Positions 1 through 53,212 of a DNA stretch of 53,212 nt are shown piece after piece. The DNA lies in assembly GCA_046726415.1 (NCBI GenBank), contig JBKPAK010000214.1:1-53212 (forward strand). The letters run 5' to 3'. A model generated the notes under the pieces. The model was not told the DNA's origin. It ran no database searches and worked only from the letters and a program-made list of their open reading frames with translations. The translations under genes were made by a program, and so were the position numbers. Numbering within the stretch: the stretch's first letter is position 1; each line of letters starts with the position of its first letter. The DNA comes from Candidatus Methylomirabilota bacterium. GTDB taxonomy: Bacteria > Methylomirabilota > Methylomirabilia > Rokubacteriales > CSP1-6.

Positions 1-16
1 CGTCGGAGGAACCGCT

Positions 17-466
17 ATGGCACGCTTGACGATCAACGGCAGATCTCTCGAGGTCGACGTCAATCCCGCGACACCCCTACTGTGGGCGATCCGAGAACAG
101 GTCGGCCTCACCGGCACCAAGTACGGCTGCGGCATCGCGCAGTGCGGCTCCTGCACGGTGCACCTCGACGGCGCGGCGGTCCGCTCCTGCGTGGTGCCCG
201 TCAGCGCAGCCGTGGGAAAGCAGGTCACCACCATCGAAGGCCTGGCCAGCGGCGGTGTCCTGCACAAGGTGCAAAAGGCCTGGCTCGACCATGAGGTGCC
301 GCAATGCGGCTACTGCCAGGCGGGCCTGATCATGGCGGTGGCGGCGCTCCTGAAGGACAAGCCGAAACCGACCGACGCCGAGATCGACGCGGGGATCACC
401 AACATCTGCCGGTGCGGCACCTTCCAGCAGGTGCGTGAGGCCATCCACGCTGCGGCCAGAGCATAA
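17..466 (+). CDS. (2Fe-2S)-binding small subunit of a xanthine oxidase-family molybdenum hydroxylase (IorA/CoxS-like)
   Basis: [16 protein letters not shown]...RSC and QCGYCQ...NICRCGT give two 2Fe-2S motifs; RBS GGAGGA upstream. Confidence 0.95.
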
Positions 467-478
467 GGGGTAGATGCC

Positions 479-2659
479 ATGATCACCGAGGCTTCGAAGT
501 TCAATCGCCGCTCCTTCATCATCGGCACCGCCGCGGCCGGCGGTGGGCTCGCCCTCGGTCTGAACCTTCCCTCCGGCGTCAGCGTCGTCCGCGCACAGGG
601 CGGCGCGCCCGAGGTCACCGCCTGGGTGGTGATTCGCCCGGACGACACGGTGGTGATCCGGATCGCGCGTTCCGAGATGGGGCAGGGAACGCTCACCGGC
701 CTGGCCCAGATGGTGGCCGAGGAACTCGAGTGCGACTGGACCAAGGTGACGACCGAATACCCGACGCCCGGCCAGAGCGTCGCGCGCAAGCGCGTATGGG
801 GCGATTTCTCCACGGGCGGCAGCCGCGGCATCCGCGACTCGCATCAGTACGTGCGCGAGGGCGGCGCCACCGCGCGGGTGATGCTGGTTCAGGCCGCTGC
901 CGAGGCCTGGGGCGTGCCGGCCTCCGAGTGCAGCGCGGCGAACAGCGTGATCACGCACCGTCCGTCTGGACGCACGACCACCTACGGCAAGGTGGCCGAA
1001 GCCGCCGCGAAGGTGACGCCCCCGGCAAAGGTGGCCCTCAAGGATCCGAAGGACTGGAAGCTCATCGGCAAGCCCGTGAAGCGCCTCGACACGATGGACA
1101 AGCTGACCGGCAAGCAGGTCTACGGCGCGGACCTGAAACTGCCCGGGATGCTCAATGCCGCGATCAAGGATTGTCCCGTATTCGGCGGCAAGGTGAAGAG
1201 CTTCGAGGCGGCCAAGGTCAAGGGCCTGCCCGGCGTCCGCCACGTGGTGCCGGTCGGCGATTCCGCGATCGCGGTCGTGGCTGATACGTGGTGGCAGGCC
1301 AAGACCGCGCTTGACCAGGTACCGATCGTCTGGGACGAAGGCCCGAATGCCAAGGTGTCGAGCGCGACGATCGCCGAAATGCTCAAGGCTGGCCTTGACG
1401 CCGACCAGGCCTTCGTGGCCAACCAGAACGGCGACGTGAAGGTCGCCCTCGCCGGCGCCGCGAAGAGGATCGAGGCCGTCTACGCCTATCCGTTCCAGAA
1501 CCACGCACCGATGGAGCCGATGAACGCGACGGCGCGCTACACGGCGGATCGCTGTGAGGTGTGGGTGCCGACGCAAAACGGTGAAGCCGCGTTCGCGGCC
1601 ACCCTCGCGGCGTCCGGTCTTCCGGCCGATCGGTGCGAGGTCTACAAGATCAACCTGGGCGGCGGGTTCGGGCGGCGCGGAGCCTTCCACGACTACGTCA
1701 CCCAGGCCGTCCTGATCGCCAAGCAAATACCGGGGACGCCGGTCAAGCTGTTGTGGACGCGCGAGGAGGACATGACGCACGGCCGCTATCACCCGGTCAT
1801 GCAGTGCAAGCTGGTAGGTGGGTTCGATGCCAACAACAACCTCACCGGTCTGCACATGCGCCTATCGGGGCAATCCATCCTCAGCGTCGTGCGCCCGGAA
1901 GCTCTTCAGCAGGGCCGCGACCCTCTGGTGTTCCAGGGGCTCAACCCGAGCGGCGACTTCGCCCTCGGATACAGCGTGCCGAACTTGCTGATCGACCATG
2001 CGATGCGCAACACCCACGTCCCGCCCGGGTTCTGGCGGGGTGTGAACATCAACCAGAACGCGATCTTCCTCGAGTGCTTCATCGACGAGCTCGCCCAAGC
2101 CGCCGGCCAGGACGCGCTCGAGTTCCGCCGCACGCTGATGAGCAAGCATCCCAAGCACCTCGCCGTGCTGAACGCTACGGCCGATCGAGCGGGATGGGGC
2201 AAGCCGGCGCCGCAGGGCGTGTATCGCGGGCTGGCGCAGATGATGTCGTTCGGCAGCTACGTGGCGGCGTGCGCGGAGATCTCCGTCAGCGGCGGAAACA
2301 AGATCAAGATTCACCGCATCGTCGCCGCGACCGATCCGGGGTACGCCGTCAACCCCGCCCAGATCGAACGGCAGATCGCCGGGTCGTTCGTCTACGGACT
2401 GTCCGGACTGTTCATGGAGGAGTGCACAGTCAAGGACGGCCGCATCGAGCAGACCAACTTCAACACCTACGACTCGATGCGGATCGCCCAGATGCCGAAG
2501 GTCGAATCGATCATCATGCCGTCCGGCGGCTTCTGGGGCGGGGTCGGCGAGCCGACGATCTGCGTGGCCGCGCCGGCGGTCCTGAACGCGTTCTTCGCGG
2601 CGACCGGCCAACGCATCCGCACGTTCCCGCTGAAGAACCACGGCATCACGCTGGTGTAA
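479..2659 (+). CDS. Molybdopterin-binding large subunit, IorB-like aldehyde/isoquinoline oxidoreductase family, Tat-exported
   Basis: Twin-arginine NRRSFII; SEMGQG, GGGFGRRG, GFWRGV and GGVGEP motifs; 726 aa. Confidence 0.93.
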   Translation: MITEASKFNRRSFIIGTAAAGGGLALGLNLPSGVSVVRAQGGAPEVTAWVVIRPDDTVVIRIARSEMGQGTLTGLAQMVAEELECDWTKVTTEYPTPGQSVARKRVWGDFSTGGSRGIRDSHQYVREGGATARVMLVQAAAEAWGVPASECSAANSVITHRPSGRTTTYGKVAEAAAKVTPPAKVALKDPKDWKLIGKPVKRLDTMDKLTGKQVYGADLKLPGMLNAAIKDCPVFGGKVKSFEAAKVKGLPGVRHVVPVGDSAIAVVADTWWQAKTALDQVPIVWDEGPNAKVSSATIAEMLKAGLDADQAFVANQNGDVKVALAGAAKRIEAVYAYPFQNHAPMEPMNATARYTADRCEVWVPTQNGEAAFAATLAASGLPADRCEVYKINLGGGFGRRGAFHDYVTQAVLIAKQIPGTPVKLLWTREEDMTHGRYHPVMQCKLVGGFDANNNLTGLHMRLSGQSILSVVRPEALQQGRDPLVFQGLNPSGDFALGYSVPNLLIDHAMRNTHVPPGFWRGVNINQNAIFLECFIDELAQAAGQDALEFRRTLMSKHPKHLAVLNATADRAGWGKPAPQGVYRGLAQMMSFGSYVAACAEISVSGGNKIKIHRIVAATDPGYAVNPAQIERQIAGSFVYGLSGLFMEECTVKDGRIEQTNFNTYDSMRIAQMPKVESIIMPSGGFWGGVGEPTICVAAPAVLNAFFAATGQRIRTFPLKNHGITLV

Positions 2660-2662
2660 GCC

Positions 2663-2953
2663 ATGCGCAGGGCCCTGGCCGCGGCGAGCGGGTTCGCCTC
2701 AATCGCCGCCGCCGTGGTGGCGTCGGCGGAGCCGCCGGCCGGTGCCGCGGCGTGCTCCGGTTGCCATCCGACATCGACGCAGGTGACGTCGCCCGTGGCC
2801 CGCCTCAACGGGCTCGATCGGGCCGCGATCGTCAGGGCCATGCAGGACTTCCGCTCGGGCCAGCGGGCCGCCACCGTCATGGACCGGATCGCCAAGGGGT
2901 TCACTGACGCGGAAATCCAGGCCATCGCCGTCTGGTACGCCACGCAGCGGTGA
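2663..2953 (+). CDS. Monoheme cytochrome c (flavocytochrome c cytochrome subunit-like)
   Basis: Signal peptide, CSGCH, TVMDRIAKG Met ligand region; GTGA overlap with the downstream flavoprotein gene. Confidence 0.88.
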   Translation: MRRALAAASGFASIAAAVVASAEPPAGAAACSGCHPTSTQVTSPVARLNGLDRAAIVRAMQDFRSGQRAATVMDRIAKGFTDAEIQAIAVWYATQR

Positions 2954-4224
2954 AGGTGGACCGCCGCGCATTCCTGAAGCTCGGGATTGCGGCCACCGCC
3001 TCGGCCGGGCTCATCCCCGTTTCCGCGTTCGCGCAGGGAGCCGCGCCACGCGTCGTGGTCGTCGGGGGAGGCTTTGCCGGCACGAGCTGCGCCCGCGCCC
3101 TCCGGCAGGCCGATCCGCGCATCGCCGTGACCTTGGTCGAGGCGAACGCCACCTTCACCGCCTGCCCGTTCAGCAACGCGGTGATCAGTGGCCTGCGAGA
3201 GCTGAGCGCCCAGCAGTTCACGTACGAGCGCGTCGCCGCCGACAGCATCGCCGTAGCCCGCACGACCGCGACCGCAGTGGACGCGCCGGCGCGGTCCGTT
3301 GTGCTCGCCGACGGCGCGCGCCTGCCATACGACCGGCTCGTTCTGGCGCCCGGCATCGAGATTCGCTGGGGCGCGCTGCCGGGCTACGACGAAGCGGCGG
3401 CCGCGCACATGCCACATGCCTGGCTCGCCGGCGAACAGACCGTGCTGTTGCGCCGTCAGCTCGAGGCCATGCCGGACGGTGGCCTCGTCGTGATCTCGGC
3501 GCCGGCGAATCCGTTCCGCTGCCCGCCCGGGCCCTACGAGCGCGCCAGCCTGATCGCCCACTATCTCAAGACGAAGAAGCCGCGCTCCAAGCTGATCATC
3601 CTCGACGCCAAGGACACGTTCTCCAAGCAGCGGCTGTTCCAGGCCGCGTGGGCCGAGCTGTACCCGGGTCTCCTCGAGTGGATCCCCCTATCCAAGGGCG
3701 GCAACGTCACTTCGGTGGACGCCGCGACCGGCACGCTCGTGACCGATTTCGGCCGGCACCAGGCGGCGGTGGCCAATGTCATCCCGCCGCAGAAGGCGGG
3801 CCGCATCGCGGACGCCGCGGGTGTCGCCGACCGCTCTGGCTGGTGCCCGATCGATCCGGTGACGTTCGAGTCGAAGCTGCAGGCCGGCATTCACGTCATC
3901 GGAGATGCGGCGATCGCCGGTGCCATGCCGAAGTCGGCCTTTGCCGCGAACGCGCAGGCCAAGACCTGCGCGGCGGCGGTCGCGCAGCTCCTCGCCGGCG
4001 GAACGCCACCGACCCCCAAGTTGATCAACACCTGCTACAGCCTGGTCGCGCCCGACTACGGGATCTCGATCGCCGGCGTCTACTATCCTTCGAGCGGGCA
4101 GCTCGCCGAGGTTCCCGGCTCTGGCGGCGTCAGTCCCTCGGAGGCGCCGCGCGCCACGCGCACGGCCGAGGCCGTGCTCGCCGAGGCCTGGTTCCGCACC
4201 ATCGCTGCCGAGGTGTTCGGGTGA
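2950..4224 (+). CDS. fccB: Flavocytochrome c sulfide dehydrogenase flavoprotein subunit (FccB/SoxF family)
   Basis: Tat signal DRRAFLK, VVVVGGGFAG FAD motif, CPFSN, FRCPPGPYER and NTCYS cysteines. Confidence 0.92.
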   Translation: MKVDRRAFLKLGIAATASAGLIPVSAFAQGAAPRVVVVGGGFAGTSCARALRQADPRIAVTLVEANATFTACPFSNAVISGLRELSAQQFTYERVAADSIAVARTTATAVDAPARSVVLADGARLPYDRLVLAPGIEIRWGALPGYDEAAAAHMPHAWLAGEQTVLLRRQLEAMPDGGLVVISAPANPFRCPPGPYERASLIAHYLKTKKPRSKLIILDAKDTFSKQRLFQAAWAELYPGLLEWIPLSKGGNVTSVDAATGTLVTDFGRHQAAVANVIPPQKAGRIADAAGVADRSGWCPIDPVTFESKLQAGIHVIGDAAIAGAMPKSAFAANAQAKTCAAAVAQLLAGGTPPTPKLINTCYSLVAPDYGISIAGVYYPSSGQLAEVPGSGGVSPSEAPRATRTAEAVLAEAWFRTIAAEVFG

Positions 4225-4646
4225 GCGGCCCGCGGCGATGGTCGGCCGCCATCGCCGTGCTCTGTTGCCTGGTGGGTGTGGCCGAGGCGAACGATGCGAT
4301 ACCGGAGTCGCTCACCGGCGCCAGGGGCGATCCGGCGCGCGGCCGCGCGATCGTCGTCAACCGCCAGGTCGGGCTGTGCCTGCTCTGCCACAGCGGCCCA
4401 TTCCCGGAAGAGCGCTTCCAGGGCAATCTCGCGCCCGATCTCCGGGGAGCCGGCACGCGTTGGTCCGAGGGCCAGTTGCGGCTCCGGATCGTGGATTCCA
4501 GTCGCATCAATCCGGCCACAATCATGCCGGCGTATCATCGAACCGAGGGACTGGTGCGGGTGGCGCCAGCGTGGCGCGGCAAGCCCGTCCTGAGCGCCGA
4601 GCAGATCGAAGACGTCGTGGCCTTCTTGATGACATTGAAGGGCTGA
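4221..4646 (+). CDS. soxX: Sulfur oxidation c-type cytochrome SoxX
   Basis: 3' part of ORF 3648..4646. GTG at 4221 overlaps the fccB stop. GDPARGRAIV, CLLCH, GNLAPDL and IMPAY motifs. Confidence 0.9.
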   Translation: MSGPRRWSAAIAVLCCLVGVAEANDAIPESLTGARGDPARGRAIVVNRQVGLCLLCHSGPFPEERFQGNLAPDLRGAGTRWSEGQLRLRIVDSSRINPATIMPAYHRTEGLVRVAPAWRGKPVLSAEQIEDVVAFLMTLKG

Positions 4647-5123
4647 ATGGAACGGCACACGTCACGCCGGGAATTCCTGCGGGCCGCCGGGGGGGTCGCC
4701 GCCGGCCTGGGGCTCGGGTCGGTGATCGCGGCCGTGCCCGCGCGCGCCACGCCCGCCGCGATGCAGGAGGCCATCCGCCAGGTGGTGGGCTCCGCGCGCG
4801 TCAACCCCGGCAAGGTGAAGCTCGAGTTGCCGCCGCTCATCGAGAACGGCAACGCGGTGCCGCTCGCGGTCAGCGTGGAGAGCCCGATGACCGAGGCCGA
4901 CCACGTGAGGGCCATTCACCTCTTCACGGAAAAGAACCCGCAGCCCAATGTCGTGAGTTTCCACCTCGGGCCGCGCGCCGGGCGGGCGAGGGTGGCGACC
5001 CGCATTCGGCTGGCCAACTCGCAGACGGTGGTGGCGATCTGCGAGCTGAGCGATGGCGCGTTCTGGTCCGACAGCGCCGACATCGTCGTCACCCTCGCGG
5101 CGTGTCTGGAGGACGGGATCTAG
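4647..5123 (+). CDS. SoxY-related carrier protein with AAC(I/L)E-type arm
   Basis: Tat signal SRREFL, ENGNAVP, EKNPQP, TRIRLA; C-terminus VVTLAACLEDGI rather than VTIGGCGG. Confidence 0.88.
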   Translation: MERHTSRREFLRAAGGVAAGLGLGSVIAAVPARATPAAMQEAIRQVVGSARVNPGKVKLELPPLIENGNAVPLAVSVESPMTEADHVRAIHLFTEKNPQPNVVSFHLGPRAGRARVATRIRLANSQTVVAICELSDGAFWSDSADIVVTLAACLEDGI

Positions 5124-5125
5124 CC

Positions 5126-5446
5126 GTGGCGAACGCATTGATCAACGTGCCGGCGCGGGCCAAACGCGGCGAGGTCATCGAGATCAAGACGCTGGTTTCG
5201 CATGTGATGGAGACCGGATTTCGCCGCACCCAGCTCGGCGCGCCGATTCCGCGCGACATCATCCGACAGTTCGTGTGCACCTACAACGGCACGGAAGTCT
5301 TCCGGGCCGAGCTTCACCCGGCCATCGCCGCCAATCCGTTCATCGCATTCGCGACGGTCGCCACCGAGAGCGGCACCATCGCCTTTCAATGGACCGGCGA
5401 CAACGGCTTTTCGCTGACCGAATCGGCCACAATCACCGTGGAGTGA
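5126..5446 (+). CDS. soxZ: Sulfur carrier complex protein SoxZ
   Basis: 3' part of ORF 4238..5446 from GTG 5126: IKTLVSHVMETGFRR, AIAANPF, WTGDNG; no signal peptide. Confidence 0.9.
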   Translation: MANALINVPARAKRGEVIEIKTLVSHVMETGFRRTQLGAPIPRDIIRQFVCTYNGTEVFRAELHPAIAANPFIAFATVATESGTIAFQWTGDNGFSLTESATITVE

Positions 5447-6220
5447 ATGCGGCCACTCGGTGCCGCGGTGGGGGTGATCGCATTGGCGGCGTCGGCGTTG
5501 GCCGGCGAGAGCTCGCCCTCCGACCGCCGCTCGGGCTACGACTTCATGAGTCGCGAGACGCGCGCGATGCAAGACGACGACACCGCTAACCCGGGCCTGC
5601 TGTGGGTGCTGGAGGGTGGAACGCTGTGGAACCTGAAGACCGGCGCCGATGGCCGCGCCTGTGCCGAGTGCCACGGCGATGCCAGCCAGAGCATGAAGGG
5701 CGTCGCCGCGCGCCATCCGGCGTTCGACGCCGCTCGAGGACGGCCAGTCAGTCTGGAGCAGCGCATCAACCTCTGCCGCGTCGACCGGCAGCGGGCGCCG
5801 GCGCTTGCCTACGAGAGCCGGGAGCTTCTCGCGCTCACCGCCTACGTCGCGCGGCAATCGCGAGGCCTGCCGATCGAGATCGCGATCGACCGGCGGATGC
5901 AGCCGTTCCTCGACGCCGGCCGGGCCACCTTCAATCGGCGCCAGGGCCAGCTCAATCTCGCGTGCAGTCAATGCCACGACGCCAATTGGGGCCGGCAGCT
6001 CGCGGGCAATGTCATCCCGCAGGCCCATCCGACCGGTTACCCGCTCTACCGACTGGAGTGGCAGGGCCTCGGCTCGCTCCAGCGGCGGTTGCGCAATTGC
6101 CTCGTCGGGATCCGCGCAGAACCATATGACTACGGGGCCCCGGAGCTCGTCGACCTGGAGCTCTTCCTGATGTGGCGCGCGCGCGGGATGACCCTCGAGG
6201 CACCCGCCGTGCGGCCCTGA
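5447..6220 (+). CDS. soxA: Diheme sulfur oxidation cytochrome SoxA
   Basis: CAECH and CSQCH heme motifs, RINLCR, RQGQLNLAC, YPLYRLEW, active-site RLRNC, C-terminal PAVRP. Confidence 0.93.
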   Translation: MRPLGAAVGVIALAASALAGESSPSDRRSGYDFMSRETRAMQDDDTANPGLLWVLEGGTLWNLKTGADGRACAECHGDASQSMKGVAARHPAFDAARGRPVSLEQRINLCRVDRQRAPALAYESRELLALTAYVARQSRGLPIEIAIDRRMQPFLDAGRATFNRRQGQLNLACSQCHDANWGRQLAGNVIPQAHPTGYPLYRLEWQGLGSLQRRLRNCLVGIRAEPYDYGAPELVDLELFLMWRARGMTLEAPAVRP

Positions 6221-6247
6221 GGTTAATGACGACGGGACAGCGCGGGT

Positions 6248-7357
6248 CTAGACCGGGGCGTTTGAGTGCGCGAGCAGACGGTGAGGCCCGACGCCGGCGG
6301 CGAGCGGGTGATCATGGCCCTGCACCAGCGCCGCGAGCAGCTCCCCCGCGCCGACGCCCATGCTCATGCCTGAACCGCCCAACGCCGCGAGCCAGTAGAG
6401 TCCCTCGACCCGTGAGTCCGCCCCGATGACGGGGAGTCGGTCGGGCGCGAACGTCCGCAAGCATGCCCACGCGCGTCGTAGCGCGGCCAGGCCGAGGCTC
6501 GGAGCGAGCTTCGCCAGCCGATCGGCGAGCGTCTCGAGTGCGTCCGCGTCGGTGGGCGGCAGGCTCGGCGGCCAGCGTACCTCGTCGCAGGGGCTCGCGA
6601 GGACGCCGCCGGACTCGGGGCGGAAATAGACTTCCACACCTAGCGCCCACACCGTGGGTCCCTGCTCGTCCACGGGGTCCGGGGGATCGAGCTGCGCGAG
6701 GTGGCGACGCAACGGCTGCAGTGGTAGCCCGGCGCCACACGAAGTGCCGAGCGCTTGAGCCCAAGCGCCCGGCGCGAGCACCACCGCATCGGCGCCGATG
6801 ATCCCCCCGCCCCTCAATTCGAGACCCTGCAGGCGCCCGGCGTCGACGCGGACCCGCGCAACCTCTTGGCCGAGGACGATCCGGGCGCCCGCGGCCTGCG
6901 CGCGCTCGGCGAGATGCGAGGTGATCAGGTGGATGTCGAGCACGCCGGCCTCGGGCAACAGCAGCCCGGCCTCGGCGAATCCGCCAGCCAGCACCGGGAC
7001 GCGCGCCTCCAACTCACGGCGGCCGAGCACGACGTGGGGAGCGCCAGCCGCGCGAGCCCGCGCCGCCTCCTCGCGCAGCATGGCCTCGTCGGGCGCCACG
7101 TACATGAACCCGTCGGCCCGCAGCCACCGCGCGCGGCCCAGCATGTCGTCGAGCAGCTCGCGCGAGCGCTGGGAGAGGTCACCCCACGTCCCGCCCGAGA
7201 GGCCTACATAGATGGCCGCGTTCCGGGCCGAGCTGTGGGTGGCCACCAGGGCCTCTCGCTCGAAGAGCGTCACCGCCGTCGCGCCGCCGCGCGCCAGGTG
7301 GTACGCGGTCGCGAGCCCCGCGATGCCGCCGCCAACGATCGCGATGCGAGTGCGCAT
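6248..7357 (-). CDS. FAD-dependent oxidoreductase (DAO/glycine oxidase/sarcosine oxidase beta family)
   Basis: IAIVGGGIAG, SSARNAA, APGAW, RTFAPDRLPVIG; start trimmed to the Met before the FAD motif. Confidence 0.88.
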   Translation of the reverse strand: MRTRIAIVGGGIAGLATAYHLARGGATAVTLFEREALVATHSSARNAAIYVGLSGGTWGDLSQRSRELLDDMLGRARWLRADGFMYVAPDEAMLREEAARARAAGAPHVVLGRRELEARVPVLAGGFAEAGLLLPEAGVLDIHLITSHLAERAQAAGARIVLGQEVARVRVDAGRLQGLELRGGGIIGADAVVLAPGAWAQALGTSCGAGLPLQPLRRHLAQLDPPDPVDEQGPTVWALGVEVYFRPESGGVLASPCDEVRWPPSLPPTDADALETLADRLAKLAPSLGLAALRRAWACLRTFAPDRLPVIGADSRVEGLYWLAALGGSGMSMGVGAGELLAALVQGHDHPLAAGVGPHRLLAHSNAPV

Positions 7358-7525
7358 ACTCCCTATCTTGCCAGAGAAGGCGCGGATACCATGACGGCTC
7401 ATGATCAAGGCGCTGCGCACCAGCAAGAGCGTGGACTCCCCTTGACTCATCGGCCGGAGCGGGTTCAGAGTTCAGACTCCGCCCGCAAGACATCGGGCGA
7501 CCGCCCATCCCCGAAGGGAGGATCC

Positions 7526-8569
7526 ATGATCACGCCTCGCAAGCGCGTCACGGCTCGCAGCGCCTGGCGGCCCCGCGAGTTCCCGGACCGTAACGCCTAC
7601 ACGGTCGCGCTCAATGACGCTCACCTCGCCGTTTTCGACTCGGCCCTCGCCGCGAACCGCGCGGCCGGGCGCCGCCTCGAGGACATCACCGCCGACGACT
7701 TCGCGCTCGGAGCCATCGCTAGCGACATGGCGGCCTGGCGGAACGAGGTGCTAGACGGGCGCGGGTTCGTCGTGCTGCGCGGGCTGTCGCTCGACCGCTA
7801 CTCATCTGACGATCTGGCCGAGATCTTCTGGGGCCTGGGTACCCATCTCGGACGCGCCGTGTCGCAGAGCTCTATGGGCGATCGGCTCGGGCACGTCACC
7901 GACGTGGGGGGCCAGGATCGGCGCGAGCGCGCCTATCGGAGCAGCCGCGAGCTCACCTTGCACACCGACCGCTGCGACGTCGTCGGCATGCTCTGCCTGA
8001 CCCAGGCCATGAGCGGCGGCGTCAGTGGCTACGCCAGCGCGCACACCATCTACAACGAGATTCTCGCCTCCCGGCCCGCCCTGCTCGAGCCGCTGTTCGC
8101 GGGCTTCCGCTATCATCGCCGGGGCGAGCAGCTTCCGGGTGAGCCTCCGATCACGCAGGAGCCCGTGCCGGTGCTTTCAGAGTGCGAGGGCGAGCTGAGC
8201 GTGGTATTTCTGAGGTCCTACATCGAAATGGCCGCGAAGGAACTGGGCGACCCCCTGAGCGACACGGAGCAGGAAGCGCTGGACTACTTCGAGGAAGTGG
8301 CGCGCCGGCCCGACGTCAAGCTCGAGTTCACGCTCGAGCCGGGCGAGGCGATCTTCTTCAACAACTGCACGATGCTCCACAATCGGACGGCCTTCGAGGA
8401 CCACTCCGATCCCGAGCTGAAGCGGCACCTCCTCCGACTCTGGCTCATGCTGGACGGACGCCGCCCCCTCGCCCCGGCCGTCCACGTGTACAAGGGAACG
8501 CAAGGTATTGTCGGCCGCCACGCGGGATCAACGTACTACACCGGCCTCGCGCTTCCCGACCGGTACTGA
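7526..8569 (+). CDS. TauD/TfdA family Fe(II)/2-oxoglutarate dioxygenase
   Basis: GRGFVVLRG, LHTD, FFNNCTMLHNRTAF, RHLLRLWL; RBS GGAGG before ATG 7526. Confidence 0.9.
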   Translation: MITPRKRVTARSAWRPREFPDRNAYTVALNDAHLAVFDSALAANRAAGRRLEDITADDFALGAIASDMAAWRNEVLDGRGFVVLRGLSLDRYSSDDLAEIFWGLGTHLGRAVSQSSMGDRLGHVTDVGGQDRRERAYRSSRELTLHTDRCDVVGMLCLTQAMSGGVSGYASAHTIYNEILASRPALLEPLFAGFRYHRRGEQLPGEPPITQEPVPVLSECEGELSVVFLRSYIEMAAKELGDPLSDTEQEALDYFEEVARRPDVKLEFTLEPGEAIFFNNCTMLHNRTAFEDHSDPELKRHLLRLWLMLDGRRPLAPAVHVYKGTQGIVGRHAGSTYYTGLALPDRY

Positions 8570-8624
8570 TCGGGCGCCCGCGACCGGGCTCGGGACTACT
8601 TACGCGCGAGACGCATGCTGGCCC

Positions 8625-9047
8625 TTACCCCCGAACAAGCGTGACTTCGATGCCGAGAGTCTTCGCCGATCGAGACAAGCCTTGGTCGGAGGTCGCCAGG
8701 CGGAGTCCGTCCAGGTCGGCGACAGCGAGATGGAGGGCATCGAGCGCCCGCAGTGGCAGCGTGAACCGGGCGAGCCAGCCGCGGGCGGCCTCGTAGTGCC
8801 GCCGCTGCACCGCGATGCGGGCGTAGAAGCCCGCCTCGAGATGGTTGAGAAACTGATGGCCGGTCCGTGTGGCGTCCGCCGCTGACATCTCTCTCGCGCG
8901 GACCTTTCTCGCCAGCCCAGAGAAGAACTCGACCTCGACCAGGTCGCTGAGGGTCGGACGCCGATCAGCGCGGAGCGTTTGCTCGGCGGCTTCACTCAAT
9001 GCTTCAGGGCAGTAGTAGGGCACCAGGAGGCTGGTGTCGATGTACAC
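8625..9047 (-). CDS. vapC: Type II TA toxin, VapC/PIN domain
   Basis: MYIDTS, EVEF, LRALDALHLA and ATSD acidic PIN residues; starts directly after the antitoxin stop. Confidence 0.92.
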   Translation of the reverse strand: MYIDTSLLVPYYCPEALSEAAEQTLRADRRPTLSDLVEVEFFSGLARKVRAREMSAADATRTGHQFLNHLEAGFYARIAVQRRHYEAARGWLARFTLPLRALDALHLAVADLDGLRLATSDQGLSRSAKTLGIEVTLVRG

Positions 9048-9284
9048 CTAATAGCGCCCATCCCGGCGACCTCGGACTACGGCCCGACTCACCGCCTCCC
9101 CCGTCACGTGAATCGATGCCCTGAACGAGCCCAGGGCCGGAAGCCGCCGCCCCTTTTGCTGCGGAGGAACCAGCCGGGCGACTTCCTGCCCGCGCCGGAC
9201 GACCGAGACCTCGTGACCCGCCGAAACCTCATCGAGGAGGGTCTTGAGCTTTTTGCGGGCCTCGGCAACACTCACCGTCTTCAT
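9048..9284 (-). CDS. Type II TA antitoxin, Phd/YefM family
   Basis: MKTVSVAEARKKLKTLLDEV...VVRRGQEVARLVP. Confidence 0.92.
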   Translation of the reverse strand: MKTVSVAEARKKLKTLLDEVSAGHEVSVVRRGQEVARLVPPQQKGRRLPALGSFRASIHVTGEAVSRAVVRGRRDGRY

Positions 9285-9297
9285 CGGCCAGACCTCC

Positions 9298-9316
9298 TGT
9301 ACAAGTCAACTGTACA
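9298..9316. promoter_or_regulatory. Probable antitoxin operator: two TGTACA palindromes
   Basis: TGTACA at 9298-9303 and 9311-9316, directly upstream of the antitoxin RBS (AGGAGG on the minus strand). Confidence 0.7.
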
Positions 9317-9381
9317 CGAGCGGTTTTGCTCCCACCATCAGGGGCCTTGGCCGCGCGAGCGCGGGGAAGCGTCAACCACAC

Positions 9382-10611
9382 TCACCGCCGGAACAGCCGC
9401 GCCGCCAGCGGCATGGTCACCGTGAGCGCCGAGAGCGCATTAATAGCGAAGGCGAGCGAGACGCCGGCGATGCCGACCAGCGCGCCGATGGCGAGCGTGC
9501 CGACCGGCTGCGTCCCGATGCACGCCGAGAGGATCCCGACGGTGGCGCCCCGGACCCGCTCGGGCGCCGAGAGGAGCACCACGGTGCTCTGCGTCGCGGC
9601 GAACGCGGCCTCGACGAGGCCGAGGACCACGAGCAGGACAAGACAGAGGGACAGCGACGGCGACAGTGAGAAAGCGGCGACGATGGCCGGGGTGAGCACG
9701 ATGCTGATGCCGAACAGCCGACCCTGGAGAAGGTGACGGCGCTGCGCGGCGATGGCGAGGGCGCCGACCAGGGCGCCCAGGCCCTCGGCTGCGATCAGCG
9801 TGCCGAGCACCCCTGGACCGCCCGCCAGCACGTCACGGGCGAAGACGGAGAGCATGTTCTGGTAGGGGAACACGAGCACGTTCATGGCAACCGTGCCGAG
9901 CAGCACCATACGGATCATGGGATGCGTCCACGCGGCACGCAGGCCGGCTCTCAGGCTGTCCACCACCCAGACTGGACCATGCACGACGGGCTGGGCAATG
10001 CTGCGTCGGAGGTCGGACGAGACCGCCAGACCTCCGGCATAGAGCGCGGCCAGCAGGGTGAACGTCGCCGCCGGCCCGAGGCGCGCGAGACAAAGGCCGG
10101 CGACCAGCGGCCCACCCATCTTGGCCACCTGCATGGACACGGTCTCGAGCGACATGGCGTGGGCGACGCGCGACGGGCCGAGCACGGCGTAGATCGACGT
10201 CCGGCGCGCGGAGAAGTCGAGCGCCCAGAGCACGCCGATCGCCACCTCGAGGCCGACGTACGGCCAGTAGCTGCCGGCGCCGCTGCCGAAGAGCAGCGCC
10301 AGCGCGACCGCCGTCGACACTCCGCACACCTGCGTGAGAACGAGCACACGCCCCGGCGAGACCTGATCGGCGACGATGCCGGCGAACGGGCCCACCACCA
10401 TCATGGGCGCGGTGCGCGCGAAGGCGGCGAGGCCGACCATGAACGGCGAGTCGGTGAGCTCGAGGGCGAGCCAGCCGAGCGCCACGAGGTCCACCCACCG
10501 CGCGACGTAGACGAAGCACCCCGACGCCCAGAGACGGCGGTAGCTCGGGTTCTGGAACACGTCGAGGCCCGGACGCGTGCCGGACGCATCGTCTGCCGAG
10601 GGCGCGGTCAC
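9382..10611 (-). CDS. MFS transporter
   Basis: About 12 hydrophobic segments, GPFAGIVAD motif A-like, APERVRG. Confidence 0.9.
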   Translation of the reverse strand: MTAPSADDASGTRPGLDVFQNPSYRRLWASGCFVYVARWVDLVALGWLALELTDSPFMVGLAAFARTAPMMVVGPFAGIVADQVSPGRVLVLTQVCGVSTAVALALLFGSGAGSYWPYVGLEVAIGVLWALDFSARRTSIYAVLGPSRVAHAMSLETVSMQVAKMGGPLVAGLCLARLGPAATFTLLAALYAGGLAVSSDLRRSIAQPVVHGPVWVVDSLRAGLRAAWTHPMIRMVLLGTVAMNVLVFPYQNMLSVFARDVLAGGPGVLGTLIAAEGLGALVGALAIAAQRRHLLQGRLFGISIVLTPAIVAAFSLSPSLSLCLVLLVVLGLVEAAFAATQSTVVLLSAPERVRGATVGILSACIGTQPVGTLAIGALVGIAGVSLAFAINALSALTVTMPLAARLFRR

Positions 10612-10658
10612 GAGATCATCGCGGGCGCGGGCGGCGCGCTACCGGGGAGCGAGACGCA

Positions 10659-12059
10659 TCACCGCGGCTCGGGCGGACGGCGCTCGCGCCAACCGGCCGC
10701 CTGCTCGTACGCCCAGCCGATCCGCAGCGCCATGGCTTCGTCGCCGGGATGGCCGAGGATCTGGAGCGACGTCGGCAGGCCATCGGCGGTGAAGCCGTTC
10801 AGGATGGCGAGGCCGCAGAGCCCGAGATAGTTCCCGCCACGCGTGAAGTGCGCGGCGGTGCGGGACTGGTCTACCGAGGCGATGGGGATCGGCGGGGTCA
10901 GCGCCGTTGGCGTCAGGAGCGCGTCGACCTCGGCGAGCGCCGCCGCGAAGGCGCGCTTGTGGTCCTCGCGCTTCGCCAGGGTCGAGAGGTAGTCGCGCGC
11001 CGAGATGTCCCGGCCGAGCTGGATGCGCGGCCGCACGTCAGGATCGAGCGGCAGGCTCGGGTCGTCGACGAGGTGGCCGACGAAGCGATACCCCTCGACG
11101 CCGATGATCTGTCCGGTGGCGGCGGCGTAGTCGCGCAGCCGATGGGGGAGCTCGGCGCGGACGATCTGCGCGCCCAGCGTGGCCAGCGCGTCGATCGACG
11201 AGTCGTACGCCGCGAGGACTTCCACGTCGACGCCTTCCCGCTCGGCATCGGGAAGCACGGCGAGGCGGAGGCCGCCGACGCCACGGCGGAGCGTCGGCAT
11301 CGGATCGGCCGGCGACCAGGCGAGGGTCTGAGGGTCGCGCGGATCCGGGCCATTCAGCAGTCGGAACATGAGCGCCGCATCCTCGACGGATCGCGTCAAC
11401 GGCCCCGGGGTGTCGAGGGTGAAGCTGAGCGGGAGGATGCCGTACGTGCTGATCCTGCCCGCCGTGACCTTGAGACCGACGGTGCCGCACCACGCGGCGG
11501 GAATCCGCACCGAGCCGCCGGTGTCGGTGCCGATGGCGACCGGCGCCAGTCCCGCCCCGACGGCAACGCCCGATCCGCTCGACGACCCGCCGGGCGTCCG
11601 GTGGACGGAGAGGTCCCAGGGATTGCGCGGCGCGCCGAGGTGCGTGTTCGTGCCCCAGCTTCCCATCGCGAACTCGACGGTGTGCGTCTTGCCGAGCACG
11701 ATCATGCCCGCGGCGATCACCCGCTCGGCTAGGGTGGCGGTGACGGGCGACACGCGGTCGGCCCAGAACTTCGAGCCGCCGGTCGTCACGCGGCCCTCGA
11801 GATCCACGAGGTCCTTGAGCGCGATCGGCACGCCGTGCAGCGGGCCGACACGCTGACCGGCGCGGATGGCCTTGTCGGCGGCTTCGGCGGCCAGCCGCGC
11901 GTCCCTGTCGTAGACGGCGATGAAGGCGTGAAGGGCAGGGTTCCGCATCGCGATCCGGTCGAGGAGCGCCTCGACGGCATCGACCGGGGAGAGGGTACGC
12001 TCGCCGAATGCGCGGGACAGCTCGGCGGCGGTGGCCCAGATGGGATCGAGCGTGGCCAT
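10659..12059 (-). CDS. Amidase signature family protein
   Basis: GVPIALKD, GGSSSGS, GTDTGGSVRIPA. Confidence 0.95.
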   Translation of the reverse strand: MATLDPIWATAAELSRAFGERTLSPVDAVEALLDRIAMRNPALHAFIAVYDRDARLAAEAADKAIRAGQRVGPLHGVPIALKDLVDLEGRVTTGGSKFWADRVSPVTATLAERVIAAGMIVLGKTHTVEFAMGSWGTNTHLGAPRNPWDLSVHRTPGGSSSGSGVAVGAGLAPVAIGTDTGGSVRIPAAWCGTVGLKVTAGRISTYGILPLSFTLDTPGPLTRSVEDAALMFRLLNGPDPRDPQTLAWSPADPMPTLRRGVGGLRLAVLPDAEREGVDVEVLAAYDSSIDALATLGAQIVRAELPHRLRDYAAATGQIIGVEGYRFVGHLVDDPSLPLDPDVRPRIQLGRDISARDYLSTLAKREDHKRAFAAALAEVDALLTPTALTPPIPIASVDQSRTAAHFTRGGNYLGLCGLAILNGFTADGLPTSLQILGHPGDEAMALRIGWAYEQAAGWRERRPPEPR

Positions 12060-12303
12060 GCAACCATTCTCCTCTCCGGTGAGGTATAGGGTCGCGGCAT
12101 ATCGCGGCCGCAGCGCATCTTCGTCGGTGGCCTGGAAAGTCTAGGGCAGAAGCGGCTCAGCCGGTCAAGAGAGATTCCGGATCACCAGCCCCGGAACAGA
12201 ACGGTCTCCGGGTGCTCGGGAATGACCACGCCACAGCTGCTTGAACCGCCGCGGCACAGCGATGATGATGAGCCTCGTCTCGCCGAGGGGCGGCGACCAC
12301 GCG

Positions 12304-12585
12304 ATGCCAGAGTCCTTTCGCGCGATGCTGTCGCGGATCGACCGGGCCGGCCGGATGGTGCGGCTGGCCAAGAAGGCGACCCGCGTCGTCTGTCGGCCCT
12401 GGTCGTGAAGGCCGATCGGCCGGTGCTCTTCGAGCGCGTGCGCGGCTTCGACATCCCGGTCGTCGGCGGACTGTTCTGAAGCCGCGCTCGGCTGGCGGCT
12501 TCCCTCGGCGCGCACGTTCCGCGTGCAGGCCGGTCGGGACGTGATCGTGATCCGCGACGGCTTGGGTTTGGACTCGTATCCAAAG
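12304..12585 (+). pseudogene. UbiD-family decarboxylase remnant (N-terminus fused to a C-terminal segment)
   Basis: MPESFRAMLSRIDRAGRMVRLAK, frameshift, DPRRLSALVVKADRPVLFERVRGFDIPVVGGLF*SRARLAASLG, frameshift, TFRVQAGRDVIVI; TGA at 12477-12479. Confidence 0.7.
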
Positions 12586-12849
12586 GTGACTTGCGCTATG
12601 CAGTCTGTCGCGATCGACCTCCTCGTCGGCGTGCGGAATAGTGTCTCGACACCGCGGCTTTCGCATACCGGAGAGGCTCGGTGGCTGCTTTCTTTCATCG
12701 TGCGCGAATTTTCCGGGCTCGCCGGGGTGTGCTGCGGTCTTCTGTTACCCTGCGCGTGGGGGGCGGCGAGTGGGACACTCGACAGCTGCCGGCGCAGGGT
12801 GCGGGATTTCGTGGCCGACGATCCAACCGCCGACCCCCAGGAGGTAGGA

Positions 12850-14286
12850 ATGCGTACACTCGTGCCTCTGCTGACCGCAGTCCTGTTGCTCTCGCCGATC
12901 ACCGCGCACACCCAGGACAGCCGCGCGGCGCTCGAGGCCGTCGCCAAGGCTCTCGGCGCGACCAGTCTCAAATCGATCGAGATCCAGGGCAGCGGCGTGA
13001 CCTTCCAGGTCGGGCAGAGCTACGCGCCGGGCATGCCGTGGCCGCAGTTCAACGTGCGGAGCTTCACGCGGGTGGTGAACTACGAGACGGCCTCGCTCCG
13101 CGACGAGATTCTCCGTACGCGGGCGCTCGAGCCGCCCCGGGGTGGCGGCCCGTACATCCGCGGTGAGCACAAGCAGGTCTTCGTCGTCAGCGGCGACCAC
13201 GCCTGGAACGTGTTGGGCGAGGCGGCGGTGACGGCGCCCATCATGCTCGCGGATCGTCAGTTCCAGTTCTGGTCAACTCCGCACGGCGTCATCAAGGCCG
13301 CGACGGGGGGCAATGCCACGATGCAAGGCCGCACGATCGCCTTCGCTGTCCCGGGCCGCTTCAAGGCGACCGCGGTGCTCGACACGGCAAACCTCATCGA
13401 GCGCGTGGAAGCGACGGTGGCGCACCCCGTCCTGGGCGACATGGTCGTGATGGTGAGTTACGCGGACTATCGCGACTTCGGGGGTGTGAAGTTTCCCACG
13501 AAGATCCGGCAGAGTCACGGGGGCTTCCCAGCGCTCGACATCACGGTGACGGACGTGCGCCCCAACGTGGCGGTCGACATCCATGTTCCGGACAGCGTCC
13601 GACAGGCGACCAATCCCTACACGCGGGTGGCGAGCCAGAAGGCGGCCGACGGGGTGTGGTACGTGACGGGCGGCTCGCATCACAGCGTGGTGATCGAGAT
13701 GAAGGACCACGTGATCGTCGTCGAGGGACCGCTGAATGACGAGCGCGCGCTGGCCGTCATCGCGGAGACGCGCGCGCTGGTGCCGAACAAGCCGATCAAG
13801 TTTCTCGTGGTCAGCCATCACCACTTCGACCACGCCGGCGGTGTGCGGGCGTTCGCGGGCGAGGGCGTCACGCTGGTCACCCACGACCTCGGCCGCCCGT
13901 TCTTCGAGCGCGTCATCGCGGCGCCGGCCACCGTGAGGCCGGATTACCTCGCCAAGTCGGGCCGAAAGGCCGGGGTGGAGGGGGTGCGTGACCGACGCGT
14001 GCTGAGCGACGGGACGCGGACCGTCGAGATTCGCCATATCGTCGGCAACCTCCACGCCGACGACATGCTGATGGTCTACCTGCCGAAGGAGAAGTTTCTG
14101 ATCGAAGCGGACGCCTATACGCCGCCGGCGCCGAACGTGGCGCCGATGAGTCCGCCCAGCCCGTTCAACGTCAACCTCGTAGAGAACATCACCAAGCAGG
14201 GCCTCGCGGTCGACCAGATCCTCCCGCTGCACGGCCGCATGGTGCCACTCGCAGAGCTGCAAAAGGCGGCCGGCCACACCCACTGA
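12850..14286 (+). CDS. Secreted MBL-fold metallo-hydrolase with N-terminal beta-rich domain
   Basis: Signal peptide, SHHHFDHAGG, LHADD, EAD and LPLHG; RBS GGAGG before ATG 12850. Confidence 0.88.
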   Translation: MRTLVPLLTAVLLLSPITAHTQDSRAALEAVAKALGATSLKSIEIQGSGVTFQVGQSYAPGMPWPQFNVRSFTRVVNYETASLRDEILRTRALEPPRGGGPYIRGEHKQVFVVSGDHAWNVLGEAAVTAPIMLADRQFQFWSTPHGVIKAATGGNATMQGRTIAFAVPGRFKATAVLDTANLIERVEATVAHPVLGDMVVMVSYADYRDFGGVKFPTKIRQSHGGFPALDITVTDVRPNVAVDIHVPDSVRQATNPYTRVASQKAADGVWYVTGGSHHSVVIEMKDHVIVVEGPLNDERALAVIAETRALVPNKPIKFLVVSHHHFDHAGGVRAFAGEGVTLVTHDLGRPFFERVIAAPATVRPDYLAKSGRKAGVEGVRDRRVLSDGTRTVEIRHIVGNLHADDMLMVYLPKEKFLIEADAYTPPAPNVAPMSPPSPFNVNLVENITKQGLAVDQILPLHGRMVPLAELQKAAGHTH

Positions 14287-14301
14287 GCAAGACGGGCCAT
14301 T

Positions 14302-14331
14302 GAGATGGGGGCCTCGAAGGGCCCCCACCTC
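14302..14331. repeat. REP-like hairpin, copy 1 (between convergent genes)
   Basis: GAGATGGGGGCC-TCGAAG-GGCCCCCACCTC; a related copy in the opposite orientation lies at about 18372-18396. Confidence 0.55.
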
Positions 14332-14384
14332 CCTGGGAGGGCGAGCCCGCCAAAACGGGTCTGGTCTCAGGGGAGAGAATGCGC

Positions 14385-15233
14385 TCAAGCGTCTGGGCCA
14401 GGATGAGTGGCGGGGCGCTTCCAGCCGAGCCAGTCGACGACAGCCCCACCCATCACCCGCTCGAGGTCGCGGCCCTTGAGCCACGGCAACTCCTCGGTGA
14501 ACATCGTCACGCATTGCCGATACGAACAGGGCATGCGGGTGATGTCGGTGCCCCAGAACGAACGCTCGGGCCCGAACGCCTCGAAGACCTGGCGCAGATG
14601 GCCGTGGATATTCTTGTACGGGTAGGGCTGGCTCGAATAGCTCGGAGCGCCCGACATCTTGACCCCGACGTTGGGGTATCTGGCGAGCGCCAGCATGTCC
14701 GGAAGGTCGGCAAAGGCCGCGTCGTCGGTTCCCGTACGGCCGCCGCCCACGCGCCCGAGGTGATCGATGTGCAGCTTCAGACGGGGATGCCGCTCGGCGA
14801 TCCTCGCCAGCGCCGCCATGTTCCCGCCGGCCAAGAGGCCGATGGGCAGTCCCGCCTTCTCGCAAGCCGCCCAGAACCAGTCGAGCGAGCCATCGGTCCA
14901 CCACGCTTTCTGATGCGGCTGGTTGAAGGTGAACCGAAACCCGAGCATGCCCGGCCGGTCGCGCCAATGGGCGACGATGTTCTCGCGATCCGGGCTTTCG
15001 AGGTCGAAATGCCCGAGGATGCAGAATTTGTCGGGGTACCGGCGCGCCGCCTCGACGGCGAGGACGTTGACCGCCTCGCCCAGCGAGCTGGGCGGATGGA
15101 TCACCGCGCAATCGACCCCGGCTGAGGCCATCTCGGCCAGCGCATCGTCGACCGAATAGGTCGGAATTTGGCGATGCTGCGCGCTCATCTTGCCGTTCTG
15201 CCAGATGTGGATCTGCGAATCGACGATCAGCAT
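14385..15233 (-). CDS. Amidohydrolase family protein (Amidohydro_2, lactonase-like)
   Basis: IVDSQIHIW, IDHLG, VKMSG, FWGTD; start trimmed to ATG after RBS GGAGG. Confidence 0.88.
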   Translation of the reverse strand: MLIVDSQIHIWQNGKMSAQHRQIPTYSVDDALAEMASAGVDCAVIHPPSSLGEAVNVLAVEAARRYPDKFCILGHFDLESPDRENIVAHWRDRPGMLGFRFTFNQPHQKAWWTDGSLDWFWAACEKAGLPIGLLAGGNMAALARIAERHPRLKLHIDHLGRVGGGRTGTDDAAFADLPDMLALARYPNVGVKMSGAPSYSSQPYPYKNIHGHLRQVFEAFGPERSFWGTDITRMPCSYRQCVTMFTEELPWLKGRDLERVMGGAVVDWLGWKRPATHPGPDA

Positions 15234-15502
15234 TTCGTCCTCCTGGATGAAAAGGCCCCTTTCGGGAAGCCTAGTCGAGGGCTGGTGGCCGCGGCAATAG
15301 TCGTGCCCCCACGATCTCGCCGTCGCCGGGCGCGCGGGCCCCGGGCTGCGCGCGATCAACCTACTCCACGCGCGGCGGCAGCGGCAACCCGACATCGCCG
15401 CTCCCGTTTCTGTCGAGGGCCTCGGCCCGGCCCTCGCGCGGGACGGCCTTTGCGCTATCATTCGGCGCGGCAGAACCGCGGCCTGACGAAAGCGAGGAGT
15501 GC

Positions 15503-16783
15503 ATGGCAGCCACCGTCGATCGGTTCGGCAACCCGCTCGATCTCACCGTCGGCTACGCCCGCGGCACCATCCTGCGCGGAACGGACGAGGAAGTCGCCAA
15601 GACGCTCCACGCCCGGCGCCTCGTCCGCGAGCGCATCGAGACCGACGGCGTCGACACCATCTACGACCTGACCGGCATGAACCGTGGCGCCGGGCTGTCG
15701 CCGGAGGACGCCAAGCAGCTGACCAGTCACCTGCCGTTCTTCGCCAGCTTCGAGGGCGAGGCGGAACCGCTGGCGATCCGTCACATGGGCGGCGACCCCC
15801 GTCATCACGACGCCCTGATTCTCAACCGCGTCTCCGCGGCCAACTTCATCGCGCTCACCACGCTCCTCGGGCGGGGTGAGCGCGTGGTAGCGCTGGCACC
15901 AGCCGGCGGCGTCACCCATCCGTCCGTCACGCGACCAGTCGAGATGGCCAGCGCGACGATCGAGGAGTTCCACGACGTCGAGCGTCTGGCCGCCGACTGG
16001 ACGCGCGGCGGCGAACCGCGGCTCCTTGTCATCACGCCGATCAGCGCCTCCAAGCGTCACCTCGAGCTGGAGGCCTTCCGTCGCGCGCTCGCCCTCCCGC
16101 GCGGCGCGCGCACGGTGGTCTACGTCGATGACGCACACCTAGCCTCGCGCATCGGCTTCTTCGGCGACCCGCCCACGTTCGCGCTCGGCCCCGTCGATCT
16201 CGCCGTCTGTTCCACGGACAAGCACGTGGCCGGTCCGCGGGCCGGTGTCCTCGTCGGCCGCAAGGACCTCGTGCGGGAGCTGCGCTCGCGCGCCTTCGAG
16301 CTCGGACTCGAGGCCCAGACGAGCCAGTATGTCGGCGTCGCCAATGCCCTGCGCCAATTCGAACCGAAGGTGATCGCGCGGGCCGGCGAGCTGGCCAAGG
16401 AGGTCCTGAGTCTCCTGCAGGCTCGCTACGGCCGCGACCGCGTCTATCTCGGTGGCCCTGGCGTGTCGATCACCGGAGAGGATGCGCTGGACATCGCGCG
16501 CGAGCTGGGCGGCGGGCGCGACGCCTCTCTCCTAGTTCCCGTCGAAGCCAACACGATCGTGGCCATGGAGATGCTCAGCGCCGACGGCATGCTGACCATC
16601 TCGGCGGTGGCGATGCCGGGTAGCGCTCCCGTCGTGCGACTGATGATGTACCCGGACGGCCACCGGCTCGGCGTGGAGCGCATCGCGGAGTCACTGGATC
16701 GTGCGTTCGTGCGGCTGGCGCGGGCGCGTCACGACCTCGACGAGGCGCGCCGGATGCTCCTGGGAGACCACCCTCGACGATGA
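15503..16783 (+). CDS. Fold-type I PLP enzyme, SelA-like MJ0158/UPF0425 family
   Basis: YDLTG, LNRVSAA, HPSV, VDDA, PLP-lysine motif STDKHVAGPRAG, GLEAQ. Confidence 0.75.
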   Translation: MAATVDRFGNPLDLTVGYARGTILRGTDEEVAKTLHARRLVRERIETDGVDTIYDLTGMNRGAGLSPEDAKQLTSHLPFFASFEGEAEPLAIRHMGGDPRHHDALILNRVSAANFIALTTLLGRGERVVALAPAGGVTHPSVTRPVEMASATIEEFHDVERLAADWTRGGEPRLLVITPISASKRHLELEAFRRALALPRGARTVVYVDDAHLASRIGFFGDPPTFALGPVDLAVCSTDKHVAGPRAGVLVGRKDLVRELRSRAFELGLEAQTSQYVGVANALRQFEPKVIARAGELAKEVLSLLQARYGRDRVYLGGPGVSITGEDALDIARELGGGRDASLLVPVEANTIVAMEMLSADGMLTISAVAMPGSAPVVRLMMYPDGHRLGVERIAESLDRAFVRLARARHDLDEARRMLLGDHPRR

Positions 16784-16959
16784 GCCCGTCGTCCGAAATG
16801 CCATGAGGCGTCTGGCGATTCGATGATGCCCAAGGCTTCGGCCGCGAGCGCTGGAGGCGATCGAGCAGAGTACGGGCTTCTCACCGCGGACGACATCCGC
16901 TCGATTCGAGCGCGGCGTCGGCCTCTCGGGTCTGCTCGTCAAGTCGGCGAGGCGCGCCG

Positions 16960-18300
16960 CTACAGTCCCGTGTCCCCGGCCAGGGCCGCCACGTCGGGCA
17001 CGCGCTCGAGGTCGAGCACGCGGTCGTAGAGAGCCTCCGCGCGCTCCACGCTCCACACCGGCGCGGCCAGGTCGAGAAACTTTCTTCTCACGGCGTCGGG
17101 TGGATGCGGGTGCTCGGCTTCGCCCCGGTGAAAGTCCGTCCGCTCCAACATCTTCGTGCCGTCGGCGAGAACCACCGCCACCTCGGTGGGCTGGCGCTCG
17201 GGAAAGGCACGGGTGAAGTCGGGGTCCTCCACGACTTCCACGCGGCGTGCCAACGCTTGGATCTGCGCGTCGGCCACCGCGGCTGCCCCGTAGTTGGCGA
17301 GGCCCGACTGGCGGTGACAGAGGAGCGACGCCACGGCGAAGGGCAGCGAGAATCGAGCGCCGAACTCCGACCGGACGTCCGCGTGGCCGAGGCTGGCCGC
17401 CATGGCGTAAGTCCGCACGCGAATGGCGTGGATGGACTCCGGCGATAGCGGGCACCGGGCCATCAAGGTCTCGACGCAATCGAGCGCCCCGTGGATGTAG
17501 CGCCCGCAGGCGTGGACCTTGATGAACCCGCGGGGTAGCAAGAACTCCTCGCCGAGCCCGTCCACCGCCGCCTCGGGGTCGAAGCGATCGGCGTAGATTG
17601 CGCCGTACACGGAGGCGACGGCGTCGGGCTCGCCCGTGAACCCGCTCTGGACCAGCGTGTGCGCCAGCCATCCCATCGAGCCGCTGAGACCGGTGTAGAC
17701 GTTGCGCACGGTGGCGCCGGTCGCGAGCGCGCGGCGGCTGGCCGCCACGCCGAGGGTCGCGCTCACGTTGATGATCTGGCGGGTGGCGGCGGTGTCGTAG
17801 CCGAGCAGGCGGGCGAGCGCCACGGCGGCCCCGATGGTGCCGAAAGTGCCGTGCGGGTGGACGGCCAGGCGGGTGGCCGACGCCCGTTTGATGCGCGCGC
17901 TCACCTCGTAGCCGACGACGAAAGCGGCGAGGAGATCGCGCCCCGGCCTGCCGTCCTGCTCGGCGAGAGCCCACGCTAGCGGAACGACCTGGATGCCGGG
18001 ATGGCCGCGGGCGTAGAGGTTGCCCTCGTTCATGTCGATCCAGGTGCCGGCAGTGCCGTTGAGGAGCGCGGCGCTCGCAGGATCGGCCCGCCGCCCGGCA
18101 CCGATGACCGAGGCTCGGCCCGGCCGACCGTCGGCCAGATGGCGCACGACGAACTCGCGCATCTCCGGGGCCTGCATGCCGTGGGCGGTCACGCCCAGGC
18201 TGTCGGCGATCACCAGGCAGGCGCGCTCGCGCACGGCGGGCGGGAGCGCGTCGAGCGGCGTGGTGGCGGCCCACGCGGCAAGGCGGTCCAGGTAGTCCAT
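16960..18300 (-). CDS. MmgE/PrpD family protein
   Basis: AALLNG, GHPG, GYEV, HPHGTFG, KVHACGRYIH, RFSLPF. Confidence 0.92.
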   Translation of the reverse strand: MDYLDRLAAWAATTPLDALPPAVRERACLVIADSLGVTAHGMQAPEMREFVVRHLADGRPGRASVIGAGRRADPASAALLNGTAGTWIDMNEGNLYARGHPGIQVVPLAWALAEQDGRPGRDLLAAFVVGYEVSARIKRASATRLAVHPHGTFGTIGAAVALARLLGYDTAATRQIINVSATLGVAASRRALATGATVRNVYTGLSGSMGWLAHTLVQSGFTGEPDAVASVYGAIYADRFDPEAAVDGLGEEFLLPRGFIKVHACGRYIHGALDCVETLMARCPLSPESIHAIRVRTYAMAASLGHADVRSEFGARFSLPFAVASLLCHRQSGLANYGAAAVADAQIQALARRVEVVEDPDFTRAFPERQPTEVAVVLADGTKMLERTDFHRGEAEHPHPPDAVRRKFLDLAAPVWSVERAEALYDRVLDLERVPDVAALAGDTGL

Positions 18301-18371
18301 CGTCAGAGCCCTCGTCCACCCAGCGTGTCGAGAGCCACGGCTGTGCCGGGGCGGTCCGAGCGCCGGGGGCT

Positions 18372-18396
18372 TGGGGGGCCATGTCGAGGCCCCATG
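18372..18396. repeat. REP-like hairpin, copy 2
   Basis: TGGGGGGCC-ATGTCGA-GGCCCCATG matches the reverse complement of the 14302-14331 element. Confidence 0.5.
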
Positions 18397-18399
18397 TTC

Positions 18400-19404
18400 T
18401 CAGAAGTGCGGCGCCGGACCCGTCTCGCGGCGCTCGAGCTTGGCCAGCATGTGCTCACCAGCCAGGATCGGCGCGTACCGCGGCGGGTGGTCCACGTCGG
18501 TGCACGTGGGCAGGCAGGACACTCGGGCGTCGTAGTTGGGGTGAAGGAAGAATCCCACGGTCTGCCGGCGGCTCCCCGTCGCCAGCTCGCGCGGCGGGTT
18601 GACGACGCGATGGACGGTGGACTGCCACCGATCGTTCGTCCAGCGCTCCATCATGTCGCCGAGGTTGACGACGAACTGGCCCGGGGCCAGGCGCACGTCG
18701 TGCCACGCGCCGTCGGGGAAGAGCACTTGAAGACCGCCGGGCGCGTCGTTGACGGCGAGGATGGTGAGGCTTCCGAAGTCGGTGTGGGATCCAGCCCGGA
18801 GTTGGCCCGGCAGCGGCTCGCCCGATGGCTCCGGATAGAAGTTGCTCGGGCACGTGCTGAAGTGGCGGTCGATCGCGTCGTCGAACCAGGCCTCGGGCAG
18901 GCCCAGGGCCAGGGCGAAGATCCGCATGAGGTCGCGGGCGAGCCGCTCCTGGGCCCGGTAGTACGCGGTGAAGACCTCGCGGAACTCCGCGGGCCGCCCG
19001 GGCCAGACGTTGGGGGCATACACCTTGGCCGCGCCCGGGAAGCTTCGGAAGTGCGCGGCCCAGTCGTCGAGCGGACCGACGAAGAACTGCTCGCGCAGGT
19101 CGGGCGGCGTATCCAGCCCATACGTGCGCCCGAGGTTCTTGCTGGCCAGCGCGCTGTAGCCGCGCGGGATCCCCGGATCGTCTGAGCGCAGGGTGAGCTT
19201 CTCCGCGAGCGGCAGGTCGAAGAAGGCCAGCGACACGTCGAAGACCCGGCGCACCAGCGCGTCGGAGATCCCGTGGCCCGCGATGACGAGGAAGCCGATC
19301 CGCTCGCACGCCGCTCCCACGGCGTCGGCGACGCGCTTCGCGCCGGCGGGATCGCCGGCCCGGTACGGCTCGATGTCGATGACGGGAATCGCAGGCTCGG
19401 CCAT
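18400..19404 (-). CDS. Isopenicillin N synthase-like 2OG-Fe(II) oxygenase
   Basis: IPVIDI, GFLVIAGHG, HTDFGSLTIL, NLGD, STVHRV; start trimmed to MAEPAIPVID. Confidence 0.92.
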   Translation of the reverse strand: MAEPAIPVIDIEPYRAGDPAGAKRVADAVGAACERIGFLVIAGHGISDALVRRVFDVSLAFFDLPLAEKLTLRSDDPGIPRGYSALASKNLGRTYGLDTPPDLREQFFVGPLDDWAAHFRSFPGAAKVYAPNVWPGRPAEFREVFTAYYRAQERLARDLMRIFALALGLPEAWFDDAIDRHFSTCPSNFYPEPSGEPLPGQLRAGSHTDFGSLTILAVNDAPGGLQVLFPDGAWHDVRLAPGQFVVNLGDMMERWTNDRWQSTVHRVVNPPRELATGSRRQTVGFFLHPNYDARVSCLPTCTDVDHPPRYAPILAGEHMLAKLERRETGPAPHF

Positions 19405-19606
19405 GATCGACTCTCCGGGTGCGCGCGATTGTACTGCGTCCACGATACAGCACGCGTGCCCGTTTCCTTCGAAGGCCGCCCTGCCCCATCGTTCCGGTCG
19501 CGGTATGATCCTGTCGCCATGCCTCTGAGCACCCCGAGTATGCAGGCGATGAAAAGGGTCGTCGCCAGCCTCCCGCGTCGTGGGAAGCGATGAAAGGAGT
19601 GGCGCC

Positions 19607-21772
19607 ATGAAGATGAAGAACGCACTGTCTTTGGGGGTGGTGGCGGTCGCGATCGCCGTGGTCTGGGCCAGCTCGGCGGTCACGCTTCACGCCCAGCAAG
19701 CCGCAAGCGGAGCGGTGCGCATCGACAACGACGATATCGGCGGCGTGGTCATGGGGCCGAACGGGCCTGAGGCCAGCGTGTGGGTGATCGCCGAAACGAC
19801 CGATCTTCCCACCAAGTTCGCCAGGATCGTGGTCACGGACGACCTGGGCCGGTACGTGGTGCCCGATCTTCCGAAAGTCCGGTACACGGTGTGGGTGCGC
19901 GGCTACGGCCTCGTCGATTCACCGAAGGTCGACGGCGAGCCCGGCAAGCACTTGAATCTCAGGGCGGTACCGGCGCCCAATGCGGCCGCGGCGGCGCAGT
20001 ACTACCCGGCGATCTACTGGTACTCGATGCTGAAGATCCCGGAGGCGAGCCAATTCGGCGGCCAGAGCAACATTCCCGCGAACGTCACCCAGAGCGACTG
20101 GCTCATCGTGGTGAAGAATCGGTCCTGTATCGGCTGCCATCAGCTGGGCCAGCTGTCCACCCGCACCATCCCCGCGGCGCTCGGCGAGTTGAACTCTTCG
20201 GAAGCGGCGTGGATACGCCGCGTGCAGTCCGGACAAGCGGGGCCGTTGATGTTGAACCCGCTGACCGGGCCGCTCGGCAGCGCGCCGTTCAAGTACTTCG
20301 CTGATTGGACCGACCGCATCGCCAAGGGCGAGCTGCCGCACAGCACGCCGACGCGGCCACAAGGCGTCGAGCGCAACATCGTCGTCACCACCTGGGAGTG
20401 GGGGGACCCGAAGAAGTACCTCCACGACCTGATCGCCTCGGATCGGCGCTACCCGACCGTGAACGCCTACGGCCCGGTCTACGGCTCTCCCGAATACAGC
20501 ACGGACCTGTACCCGATTCTCGATCCCAAGGCGCATACCGTGACGACCTTCAAGGCCCCGGTGCGCGATGCCGACACGCCCGAGGCGCTCGGACCCGGGC
20601 ACGCCGCGATCGCCAAGCCCATGGCGCCGTCGCCCTACTGGGGCGAGGAGAAGATCTGGGACAGCAAGGCCAACAATCACAATGGCATGTTCGACAGGAA
20701 GGGCAGGGTCTGGTTCGCGGCGACGGTGCGCGGAGCCAACAACCCGGACTTCTGCAAGAAGGGCTCGGACCATTCCTCGGCCAAGCTGTTCCCGCTGGAG
20801 AGGACGAACCGCTCGCTCGCCATGCTGGATCCGAAGACGATGAAATACACGTTCGTCGACACGTGCTTCCAGACCCATCACCTTCAGTTCGGCTACGACG
20901 CCAACGACACGCTGTGGACCAGCGGCGGCGGTCCGGTCATCGGCTGGGTCAACACCAAGATGCTCGACGAGATGGGCGATGCGGTGAAGTCGCAAGGGTG
21001 GACGGCGTTCGTCCTCGACACCAACGGCAACGGCAAGCGCGACGCCTACGTCGAGCCCGACGAGCCTGTCGATCCCGCCAAGGACAAGCGCATCGGCGGC
21101 GGCTTCTATGCCGTGATGCCGAGCCCCGTCGACGGGTCGATATGGGGCTCTGTCGGGGTCTTCGCCGGTACGGCAGCAGTCGTGCGGCTCGTTCCTGGGC
21201 CGAACCCGCCGGCGACCGCGCTGGCGGAAATCTACAACGTGCCGAGACCTTACTTCGGCATCCGCGGCGCCGATATCGACAGGCGGGGCGTCGTGTGGGC
21301 CTCACTCGGGAGCGGCCACATCGGCAGCTTCGACCGGCGCAAATGCAAGGGGCCGCTCAATGGGCCGAAGGCCACCGGTGATCACTGCCCGGAGGGCTGG
21401 GCGTTCTACCAGTACCCCGGCCCCGGCTTCCAGGGGATCGGGGAGAACAGCGCCGAGTCGAGCTACTACACCTGGGTCGACCAGCACAACACGTTCGGGC
21501 TCGGCGAGGATGTGCCGATGTCGACCGCCAACCTCAACGACGGCCTGGTCGCGCTCAAGGACGGCAAGATGGTCCTGTTGCGCGTCCCCTACCCGCTGGG
21601 CTTCTACGCCAAGGGGTTCGACGGGCGCATCGACGACCCCAACGCCGGCTGGAAAGGCAGAGGCCTGTGGACGACCAGCGGAGACCGGACGCCGTGGCTC
21701 ATGGAAGGCGGCAAAGGGAAGAAGCCCATCGTGGTGCACTTCCAGCTCCGCCCCGATCCGCTCGCGCACTGA
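19607..21772 (+). CDS. Secreted protein: carboxypeptidase-regulatory-like domain, CXXCH heme site and beta-propeller-like C-terminus; function unknown
   Basis: Signal peptide, VWVRGYGLVDS, CIGCH, DRKGRVW-type blades, DTNGNGKRD Ca-loop-like motif; RBS AAGGAG. Confidence 0.78.
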   Translation: MKMKNALSLGVVAVAIAVVWASSAVTLHAQQAASGAVRIDNDDIGGVVMGPNGPEASVWVIAETTDLPTKFARIVVTDDLGRYVVPDLPKVRYTVWVRGYGLVDSPKVDGEPGKHLNLRAVPAPNAAAAAQYYPAIYWYSMLKIPEASQFGGQSNIPANVTQSDWLIVVKNRSCIGCHQLGQLSTRTIPAALGELNSSEAAWIRRVQSGQAGPLMLNPLTGPLGSAPFKYFADWTDRIAKGELPHSTPTRPQGVERNIVVTTWEWGDPKKYLHDLIASDRRYPTVNAYGPVYGSPEYSTDLYPILDPKAHTVTTFKAPVRDADTPEALGPGHAAIAKPMAPSPYWGEEKIWDSKANNHNGMFDRKGRVWFAATVRGANNPDFCKKGSDHSSAKLFPLERTNRSLAMLDPKTMKYTFVDTCFQTHHLQFGYDANDTLWTSGGGPVIGWVNTKMLDEMGDAVKSQGWTAFVLDTNGNGKRDAYVEPDEPVDPAKDKRIGGGFYAVMPSPVDGSIWGSVGVFAGTAAVVRLVPGPNPPATALAEIYNVPRPYFGIRGADIDRRGVVWASLGSGHIGSFDRRKCKGPLNGPKATGDHCPEGWAFYQYPGPGFQGIGENSAESSYYTWVDQHNTFGLGEDVPMSTANLNDGLVALKDGKMVLLRVPYPLGFYAKGFDGRIDDPNAGWKGRGLWTTSGDRTPWLMEGGKGKKPIVVHFQLRPDPLAH

Positions 21773-21786
21773 TCGACGCAACGAAC

Positions 21787-21811
21787 GCCGCCGCCCCCTG
21801 GGGGCGGCGGC
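21787..21811. terminator. GC-rich hairpin between convergent genes, possible bidirectional terminator
   Basis: GCCGCCGCCCC-CTG-GGGGCGGCGGC perfect 11-bp stem; no U-tract. Confidence 0.55.
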
Positions 21812-21817
21812 CACCGC

Positions 21818-24712
21818 TCAGGGAATGTCCTCCAGAAGGCGCCGGGCGGCGCGGAGGTCGGCTGTGACCAAACCCTCCGTGAACCATTCGTAGACGCCGG
21901 CGAGCAGGCTTCGCGCGTCTTCGTGCTTGCCCTGCCCTCGCCAGAACCGCGCCAGGCTTGTCGCCGCACGAAGCTCGAGCGACTTCTCGGCTCGCCCGCG
22001 GGCCAGGTCGATCGCCGTGCGAAAGTGGCGCTCGGCATCGTCCGTGAGAGGGGGCAAGCGCAGCAGCGCCAGCTCGCCCTCGATCCGGTGGATCTCGGGC
22101 GCGTAGAAGGCCCCGCGGGCCTCCGCGGGGATCGACGCCAGCGCGCCGAGCGCCTCCTCGACACGCTCGCCCTCGGCGTGGATCTCGGCCAGCGCGCAGA
22201 GGCAGAAGGCTTGTCGCCAGATGGCGCCACCGGTCCAGGCCGACACCAGCCGCCGGTGCAGCTCGGCGAGCGCCTGCGTATCCGGGCGCTGTTCGCTCCC
22301 GATACGGGTCAGGGAGAGTGCGGCATCGGGCCAGCCTGTGAACCCGTGCTCGGTCGACATCACGATCGCACGGTGGGCGGTTGCCGCCGCCATGTCGCGT
22401 TCGCCTCGCTGGTAGTGAACCCATGCGCTGAACCAGAGCGCGTTGACCGTCGTCAGGGGGTGCGCTTGCGCCTCGACGAGGCGGAGCGCGTCGTGCAGGG
22501 CGAGGACAGCGCGGTCCGGGTAGCCGAGCAGCCAGCGCGTCAGCGCCAGGTAGTAGTGGCAGCACACGCCGGGATCGTGGCCGCCGTACAGGAACGGCGG
22601 CGAGGCAGGCCGATCGCGGTCGTAGAGGGCCAGGCCTTGTTCGATGTGGAGGATCGCCGCCGCCGGCTGGCCCATGGCGGAGAGCGTCGGCCACAGGGCG
22701 TGGTGAGCTTCCAGGAGTTGTTCGCCGCTGTCGCCCCGGTGTGCGACTTCGAGCAGGCGCTGGCCGGCCTCGCGCGCAGCTCCGTAGCGCCCGCGACTGT
22801 AGTTGACGAACCAGAGACCCCAGAGGACCGGGAACCGCCGCGACTCGTCGCCCAGTCGATCCACAAGCTCCCGCGCGTTCAGATACGAGTCCTCGACCTC
22901 CGCCGAGCCTGCGCCCTTGAGCGCGATGAGGGCCGGCGACAGGGCGATGCGCGTCTCGATGGTTTCGGCCAGGACCTCCGGCGTCCCCGGGAGCTTCTGC
23001 AGAAGCGCCAGCGCCCGGGTGAGATGGGCGATGGCTTCGCGGTACGCGCTCTGTAAGACTGCTTTCTCCCCCGCCGACCGCAGATACCGAACCGCCCGGG
23101 GGTAGTCTCGTCCGCGCTCGAAGTGCACCGCCAGCTCGGTCGCGATGACGCTGGCCCGGTCTCCGTATCCCGCTTCCTCTCGCTCACCGATCCGCTGATG
23201 CCATCGCGCCTGTCGCGCCACGCCGATCCGCTCGTAGGCGACTTCTTGGTACAGCCCGTGGATGAATCCGCAGCGTACGGCCACCGTTCCATCGGGCCAG
23301 TGCGTGTGGTCCGTCAGCTGCAAGAACTGACCGCGCCGGGACAATCGCGTACACACCTCTTCGACACGAATCAGGTCCTCCTCGACTGCCGCCGCCACCG
23401 CCGCCGTCGAGAACTCCAGGCCGGCGACACTGGCGGCCTCGATCACGCGGCGCTCCAGCGGATCCAGGCGATCGATCTCTCGGTCGATCATCCGGACGAC
23501 GTTCTCGGGCACCCCGACGCCCACCTCGTCCAGCGCCACTGTCAACCGCCACCGTCCGTCGACTTGGCGCACCGTGCCTCGCTCCACGAGCGACTCGACG
23601 ACGTTCACCATGAATAGCGGGTTTCCGTCGGTGCGCTGGTGAATGAGCGTCGCCAACCCCGGCGGGAAACGATGCCATGGGCACCGGTCAGCGAGATACT
23701 CGCTGACCGCGGGCTCGACCAGGTAGGCCAGCGACAGCCCGTGGCCCTGGCCATGCAGGAGCAAGTCCTCCTCGACGGCTGCGAGCGGGTGCTCGCCGAC
23801 CTGAACCTCGACCGGTCGATACGTGCCCAGCAGGAGCAACCTGGCCGGGCCGGACCGTCGCGCCAGATAGGAGATCAAATCCAGCGTCGAATAGTCGGCC
23901 CAGTGAAGGTCCTCGAACCAGAGCACGAGGAGACGCTCTCTGCTCAACGCCTCCAGCGCCTCCGCCATTTCGCGCAGCATTCGCTCGGGCATTGCGCCGG
24001 CCGCCTGACGCCGTAGAGTCGCCCACTCGGCCGCGGTCAGAAGCCCCGGCATCTGGGCGAGCCAGGAAGGGGCCTGCCGGATCAGGACCTCGACGATTCG
24101 CTCGCCGCCAAGGCCTCGACCCAGCCGGCCCAGCGCCTCCAGCACGGGCAGGTACGCTTCACCAGCCCCATAGGGCTCGATGCACTGTCCCCAGGTGAGC
24201 CAGAGATCGCCCTGGTCCTGGAGTTGGTCCAGGAACGCTTTCACCAGGGTCGTCTTGCCGATCCCCGGTTCTCCCGTTACGAGGACAACTTGGCGCTGCC
24301 CACCCAGTGCTCGCTCCAGCGACTGGTGGAGGCGCGCCAGCTCCACCTGTCGGCCGACGAAGCTTGACGTCAAAGATGTGAGGAGGCGCGGAGAGCTCTG
24401 AGCGGGAGCGTGGTGAACCGCGGCAATGAACCGATACCCCCGCCGGTGCACCGTCTCGATGAAGCGGGGCGCCTTCACGTTGTCGCCCAGCGCCTGCCGG
24501 ATCTCGCGCAAGTGCGTCTTGAGCACCGCCTCGCCCACATGCACCCCTGCCCACAGGGCGTCGAGGAGGTCGTCCTTGGTGACCAGACGCTGCGGCCGCT
24601 CGAGGAGGTAGCGCAGGACGGCAAACGTCTTGGGCTTGAGCGCGACGAGATGCCTTCCCCGCCAGAGCTGCTCGTTGGCGGGGTCGAGGCGGAACGGGGG
24701 GAAGGAAATCAC
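21818..24712 (-). CDS. Transcriptional regulator: OmpR/ToxR-type winged helix + AAA/STAND-type ATPase + TPR-like helical repeats
   Basis: FRLDP...LVTKDDLLDALW...IETVHRRGYRF; FVGR; Walker A GEPGIGKT; EDLHWAD; GNPLF; C-terminal LELRAA...WFTEG. Confidence 0.92.
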   Translation of the reverse strand: MISFPPFRLDPANEQLWRGRHLVALKPKTFAVLRYLLERPQRLVTKDDLLDALWAGVHVGEAVLKTHLREIRQALGDNVKAPRFIETVHRRGYRFIAAVHHAPAQSSPRLLTSLTSSFVGRQVELARLHQSLERALGGQRQVVLVTGEPGIGKTTLVKAFLDQLQDQGDLWLTWGQCIEPYGAGEAYLPVLEALGRLGRGLGGERIVEVLIRQAPSWLAQMPGLLTAAEWATLRRQAAGAMPERMLREMAEALEALSRERLLVLWFEDLHWADYSTLDLISYLARRSGPARLLLLGTYRPVEVQVGEHPLAAVEEDLLLHGQGHGLSLAYLVEPAVSEYLADRCPWHRFPPGLATLIHQRTDGNPLFMVNVVESLVERGTVRQVDGRWRLTVALDEVGVGVPENVVRMIDREIDRLDPLERRVIEAASVAGLEFSTAAVAAAVEEDLIRVEEVCTRLSRRGQFLQLTDHTHWPDGTVAVRCGFIHGLYQEVAYERIGVARQARWHQRIGEREEAGYGDRASVIATELAVHFERGRDYPRAVRYLRSAGEKAVLQSAYREAIAHLTRALALLQKLPGTPEVLAETIETRIALSPALIALKGAGSAEVEDSYLNARELVDRLGDESRRFPVLWGLWFVNYSRGRYGAAREAGQRLLEVAHRGDSGEQLLEAHHALWPTLSAMGQPAAAILHIEQGLALYDRDRPASPPFLYGGHDPGVCCHYYLALTRWLLGYPDRAVLALHDALRLVEAQAHPLTTVNALWFSAWVHYQRGERDMAAATAHRAIVMSTEHGFTGWPDAALSLTRIGSEQRPDTQALAELHRRLVSAWTGGAIWRQAFCLCALAEIHAEGERVEEALGALASIPAEARGAFYAPEIHRIEGELALLRLPPLTDDAERHFRTAIDLARGRAEKSLELRAATSLARFWRGQGKHEDARSLLAGVYEWFTEGLVTADLRAARRLLEDIP

Positions 24713-24734
24713 CGGGTTTTCCTGGCGGCCGCCG

Positions 24735-24762
24735 TTTACCGAACGCTTACCGCTTGCTCATG
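24735..24762. promoter_or_regulatory. 11-bp-periodic direct repeat, candidate winged-helix regulator binding site
   Basis: TTACCG at 24736 and 24747, with a degenerate third unit at 24757, in the divergent intergenic region. Confidence 0.45.
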
Positions 24763-24857
24763 ACTCCCTTCGGAGTCCCGCTACTCTCTCCGCATATGGT
24801 GAACGCTGTCAAGCGGCAGCCGGGTGGCTGCTCGACGACCCGCCCTAGGAGGCGCCC

Positions 24858-26456
24858 ATGTCTTACCCGAGATCCCTCCGCTCCCTCGCCCTGGCCGCGC
24901 TCGTGCTCGTCACCGCCGGGGCCGCCGCCGGCCAGCAGTCCGCGGGCGAGAAGCTCGGCACCGTGAACTTCCCCGTGTCTTGCAGCCCGGCCGCCCAGGC
25001 GGAGTTCATCCGGGCGGTGGCTGCGCTGCATTCGTTCTGGTTCGACACCTCGCGCAAGGCCTTCGAGGCGGTGACCGCCGCCGACAGCGGTTGCAGCATG
25101 GCCGGCTGGGGCGTGGCCATGACCTTGCTGGGCAATCCTTTGGCCTCCCCGCCATCACCGAAGGCGTTGCAGGACGGTTGGGTCGCGGTCGAGAAGGGTC
25201 GGGCGATGGGCCCACGCACCCAGCGCGAGCGCGACTACATTGAGGCCATCGCCGCCTTCTACAGAGACGCCGACACCGTGGATCACCGCACGCGCGCGCT
25301 GGCCTACGAGAAGGCGATGGACCAGGTCGCCGCGCGCTATCCCGACGACCGTGAGGCGGCCATCTTCTACGCCCTGGCCCTCAATGTCACGCTGGTGGCG
25401 ACCGACAAGACGTACGCCAACCAGCTCAAGGCCGCCGCCATCCTCGAGAAGGTCTTCGCCGAGCAGCCGAACCATCCTGGCGTCGCTCACTATCTGATTC
25501 ACAGCTACGACTTCCCGCCGCTCGCCCACAAGGGTCTCAACGCGGCCCGGCGCTATGCGGCGATCGCGCCCTCGGCCCCGCACGCGCTGCACATGCCCTC
25601 GCACATCTTCACGCGCCTGGGTTACTGGGGGGAGTCGGTGGACTCCAACCGGGCCTCGGCCGCGGTCGCGAAGGATCACGGGAACTGGCTCCACGCCATG
25701 GACTACATGACCTATGGCTATCTGCAGATGGCGCAGGACGGCGAGGCCAAGAGCGCCCTGGATGCCGTGCAGGCGCTTGGCCTACCCAACAACGAGTACA
25801 TCGGGAGCGCCTACGCGTTCGCCGCCGTCCCGGCGCGCTACGCACTCGAACGGCGACGCTGGTCCGAGGCCGCGGCGCTCAGCCTCCACCCGCGCGAGTT
25901 CCCGTGGAGCCGCTGGCCCATGGCCGAGGCCGTGAACGCGTACGCGCGCGGCCTGGGCGCGGCTCGCAGCGGCGACGCCACCGGCGCGCGCCGGGAGGCG
26001 GATCGGCTGTCGGCGCTCCGCGACGTGCTGGCGACCGCCAAGCAAAGCTACTGGGCCGAGCAGACCGAGATCCAGCGCCAGGCGGTACTGGCCTGGGCCA
26101 CCCGGGTCGAGGGCAAGCACGAGGAGGCGCTCAACCTCATGCTCAAGGCCGTCGAGCTCGAGGGCAAGACCGAGAAGCATCCGGTCACGCCAGGCCCGAT
26201 CGTGCCGCCGCGCGAGCTACTGGGGGATATGCTGCTCGAGATGAACCAGCCCGCCCAGGCGCTCCAGGCCTTCGAAGCCTCGGCGCGCGTGGAGCCCAAC
26301 CGATTCCACGGATCGGCGGGGGCCGCCCGGGCCGCCGAGCTGGCGGGCGACCGCGAGCGGGCCCGCGAACACTATGCCAAGCTCCTGACGATCGCCGCGA
26401 AGGCGGACAGCGAGCGGCTGGAGCTGCGCCAGGCCAAGGCCTTCCTCGGACGGTAG
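24858..26456 (+). CDS. Secreted TPR-repeat protein
   Basis: Signal peptide, GTVNFPVSC, HPGVAHYLIH, HALHMPSHIF, helical repeats; RBS AGGAGG. Confidence 0.85.
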   Translation: MSYPRSLRSLALAALVLVTAGAAAGQQSAGEKLGTVNFPVSCSPAAQAEFIRAVAALHSFWFDTSRKAFEAVTAADSGCSMAGWGVAMTLLGNPLASPPSPKALQDGWVAVEKGRAMGPRTQRERDYIEAIAAFYRDADTVDHRTRALAYEKAMDQVAARYPDDREAAIFYALALNVTLVATDKTYANQLKAAAILEKVFAEQPNHPGVAHYLIHSYDFPPLAHKGLNAARRYAAIAPSAPHALHMPSHIFTRLGYWGESVDSNRASAAVAKDHGNWLHAMDYMTYGYLQMAQDGEAKSALDAVQALGLPNNEYIGSAYAFAAVPARYALERRRWSEAAALSLHPREFPWSRWPMAEAVNAYARGLGAARSGDATGARREADRLSALRDVLATAKQSYWAEQTEIQRQAVLAWATRVEGKHEEALNLMLKAVELEGKTEKHPVTPGPIVPPRELLGDMLLEMNQPAQALQAFEASARVEPNRFHGSAGAARAAELAGDRERAREHYAKLLTIAAKADSERLELRQAKAFLGR

Positions 26457-26461
26457 GCGAA

Positions 26462-26983
26462 TTGCTCGTCACACTGTCGGCGACGTTGACGCCAGTCTCG
26501 CGTGGGGCGGCGGTCGCCTGCCTGCTTGCCTTACTTATCGCGCCGCCAGCGACCGGGCAGAGCAGGCGGACACTCACCGACTGGCAGCGCGATCTCCGAG
26601 ACCCCTCGGCAGACGTTCGTGCCCGCGCCGCCCAGGGGCTGGCGGCCTTCGATCAGCGCGCCGTGGCGGCGCTCACCGGGGCCCTCGGCGACGGCGAGTA
26701 CAAGGTCCGCGCGAGCGCGGCGGAGGCGCTCGTGAAGATCGGGCCCGGCCCTGTCGTGCCCAGCATGATCGAGGCCCTTCGGAACGCCGAGGCTGCTGTT
26801 CGTGCCAACGCCGCGGTCGTGCTCGGCGCCTTCGGGCCGGCGGCGAAGTCGGCCGTCCCCGCGCTCGCGCGAGCGCTCAAGGACGCGAACCCTCGAGTGC
26901 GGGAGCTGGCGGGCGATGCGCTGAGCCGGATCGCGTCTAGCGAATCGAAGCAGCCGGCCTCGTTCCTGCTGAACTGCCACTGA
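26462..26983 (+). CDS. HEAT/PBS-lyase repeat protein with N-terminal signal or anchor (start uncertain)
   Basis: Repeats LRDPSADVRARAAQGL, LGDGEYKVRASAAEAL, LKDANPRVRELAGDAL. Confidence 0.8.
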   Translation: MLVTLSATLTPVSRGAAVACLLALLIAPPATGQSRRTLTDWQRDLRDPSADVRARAAQGLAAFDQRAVAALTGALGDGEYKVRASAAEALVKIGPGPVVPSMIEALRNAEAAVRANAAVVLGAFGPAAKSAVPALARALKDANPRVRELAGDALSRIASSESKQPASFLLNCH

Positions 26984-26993
26984 GAGGCGAGGC

Positions 26994-27976
26994 TCACGGC
27001 TGCTTCAGCTTGACGTCCTCCAGCGGTCCCGAGTACGCGAAGCTCCGGATCAGGTTGATGCCCGGCTCCTCCACGCGCGGGCCGACGCCCCAGATGAACG
27101 CCAGCTCATAGATCGGGATGTGGGTGACCACTGGTCCGGGAGATCGAGCCAGAAGACCGAGGGAGCTACCGCGCGAGAGACCAGCTTGAATCCGGGACTC
27201 CGCTGAATGTCCTCGGCGACGGGGCCGGTCAAGAGATAGGCGATGTCCACCTCGCCGTTCTTGAGGGCGGCCGCGCGCGTCGTCTCCTCCGGCAGGCTCC
27301 GGTAGACGAGCCGTTTGACGCTGGGGACCTTGCGCCAGTACCCCTCGAACGCTTCCATCACCAGCTCGATCCCCGGGTTGAAGCTCACGAACTTGTACGG
27401 TCCGGCGCCGATCGGCGCTTTCTTGAACCCGTCATCGCCCACTTTCTCGACGTAAGCCCTGGGCACGATCCATGCCGCGCCGCTGGCCGTCGTGCCGTAG
27501 AACGCCATGAAGTCCGGCTAGGGATCCTTCAGGTGGAAGCGCACGCGGCCCGGATCCACGGCCTGGACCTCGCGCACGCGCTCCTTGAGGATCTTCACCC
27601 CCGAGCCCTTGTATCGCTCGAAGGAGAACTTCACGTCCGCGGCCGTGACCGGCTCGCCATTGTGGAACTTCGCGACCTTGCGAATGACGAACCCGTAGGT
27701 GAGCCCGTCCTTCGACTGCGTGAACGACTCCGCGAGGCTCGGAGTATAGAGGCCGGCCGGCATGGGCTTCACCAGCGCGTCGTGGAGGGCGTAGAGCACC
27801 ATGAACGGCGTGGCGATTCCCTCGGTCTCGCCGGGGTCGAGCCAGCGGGAGGCCAGTGTGATGTGGACTCCCCAGGTCATGGTGCCTTCGGGAGGGGCCG
27901 CCGCCGAGCCGGCGGCCCCGAAGCCCAGGACGAGCGCCACCAAGACGATGACGACACGCGAGGTGAATGACCTCAT
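26994..27976 (-). pseudogene. ABC transporter substrate-binding protein (family 5) pseudogene
   Basis: Signal peptide, LDPGETEG, FHNGEPVTAADVKFS; in-frame TAG at 27518-27520 (KDP*PDF); after DLPDQW the sequence jumps out of frame to the C-terminus VTHIPIYELAFIWGVGPRVEE...LEDVKLKQP*. Confidence 0.88.
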
Positions 27977-27986
27977 GGGTTCCTCC

Positions 27987-28727
27987 CTAGAGTGCGCGTA
28001 CGGCACGAAGGACGTCGTCCGGGTCGGGTCGAACCTGGAAGTTCCTGCTGACCGAGAACCAGCGCACGATCCCGTCGCGATCCAGCACGACCGTCGCCGG
28101 CCGCGGAACGTCCTGCTTGTCCGCCCCTCCGCCCGCGTGCACCAGGCCATAGCGCCGCGTCACGGCGAGGTCGCGGTCGGCGAGGAACCGATAGCCGAGG
28201 CGCAGTCCGTCGGCGAGCTTCTGGCTCTGCTCGTTGGAATCAGGTGACACGGCGACGATCTCGACGCCGGCTCGCTCGACCTCTGACAGCTGGGCTCCAA
28301 GCCCTTGGAGCTCCGCCACGCAGAACGGTCACCAATATCCGCGGTAGAACACGAGCACGACCGGTTTCTTGTCGCGGTAGTCCGCGAGCGATACCGGCCG
28401 GCCCGCCGCATCGGGCAGCGTGAAGTCGGGCGGCCGCTCGCCCACCCGCAGCGCCGTCTGGGTGACCGGCACCCGCGCGGCGACGAAATTGAACCAGGCG
28501 CCGGCGACCAGCAAGAGGCTCGAGAACCCGAGCGCCAGCCAGGCGGGCCACCGCCGAGCCTGCGCGCGGACCACGGCCACTGCGGCGAGCGCCGTCGCCA
28601 GGGCGAGCGCCACCACGTAGCCCTCGGGGTGGTTCCGGACGACTGCGACCCGGAGGAGGAGCACATAGGCGGCGACGGCGCCGATCGCGACGACGACACT
28701 GAGGGCGGCGAGTCGTCCGGGGGTCAT
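27987..28727 (-). CDS. Membrane-anchored AhpC/TSA (peroxiredoxin-like) selenoprotein, UGA read as Sec in a U-P-F-C motif
   Basis: ORFs 28329..28916 and 27987..28319 are in frame across TGA 28329-28331: PPDFTLPD...VVLVFYRGYW-U-PFCVAEL...VAVSPD...FLAD...PATVVLDRDG; SECIS-like hairpin follows. Confidence 0.85.
28294..28311 (-). promoter_or_regulatory. Bacterial SECIS-like stem-loop
   Basis: mRNA GCUCCAA-GGGC-UUGGAGC, 7-bp stem with a G-led apical loop; 24 nt lie between the UGA and the loop. Confidence 0.75.
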
Positions 28728-28816
28728 AGCATGACGACCTGGTCGAAACCGCCGCCGCCGAATTCGGAGTCGTCCGGATCCGTCCTCACCGCCGCGCGCT
28801 GAACCCTGTCGACCAT
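28724..28816 (-). pseudogene. 30-codon remnant of a PIG-L/LmbE-family deacetylase
   Basis: MVDRVQRAAVRTDPDDSEFGGGGFDQVVML*; PDDSEFG resembles the HPDDxEFG motif; strong RBS; ATGA overlap with the peroxiredoxin-like start. Confidence 0.55.
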
Positions 28817-28922
28817 GACCCCTCCCGTGTCTGTCATGGCTCCCGATCGTGATGCCGCCGTCCAGCATACCGATCCGGGGGACCGGCGCGATAGAGTCGC
28901 GCGACGATCGGGTCACGCGGGC

Positions 28923-29033
28923 CTAGCGGCCGGTCGCTGCCTTCGTCGATTTCTCGAGCGCCTCGAGCACCTGGTCGATGGGGAAGCTCGCCCGGCGCTG
29001 CCGCGGCGGGAACTCCTTGTAGGAGGACAGGTA
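28923..29033 (-). pseudogene. C-terminal remnant of an arylsulfatase-like gene
   Basis: YLSSYKEFPPRQRRASFPIDQVLEALEK...* resembles the arylsulfatase tail FKEFPPRQKxASFxIDQ. Confidence 0.6.
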
Positions 29034-29092
29034 TATCGCCCGCGAAAAGGCTCTGGCCGCGGCCGCCGCCCGCGTCGACCAGGTGGCCCTCG

Positions 29093-29857
29093 CTACAGGG
29101 CGATCGACAGCCCCGCGTCCACCGTCAGCACCTGGCCCGTGATGTAGGACGCGGCGTCGGAAGCCAAGAAGATGGCGGCTCCCACGAGCTCGTCGGGCCG
29201 GCCGAAGCGCCGAAGCGGGATGCGGCGCGCCAGCTCGACGAACCGCGGCTGGGCGAAGAACGCGGCGTTCACGTCGGTCAAGAAGAACCCGGGCGCGATC
29301 GCATTGGCGGCGATCCCCTTCTCGCCGAGCTCGACGGCCAGCGCGCGCATCAGCGCCTCGAGCCCGCCTTTCGACGAGACGTAGGCCGGGTCACCCTGGA
29401 ACGATTGCGCGCCCACCATCGAGCTGATGAAGACGAGTCTTCCCTGACCCCGCGCCGCCATGTGCCGCGCGGCCACCCGGGAAAGCTCGTACTGCGCCAC
29501 CAGATTCGTCTCGATCAGGCGGCGGAAGTCCGCGGCCGCAATATCTTGGAGTCGCCGGCGATCGCGCACGGCCGCGTTGTTGACGAGGCAATCGAGGCGG
29601 CCGTGCCACCCCACGATGTCGTCGATGGTTGCCGCCGCGCTTCTCAGGTCGGTGATGTCGAAGGGGGCGGGAAAGGCGTTCGGAATGCTCTTCGCGATCT
29701 CCCGGGCCCGCTCCGCGTCGCGGCCGTTGATCGCGACCACGGCGCCGGCCGCCGCCATGCCCCGCGCGATCTCGAGTCCCAGTCCCCGCGTCGCGCCGGT
29801 GACCAGCGCAATGCGCCCGAACAGCGAGAAGCGTTCGAGCCCCGACGTTTTCTCCAT
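29093..29857 (-). CDS. SDR family oxidoreductase (gluconate 5-dehydrogenase-like)
   Basis: ALVTGATRGLG, LVNNAA, YVSSK, NAIAPG. Confidence 0.92.
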   Translation of the reverse strand: MEKTSGLERFSLFGRIALVTGATRGLGLEIARGMAAAGAVVAINGRDAERAREIAKSIPNAFPAPFDITDLRSAAATIDDIVGWHGRLDCLVNNAAVRDRRRLQDIAAADFRRLIETNLVAQYELSRVAARHMAARGQGRLVFISSMVGAQSFQGDPAYVSSKGGLEALMRALAVELGEKGIAANAIAPGFFLTDVNAAFFAQPRFVELARRIPLRRFGRPDELVGAAIFLASDAASYITGQVLTVDAGLSIAL

Positions 29858-30023
29858 GCAGGTCATCCGCTCGGGCGCGTGATCCGGCGCTTGGGGCGCA
29901 GCGTCGGCCCCATGCGCGACGCCCAGGGTGGGGGTGGGGACCGTCTCATTGACAGGCGTCTTTTCGATTCCCGACAATAGACCACTTTTCCCAGGGCTGA
30001 AAGCCGTGAAGCAAGGAGGCCCG

Positions 30024-31343
30024 ATGGTGGTCACCACCGCCCGCAAGGACTTCCCGGTGTTCGACTGCGATAGCCACGTCGTCGAGCCGCCGTCGGTGTG
30101 GGACGAGTACGTGCCGGTCAAGAGCCGCGCCTGGATCAAGACCCAGTTCTGCTTCCACACCGACAGCGATCTTTTGTACATCAACGGGCGGGTGGTCCCC
30201 GCCGCCCGTGAGCGCTCGAACGCCGCCGAGGTGGGCTGGGCGCGCTGGGATAAGAAGGAGGTGGGCAAGCTCACCCCAGGCACTGCCGCATGGCAGGAGA
30301 GGTTCGGGCGCCTGCTCGGCTGCCGCGACCCAAAGGCCCGGCTCGACGACATGGACGCGCTGGGCACCGATCAGGTGATGCTGTTCCCCACGTGGTTCGT
30401 GCGCCTGGCGCTGGTGCGCAGCGCCGAGGCGGCCACGGTGCTGGCTCAGGCCTACAACAACTGGGTGCTCGACTATTGCGCCGCCGATAAGCGGCGGCTG
30501 TTTCCCTGCGCCGTGCTGCCCTTGCAGAGCGTCGAGGCGTCGATCGCGGAGCTGCAGCGGGTCGCGGGACTGGGCTTCAAGGCGGCGGCGGTGCGCCCCT
30601 GCTTCTGGAACGGCCGCTATCCCACCCTCCCCGAGTTCGACTCGCTGTGGCGCGAGTTCGAGGCCACGGGCGTGGTGCTCGCCATGCACACCTTCCCCTC
30701 GCGCGAGGCGCTGACCCCCGAATGGGGCCAGCGCATGTCCCAGGCGCGCGGCCATTCGGGGCAGGGACTGTTGTTCACCGACGAAGCGGTTGTCTACTCG
30801 CCTGGCCAGTTCGTCTCCAACATCACCGCGGCCATGGACCCGGCCATCGACGCCTCCGAGACGCTGGGCTTCCTGATGGAGGCGATGACCTGGGTGACGG
30901 TGGTCGTGCAGACCGGCTGGCTGGAGAAGTTTCCCACGCTCAAGGCGGCGGTGCTGGAGTCCAACGCCTCGTGGCTCCCCCTGATCCTGGCACGGAGTTC
31001 GAACTTCTCGAACCTGTTCGCCTTCCAGCGCGACAACCGGCTCATCCGCGATCCGGTCGAGGTGTTCAACGCGCGATGCTTCATCGGCTTCGAGTCGGAC
31101 GAGACGCTCGTCTATCGCCTGTGGGACGTGTTCCAGGACGTCGCCATCTGGTCCTCGGACTATCCGCACCACGACGCCGAGGACGCCTGGGACGGCCTGC
31201 ACCACATGGCCGAGTTCAACGTGCCGGCCAAGGCACAGCAGAAGCTGATGGGCGAGAATGCGCGCCGGCTCTACGGCATCGAGCCGCTGATGGTGGTGAA
31301 AGATCGGATCGAGGCGTACGAACCCGCGATCCTGCCCTGGTAG
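30024..31343 (+). CDS. Amidohydrolase family protein (Amidohydro_2)
   Basis: FDCDSHVVEP, AYNNW, LAMH, LESNASW, WSSDYPH; RBS AAGGAGG. Confidence 0.9.
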   Translation: MVVTTARKDFPVFDCDSHVVEPPSVWDEYVPVKSRAWIKTQFCFHTDSDLLYINGRVVPAARERSNAAEVGWARWDKKEVGKLTPGTAAWQERFGRLLGCRDPKARLDDMDALGTDQVMLFPTWFVRLALVRSAEAATVLAQAYNNWVLDYCAADKRRLFPCAVLPLQSVEASIAELQRVAGLGFKAAAVRPCFWNGRYPTLPEFDSLWREFEATGVVLAMHTFPSREALTPEWGQRMSQARGHSGQGLLFTDEAVVYSPGQFVSNITAAMDPAIDASETLGFLMEAMTWVTVVVQTGWLEKFPTLKAAVLESNASWLPLILARSSNFSNLFAFQRDNRLIRDPVEVFNARCFIGFESDETLVYRLWDVFQDVAIWSSDYPHHDAEDAWDGLHHMAEFNVPAKAQQKLMGENARRLYGIEPLMVVKDRIEAYEPAILPW

Positions 31344-31353
31344 GCGCCCCGCG

Positions 31354-32103
31354 ATGCCTGCTCGGATGATCGACGGTACTGAGGATGGGGTGTTGATCGG
31401 CATCGAGTTCACGACGTTCTCGCTCATCGGCCGATGTGAGCACACCGGCATGTTCGGGATCGCCATCGCGACCAGCGAAATGGCCGTCGGCTCACGGTGC
31501 ATTCACGTGGCTCCGGGGGTGGGCGCCGTCGTGACCCAGGCCAGCACCAATCCGCGTCTCGGCCATCTCGGTTTGAATCTCCTGCGCGCCGGGTACTCGG
31601 CGCCGCGCGCCTTGGAGGAGATCGCGGCGACCGACCAGTTCGTCGAACGCCGGCAGCTCGGATGTCTGGACGTGAGTGGTCTGGCCGCCGCGCGCACGGG
31701 CGCCGGGAACAAGCCGTGGGCGGGCCATCGCGCCGACCGGAACGTGGTTGTCGCGGCCAACGCGGTCCTGGGGGCGGAGGTCGCGGACGCCATGTACGAC
31801 GTGTTCCAGCGAGGGGCTGACCTCGCGCTCTGGGAGCGACTTCTGCGATCCCTCGAGGCGGGCAAGGCGGCCGGAGGCCAACCGAACGGCGAAGTCTCCA
31901 GCGGGCTCTTCGTCGTGGACCGCGAGCCGTTTGCCATGGTCGATCTCCGCGTCGATCTGCATCCCGAGCCCGTCGCCGAGCTCCGCCGGCTGGCCGACGC
32001 CTACTTCCCGCTCGTCCCCTACTACAACCTGCGCCCGCGCGATCCGAACGTGCCGTCAGCCGCGGAGTGGCTCACCGCCGAGCGCCGACGGGGCGGTGAC
32101 TAA
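31354..32103 (+). CDS. DUF1028 family (Ntn-hydrolase-like) protein (start uncertain)
   Basis: TFSLIGRC...GIAIAT...AVGSR, GAVVTQA, RQLG, DLRVDLHPEPVAELRRL. Confidence 0.85.
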   Translation: MPARMIDGTEDGVLIGIEFTTFSLIGRCEHTGMFGIAIATSEMAVGSRCIHVAPGVGAVVTQASTNPRLGHLGLNLLRAGYSAPRALEEIAATDQFVERRQLGCLDVSGLAAARTGAGNKPWAGHRADRNVVVAANAVLGAEVADAMYDVFQRGADLALWERLLRSLEAGKAAGGQPNGEVSSGLFVVDREPFAMVDLRVDLHPEPVAELRRLADAYFPLVPYYNLRPRDPNVPSAAEWLTAERRRGGD

Positions 32104-32207
32104 ATGAGCATCTCGGTGAACCATCGCGCGAAGTCGGAAAGGCTAGAGCGCGACAGGCGCCCACGTCGAACGCGAGTCGACCATCGTCGCGGCCGCGCCG
32201 ACGGGCC

Positions 32208-33302
32208 TCAGTCGCTGACGTCGACGATGGCGATTACCGGGCCGCCGCCGTGCGGCCCCTGGTGCATGGCATCGACCGAGACGAACACCGCCGGATCGCC
32301 GATGGCCGTCGCCGCCACAGCGCCCACCGCCGCCTTGGAGTGGCGGTGATGGTGGACATCCGAGTCATCGAGCATGATCTGCCGGCGGCTCCGCAGCTTG
32401 CCGCGGTGGTCGGCCTCGCACTTGATGAAGCAGTTCACCACGCGTCCCTGAAGGTCTTCTGCGCGGGCCCGGTCCGGCAGTTCGAGCCCGGCATTGCGGA
32501 TGGCCCCGTAGATCCCGTCGATGTCGAGCGCGTCCTTCATGACGCCATGGCCGATGCGGTAGCGGCCGCCCGCGCCGGCGCGGTTGCCCATGAGGACGAT
32601 CTGTGCCTGGGTCAGCTCTACGCCGGAGGAGCACGACGCGACTGACGAGTAGAGTTCGAGGTCCCTGCAGATCTGCTCGGCCCGCGGCATCGGGAGCTCG
32701 CCCAGGGCCACCCCGATGCCGAGGGCGGTGGTGCCGTTGGAGACGCCCATCGAGTCGTGGACCTCGCAGGCGACGGTCTGGCCGCGGCGCTTGGCGTCCT
32801 CCACCCAGTCGATCGTGAGCAGCGGCGTCTTCGTCTGCACGTAGTGCACGTCCTTCGGGTCCTCGATGCCGGCGTTCTTCATCGCCGCCCGCACCCCTTC
32901 CGCGACGATCTCCACCATGCGCGGTCGGCCGATGTCCTCGGGCCTGAGCTCCGCACTCATGGCGGCACCGATCACTAGGCGCGACTTGGTGGCCGGGCCC
33001 GTCCGGGTGTTCCGGGCGAACACGGTGGCGTGAGGCGTGATGACGCCGTCGCAGCCCCCGGACCACACCATGGGGATTGCCGCGACCTCTGCCTCGCTGC
33101 GCTTGCCGTACTTGAGCAGCACCCGCCGGAAGGCCTGGTCGGCGAGAAGGCGGGTGAAGTCGTTGACGCCTCCGTTCCCTTCGGTCTTCCCGATCACCGC
33201 CACCACCTCGTCGGCAGTGATCTGGCCCGCGCGAAGGCGCTCCTCGAGCCCGGAGGCGTCCTGGACGCTCTTCAGCTCGACCTTTGCCACTTCGACAGCC
33301 AT
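32208..33302 (-). CDS. Ring-opening amidohydrolase of the AtzD/barbiturase family, barbiturase-like
   Basis: [56 protein letters not shown]. Confidence 0.92.
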
Positions 33303-33451
33303 CGGCGTCTCCTTGACTTGAGGATGGATTCGATGGTCTCTGCGTTCCGCCCGCCGCACCTCTGTCGGTGAGGGTACGTCAACATCTCGGCGCGAAGGGC
33401 AGCTTCTTCGCGGGGAGAATACTTCTCAGCGAGTTGAGCTAAATTAGGGCC

Positions 33452-34081
33452 ATGAGCCCACGCGACCACGACGACCATGACCACGGCTCGGAGCTCTCGG
33501 AGCCCGAGCTTCGGGTGCGAGCCCTCGAGACGATCCTCACCGAGAAGGGCTATGTCGATCCGGGCGTGCTCGACCTCATTGTCGAACACTACGAGACCAA
33601 GACCGGTCCCCACATCGGGGCCCGGGTGATCGCCAAGGCGTGGGTCGATCCCCAGTTCAAGGCCGCGCTGCTCGCGGATGCGAGCAAGGCGATCACCGCG
33701 CTTGGCCTCCCCAGCGGCGTGGGCGACCACCTCATTGCGGTAGAGAACACTCCCGGGCTGCACAACATGGTCGTCTGCACGCTGTGCTCCTGCTACCCGT
33801 GGGACGTCCTCGGCCTCCCCCCGGTCTGGTACAAGTCGGCGCCTTACCGCTCCCGGGCCGTCATGGACCCGCGCGGCGTGCTCGCCGACTTCGGGGTCAC
33901 GCTGCCGGCGGATACCGAGATCCGCGTGTGGGACTCCACCGCCGAGACCCGCTTCATCGTGCTGCCTTCGCGCCCGGCCGGCACCGAGGCCTGGAACGAG
34001 GAGCGGCTCGCCTCCTTGGTGACTCGCGACTGCATGATCGGCACCGGCCTGCCCAGACGGCCCGAGGAGACCTCGGCATGA
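33452..34081 (+). CDS. nthA: Cobalt-type nitrile hydratase alpha subunit
   Basis: [10 protein letters not shown] (Thr/Tyr is the Co-type signature), [10 protein letters not shown], His/Asp-rich N-terminus. Confidence 0.97.
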
Positions 34082-34734
34082 ACGGCGTGCACGACATGGG
34101 CGGCCTGCACGGATTTGGAAAGGTCGAGGCAGAGCCGAACGAACCCCCGTTCCATGCCGCCTGGGAGGGGCGCGTGCTGGCGATGCAGCGCGCCCTCAGG
34201 GCCACTGGCGCCTGGAACATCGACATGTCGCGGGATGCCCAGGAGCGAGTGCCGGCCCCGGTCTACCTCTCGGTGTCCTACTACCACCGATGGGCCCTAG
34301 GGATCGAGCGCAATGCGCTCGATCACGGGCTGGTCGGTGCCGACGAGATCGCGGTCGGCCATGCGCTCCGTCCCGGCAAGCCCCCGAAAGGGGTCCTGAC
34401 GAAGGACGAGATCGGCGCAGCATTCACGCGCGGCTCGTTCGGCCGCCCGGCGAGCCGAGAGGCGCGGTTCGAGGCGGGCGACCAGGTACGCGCGAAGAAT
34501 ATCAATCCGCCTGGCCACACCCGCCTGCCACGCTACGCGCGTGGCCGCGTCGGGCTCGTGGAGGCAGTGCGCGGGTGCCATGTGTTCCCGGACTCCGCCG
34601 CGAAGGGCGCCGGCGAGAATCCACAATGGCTGTACACCGTGGTGTTCGAGGGTCGCGAGCTCTGGGGCGAGAACGCCGACCCGAACCTGAAGGTCTCGGT
34701 GGAGGCGTTCGAGCCGTATCTGGAGCCGGCCTGA
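34078..34734 (+). CDS. nthB: Nitrile hydratase beta subunit
   Basis: [37 protein letters not shown] overlap with nthA. Confidence 0.96.
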
Positions 34735-34735
34735 C

Positions 34736-35119
34736 ATGACGGTCGATCCGGCCGCGATCCGCCGGGCCGCCGACGCCGTGCCCGGCGTCCCGCGTGACGT
34801 GGAGGGCCCGGTGTTCCGGGAGCCGTGGGAGGCGCAGGCATTCTCCATGGCGCTGGCCCTCCATCAACGCGGGCTCTTCACCTGGACCGAATGGGCGGCG
34901 ACGTTGGCGGGCGAGATCAAGCGGGCGCAGGCCGCCGGCGATCCGGATACCGGCGAAACCTACTATCGGCACTGGCTCGCCGCCCTCGAACGCCTCGTGG
35001 CGGACAAGGGAATCGCGAGCCGGGACACCCTCGCGCGCTACCGCGAAGCCTGGGACCGCGCCGCCGACCGCACGCCGCACGGCACACCGATCCAGCTGTT
35101 GCCGGACGATTTTGCCTGA
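34736..35119 (+). CDS. Nitrile hydratase accessory (activator, P14K-like) protein
   Basis: PVFREPWEAQAF, FTWTEWA, YYRHWLAALE, TPHGTPI. Confidence 0.93.
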   Translation: MTVDPAAIRRAADAVPGVPRDVEGPVFREPWEAQAFSMALALHQRGLFTWTEWAATLAGEIKRAQAAGDPDTGETYYRHWLAALERLVADKGIASRDTLARYREAWDRAADRTPHGTPIQLLPDDFA

Positions 35120-35163
35120 GTCACTGGATCTCGACGTCGCGGGCTCATCACGAGGACAATTCC

Positions 35164-36810
35164 ATGGCCACTGAACTCCACGACCTCTCGATTGCCGAGC
35201 TCTCGGCCCTCATCGCCGCGCGGAAGCTGTCGCCCCTGGAACTGGTGGAGGCGCTCATCCGGCGGGTCGAGCAGTACGATGAACAGACGCATGCGTTCAT
35301 CACGCCCACGTTCGATCTGGCTCGGCGGCAGGCGCGGCAGGCCGAGACCGAGATCGCGAGCGGCACCTATCGGGGCGCGCTGCACGGCATCCCCTTTGCG
35401 CTCAAGGACATCTACGACACGAAGGGCATCCTCACCTCGGGCCACTCGCGCGTCTTCATCGACCGGATTCCCCGCGAGGATGCCACGGCGACGACCAGAC
35501 TGTACGGCGCTGGGGCCGCGATGCTCGGGAAACTGGCCACGCACGAGATGGCGCATGCCGGGCCATCGTTCGACCTGCCCTGGCCTCCTGCGCGCAACCC
35601 GTGGAACCTCGCGCACTTCACGGGAGGCTCCTCGTCGGGATCGGGCGCGGCGGTGGCGGCCGGCATGGTCCCATTGGCCCTCGGCTCCGACACCGGTGGA
35701 TCGATCCGGGGCCCGGCGTCGCTCTGCGGCGTGGTCGGTCTCATGCCGACGTTCGGCCTGGTGAGCCGCGCAGGGGTGATGACCAACTCGTACACGTTCG
35801 ACCACTGCGGGCCGCTGGCTCGGACCGTCGAGGACTGCGCCATCGCGCTGGAGGCCTTGGCCGGCTACGACCCGAAGGATGCCGGGAGTCTGAGGCGGTC
35901 GATTCCCGCGTACCATCAGGCGCCCAGGCGGGATCTGCATGGGCTCAGGATCGGGGTGCTGCGGCACCACTGGGAGGACGACATCCCGGCGTCCGAGGAT
36001 GTCCGCAACGCCATGGAAGCCGCGCTCGACGTCTTGCGCGGGCTCGGCGCTGAGCTCGAGGAATGCCGCGTGCGGCCGCTGGCCAGCTACTTCGACGTCA
36101 AGATCATCATCGCCGAGACCGAGATCTTCAGCGTCCACCACAAGGATCTGATCGCCCGGCCCAAGGACTTCGGCGCCGACTTTCGCTCTCGAGCCCTTCC
36201 CTCCGTGCTCTTCACGGCGAACGACTACGTCCAGGCCACGCGCGAGCATCGCCGGATGATGGTGGAGATGGAACCCCTCTACGCGAGATTCGACGCCTTC
36301 GTCACGGCCAGCCTGGGCGAGGCCCCGCGGCTGGCCGACTATCGCAGCGTCTCGTTCTGGAAGGAGCCGAGCCTTCTCACGGCCTGGAACGTCACCGGCC
36401 AGCCCGTGCTGCAGCTTCCCAACGGCTTCGGGAGGAACGGCCTCCCGCTCGGCATGCAGATCATGGGCCGGCCATTTGGCGAGGAGACGATCCTGCGCGT
36501 CGGTCATGCCTACGAGCGGGCCACAGGGTGGCACACGAGGCGCCCCCCGCTCGTGCGCGGTGCGGCGGCTCCTGGCGTCGTACCTCCACCCGTGCTGTCG
36601 GCCCCCGTCGACCACGTCGAGGCCGAGACGCGTGATCTGTGCGTGAAGGCCGCCCGGCGCGCGGGGCTGGCGCTCGACGACCTGATGCTGGCCCAGCTCC
36701 TGGAGGGCGCGCCGTACGCGCTCGGCATGGTGCGGCGTCTTCGCCGCGACCACGATATGCACCACGAGCCCGCCAACGTCTTCAGCTTTCCGCCGTCCAG
36801 GCTCGGGTAA
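35164..36810 (+). CDS. Amidase signature protein with C-terminal AtzG/GatC-like extension
   Basis: GIPFALKD, GGSSSGS, GSDTGGSIRGPA; about 80-aa tail ending EPANVFSF. Confidence 0.92.
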   Translation: MATELHDLSIAELSALIAARKLSPLELVEALIRRVEQYDEQTHAFITPTFDLARRQARQAETEIASGTYRGALHGIPFALKDIYDTKGILTSGHSRVFIDRIPREDATATTRLYGAGAAMLGKLATHEMAHAGPSFDLPWPPARNPWNLAHFTGGSSSGSGAAVAAGMVPLALGSDTGGSIRGPASLCGVVGLMPTFGLVSRAGVMTNSYTFDHCGPLARTVEDCAIALEALAGYDPKDAGSLRRSIPAYHQAPRRDLHGLRIGVLRHHWEDDIPASEDVRNAMEAALDVLRGLGAELEECRVRPLASYFDVKIIIAETEIFSVHHKDLIARPKDFGADFRSRALPSVLFTANDYVQATREHRRMMVEMEPLYARFDAFVTASLGEAPRLADYRSVSFWKEPSLLTAWNVTGQPVLQLPNGFGRNGLPLGMQIMGRPFGEETILRVGHAYERATGWHTRRPPLVRGAAAPGVVPPPVLSAPVDHVEAETRDLCVKAARRAGLALDDLMLAQLLEGAPYALGMVRRLRRDHDMHHEPANVFSFPPSRLG

Positions 36811-36816
36811 CCCGGC

Positions 36817-37809
36817 ATGGCTGAGCTCCGGATCTCGCTGACCTGTGCCGACTACGCCCGAATCATGCCCCTCGCGACCGGCGAGGTACAGCCGGAGGGA
36901 ATCGCCCTCACGATGATCCTGGGCAGCCGGGGCTCGTGGCCGGCGCGGGCCGAGATGCTCCGTCGCGCCGTCCAGGACTCAGAGGTGCAGGGCGGTGAAT
37001 GGTCGATGGCCCAGTACCTGTACCGTATCGACAAGGGTGATCGCCGCTATGTCGGCCTCCCCGTGTTTCCGCTGCGCAACTTCACGGCGCGCGACCTGTA
37101 CGTCCGCCGAGGCGGCCCGATTCGGCAGGCCGCAGACCTCGCCGGCCAGCGCATCGGGATGTACAGCTACACCGCGAGCGGCTCCATCTGGTACCGCCAC
37201 TTCCTGCGCTTCGTCGGTCTGGATCCGGCCAAGATTCAGTGGTGGATCGGAGACATCGACACGCCCTGGTCAGCTCCGATGGACCAGACGCTCCCTTCCG
37301 GCGTGAAGGCGCCCGTTCCCGGGCGGTCGCTGTCGGACATGCTGATCGCCGGGGAGCTGGAGGCCATCTACAGTCCGCCGCGCCCTCACGACTACCATCC
37401 CGAGGCCGGCCCCATCGCTCGTCTGTTCCCCGACTTCCGCCAGATCGAGCGAGAGTACTTTCGCAAGACCGGCGCGTTTCCTCCGCGGCATCTGATCGTC
37501 ATCCGGCGCGAGGTCTGGGAGGTGAATCGGTGGATCGCCGAGAGCCTCACCGAAGCCTTCATCGCCGCCAACGATTGCTTTACCGCGGCCCAGAAGGGGT
37601 TTCCGTACGCCACACCGTGGTTGGAGGCCGAGCTCGAGGAGACGGTGGCGCTGATGGGCGAAGACTTCCACCCGTATGGACTCGAGCGAAACCGGGGGCA
37701 GATCGAGGCGTTTGCTGGCGAGGCCTTCCGGCTGGGTCTGACGAGCCGCCAGGTCACGCCCGAGGAGTATTTCGCGGACTACCTCCAGTCCAGGGGTGAG
37801 CGAAGATAG
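36817..37809 (+). CDS. 4,5-dihydroxyphthalate decarboxylase-like protein (periplasmic-binding-protein fold)
   Basis: LTCADYAR, EWSMAQY, LPVFPLRNF, MLIAGELEAI, DFHPYGL. Confidence 0.82.
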   Translation: MAELRISLTCADYARIMPLATGEVQPEGIALTMILGSRGSWPARAEMLRRAVQDSEVQGGEWSMAQYLYRIDKGDRRYVGLPVFPLRNFTARDLYVRRGGPIRQAADLAGQRIGMYSYTASGSIWYRHFLRFVGLDPAKIQWWIGDIDTPWSAPMDQTLPSGVKAPVPGRSLSDMLIAGELEAIYSPPRPHDYHPEAGPIARLFPDFRQIEREYFRKTGAFPPRHLIVIRREVWEVNRWIAESLTEAFIAANDCFTAAQKGFPYATPWLEAELEETVALMGEDFHPYGLERNRGQIEAFAGEAFRLGLTSRQVTPEEYFADYLQSRGERR

Positions 37810-37886
37810 GCCATGGTCTTCCACCACCGGAGAGCGACGATACCCGCGAGCTGATCGATCCTGGGCAGGAGCGCGAGGTTGAGCGG

Positions 37887-38921
37887 ATGACGACAGCGAA
37901 GCTACCGAAGCGCCTGGGCTTTTTTACGCGCCTGCTCGATCAGGCGGACCCCGCCGAGCGCTACCGGCTGGCGACCGAGCAGATCATCCACGCCGAACGC
38001 TGCGGCTTCGATACGGCCTGGGTCGCCCAGCACCATTTCCATGAAGACGAAGGCGGCCTTCCCGCGCCGTTTGTCTTCCTGGCGCAGGTCGCCGCCCAGA
38101 CATCGCGGATTCGCCTTGGGACGGGGATCGTGACCCTGCCGCTGGAACTGCCGATCCGGGTGGCCGAGGACGCCGCGGTGCTTGATTTGATGTCCGGCGG
38201 CCGCCTGGAAGTGGGCGTCGGGGGCGGGGGCAACCTCTCTGCATACGCCGCGTTCGGCCAGAACAGTGCCGAGCGCGGGACGCTCCTCGCCGAGCACCTT
38301 CAGGTGCTGCGCTCCGCCTGGGCCGGCCGGCCGCTTCCCGGAGGGGATCGGCTGTATCCGGCGAATCCGCATCTGGTCGAGCGCATCTGGCAGGCGACGT
38401 TCACGGTGGACGGGGCCAGGCGGGCTGGCGCGGCCGGCGACGGTCTGCTGCTGTCGCGCACGCAGCCACGGCCGGCCAACGCTCCCGATCTGTCGCTGGC
38501 CGAGATCCAGAACCCGATGATCGATGCCTATCTGGCGGCGCTGCCCGAGGGCCGCGAGCCGCGCATCCTCGCCTCGCGCACGGTGTTCGTGGCCGATGAC
38601 CGCAAGGATGCCCTGCGCTTCGCCGAGGCCGGGCTGGGGCGGCATCGCGCGCGCCTGGCCAAGTTGGGCCGCGCCACCGGTGATGGATCGCTGAGCGCAA
38701 TGATCGCCGCCCTCGACGTTCATCTCGGCACCTCAGGCAATGTGATCGCCTCGCTCCAGGCGGATAGCACGCTCGCCCGCGCCACCGACCTCGCGGTTCA
38801 GGTGCACTCGATCGATCCGCCGCATCCCTTCATCCTCAGATCGATCGAGGTGATCGCCGAGGTGGTGGCCCCCGCGCTCAGCTGGGGTGGAGATGCTGCG
38901 GGAGTCCGGCGCGTTGCCTGA
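37887..38921 (+). CDS. Luciferase-like (LLM class) flavin monooxygenase
   Basis: KRLGFFTRLLD, AWVAQHHF, RVAEDAAVLD, QVHSIDPPH. Confidence 0.9.
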   Translation: MTTAKLPKRLGFFTRLLDQADPAERYRLATEQIIHAERCGFDTAWVAQHHFHEDEGGLPAPFVFLAQVAAQTSRIRLGTGIVTLPLELPIRVAEDAAVLDLMSGGRLEVGVGGGGNLSAYAAFGQNSAERGTLLAEHLQVLRSAWAGRPLPGGDRLYPANPHLVERIWQATFTVDGARRAGAAGDGLLLSRTQPRPANAPDLSLAEIQNPMIDAYLAALPEGREPRILASRTVFVADDRKDALRFAEAGLGRHRARLAKLGRATGDGSLSAMIAALDVHLGTSGNVIASLQADSTLARATDLAVQVHSIDPPHPFILRSIEVIAEVVAPALSWGGDAAGVRRVA

Positions 38922-39555
38922 CCAGAACCACGGTGCAGGCGTTGGGTTTCCTAAGGGCACCGCAGATGCCGACGTCATTGATGCCCTGGTCGGGATTGCG
39001 CCAGGATCTCCCCTGGATGCGATCCGTGCCCGTCGGCCGGAGGCGCGCACCCATGCGCAGGCGACCTACCGCGCGTTGTTTGCTCCAGAAGGGCACGGCG
39101 GCGTCACGGCACACGAGCGCTTCGCGGTGGCCAGCTTCGTCGCTGGACTGCATGGCGGGGCGTCGATAGCGGCCTTCTACGCCGAGGGCCTTGCCGCCAG
39201 CGGAGCCTCGGCGGCGCTGCGTGAAGCAGTCGAGGCGGCCATCGCGGAAGCCGGGGCGCACGGGCCCTATGGCAGCTACCCGGCGGGTCCGCTGAGTCGC
39301 GAAGATATGGCCGGGCCAGCCTATCGCGTGGGGCCGGGCACCCGCCGCGCGCTAGGTCTGCGCCTCGCCGCGGCATTCGAGCACGTCCACCTGCTCGTCT
39401 TCCACCCGCGCGACGCCACGCCGGTCGCGCTCCAGGCGCTGCTGGACGCCGGCTGGTCCACGACCGACGTCGTGACGCTCTCCCAGATCGTCGCCTTCCT
39501 GTCCTTCCAGATCCGGGTGGTTGCCGGATTGCTCGCCATTGCTGGGCGCCCCTGA
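38914..39555 (+). CDS. CMD-domain protein (start uncertain)
   Basis: DVIDALVG, ERFAVA, GPYGSYP, HLLVFHPRDA, VTLSQIVAFLSFQIR. Confidence 0.82.
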   Translation: MPDQNHGAGVGFPKGTADADVIDALVGIAPGSPLDAIRARRPEARTHAQATYRALFAPEGHGGVTAHERFAVASFVAGLHGGASIAAFYAEGLAASGASAALREAVEAAIAEAGAHGPYGSYPAGPLSREDMAGPAYRVGPGTRRALGLRLAAAFEHVHLLVFHPRDATPVALQALLDAGWSTTDVVTLSQIVAFLSFQIRVVAGLLAIAGRP

Positions 39556-39571
39556 CCCCCGAGGTCCCGAC

Positions 39572-40180
39572 ATGCCCGATACGGTTCTGGTTCCGCCCGA
39601 CCACACGGCTCCGGTTGCCTTCACCCGGGCCCAGCTCGATTGGCTGCCCTGGCTCGAACCGCTGGCGGTCGATGCAATGACCGACCGCCACCGGGCGAGT
39701 CTCGTGGACGCCGCGCGGGTGAAGTCGGCGTATTTCCGCCTCCTCGCCCGCGATCCGGACGCGCTCGAGGCCAGGACGCGAACCGACAAGGACATCTTCT
39801 ACAACCCCGATGCCGGTCTCCCGCGAGCGGAGCGCGAGCTCGCCGCCACCGCCACCTCTCGCTTGAATGGATGCCTCTACTGCGCCTCCGTCCATTCGCG
39901 ACACGCCGCGACCTATTCGAAGCGAGAGGCAGATGTTCAGCGTCTGCTCGACGACGGCGTGACCGCCGATCTCGGAGAACGCTGGAACGCCATCGTCGCG
40001 GCCTCGGTTGCGCTCACCACCACGCCGATCGCGTTTGGGCCGGAGCACGTGGATCGCTTGCGTCGTTCAGGGCTCGACGATCTGGCGATCGCCGATGTCA
40101 TCCATGCGGCGGCGTTCTTCAACTGGGCCAATCGGCTGATGCTGTCGCTCGGTGGGCCGGCGGCCGCGCCCGAGGCCTAG
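39572..40180 (+). CDS. AhpD-like alkylhydroperoxidase domain protein
   Basis: ERELAA...SRLNGCLYCASVH, AFFNWANRLML. Confidence 0.9.
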   Translation: MPDTVLVPPDHTAPVAFTRAQLDWLPWLEPLAVDAMTDRHRASLVDAARVKSAYFRLLARDPDALEARTRTDKDIFYNPDAGLPRAERELAATATSRLNGCLYCASVHSRHAATYSKREADVQRLLDDGVTADLGERWNAIVAASVALTTTPIAFGPEHVDRLRRSGLDDLAIADVIHAAAFFNWANRLMLSLGGPAAAPEA

Positions 40181-40204
40181 GACGGCGAGAGCTGCACCGC
40201 CACG

Positions 40205-40440
40205 CAACGCGCGTCCGGCCGAGGAGCGTCATGGTCGGGAATCCATGCTCAAGGCCTTTTCCGTCGGGTGCGCCGGACCAGGGTCGCGACGATGTCGCTG
40301 GTGGCGCTCCCCGCGCTCGCGAATCCCATCCCGGTCACTCCGACATCGGTGTGGACCTCGACGATCTGGATGCCCCCCGGATCGGTCCGGGGCTCGCGCG
40401 CCCCGCTGTACCGCTTGACCGTCACGTCCGTGATCTTCAC
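40205..40440 (-). pseudogene. Mandelate racemase/enolase-superfamily remnant
   Basis: MKITDV...IVEVHTDVGVTGMG N-terminus with RBS GAGGAG, cut after about 57 codons, then a degraded possible C-terminal piece (HPTEK..LSMD). Confidence 0.68.
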
Positions 40441-40491
40441 GCTAGCTCCTCTCCCTTTCGCCGACGAACGGCGGGCGATGGCGGCCCGTAA

Positions 40492-41580
40492 TCACAGCAC
40501 CACCACGCTGCGCAGAACCTCGCCGCGCTCCATCCGGTGGAACGCCTCTTCGACGTCACCGAGGCCGATGGTCTCGGTGACGAAGTCCTGCAGCGGCAGC
40601 CGACCCTGCAGGTGGAGATCGACCAGCATCGGGAAGTCTCGGCTCGGTAGGCAGTCGCCGTACCAGCTCGGCTTGAGGGCGCCGCCACGTCCGAAGAACT
40701 CGATCATCGGGATGTCGGGGAACTTCATGCTCGGCGTGGGCACGCCCACTTGCACGACCGTGCCGGCGAAATCGCGCGCGAAGAAGGCCTGACGGAGAAC
40801 CTCGGGGTGGCCCACCGCCTCGATGCAGACGTCTGCGCCGTAGCCGTTGGTGGCCGCGCGGATCGCCGCCACGGGTTCGGTCCTCTTGGCATTGACCGTG
40901 TGGGTCGCGCCGAATCCCTTCGCCCACGCGAGCTTGCGGTCGTCGAGATCGACGGCCACGATCGTCGTGGCGCCCGCCAACCGCGCACCGGCGATGGCTC
41001 CGCTGCCGACACCGCCGCACCCGAACACGGCCACGCTCGATCCGCGCTGCACATCCCCGGTGAGCATCGCCGCACCGAGGCCCGCCATCACCCCACAGCC
41101 GAGCAGGCCGGCAACTTCCGGCTTCACCGCGGGATTCACCGGCGTGCACTGCCCGGCCGCCACCAGGCTCTTCTCGGCGAACGCCCCGATGCCGAGGGCG
41201 GCCGACAGCGGAGTGCCATCGGGCAGGGTCATCTTCTGGGTCGCATTGAACGTGCTGAAGCAGAGGTTGGGCTTGCCCCGCAAACACGAACGGCAGGTGC
41301 CGCACACCGCTCGCCAGTTGAGCACCACGAAGTCGCCCGGCTTCACGCCGGTTACATCCGGCCCGACGGCCTCAACCATTCCCGCGGCCTCATGACCGAG
41401 CAGGAACGGGAAGGCGTCGTCGATGCCTCCCTCGCGGTAGTGGAGATCGGTGTGACACACACCGCAGGCCTGCACCCGCACCAACGCCTCTCCCGGGCCG
41501 GGATCGGGCACCAGGATCGGTGTCAGCTGGACCGGCTGCCCCTTGCCCTTCGCGACGACGCCCCGAACGGAATGTGCCAT
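40492..41580 (-). CDS. Zn-dependent dehydrogenase, S-(hydroxymethyl)mycothiol dehydrogenase (MscR)-like
   Basis: [56 protein letters not shown]. Confidence 0.88.
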
Positions 41581-41752
41581 CGAAGCCTCCCTTGCTCGAC
41601 CGGATGGCGCGAGACGACCGGCACCGAAGCTCTCGGCGAACTGATGAGATGTGATGCTACCATCGCGTCCGGTCAAGGAGGCGTCGAGGGCCGCGATCCG
41701 ACGGCGCCGCCGCGGCACACGATCATATCGAGGTCGAAGGGGAGATACGCAG

Positions 41753-42316
41753 ATGAGCGATACGCCAACGTTCGGACGCTACGCCGAAATCCACGTCGAC
41801 CAGATGACGCCGGAACAGCGGGCAGGATACCGCTTTCTGGTCGATGGCCCGCGCGGGCGGCTCCCCGGACCCTACAAGGTCTGGGTCCACAATCCGAAGC
41901 TGGTGCACGCGGCCGCGCCGCTCGGGCAGCACTTCACACCGGGTCAGTCGTCGCTGTCGGAGCGCGAGCGCGAGATCGCGGTCATCGTCATCACCAGCCG
42001 ATGGCATTCGGCCTACCCCGCCGCCGCGCACGAGAAGCGAGGCAAGGAGGTCGGCCTGCCGGCCGCTGCGGTGGAAGCGATCATGGCCCGGCTTCCGGCC
42101 TCTTTCCCCGACGCGCGGGAGCAGGCGGTCTACGAGGTGGCGATGTCGCTCGCCGGCGGCGAACTGGTTTCTCAGGGCCTGTATGACCGCGCGGTCAAGG
42201 TGCTCGGGCACGAGAGCATTACCGACATGATCGTCCTGATGGGGTACTACACGGCCGTCTCGCTGACGATGAACTTCTACGCCGTGCCGGCCGGAAGTCC
42301 CGGCCTGGCGCGCTGA
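41753..42316 (+). CDS. Carboxymuconolactone decarboxylase-family protein
   Basis: [27 protein letters not shown]. Confidence 0.85.
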
Positions 42317-42329
42317 CCAGGTGGAGGAC

Positions 42330-42573
42330 CGCATGGCTACACCGCGGATCACCCCGGGGGCATGACACCGGAGGCGAGCAAGGCGTACATGGCCGCCCTG
42401 CTCGACCGCATGATCCGGCCGGAGATCGTGTATCACCATGTCTGGCGCAAGGCGACGTGCTGATCATCGACGACCGCGCCACCATGCATCGGGCGCACGG
42501 CGACTACAATCGAAGCGAGAGCCGTGTCCTGTAGCGCATCATCGTCGAAGGCGATCGTCCGCGGCTCGTTTGA
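42330..42573 (+). pseudogene. C-terminal remnant of a TauD-family dioxygenase
   Basis: IVYHHVWRK, frameshift, DVLIIDDRATMHRA...RVL*RIIVEGDRP; TAG at 42532-42534. Confidence 0.75.
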
Positions 42574-42601
42574 GCGACGATCAGGCGTCGCCGCTCCTGG
42601 G

Positions 42602-43072
42602 CTATTGCGCCGGGGGAATGCCGGTCGACTGCCACGACACGAACTCGACCCCCGACGGCCGTTTCGCCCAGATAGCGGTGAAGCGAAGCGGCACGGAGCG
42701 ATCCTGGCCACGCGACGTCACCTCGTACACGGCAGTGCCGGTGATGATCGCGATACAGCCATAGGTGCGCGTCTTCACGTCGCTGTTCGGCGTCATCTTG
42801 CGGTACTTCGTGCGCCCCGAGCGCATGCCGTCGATGTATTTCTGCTTGTCGTCGGTCGCCGCCGACGAGTGGTTATACGTGAGGTCGTTCCCGAACATCT
42901 TCTCCATGGCTGCGAAGTCGTTGGTGGTCTGCGCGGCGTAGCGCGCAGTCTCAGCGGCCATCGCCTCCTCGGCGGTGATGGTCCCAGTGCAGTCCTGAGC
43001 CGAGGCGGTGCCGGCCGCGACGAATCCCAGCATGGCGGACAGGGTGAACAGTCGCAGGACGCTGTGGGCCAT
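42602..43072 (-). CDS. Secreted NTF2-like (DUF4440) protein
   Basis: Signal peptide, DLTYNHSS, RFTAIW, SWQS. Confidence 0.85.
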   Translation of the reverse strand: MAHSVLRLFTLSAMLGFVAAGTASAQDCTGTITAEEAMAAETARYAAQTTNDFAAMEKMFGNDLTYNHSSAATDDKQKYIDGMRSGRTKYRKMTPNSDVKTRTYGCIAIITGTAVYEVTSRGQDRSVPLRFTAIWAKRPSGVEFVSWQSTGIPPAQ

Positions 43073-43273
43073 CGCACTCTCCTCTCGGCGGCCCGGGCAG
43101 GGGCCGCCACTGCCTGCGAGGCCTCCTGTACAACGGGGTCGAATCAGGGGTCAAGCGGGAAATTTCCGGTCACGCGGTTCGCCGCTGACCTCACACTTGA
43201 AGACAGCCAGGATATGGGCTACAGAGGCGATACTCGACGAGACTCACCACCGCGCTGCTGAAAGGGCACCAGA

Positions 43274-44008
43274 ATGCCAAGCATTGAGCACCAGGGCGCG
43301 TCCATCTACTACGAGGAGTTCGGCTGGGGGTTCCCCATCCTCACGTTCGCGCCGGCGGGCCTGCAGTCGGTCATTGACGTCTGGAGCCGTCCCGCCGCTC
43401 CCGTGAACCCGATCACCGAGTTCGCCGCACATTTCCGGGTGATCGCGATGGATCAACGCAACGCTGGTGGCCGGTCCCGCGCTCCCATCACCGCGCAGGA
43501 CGGCTGGCACACCTACACGGCCGACCACATCGCCGTGCTCGATCACCTGGGCATCGACCGCTGCCACCTGTACGGACAGTGCATCGGTGGCTCCTTCATT
43601 CTGAACCTTCTCAAGGCCCAACCCCAGCGCATCGGGTGCGCCGTGCTCGCGCAGCCCATCGGGCGGGTGGGAGCGATGGCCCCCGGTCGCTCCGCCAGGT
43701 TCGACGCGTGGGCCGAGACCCTCCAGGACCACCCGGAGGCCTCCAAGCCGGTGCTGGATGCGTTCCACCAGAACCTGTATGGTCCTGGCTTTGTCTACAG
43801 CGTGGACCGCGCGTTCGTGTCGAGTTGTCCGACGCCGTGCCTGGTCCTGGCTGGCAACGACGAAGCGCATCCCTTCGCGATTTCCGAGGAGGTCGCGAAG
43901 CTGCTCCCCAACTGCGAGTTCATCCCCGAGTGGAAGCAAGGCGCGGCCCTGGCGGCAGCGAAGGTACGCATCAAGGAGTTCCTCGGGAAGCATACGCCCA
44001 CGTCCTGA
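43274..44008 (+). CDS. Alpha/beta hydrolase with Cys at the nucleophile elbow
   Basis: IYYEEFG, VIAMDQRNAG, GQCIGG, LVLAGND. Confidence 0.88.
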   Translation: MPSIEHQGASIYYEEFGWGFPILTFAPAGLQSVIDVWSRPAAPVNPITEFAAHFRVIAMDQRNAGGRSRAPITAQDGWHTYTADHIAVLDHLGIDRCHLYGQCIGGSFILNLLKAQPQRIGCAVLAQPIGRVGAMAPGRSARFDAWAETLQDHPEASKPVLDAFHQNLYGPGFVYSVDRAFVSSCPTPCLVLAGNDEAHPFAISEEVAKLLPNCEFIPEWKQGAALAAAKVRIKEFLGKHTPTS

Positions 44009-44059
44009 TCCTCCTCAGGGTCGTCGGGACGCGATGGCGAGCGCCCTCGGCGCGCAGGC

Positions 44060-44580
44060 TCACTTCGCCTTGAGGCGCACCTCCTCGAGCGGCGCCGACC
44101 ATGGGTAGGGGTTGATCAGCATCAGCGCGGGCTCCGCCACGCGCGGCCCCACCCCGCTAGGCCAGATGTAGTCCCAGATGGTCGCGAACCTCACCCGCTC
44201 GTGGAGGAGCTGCTGGATCTGGTGCAGCAGCGCCTCGCGCTTGCGGCGATCGGTCACCAGGGCCTGCTCGGCGTAGAGAGCGTCGATGTCGGGATAGCCG
44301 CCATAGGCGTAGGCGCCGGCGCTCGGCACGAGCTCCGACATCCGGGAAGCGGCGTTGCCGTACAGCGCGGTGGCGCAGACGCAGACCCCGCGCAGCTTCT
44401 TGGCCAGCAGCGCCGAGGTGTAGGCCGCGCGCTCCATCAGCCGCATCTTCAGCCTGATCCCCACGCCTCCGAGATACCCATGATCGTCTCGCCCATGGAG
44501 AAATAGGGGGAAAGCTGGTGCAGCTCTCCGGCATCGAAGCCATTGGGGTGGCCAGAGCAGGCCGGCCGCGGCCAACGTGG
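44060..44580 (-). pseudogene. C-terminal remnant of a family-5 ABC substrate-binding protein
   Basis: HPNGFDAGEL...YFSMGETI, frameshift, YLGGVGIRLKMRLMERAA...YGGYPDID...GVGPRVAEP...SAPLEEVRLK*; no N-terminal part. Confidence 0.82.
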
Positions 44581-44607
44581 ACCACCGGGCACCGCTCCGT
44601 GTGGAGT

Positions 44608-45555
44608 TCATGCTCTTTCCCTCCGTCCCGTCGCACTGTCCATTCCGTCGCACCGGGGAGCGCTCTCGGGAAAAATCGGCGTGCCGTCGCGGCCGCTCTC
44701 TCGGAGGGCCCAGTACAAACCGTGTATCCGTTGGCTGATGCGACCTGGTTTGCCGTCACCGATCGGACGTCCGTCGATTTCGACCAGAGGCATGATCCCG
44801 CCCGCGGTGCTGGTCAGGAAGACCTCGTCGGCGGCGTACAGATCGTAGGCCGTGAGCCGAGCCTCGCGCGCCGGCAGCTGATGCTCCGCGGCCAGCTCGA
44901 GCACGGTCTGCCGTGTGATCCCCATGAGGATGCCCTCGGGCGGGGAGAACAGCTGGCCCCCCCGAACCGCGAAGACGTTGAAGCCCGGACCCTCGGTGAC
45001 GTGCCCGTCCAGATCGAGCATGATCGACACGTCCATACCGGCCGCCTTACCTTGCAGCATGGCCAGGTCGAAGTGCAGCCGGCTCAGTGACTTGATCTTC
45101 GGATCGAGGCACTGAACGGGCAGTGCACGCGTGCTGGCAATCATGGCCCGGCCGCCGTCTCGAATCCGGTCGGGGTTGAGGATGTAGACGTAGGGGACGG
45201 CGAACACGATCAGCCCCGGCCGACACTGCGTGAGATCCCGCACCCCGAGCGGCGGCTCGCCGCGGGTCACGATGGTCTGGATGTAAGCGTTCCGCAGGCC
45301 GCAGCGCCGCGCCGTCTCGAGGATCACGCCGCGCAGATCCTCCTGCGGCAGGGGGCATGGGATGCGGGCCGCGCGCAAGGACAGGTCGAGGCGCTCCAGG
45401 TGCGCGGAGAGCTTGAAGATGCGGCCGTTCCAGGCCGAGGTCGTGTCGAAGACCGCATCGCCGCGGAGGAACCCGAAATCGAAGATCGAGATCTTCGCGT
45501 GGTCCTTCGGAACGTATTCGCCGTTGACGTAGACGACGAGCCACTCGTTACCCAT
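44608..45555 (-). CDS. Aminotransferase class IV (PLP fold type IV)
   Basis: DFGFLRGDAVFDT, HLERL, DPKIKS, VTEGPGFN, GILMGITR, EVFLTSTAGG. Confidence 0.93.
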   Translation of the reverse strand: MGNEWLVVYVNGEYVPKDHAKISIFDFGFLRGDAVFDTTSAWNGRIFKLSAHLERLDLSLRAARIPCPLPQEDLRGVILETARRCGLRNAYIQTIVTRGEPPLGVRDLTQCRPGLIVFAVPYVYILNPDRIRDGGRAMIASTRALPVQCLDPKIKSLSRLHFDLAMLQGKAAGMDVSIMLDLDGHVTEGPGFNVFAVRGGQLFSPPEGILMGITRQTVLELAAEHQLPAREARLTAYDLYAADEVFLTSTAGGIMPLVEIDGRPIGDGKPGRISQRIHGLYWALRESGRDGTPIFPESAPRCDGMDSATGRRERA

Positions 45556-45763
45556 CGCGCTTCTCCTCTCCACGGGACGCGTCTTTGGCCGGAGTATGCC
45601 ACGCGGGCGGGGCGGGTTGACCGGCTGCCCGGAATTCAGGCCGCGATGCTGCCCAGCCGCCGGGGCGACCCCCGCCGCCCTCCTCCTCGGTCACGCGGCC
45701 GACCGGGACGGGGACGGACGCCGCGGGCGATGCTACCATCGCATCCGTCAAGGAGGCGTCGAG

Positions 45764-47113
45764 ATGCCCGAGGACACCGCGGTCGAGACCCAGGCCACCG
45801 AGCTCCTCCGCACGCTGATCCGCAACGGCTGCGTCAACACGGGCGAGGCCGCCTCCGGACGCGAAGAGCGCAGTGTCGACGCGCTGGAGGACTTCTTCGC
45901 CGGCTCCGGCCTCCACTGCGAGCGCTACACCTCCTCCCCGGGACGGATGAGCCTCATCACGCGGATCGAGGGCCGCGATCCGAAGGCGCCGGCGCTCCTG
46001 CTCATGGGCCACACCGACGTGGTACCGGTGAATGCCTCCGGCTGGCAGCGCGATCCGTTCGCCGGCGACCTGGTGGACGGCATCGTATGGGGCCGCGGCG
46101 CCATCGACATGCTGAACCTGACCTCGACCATGGCCGTCGCTACGCGGCGGCTGGCCGCGAGCGGCTGGCGCCCGCGCGGCACGCTGATCTACCTGGCGGT
46201 GGCCGACGAGGAAGCGGGCGGGTTTCTGGGCGCCGGTCACCTCGTCGAGCACCACGCGGATGCCGTGCGGTGCGACTACGTCATCACCGAGAGCGGCGGC
46301 GTGCCGATCCCGACGAAGTCCGGCCACACGCTGAAGGTCACGATCGGCGAGAAGGGCGGCAACTGGCGGCGGCTCGTCGTGCACGGCACACCGGGCCATG
46401 GGTCGCGGCCGTTCCGCACCGACAACGCGCTGGTCACCGCCGCCAAGGTCGTCCAGCGTCTCGCCGAATACCGGCCCAAGGCCCGCATCCTGGATGCCTG
46501 GCGCGGGTACGTGGAAGCACTCGAGCTCCCGCCCGGCCTCACTGACGCCCTCACCGATCCCGACCGGGTGTGGGAGACGGCGCGCGACCTGGACAATCTC
46601 GCGCTGGCCCGCGAGGCCCATGCCTGCACGCACACGACGTTCTCCCCCAACATCGCCCACGGCGGCACCAAGGTGAACGTGATCCCCGACCGCGTGGACA
46701 TCGACGTGGACATCCGCTCGCTGCCGGGCATCGAGCAGCACGAGGTGGAGGCGATGATCGTGGAAGCGCTGGGCAACCTGGCCGACTGCGTGACGATCGC
46801 GCCGCCGCCGGCCGTCAGGCGCGGCGGCAGCGTGTCGCCAACCGACACGCCGCTGATGGCGGCGATCTCGCGCGTCGCCACTCGGCTCATGCCCGACAGC
46901 CGCGTCGTGCCCGCCATCACCACCGGGGGGACCGACGCCAAGTTCTTCCGCTGGAAGGGCATCCCGTCCTACGGGTTCGGCCTGCACTCCACGCGCATCC
47001 CGTACACCGAGTACCCGCTGATGTTCCACGGGCACAACGAGCGCGTCGACACCGAGAGCCTGAAGCTCTCCGCTATCATGTGGGAGGCGCTCTGCCGCGA
47101 CTTCCTGGACTGA
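45764..47113 (+). CDS. M20/M25/M40 family metallo-hydrolase
   Basis: GHTDVV, GRGAIDM, DEEAGG, TE, GGTD, HGHNERV; RBS AAGGAGG. Confidence 0.93.
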   Translation: MPEDTAVETQATELLRTLIRNGCVNTGEAASGREERSVDALEDFFAGSGLHCERYTSSPGRMSLITRIEGRDPKAPALLLMGHTDVVPVNASGWQRDPFAGDLVDGIVWGRGAIDMLNLTSTMAVATRRLAASGWRPRGTLIYLAVADEEAGGFLGAGHLVEHHADAVRCDYVITESGGVPIPTKSGHTLKVTIGEKGGNWRRLVVHGTPGHGSRPFRTDNALVTAAKVVQRLAEYRPKARILDAWRGYVEALELPPGLTDALTDPDRVWETARDLDNLALAREAHACTHTTFSPNIAHGGTKVNVIPDRVDIDVDIRSLPGIEQHEVEAMIVEALGNLADCVTIAPPPAVRRGGSVSPTDTPLMAAISRVATRLMPDSRVVPAITTGGTDAKFFRWKGIPSYGFGLHSTRIPYTEYPLMFHGHNERVDTESLKLSAIMWEALCRDFLD

Positions 47114-47205
47114 TACGCGATCCCGAGCGGTGCCGGCTCGCCCCTGGGCGAGGGTTGAGCGCGGCGACACGATGGGAACAACGAGCGACGGCGAGCCCCC
47201 GACCC

Positions 47206-48501
47206 TCAGGGTTGTGGGAACGCGATGGCGAGCTCCGCCGGCGCGCGCTGGCAGACGTCGAGCGCGGTCATGGCCAACACGCGCGTCACCTTCGCCATCT
47301 CGCTCACGAGGACGCAGGCGTCGTCCTCGTCCGCGCCGCCACGGATGACGCCGGGACCGTAGAGAAGACAGGGAATGCCGGCCTTCCACAGATGACAGGT
47401 GTCATCGGCGCTGTACGAATGGGGCAGGACCGTGCCGATGGCTTTCGGCTCCCGTCCAGTGACCATTCGATAGCTCCTGGCCACCGCCTGCACGATGGGC
47501 GCGTCGATGGGAACGTCGAGCGGATCCATCACCAGTCGCCGCCGGCCTTTGAAGCGGTCTGGCGGCGGGATCTCGATCTCGTAGCGCAATGCTGGATCGC
47601 GCGCGGCGAGCTGGTCGAGGGCGCGACGGATGTCGGCGACGATCGCGTCGACCGTCTGACCCGGCACGAAGTGGACGTCGACCAGGATCGTGCAGAGGTC
47701 GGGCACGTACGGCGGCTCCACCAGCACATAGTCCCGGCCCCGCCCGCCGATGATGCTGCCCACATTGAGCCGGGGGAACGCGGGGAGATCGGGCCGCGGT
47801 GCGTGGCGGAACTGCACGCGGGAGAGCGCGTCGATGACTGCCGTCATGGTGTGGACTGCGTTCACGGTGCCCTCGAGGCGTCCGATGTGCCCCGTCACTC
47901 CATACGTGTGGATCGCCATGTGCACGATGCCGGAGTGCACCGTCACCAGGTTGTCCGCGCCGAAGGGTTCCGCCACCACCGCGGCATCGGTTCGGAGACC
48001 GCCTTCCATCAGGTAGTGCGTGCCCTCGCCGCCTTGCGTCTCGCCGGCGACGCAGGCGATGACGAGATCACCCGCGAGCCGCACGCCCGATCGGCGAATG
48101 GCCTCGGCGGTCATGATGATGCTGGCCAAGCCCCCCTTCATGTTCTGGACGCCGTGGCCGTACAGCCGGTCACCCTCGAGGGTGGGCGTCCAGGGATCGC
48201 GCGTCCAGCGCATGGTGAGGGCGTTGATGTCGGTGTGACCGTTCAGCATGAGGCTGGCCCCGCCGCCCGTACCGCGCAGGGTGGCGATGGTCTGGAACCG
48301 GCCGGACTCGATTTCCTGGAGATCGACGCGGTACCCGCGCTGGCGGAAGAACTCGTCGAGGAAAAGCGCGACGGGCGTCTCCTCCGTCTTGAAGCTCGGG
48401 ATGCGGATGAGCGCGCTGGCGAGGTCGACCAGCTCTCGCGGATCGATGTGCCCCAGCACCGCCCGCGCCAGGTCATCCATCGGCGATGCCGCTCGCGACA
48501 T
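47206..48501 (-). CDS. M20 family (ArgE/DapE-like) hydrolase with altered metal-ligand motifs
   Basis: NGHTD, GHGVQNMKGG, GETQGGEG, VVAEP; alternative start at 48480. Confidence 0.85.
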   Translation of the reverse strand: MSRAASPMDDLARAVLGHIDPRELVDLASALIRIPSFKTEETPVALFLDEFFRQRGYRVDLQEIESGRFQTIATLRGTGGGASLMLNGHTDINALTMRWTRDPWTPTLEGDRLYGHGVQNMKGGLASIIMTAEAIRRSGVRLAGDLVIACVAGETQGGEGTHYLMEGGLRTDAAVVAEPFGADNLVTVHSGIVHMAIHTYGVTGHIGRLEGTVNAVHTMTAVIDALSRVQFRHAPRPDLPAFPRLNVGSIIGGRGRDYVLVEPPYVPDLCTILVDVHFVPGQTVDAIVADIRRALDQLAARDPALRYEIEIPPPDRFKGRRRLVMDPLDVPIDAPIVQAVARSYRMVTGREPKAIGTVLPHSYSADDTCHLWKAGIPCLLYGPGVIRGGADEDDACVLVSEMAKVTRVLAMTALDVCQRAPAELAIAFPQP

Positions 48502-48725
48502 GGCGCGAATCCTATCATGGCGTCGCCGACCCAGCGTGGTGCGGTGCGCGCCATAACCCCGTACCGCCGCTGAGGTCGCCGTCTGCGGCGTTGGATTTCC
48601 CGGGCTCCGGGGTATGCTCACGATGTTGTCGCCCCACTCGGGCGGTTCACGTGCACCATGCGCCATGACCGTACGGCCGCGGCCGGGGACTCGCCTCTCA
48701 TCGCCCGATCGGCCGGAGGGATTTG

Positions 48726-49463
48726 ATGGAGACAAGAGTCGACGAGATCGCCGAGCGGATTTACCGGCTCTCGACCTTTCTGCCCCGCCTGGGCCCGAGC
48801 GGATTCACATTCAATCAGTTCCTGGTCGACGCGGAGGAACCCCTGCTCTTCCATTGCGGCCAGCGGGCCTTATTCCCAGCCGTCTCCCAAGCAGCGACGC
48901 GGATCATGGATCCGCGCCGGCTGCGCTGGATCGCCTTCAGCCACATCGAGGCCGACGAGTGCGGCTCGCTCGGTGAGTGGCTCGACGCCGCCCCGGGCGC
49001 CACCGTCACCCACGGCGCCATCGGATGCGCCATCTGGCTCAACGATCAAGCGCCACGTCCCCCGCGCGCCCTGGCCGACGGCGAGGTCCTGGACCTGGGC
49101 GGCCGCCGAGTGCGGCGCCTCGATACGCCGCACGTGCCACACTGCTGGGATGCGGGGCTTCTCTACGAGGAGACGACTGCCACACTCTTCACCAGCGATC
49201 TCTTCACCCACGTGGGCGATCCGCCCGCCCTCACCCACGGCGACATCATGACCCCGGCCGTGGCCGCCGAGAAGCAGTTCGGCTTCACCGCCGTCACGCC
49301 GGCGACTGGTGCGACCATTCGCCGCTTGGCGAAGCTTCAACCCCGCACCCTGGCCGTGATGCACGGCTCGTCGTTCGCCGGCGACACGGCGGCGGTCCTG
49401 CTTTCTCTGGCCGACTTCTACGACGACCTGTTGCAGAAGGGCGTGACGTCGGGCCGCGCGTGA
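48726..49463 (+). CDS. MBL-fold protein, flavodiiron N-domain/ODP-like
   Basis: FNQFLV, SHIEADECG, TPHVPH, FTSDLF, AVMHG. Confidence 0.87.
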   Translation: METRVDEIAERIYRLSTFLPRLGPSGFTFNQFLVDAEEPLLFHCGQRALFPAVSQAATRIMDPRRLRWIAFSHIEADECGSLGEWLDAAPGATVTHGAIGCAIWLNDQAPRPPRALADGEVLDLGGRRVRRLDTPHVPHCWDAGLLYEETTATLFTSDLFTHVGDPPALTHGDIMTPAVAAEKQFGFTAVTPATGATIRRLAKLQPRTLAVMHGSSFAGDTAAVLLSLADFYDDLLQKGVTSGRA

Positions 49464-50632
49464 CGCGCACGCCATTGACCAGTCCCTTCGTTCCGGGTGC
49501 GCCGCTGCGCATTGCCGGGTCGCCGGGCGGACCGCTGGCCGGCGTAACGTTCGCCGCCAAGGATCTTTTCGACGTCGCCGGGCATCCGACAGGCGGGGGC
49601 AATCCGGACTGGGCGCGGCAAAATCCGGTGCCGACACGCCACGCCTGGGCGGTGCAGCGCTTGCTCGATGCCGGCGCGAGCCTGATCGGCAAGACCATCA
49701 CCGACGAGGTTTCGCTCGGCATTCTCGGCGAGAACCCCTTCGACGGCACGCCCCTCAATCCGAAGGCGCCGGAGCGCGTACCCGGCGGCTCCTCGTCGGG
49801 CTCGGCCTCGGCCGTGGCCCAGGCACTATGCGACACCGCACTCGGCACGGACACCGGCGGATCGGTGCGCGTGCCAGCGAGCTTCTGCGGGCTCTATGGC
49901 ATCCGGCCGACCCACGGCCGGCTCGATCTCTCCGGCATGATGCCGCAGGCACCGAGTTCCGACACGGCCGGATGGTTCGCGCGCGATGCCCACACCTTCG
50001 CCCGCGTTTCGGAGGTACTGCTCGGCGAGGCGATTCCGGCAAGCCTTCCGACCCGGCTCGTCGTGGCGGTCGACGCCTTGGGCTTTGCGGATTCCGCGAC
50101 CGCGCTGGACTCGATGGTGCGGAAGGTGTCGGGACTGGTGAAGGAGGTGCGGGAGGACCTTCTTTCGCCGCCCGGGCTGTCGGTCTGGGCGCGGGCGCAG
50201 CGCATCTTGCAGCTGTATGAGGCCTGGCTCACCTTCAAGGACTGGATCGATCGCGAAAACCCGCGCCTAGCCTTCAGCGTGGCCCGCGGCCTGGCGCTCG
50301 CCGGGACGGTCCCCGAAGCCGAGCGGCAATGGGCTGCGTTGATGCGCGCCGAGGCGCGGGCCCGCCTCGCGTGGCTGCTCCCCCCCGGAACCATTCTTTG
50401 CCTGCCGACCACGCCCTTCCCAGCGCCCCGGAAGGGGCTGTCGCTCACAACGCTCGAGCCGTTGCGCGCGCGCATCACCTGCCTGACCGCCCATGGCGGG
50501 CTGACCGGTGTGCCGCAGGTGAATCTACCCGGCGCGAGCGTCGACGGGCTGCCGGTCGGCCTTTCCATTCTCGGCGCGCGCGGCAGCGACGCCTCTCTGG
50601 TGGCCGTGGCGAAGGCGATGGAGGTCAACTGA
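49460..50632 (+). CDS. Amidase signature family protein (short type)
   Basis: FAAKDLFD, GKTITDE, GGSSSGS, GTDTGGSVRVPAS; GTGA overlap with the upstream gene. Confidence 0.93.
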   Translation: MTRTPLTSPFVPGAPLRIAGSPGGPLAGVTFAAKDLFDVAGHPTGGGNPDWARQNPVPTRHAWAVQRLLDAGASLIGKTITDEVSLGILGENPFDGTPLNPKAPERVPGGSSSGSASAVAQALCDTALGTDTGGSVRVPASFCGLYGIRPTHGRLDLSGMMPQAPSSDTAGWFARDAHTFARVSEVLLGEAIPASLPTRLVVAVDALGFADSATALDSMVRKVSGLVKEVREDLLSPPGLSVWARAQRILQLYEAWLTFKDWIDRENPRLAFSVARGLALAGTVPEAERQWAALMRAEARARLAWLLPPGTILCLPTTPFPAPRKGLSLTTLEPLRARITCLTAHGGLTGVPQVNLPGASVDGLPVGLSILGARGSDASLVAVAKAMEVN

Positions 50633-50725
50633 GGCCGTGGCGAAGGCGATGGAGGTCAACTGAGGCCGTGGCGAAGGCGATGGAGGTCAACTGAGGCCGT
50701 GGCGAAGGCGATGGAGGTCAGCCGA
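50602..50725 (+). repeat. Tandem repeat, 31-bp unit x4
   Basis: GGCCGTGGCGAAGGCGATGGAGGTCAACTGA exact at 50602, 50633 and 50664; fourth copy at 50695 ends GTCAGCCGA (2 mismatches). Confidence 0.97.
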
Positions 50726-51129
50726 TGATCGATGTGACGCCCAACCTGCCCGAGATGGTGGCCGAGGTGCGCGACCTGTTCGAGCGCTACGAGCAAGCGC
50801 TGATCGACAAGAACGTCGAGGTGCTCGACGCCACCTTCTGGGACAGCCCGCACACCATTCGGTATGCGCTGCACGAGAACGGCTACGGCTTCAGCGAGAT
50901 CCACGCCCATCGGGTCGCGCGACCGGCCGGGCCGGGCATCAAGGAGAGGCGCATCCGTCTGGAGATCCTGACGCTCGGCCGCGACCTCGCCACCGTAAAC
51001 CTCGAGTTCAAGGTGCGCGGCCGCGAGTTGGTCGGCCGTCAGAGCCAGACCTGGGTGCGCTTTCCCGACCTCGGGTGGAAGGTGGTCGCCGCGCACGTCT
51101 CCACCATGAACCACGCGCCGCTGTGGTGA
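50725..51129 (+). CDS. AtzH/HpxZ-like protein (DUF3225, NTF2 fold)
   Basis: FERYEQAL, FWDSPHTIRY, GRQSQTWVR, WKVVAAHVS. Confidence 0.92.
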   Translation: MIDVTPNLPEMVAEVRDLFERYEQALIDKNVEVLDATFWDSPHTIRYALHENGYGFSEIHAHRVARPAGPGIKERRIRLEILTLGRDLATVNLEFKVRGRELVGRQSQTWVRFPDLGWKVVAAHVSTMNHAPLW

Positions 51130-51208
51130 GCGCTCAGGCCAGGCGCGTTCTCGTGGGGCCCTCGGCACCGTGGCAGCGCCACGAGCATCTTCACCACCTA
51201 ATGCGATG

Positions 51209-51799
51209 TCACGGCGCGACGGTCGTCGAGCCGTCGCCCTGATAGACGTAGCGGAAGGTCAGGCACCCCGGCTGTGCCCCGGTGCAGTAGTAGCCGACGA
51301 TCTCCAGCTTTGCATAGCGACCGTCCGCCGTGCGCACCGCCCACACGCGCGGCTTCGGGCTCAGTCGGTGCGAGAAGAAGCCGTAGTGATACCAGCTCGC
51401 GATGGCCGAGTTCCGCGGCTCGCCACCACCCTCGTTCGGTTGATAGCCCGACGCGGGGACGGTCCGCACCTCGTCGAAGCGCTGCTCGCCGAGGTCGAGG
51501 ATGCCGGCGCCAGGACCCGCGATAATCGCGTAGCGACGAAACGCCAGATCCCACGGCATGGGGGTGGGGCCGTCGAGCACCGAGCCGAGCTGGAACGAGA
51601 AGTAGCGCCAGGCATCGGGCTCCGTCGCGGCGATCGTATAGAGGACCGGTCCCACCAGGGCGCGGCCGACGTCCTTGGGCAACGCGGGTGTCGGCGCATA
51701 CGTCGGCACCTCGGGCTGGCGCAGGGTGAGCGCGACCAAGGTCACAACCACCGCGGCGACCACGACGACGGCGACCACTGGACCTCGCGACAACGTCAT
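51209..51799 (-). CDS. HmuY-like protein with N-terminal membrane anchor
   Basis: WRYFSF, WDLAFRR, WYHY, VRTADGRYAKLEIVGYY, LTFRY. Confidence 0.82.
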   Translation of the reverse strand: MTLSRGPVVAVVVVAAVVVTLVALTLRQPEVPTYAPTPALPKDVGRALVGPVLYTIAATEPDAWRYFSFQLGSVLDGPTPMPWDLAFRRYAIIAGPGAGILDLGEQRFDEVRTVPASGYQPNEGGGEPRNSAIASWYHYGFFSHRLSPKPRVWAVRTADGRYAKLEIVGYYCTGAQPGCLTFRYVYQGDGSTTVAP

Positions 51800-52066
51800 G
51801 CGAGGCGATGCTAACACCGGCGCTCGCCCCGGCTTCGAGGCGCACAGGTCCGCGCCGACCGCACGATAGGGGTGAGAGTCTCGGCGGCAAATGCTGATCA
51901 AAGCTATAATCCGCCTGCACCCTTCCATGTTCTCCTCGAGGGGGACTGCGGCGGCCCGTCGAGGTGCTCGTGCCCGAGGGGAGAACGTGAACCCCCACAC
52001 GAGGTCGGTCGTGAGCGGCGTTCGCGAGGGGAGCGGCGGGATCCGTGAGCGCTGCGCCGCCCGAAA

Positions 52067-52375
52067 CTACGGCCAGACCTGGACGTAGGCGAAGCGCGCC
52101 CGCTCGCTCGTGGGGAAGTGCGCATCGTACTCCGCGCGGAGGTGCTTCATGTGGTCGGAGTTGACGAAGCGCCGGTAGGTCGGCTCGTCCTGCACCTCGT
52201 AGACGGCCATATACCTGTACTTCTCCTCGCCCTCGAGGGCTTGGTAGCGCCGCGCGCTCACCAGGCCGGGGAACTGCAGCACCTCGGGCACATGCTCTTC
52301 GTTATACCAGCGGTTGAACGTAGCCTCCTGGTCGGGGCGGATGGTGGCCTTGACGACAAAGAGCACGGTCGGCAT
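52067..52375 (-). CDS. EthD/DUF4286-like dimeric alpha-beta barrel protein
   Basis: FNRWYNEEHVPEVLQFPGLVSARRY, YMAVYE. Confidence 0.8.
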   Translation of the reverse strand: MPTVLFVVKATIRPDQEATFNRWYNEEHVPEVLQFPGLVSARRYQALEGEEKYRYMAVYEVQDEPTYRRFVNSDHMKHLRAEYDAHFPTSERARFAYVQVWP

Positions 52376-52508
52376 CGATGACCCTCCAAAACGTGAGCGG
52401 TGATCGGGGATTTGAGCGGACGGGACCTGGTCGTCCTCACGGCGCGGACGGTGGTCGCCCGCGCCGCCGGGTAACCTGCTCGAACGCGTACCCGAGCTCG
52501 ATCAGCTT

Positions 52509-52883
52509 TCAGCAGCGGGTGACGTGGGCGGAGACGGCAAGCCAGCGACCGTGCCGACGCGCCCAGACGTCGGTATATCGGCCCGATCCTGCTCGGCCGT
52601 CCGGCAGCGTGTACGCCGTCCGCGCATGGATGATCGCGACGTCGCCGATGATGCGAACGAGCACGTCGTGGGCCTCGAGGTTGGAGATCGCCACCGGACG
52701 CGCCGTCTGGGCCAGAAAACCCGCACGGTCGACCAGTGAGCCGTCGGGATTGCTGCACAGAAAGTCGTCCGCGAGGATCTCGTCGAACCTGCGGACGTCC
52801 GACGTCTGGACGGACCTGATGTAGTCGCGATTGAGCTGCTGCAGGGTGTCGACATCCGTGTTGGCCGCCGTCTCGGTTGGCAT
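52509..52883 (-). CDS. NTF2-like (DUF4440) protein
   Basis: ILADDF, GDVAIIH, GRYTDVW, AVSAHV; RBS GGAGG. Confidence 0.87.
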   Translation of the reverse strand: MPTETAANTDVDTLQQLNRDYIRSVQTSDVRRFDEILADDFLCSNPDGSLVDRAGFLAQTARPVAISNLEAHDVLVRIIGDVAIIHARTAYTLPDGRAGSGRYTDVWARRHGRWLAVSAHVTRC

Positions 52884-52933
52884 GGGCCTCACCTCCGTCG
52901 TTGAGTTCGATAGGCCACACCCTACCCCAGGGT

Positions 52934-52979
52934 CTGGCCGGGTCAAAGAGCCAGGTTTCGATTATTCTGTGGTGCCAGA
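52934..52979. promoter_or_regulatory. Candidate MocR-family operator in a divergent promoter
   Basis: CTGGC...GCCAG inverted pair plus a second GCCAG about 24 bp downstream. Confidence 0.4.
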
Positions 52980-52997
52980 TCTAAGAGATCGGGGAGG

Positions 52998-53212
52998 GTG
53001 CATGTTCTCAATCTTCGCGGCGCCGACGGCCCGCTCTACCGCCGGATCGGCCACGCGCTCAAGTCCGCCATCGCTCGTGAGACCGTTCGTGGCCGCGAAG
53101 TGGATGGCCGACCGCTACACGGCCATGCTCGGCCAGGAGGCCCTCACGGACTTCATTGCCAGCGGTCATTTCGAGCGGTACCTGCGTCGGGCCTGCACGC
53201 GAAACGCGGGGC
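52998..53212 (+). pseudogene. MocR/GabR-family (GntR-PLP) regulator remnant, runs off the window
   Basis: GTG...ADGPLYRRIGHALKSAI, then an out-of-frame jump to LVRPFVAAKWMADRYTAMLGQEALTDFIASGHFERYLRR from late in the aminotransferase-like domain. Confidence 0.78.

Follow-up and report, generated by a model that had tools for sequence, protein, structure and literature searches.

What a xanthine-oxidase-family molybdenum enzyme does among Sox-type sulfur genes is the question raised by positions 17-6220 of the window, the whole 53,212-nt stretch of DNA analysed here. Our tentative answer, to which we give somewhat less than an even chance, is that the arm of the SoxY-like carrier presents a tethered sulfur adduct, on which the enzyme acts in place of SoxB and SoxCD. 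This reading is based on the gene content, on a linkage kept between loci, on the lack of SoxB and on a predicted interface between IorB and SoxY'Z' that includes the carrier arm.

Organization of the operon

The operon consists of iorA, a Tat-signal iorB, a small cytochrome c gene, fccB, soxX, soxY', soxZ' and soxA (Table 1), with junctions of +12, +3, -4, -4, 0, +2 and 0 nt from 5' to 3'. The sequence-only reading had described eight co-directional, closely packed genes running up against a convergent gene, and both points are borne out: junctions range from -4 to +12 nt, all eight genes have family matches, and a gene for a DAO-family FAD oxidoreductase lies on the minus strand 27 nt past the operon end. 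A soxZ gene is present, as that reading said; it starts not inside soxY but at a GTG at 5126 that aligns with the consensus start Met position. Its claim that SoxB and SoxCD are lacking holds for the operon and, for SoxB, throughout the genome, a search of this 98%-complete assembly having returned no SoxB; SoxC and a short SoxD-like ORF are encoded outside the operon on contig C291. A search of the same genome for SoxA found no second one over the cut-off, leaving the operon copy as the only one; the genome's only SoxXA is likewise that of the operon, and true GGCGG-type SoxYZ is encoded on contig C8. Because window base 1 is also contig base 1, DNA 5' of the operon is missing and the genes upstream of it in its own genome are out of view.

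Table 1. Genes of the operon and the convergent neighbour, with positions in the window and supporting matches
Feature	Position	Strand	Evidence
iorA: small subunit, two [2Fe-2S] clusters, no signal peptide	17-466	+	Pfam Fer2_2 1.6e-26, Fer2 5.3e-09
iorB: Tat-exported molybdopterin-binding subunit, xanthine-oxidase family	479-2659	+	MoCoBD_1 9.1e-32, MoCoBD_2 4.5e-30
Monohaem cytochrome c, 96 aa	2663-2953	+	Cytochrome_CBB3 9.7e-4; one CSGCH at residue 31
fccB/soxF: flavoprotein subunit of flavocytochrome c sulfide dehydrogenase	2950-4224	+	FCSD_central 4.8e-49, FCSD-flav_bind 1.1e-24, Pyr_redox_2
soxX: monohaem cytochrome	4221-4646	+	TIGR04485 81.8 bits, cut-off 61; CLLCH at residue 53
soxY': Tat-exported carrier with AAC arm	4647-5123	+	TIGR04487 212.1 bits, cut-off 172
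soxZ': SoxY' partner	5126-5446	+	TIGR04490 83.5 bits, cut-off 76
soxA: dihaem cytochrome	5447-6220	+	TIGR04484 222 bits, cut-off 110
DAO-family FAD oxidoreductase	6248-7450	-	convergent to operon

IorA contains eight cysteines (38, 43, 46, 58, 97, 100, 131 and 133) and presumably leaves the cytoplasm bound to IorB, which carries a twin-Arg (RR) at residue 10. IorB displays the IorB-type domain order, and the operon encodes no FAD subunit. The motifs GGGFGRR and GVGEP are invariant across 50 orthologues, and IorB keeps the invariant cofactor and catalytic motifs of its family. Its closest solved relative is PDB 8gy3_C ("large subunit of aldehyde dehydrogenase"), matched over the full length with E 4.2e-74.

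The small cytochrome has a signal-like N-terminus, and its gene overlaps fccB by 4 nt. Among 70 related loci, it occurs together with FccB in 46 and never without it. A role as third IorAB subunit was ruled out by this overlap and by its occurrence only alongside FccB; for the same two reasons the cytochrome is assigned, from its gene context, as the FccA/SoxE-like partner of FccB. FccB itself possesses a Tat signal (RR at residue 5) and Cys72, Cys191 and Cys362. FccAB is missing from 16/70 related loci, and by this distribution is an optional add-on to a core of iorAB and soxX-Y'-Z-A.

The variant carrier and independence from SoxB

SoxY' scored 111.7 against the true SoxY model TIGR04488, under the cut-off of 125, and a relative 90% identical to it carries the NCBI label "SoxY-related AACIE arm protein". 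Its C-terminus reads VVTLAACLEDGI, in which the arm cysteine is Cys153, invariant in 50/50 sequences. Related primary SoxY' copies all have AC[LIVTA]E in the arm (80/80), and GGCGG occurs in none. SoxA has two CxxCH motifs, CAECH at 72 and CSQCH at 173, and in addition Cys110 and Cys218.

To see how the gene set is distributed, 92 distinct related loci with AAC-arm SoxY were compared, spanning Rokubacteria/Methylomirabilota, Xanthobacteraceae, Bradyrhizobium, Rhodoplanes, Stellaceae, Burkholderiales and Gammaproteobacteria. The set is thus found in many soil bacteria. In 79 of the loci iorAB lies directly upstream of soxY' on the same strand; in the remaining 13 the contig breaks off before that point, and none has a different gene in the place of iorAB. 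The same pairing is seen in a diverged second set (IorB 51-60% identical, arm VTESACLD) at the Burkholderiales loci L120 and L128. IorAB with SoxY'Z' is the most tightly kept pair in the cassette. No flanking gene is common to more than 12/80 loci, and the cassette therefore travels as a unit. Neither SoxB nor SoxC was found within ~9 kb of any related locus. The expectations that similar gene sets exist in other bacteria and that the iorAB-sox linkage is conserved there are thereby supported, and the kept linkage, the lack of SoxB/SoxC nearby and the SoxB-free genome support the further proposal of a distinct, conserved periplasmic unit outside the canonical thiosulfate pathway.

These data bear on the possibility that the cassette is a spare or isoenzyme Sox set for ordinary thiosulfate or sulfide oxidation, with SoxB/SoxCD encoded elsewhere and iorAB functionally unrelated. 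SoxX, SoxZ and SoxA do score above the curated thresholds set for canonical Sox families, SoxB is found elsewhere in 37 of 50 AAC-SoxY-positive genomes (with fragments only in a 38th, G227), and in the genome studied here the only SoxXA is in the cassette while the true SoxYZ is on C8. However, 12/50 of these genomes, namely this one and 11 others, gave no SoxB match at E <= 1e-50, and the cassette accordingly does not depend on SoxB; moreover, the arm is never of the GGCGG type but AAC[LIVTA]E in every primary copy, and the iorAB linkage is universal wherever it is visible. Proteome data from Starkeya novella did not show the SoxAX and SoxYZ of its second sox cluster, described below, and transcript levels were very low with glucose, methanol or thiosulfate; this copy is not induced by thiosulfate (PMC3797975). 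We consider a spare Sox set highly improbable. Bradyrhizobium diazoefficiens soxY2 is reported to be dispensable for thiosulfate oxidation (PMC5748708), although this soxY2 may not be an AAC-arm copy.

Predicted docking of the carrier arm on IorB

A complex of three chains, SoxY' 35-158, SoxZ' and IorB 40-726, was predicted from our own alignments. It reached an ipSAE of 0.77, against 0.00 for the best of 3 controls; the score mark is attained by 58/80 solved complexes and 2/110 mismatched pairs, counts that are only a rough guide to a prediction made with own alignments and three chains. Runs share at least 91% of contacts, with partner pLDDT at 88 or above. The predicted interface comprises SoxY' residues 147, 149-154 and 156-158, i.e. 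the arm including Cys153, and on IorB residues 401-404, beside the invariant GGGFGRR, and 518 and 522, within the invariant GFWRGVN. We know of no solved complex of a xanthine-oxidase-family enzyme with SoxYZ that the prediction model could have memorised; the values express the model's confidence and are not a measurement. Cassette IorB differs from a sister clade not linked to Sox at 23/45 predicted contact positions versus 209/640 elsewhere (Fisher p = 0.014), surface positions varying more in any case, and positions conserved in both but different are not enriched at the predicted contacts (4/45 versus 45/640, p = 0.55), so interface divergence lends the docking at most faint support. The predicted docking fits both mechanisms put forward in the sequence-only reading, action on a carrier-bound adduct and re-sulfuration of Mo=S, and weighs only against an enzyme unconnected with the carrier.

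Such an unconnected enzyme would be a periplasmic hydroxylase or dehydrogenase of the usual kind, whose substrate is a small molecule in free form (for example an aldehyde, a heterocycle containing N or S, or some other organosulfur compound), with SoxXA/Y'Z' and FccAB only handling sulfide or sulfur from its reaction or from the same habitat, the genes co-travelling through consecutive steps instead of protein contact. The solved relative 8gy3_C, from a membrane-bound aldehyde dehydrogenase, points this way, as does the sister clade in Rokubacteria, whose IorAB is 61-64% identical and has no Sox neighbour within ~6 kb in 12/12 loci, so that enzymes of this type need no carrier to function. 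Copies of iorAB alone also occur (L175, L177, L181 and L183), 85-89% identical to cassette copies with no sox genes downstream, cassette homology ending 0-86 nt past the iorB stop; iorAB can persist alone, against a strict sox linkage. Each host genome also has a full cassette, and these copies may therefore use its carrier. Some Xanthobacteraceae-like loci have genes for UbiD, a UbiX-like flavoprotein, CMD, a TPP-enzyme and an amidase nearby (4-9/80 loci per family), a hint at aromatic or heterocycle catabolism; these neighbours are, however, confined to close relatives and may reflect common ancestry, and no transporter or catabolic neighbour is common across clades in the 80 loci. The free-substrate explanation also sits poorly with the predicted placing of the arm at pocket-side motifs and with three of the 70 loci in which soxY' directly follows iorB. 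We regard it as unlikely, though it deserves serious consideration.

Xanthine-oxidase-family enzymes require a cyanolysable Mo=S, normally put in by cytoplasmic XdhC-type chaperones. In the second mechanism, the SoxY' arm might be charged with a persulfide by SoxXA and FccAB and pass that sulfur to the Mo centre of exported IorB, restoring the terminal sulfido ligand lost outside the cytoplasm; the substrate of IorAB would be something else. Just such an arm docking would be needed, and the cassette encodes no XdhC-type chaperone, the single XdhC_CoxI match of the genome being on another contig (C180). Yet the genome does have that one gene, six genes serving one enzyme would be costly, the sister clade manages without a Sox partner in 12/12 loci, and the substrate of IorAB would be left unexplained. 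Such a maintenance role seems improbable to us.

Proposed function

Under the preferred adduct reading, the operon would encode a self-contained, carrier-protein-based oxidation system of the periplasm. SoxXA would oxidatively load a sulfur-containing substrate onto Cys153 of the SoxY' arm, with SoxZ' as partner, after which IorAB would dock on SoxY'Z', admit the charged arm to its substrate channel and there oxidise or hydroxylate the tethered adduct at Mo, filling the role of SoxB and/or SoxCD. Electrons would probably reach c-type cytochromes by way of IorA and its two [2Fe-2S] clusters, and FccAB, where present, may oxidise sulfide fed in or released. The adduct chemistry would be unprecedented, because we know of no xanthine-oxidase-family enzyme whose substrate is sulfane sulfur or is tethered to a protein. 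The four iorAB-only copies, the scant expression of the S. novella cluster and the reported dispensability of B. diazoefficiens soxY2 likewise count against the adduct reading.

Comparison with known systems

Canonical Sox of the Paracoccus pantotrophus type oxidises thiosulfate with SoxXA, SoxYZ and SoxB, with or without SoxCD. The operon resembles it in being periplasmic, in its SoxXA cytochromes, in a carrier of SoxYZ type whose C-terminal arm bears a cysteine, and in the optional SoxF/FccB, but it lacks SoxB and SoxCD in a genome without SoxB, its arm reads VTLAACLE instead of GGCGG, and its constant partner is the IorAB molybdenum enzyme. SoxCD, a Mo enzyme of the sulfite-oxidase family, is a sulfane dehydrogenase whose substrate is sulfur bound to SoxY. 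If the adduct reading is correct, IorAB would similarly be a Mo enzyme oxidising an adduct on a carrier arm and, putatively, passing electrons to cytochrome c, although it belongs to an unrelated Mo family with another cofactor environment and has Fe-S clusters where SoxCD has a haem subunit.

With isoquinoline 1-oxidoreductase, the 8gy3_C aldehyde dehydrogenase and other two-subunit enzymes of IorAB type, the operon's enzyme shares subunit types and domain order, as well as a large subunit with a Tat signal and the lack of an FAD subunit. The substrates of those enzymes are free small molecules, whereas the constant neighbours here are SoxY'Z' and SoxXA; the aldehyde dehydrogenase uses a multihaem cytochrome subunit. 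FccAB matches FccAB/SoxEF in its two FCSD domains and in the small cytochrome gene overlapping upstream, except that in the cassette it is a passenger that can be absent. SoxY' belongs by its score to NCBIfam TIGR04487, "SoxY-related AACIE arm protein", with AACLE in place of AACIE; that model names a protein family only, without a Mo enzyme partner or a function.

A close parallel is the "second sox gene cluster" of S. novella, soxX2Y2Z2A2F2 (Snov_1982-1977) with a xanthine-oxidase-family Mo enzyme (Snov_1975/1976) (Kappler and Nouwens 2013, PMC3797975). By gene content as published, both combine SoxXA, SoxYZ, a SoxF-type flavocytochrome and the Mo enzyme in one operon without SoxB or SoxCD, but the Mo genes are listed after soxF2 where the window has iorAB first, and S. 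novella also has a complete sox cluster. The sequence-only reading knew of no assigned function, and we likewise found none for the cassette in the searchable literature; a gene set new to print it is not, given the 2013 report and the named SoxY' model. The cassette type has been in print since 2013 in the published cluster description, and the Rokubacterial operon is a further member of it.

Gene content of the operon

Each of the eight genes was identified by its Pfam and NCBIfam profile matches (see table), and the domain profiles together with junctions of -4 to +12 nt bear out the sequence-only reading of positions 17-6220 as eight co-directional, tightly packed genes. With soxZ begun at GTG 5126, a start chosen because the orthologues have a Met at the same position, the junctions measure +12, +3, -4, -4, 0, +2 and 0 nt, iorAB being joined to the operon by the 12-nt and 3-nt ones. 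The frames of the operon genes that passed the filter have a third-position G+C of 0.86-0.94, and 27 nt past soxA lies the end of a convergent gene for an FAD oxidoreductase.

The Mo enzyme is of the IorAB type, having a small subunit with two [2Fe-2S] sites, a Tat-exported large subunit and no FAD subunit, since a CO-dehydrogenase-flavoprotein-type domain was absent from all eight operon products in the Pfam/NCBIfam search. The closest solved chain to IorB is 8gy3_C, annotated as the large subunit of aldehyde dehydrogenase (residues 4-719, E 4.2e-74), and further xanthine-oxidase-family structures match at E 1e-23 and weaker. Across 50 orthologues of IorB three motifs show no variation, GGGFGRR (394-400), GFWRGVN (517-523) and GVGEP (688-692); the first and third align with LGGGFGRR and GLGEP of 8gy3_C, and the Glu of the GEP motif is presumably the catalytic base. 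FccB retains Cys72, Cys191 and Cys362, which we take to be the known FAD-binding and disulfide cysteines, while SoxX and SoxA pass their family cut-offs and carry haem motifs, as expected of the c-type cytochromes of canonical Sox.

The carrier SoxY' ends in VVTLAACLEDGI, with no GGCGG arm of canonical SoxY, and it passes the 'SoxY-related AACIE arm' model TIGR04487 and fails the true-SoxY model TIGR04488. An AC[LIVTA]E arm was found in all 80 primary SoxY' copies among the best 80 of at least 552 relatives. At three Burkholderiales loci (L120, L128 and L137) the first sox set is adjoined by another that has diverged and whose SoxY arm is VTESACLD; this second set reads IorA2B2-SoxX-SoxY''-SoxZ''-SoxA in L120 and L128, and an additional IorAB is absent from L137. 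In the partner SoxZ', Cys53 (FVCTYNG; window about 5282-5284) is invariant in 49 of 49 cassette orthologues and lies outside the predicted IorB interface.

Coordinates of features in the window, in other contigs of its genome (C) and in fetched loci (L)
Feature	Position	Strand	Remarks
iorA	part of iorAB 17-2659	+	Fer2 + Fer2_2; 8 Cys, two [2Fe-2S] sites
iorB	part of iorAB 17-2659	+	MoCoBD_1 + MoCoBD_2; Tat signal
small cytochrome c		+	96 aa, monohaem, one CxxCH; overlaps fccB by 4 nt
fccB		+	FCSD_central 4.8e-49, FCSD-flav_bind 1.1e-24; twin-arginine start
soxX		+	TIGR04485 81.8 (cut-off 61); one CxxCH
soxY'		+	TIGR04487 212.1 (cut-off 172); TIGR04488 111.7 (below cut-off 125); twin-arginine start
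soxZ	GTG start 5126	+	83.5 (cut-off 76)
soxA		+	TIGR04484 222 (cut-off 110); two CxxCH
604-aa ORF with TauD domain	6755-8569	+	domain confined to residues 311-563
SBP_bac_5 (family-5 solute-binding protein)	27050-28150	-	two adjacent ORFs, 152 + 210 aa
AtzD/TrzD-type ring-opening amidohydrolase	32208-33359	-	
nitrile hydratase alpha subunit	33452-34081		
SoxYZ cluster	C8:119359-127149 (L007:2860-10650)		true SoxY with SoxZ
solitary SoxC	C291:7642-9460 (L008)		587.8 bits (cut-off 420)
fused SoxYZ-like protein	C156:52250-52996 (L009:9251-9997)	-	248 aa; TIGR04557 101.9 (below cut-off 140)
second sox set	L120:9922-14823		
second sox set	L128:10150-15178		
second sox set	L137:9850-12123		

Conservation of the iorAB-sox linkage

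The TIGR04487 profile was searched in a sample of 251 genomes from the phylum of the window, soil metagenome bins of Rokubacteria, and scored above cut-off in 50 of them (48 of 249 without the genomes G076 and G217). Outside the window's own genome there are 49 matches, and for 47 of these, G076 and G217 being left out, about 9 kb on each side was fetched; scanned with the window proteins, all 47 loci keep the order iorA-iorB-cytochrome c-fccB-soxX-soxY'-soxZ-soxA as far as the contigs reach. A pattern scan of one-genome-per-species contigs found at least 552 stretches encoding a relative of the cassette, and the best 80 of these were taken for locus comparison; 33 of the 80 are labelled Rokubacteria/Methylomirabilota, the other labels being Xanthobacteraceae, Bradyrhizobium, Rhodoplanes, Stellaceae, Hyphomicrobiales, Burkholderiales, other Betaproteobacteria and Gammaproteobacteria. 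A few of these labels are likely binning errors; a 'Limnocylindria' bin is assigned to the window's own family, and its IorB falls inside the Rokubacterial clade. One carrier not labelled a metagenome bin is Bradyrhizobium sp. (locus L149). A protein search returned 7222 clusters at E <= 1e-20 among 8000 candidates scored, a figure not limited to AAC-arm copies. The cassette is therefore common, and the expectation from sequence that similar gene sets exist in other bacteria proved correct.

With 35 of the 47 phylum loci coinciding with DNA already among the 80, the two sets together amount to 92 distinct loci. In 79 of them IorB and the AAC-arm SoxY homolog share a strand, IorB being the upstream gene, and the remaining 13 stop at a contig end. 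Seventy loci of the best 80 are informative on gene order: 46 read IorB > cytochrome c > FccB > SoxX > SoxY', the small cytochrome went undetected in eight, FccB and the cytochrome are both lacking in 13, and soxY' follows straight after iorB in three. SoxZ and then SoxA stand downstream of SoxY' in 76 of the 80 (best of at least 552). These counts define a core of iorAB plus soxX-Y'-Z-A to which FccAB is an optional addition. The 96-aa cytochrome was considered as a third IorAB subunit and rejected, as its presence tracks FccB and not IorB. At the 16 loci without FccAB, among the 70 informative ones of the best 80, haem proteins are limited to SoxX and SoxA, which may there also carry the electrons of IorA onward.

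No SoxC- or SoxD-like match was found in the cassette loci scanned with their flanks of about 9 kb, and tblastn with a relative's SoxB as query, which hit its positive control, gave no match in 137 related loci (1.885 Mb) or in the window. The absence of SoxB and SoxCD from the operon, already proposed from the sequence, thus extends to the related loci. Contig C214 starts with the 53 kb of the window, so that upstream DNA is missing in the own genome; the idea that soxB or soxCD lies just beyond the contig break was rejected, as no SoxB or SoxC lies near any examined locus and as locus L091 of a relative in the same genus, where the upstream DNA is available, has a methyltransferase-like ORF as upstream neighbour.

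Among the best 80 of at least 552, each flanking gene family is common to at most 12 loci. The recurring ones (ABC transporter parts, TctC, UbiD, UbiX-like, CMD, TPP enzyme and amidase) are clade-limited, and flanking genes were for that reason set aside as a clue to the substrate. In four alphaproteobacterial bins (L119, L124, L127 and L134) tandem iorAB pairs precede cyt c-fccB-soxX-Y'-Z-A; the distal IorB is 77-79% identical to that of the window and the proximal one 51-56% in L119, L127 and L134, and in L124 the figures are 66% for the proximal copy and 78% for the distal one, which the contig start truncates. Six loci from few-contig assemblies (L044, L047, L050, L051, L072 and L080) match iorB, fccB or soxA in several in-frame pieces, which suggests frameshifts, probably assembly indels and not real pseudogenes.

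SoxB and other Sox genes in cassette-bearing genomes

The window's own genome (G000; 352 contigs, 98% complete) has no TIGR04486 match to SoxB in a profile search, and its sole SoxA, like its only SoxXA, is that of the operon. No SoxB match at E <= 1e-50 was found in 12 of the 50 AAC-SoxY-positive genomes (G000, G076, G116, G160, G161, G181, G211, G163, G152, G039, G086 and G010), or in 11 of 48 without G076 and G217, and G227 has SoxB fragments only; none of the conclusions depends solely on G076 and G217. As many bins are incomplete, the lack of a SoxB match counts for little in any single bin and for more in the 98%-complete own genome. We consider it very improbable that the cassette is a spare set for ordinary thiosulfate oxidation.

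Three further Sox-related loci occur in the own genome. On contig C8, a true SoxY (C-terminus VTVSGCGG, above the TIGR04488 cut-off) and SoxZ directly follow genes for FGE-sulfatase/EgtB-like, YeeE/TsuA-like transporter, TtrB/DsrO-like Fe-S and PhsA-like molybdopterin oxidoreductase proteins, the Fe-S protein carrying a DsrP-like membrane part; this cluster may be a second pairing of a carrier with a molybdoenzyme. The solitary SoxC on C291 has downstream a 179-aa ORF with no NCBIfam family match and adjoins sulfonate-type (SsuA/SsuC-like) ABC transporter genes; judged from the available text of a recent survey, the pair resembles its 'paralogous SoxCD' class (PMC13500833). The fused SoxYZ-like gene on C156 adjoins genes for a TlpA/ResA-like thiol-disulfide oxidoreductase and an SsuA-like binding protein.

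Predicted contact between IorB and the SoxY'Z' carrier

A complex of SoxY' 35-158, SoxZ' and IorB 40-726 was modelled with IorB as the scored partner and with our own alignments of 48-50 orthologues each. The model scored 0.77 (runs 0.77, 0.78 and 0.77) versus 0.00 for the best of three controls; among solved complexes 58 of 80 attain the score mark and among mismatched pairs 2 of 110, counts that hold only roughly here because of the own alignments and the three chains. Contact agreement between runs was at least 91% and partner pLDDT at least 88, and the model, whose score expresses its own confidence, supports binding of IorB to SoxY'Z'.

The predicted interface comprises SoxY' residues 62-67, 72, 97-98, 121, 123-124, 147, 149-154 and 156-158, which take in the whole arm including Cys153; SoxZ' residues 32, 34-40 and 42; and IorB residues 97-111 (5 positions), 301, 310, 367-383, 401-404, 466-494, 509-512, 518, 522 and 591. 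Predicted contacts 401-404 directly follow GGGFGRR, and 518 and 522 lie within GFWRGVN; we assume that these positions line the substrate pocket as in bovine xanthine oxidase, where G401 would correspond to Glu802 and V522 to Phe914. To our knowledge, no complex of a xanthine-oxidase-family enzyme with SoxYZ has been solved.

Compared with the IorB of a Rokubacterial sister clade (61-64% identical, not linked to Sox), cassette IorB differs at 23 of 45 predicted contact positions versus 209 of 640 elsewhere (Fisher p = 0.014), for example F518 versus P, F403 versus N and L468 versus N. Positions conserved within both clades but different between them are not enriched at the contacts (4/45 versus 45/640). 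The divergence weakly supports the predicted contact, surface positions being more variable in general.

The constant partnership of a Mo enzyme with a variant carrier, the predicted contact through the Cys arm and the existence of the system without SoxB lead us to favour, tentatively and at close to an even chance, a reading in which IorAB processes an adduct that is tethered to Cys153 of SoxY' and loaded by SoxXA, in place of SoxB/SoxCD. It is possible, if short of probable, that the Cys153 arm enters the active-site channel and that the bound sulfur or organosulfur adduct is oxidised there, which would make IorAB the first xanthine-oxidase-family enzyme acting on a carrier-tethered substrate. 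A carrier persulfide might alternatively re-sulfurate the Mo=S site of the exported IorAB, an account that would also bring carrier and enzyme together and that we regard as improbable. If the tethered-adduct reading is right, SoxY-bound sulfur has a third route besides SoxB hydrolysis and SoxCD oxidation, and soil bacteria from at least two phyla commonly have a SoxB-independent oxidation pathway; action of the Mo enzyme on the carrier arm would widen xanthine-oxidase-family chemistry beyond what is known and add a new branch to the sulfur cycle.

iorAB copies without sox genes

IorB was searched in the same 251 genomes, where its matches fall into identity bands of 81-92% (cassette type), about 57-64% and about 40-49%, with three between the bands (49%, 53% and 53%). 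Ten high-identity places not tied to a known SoxY' were fetched, and six of them proved to be cassette fragments truncated at contig ends. The other four are iorAB without a downstream sox gene, 85-89% identical to the cassette type: L175 (G101:C174), L177 (G079:C33), L181 (G094:C89) and L183 (G010:C197). Their DNA homology to a full cassette of the same genome or a relative ends 0-86 nt past the iorB stop, in two of the four within the start of the cytochrome gene, and in L177 the signal peptide of the cytochrome survives as a readable remnant. Each of the four genomes also holds a full cassette, and the short copies may be partial duplicates or reflect two strains in one bin. The linkage thus stands in the 79 distinct loci whose contigs reach far enough, and it is not strict, given these four copies.

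No Sox neighbour was found within about 6 kb in any of 12 Rokubacterial loci of the 61-64% clade. IorAB could also act on a free substrate, its sulfur product feeding the cassette Sox and Fcc proteins, a reading we hold to be unlikely. In a quick-search IorB tree (LG+G4, rooted on 33-36% paralogues, long branches flagged), the Rokubacterial copies form a clade (starred) nested among Burkholderiales copies and the Xanthobacteraceae copies lie deeper, a topology that hints at lateral transfer; the second copy of L128 groups with the Rokubacterial 61-64% clade that has no Sox neighbour.

Other genes of the window

The 604-aa TauD ORF overlaps the convergent DAO gene (6248-7450, minus strand), and the TauD-like gene probably starts near 7500-7700. 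The split SBP_bac_5 is likely a frameshift or a pseudogene. An amide- and nitrile-rich cluster (10659-12059 and 29928-36810) encodes two amidases, Amidohydro_2 proteins and DUF1028; no tie between the amide/nitrile genes of the window and the sox operon was seen.

Comparison with known systems

Starkeya novella is a cultured species. Its second sox cluster, soxX2Y2Z2A2F2, forms one operon with a xanthine-oxidase-family Mo enzyme and has neither SoxB nor SoxCD, as described in the available text of Kappler and Nouwens 2013 (PMC3797975). According to the same text, proteome analysis failed to detect SoxAX and SoxYZ of this cluster, its transcript levels were very low with glucose, methanol and thiosulfate, and the authors suggested that it either lacks functional significance or plays a part in conditions they had not tested. 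In Bradyrhizobium diazoefficiens, soxY1 alone, and not soxY2, is reported in the accessible part of the source as essential for thiosulfate oxidation (PMC5748708). The available text of a 2026 survey of Sox evolution puts the number of sox paralogues lying outside sox clusters at about a thousand and counts soxA, soxX, soxY and soxZ copies of the cassette as 'paralogs' of the thiosulfate pathway; 'xanthine' and 'isoquinoline' occur nowhere in its main text as available (PMC13500833). Sulfur-oxidation potential may be misread from such counts where SoxB is absent, as in the own genome. No assigned function for the cassette was found in the literature searched, which lay mostly outside subscription journals, in agreement with the sequence-only reading. 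What is added here are the architecture counts, the optional FccAB, the iorAB-only copies, the unlinked sister clade and the predicted IorB-SoxY'Z' interface.

Canonical Sox has a GGCGG SoxY arm, SoxB and, in its complete type, SoxCD, whereas the window operon lacks all three; the c-type cytochromes SoxA and SoxX are common to both. With FccAB/SoxEF the operon shares the FCSD flavoprotein domains and the gene for a cytochrome c subunit. It has the features of the AAC-arm SoxY cassette, namely a TIGR04487 SoxY with an AC-x-E arm, adjacent SoxX, SoxZ and SoxA, and a xanthine-oxidase-family Mo enzyme in the same operon, and by the gene list in the available text of that publication it is presumably of one type with the second sox cluster of S. 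novella. The window adds a SoxB-less case from Rokubacteria to an uncharacterised cassette type that already appears in print and has a named NCBIfam family.
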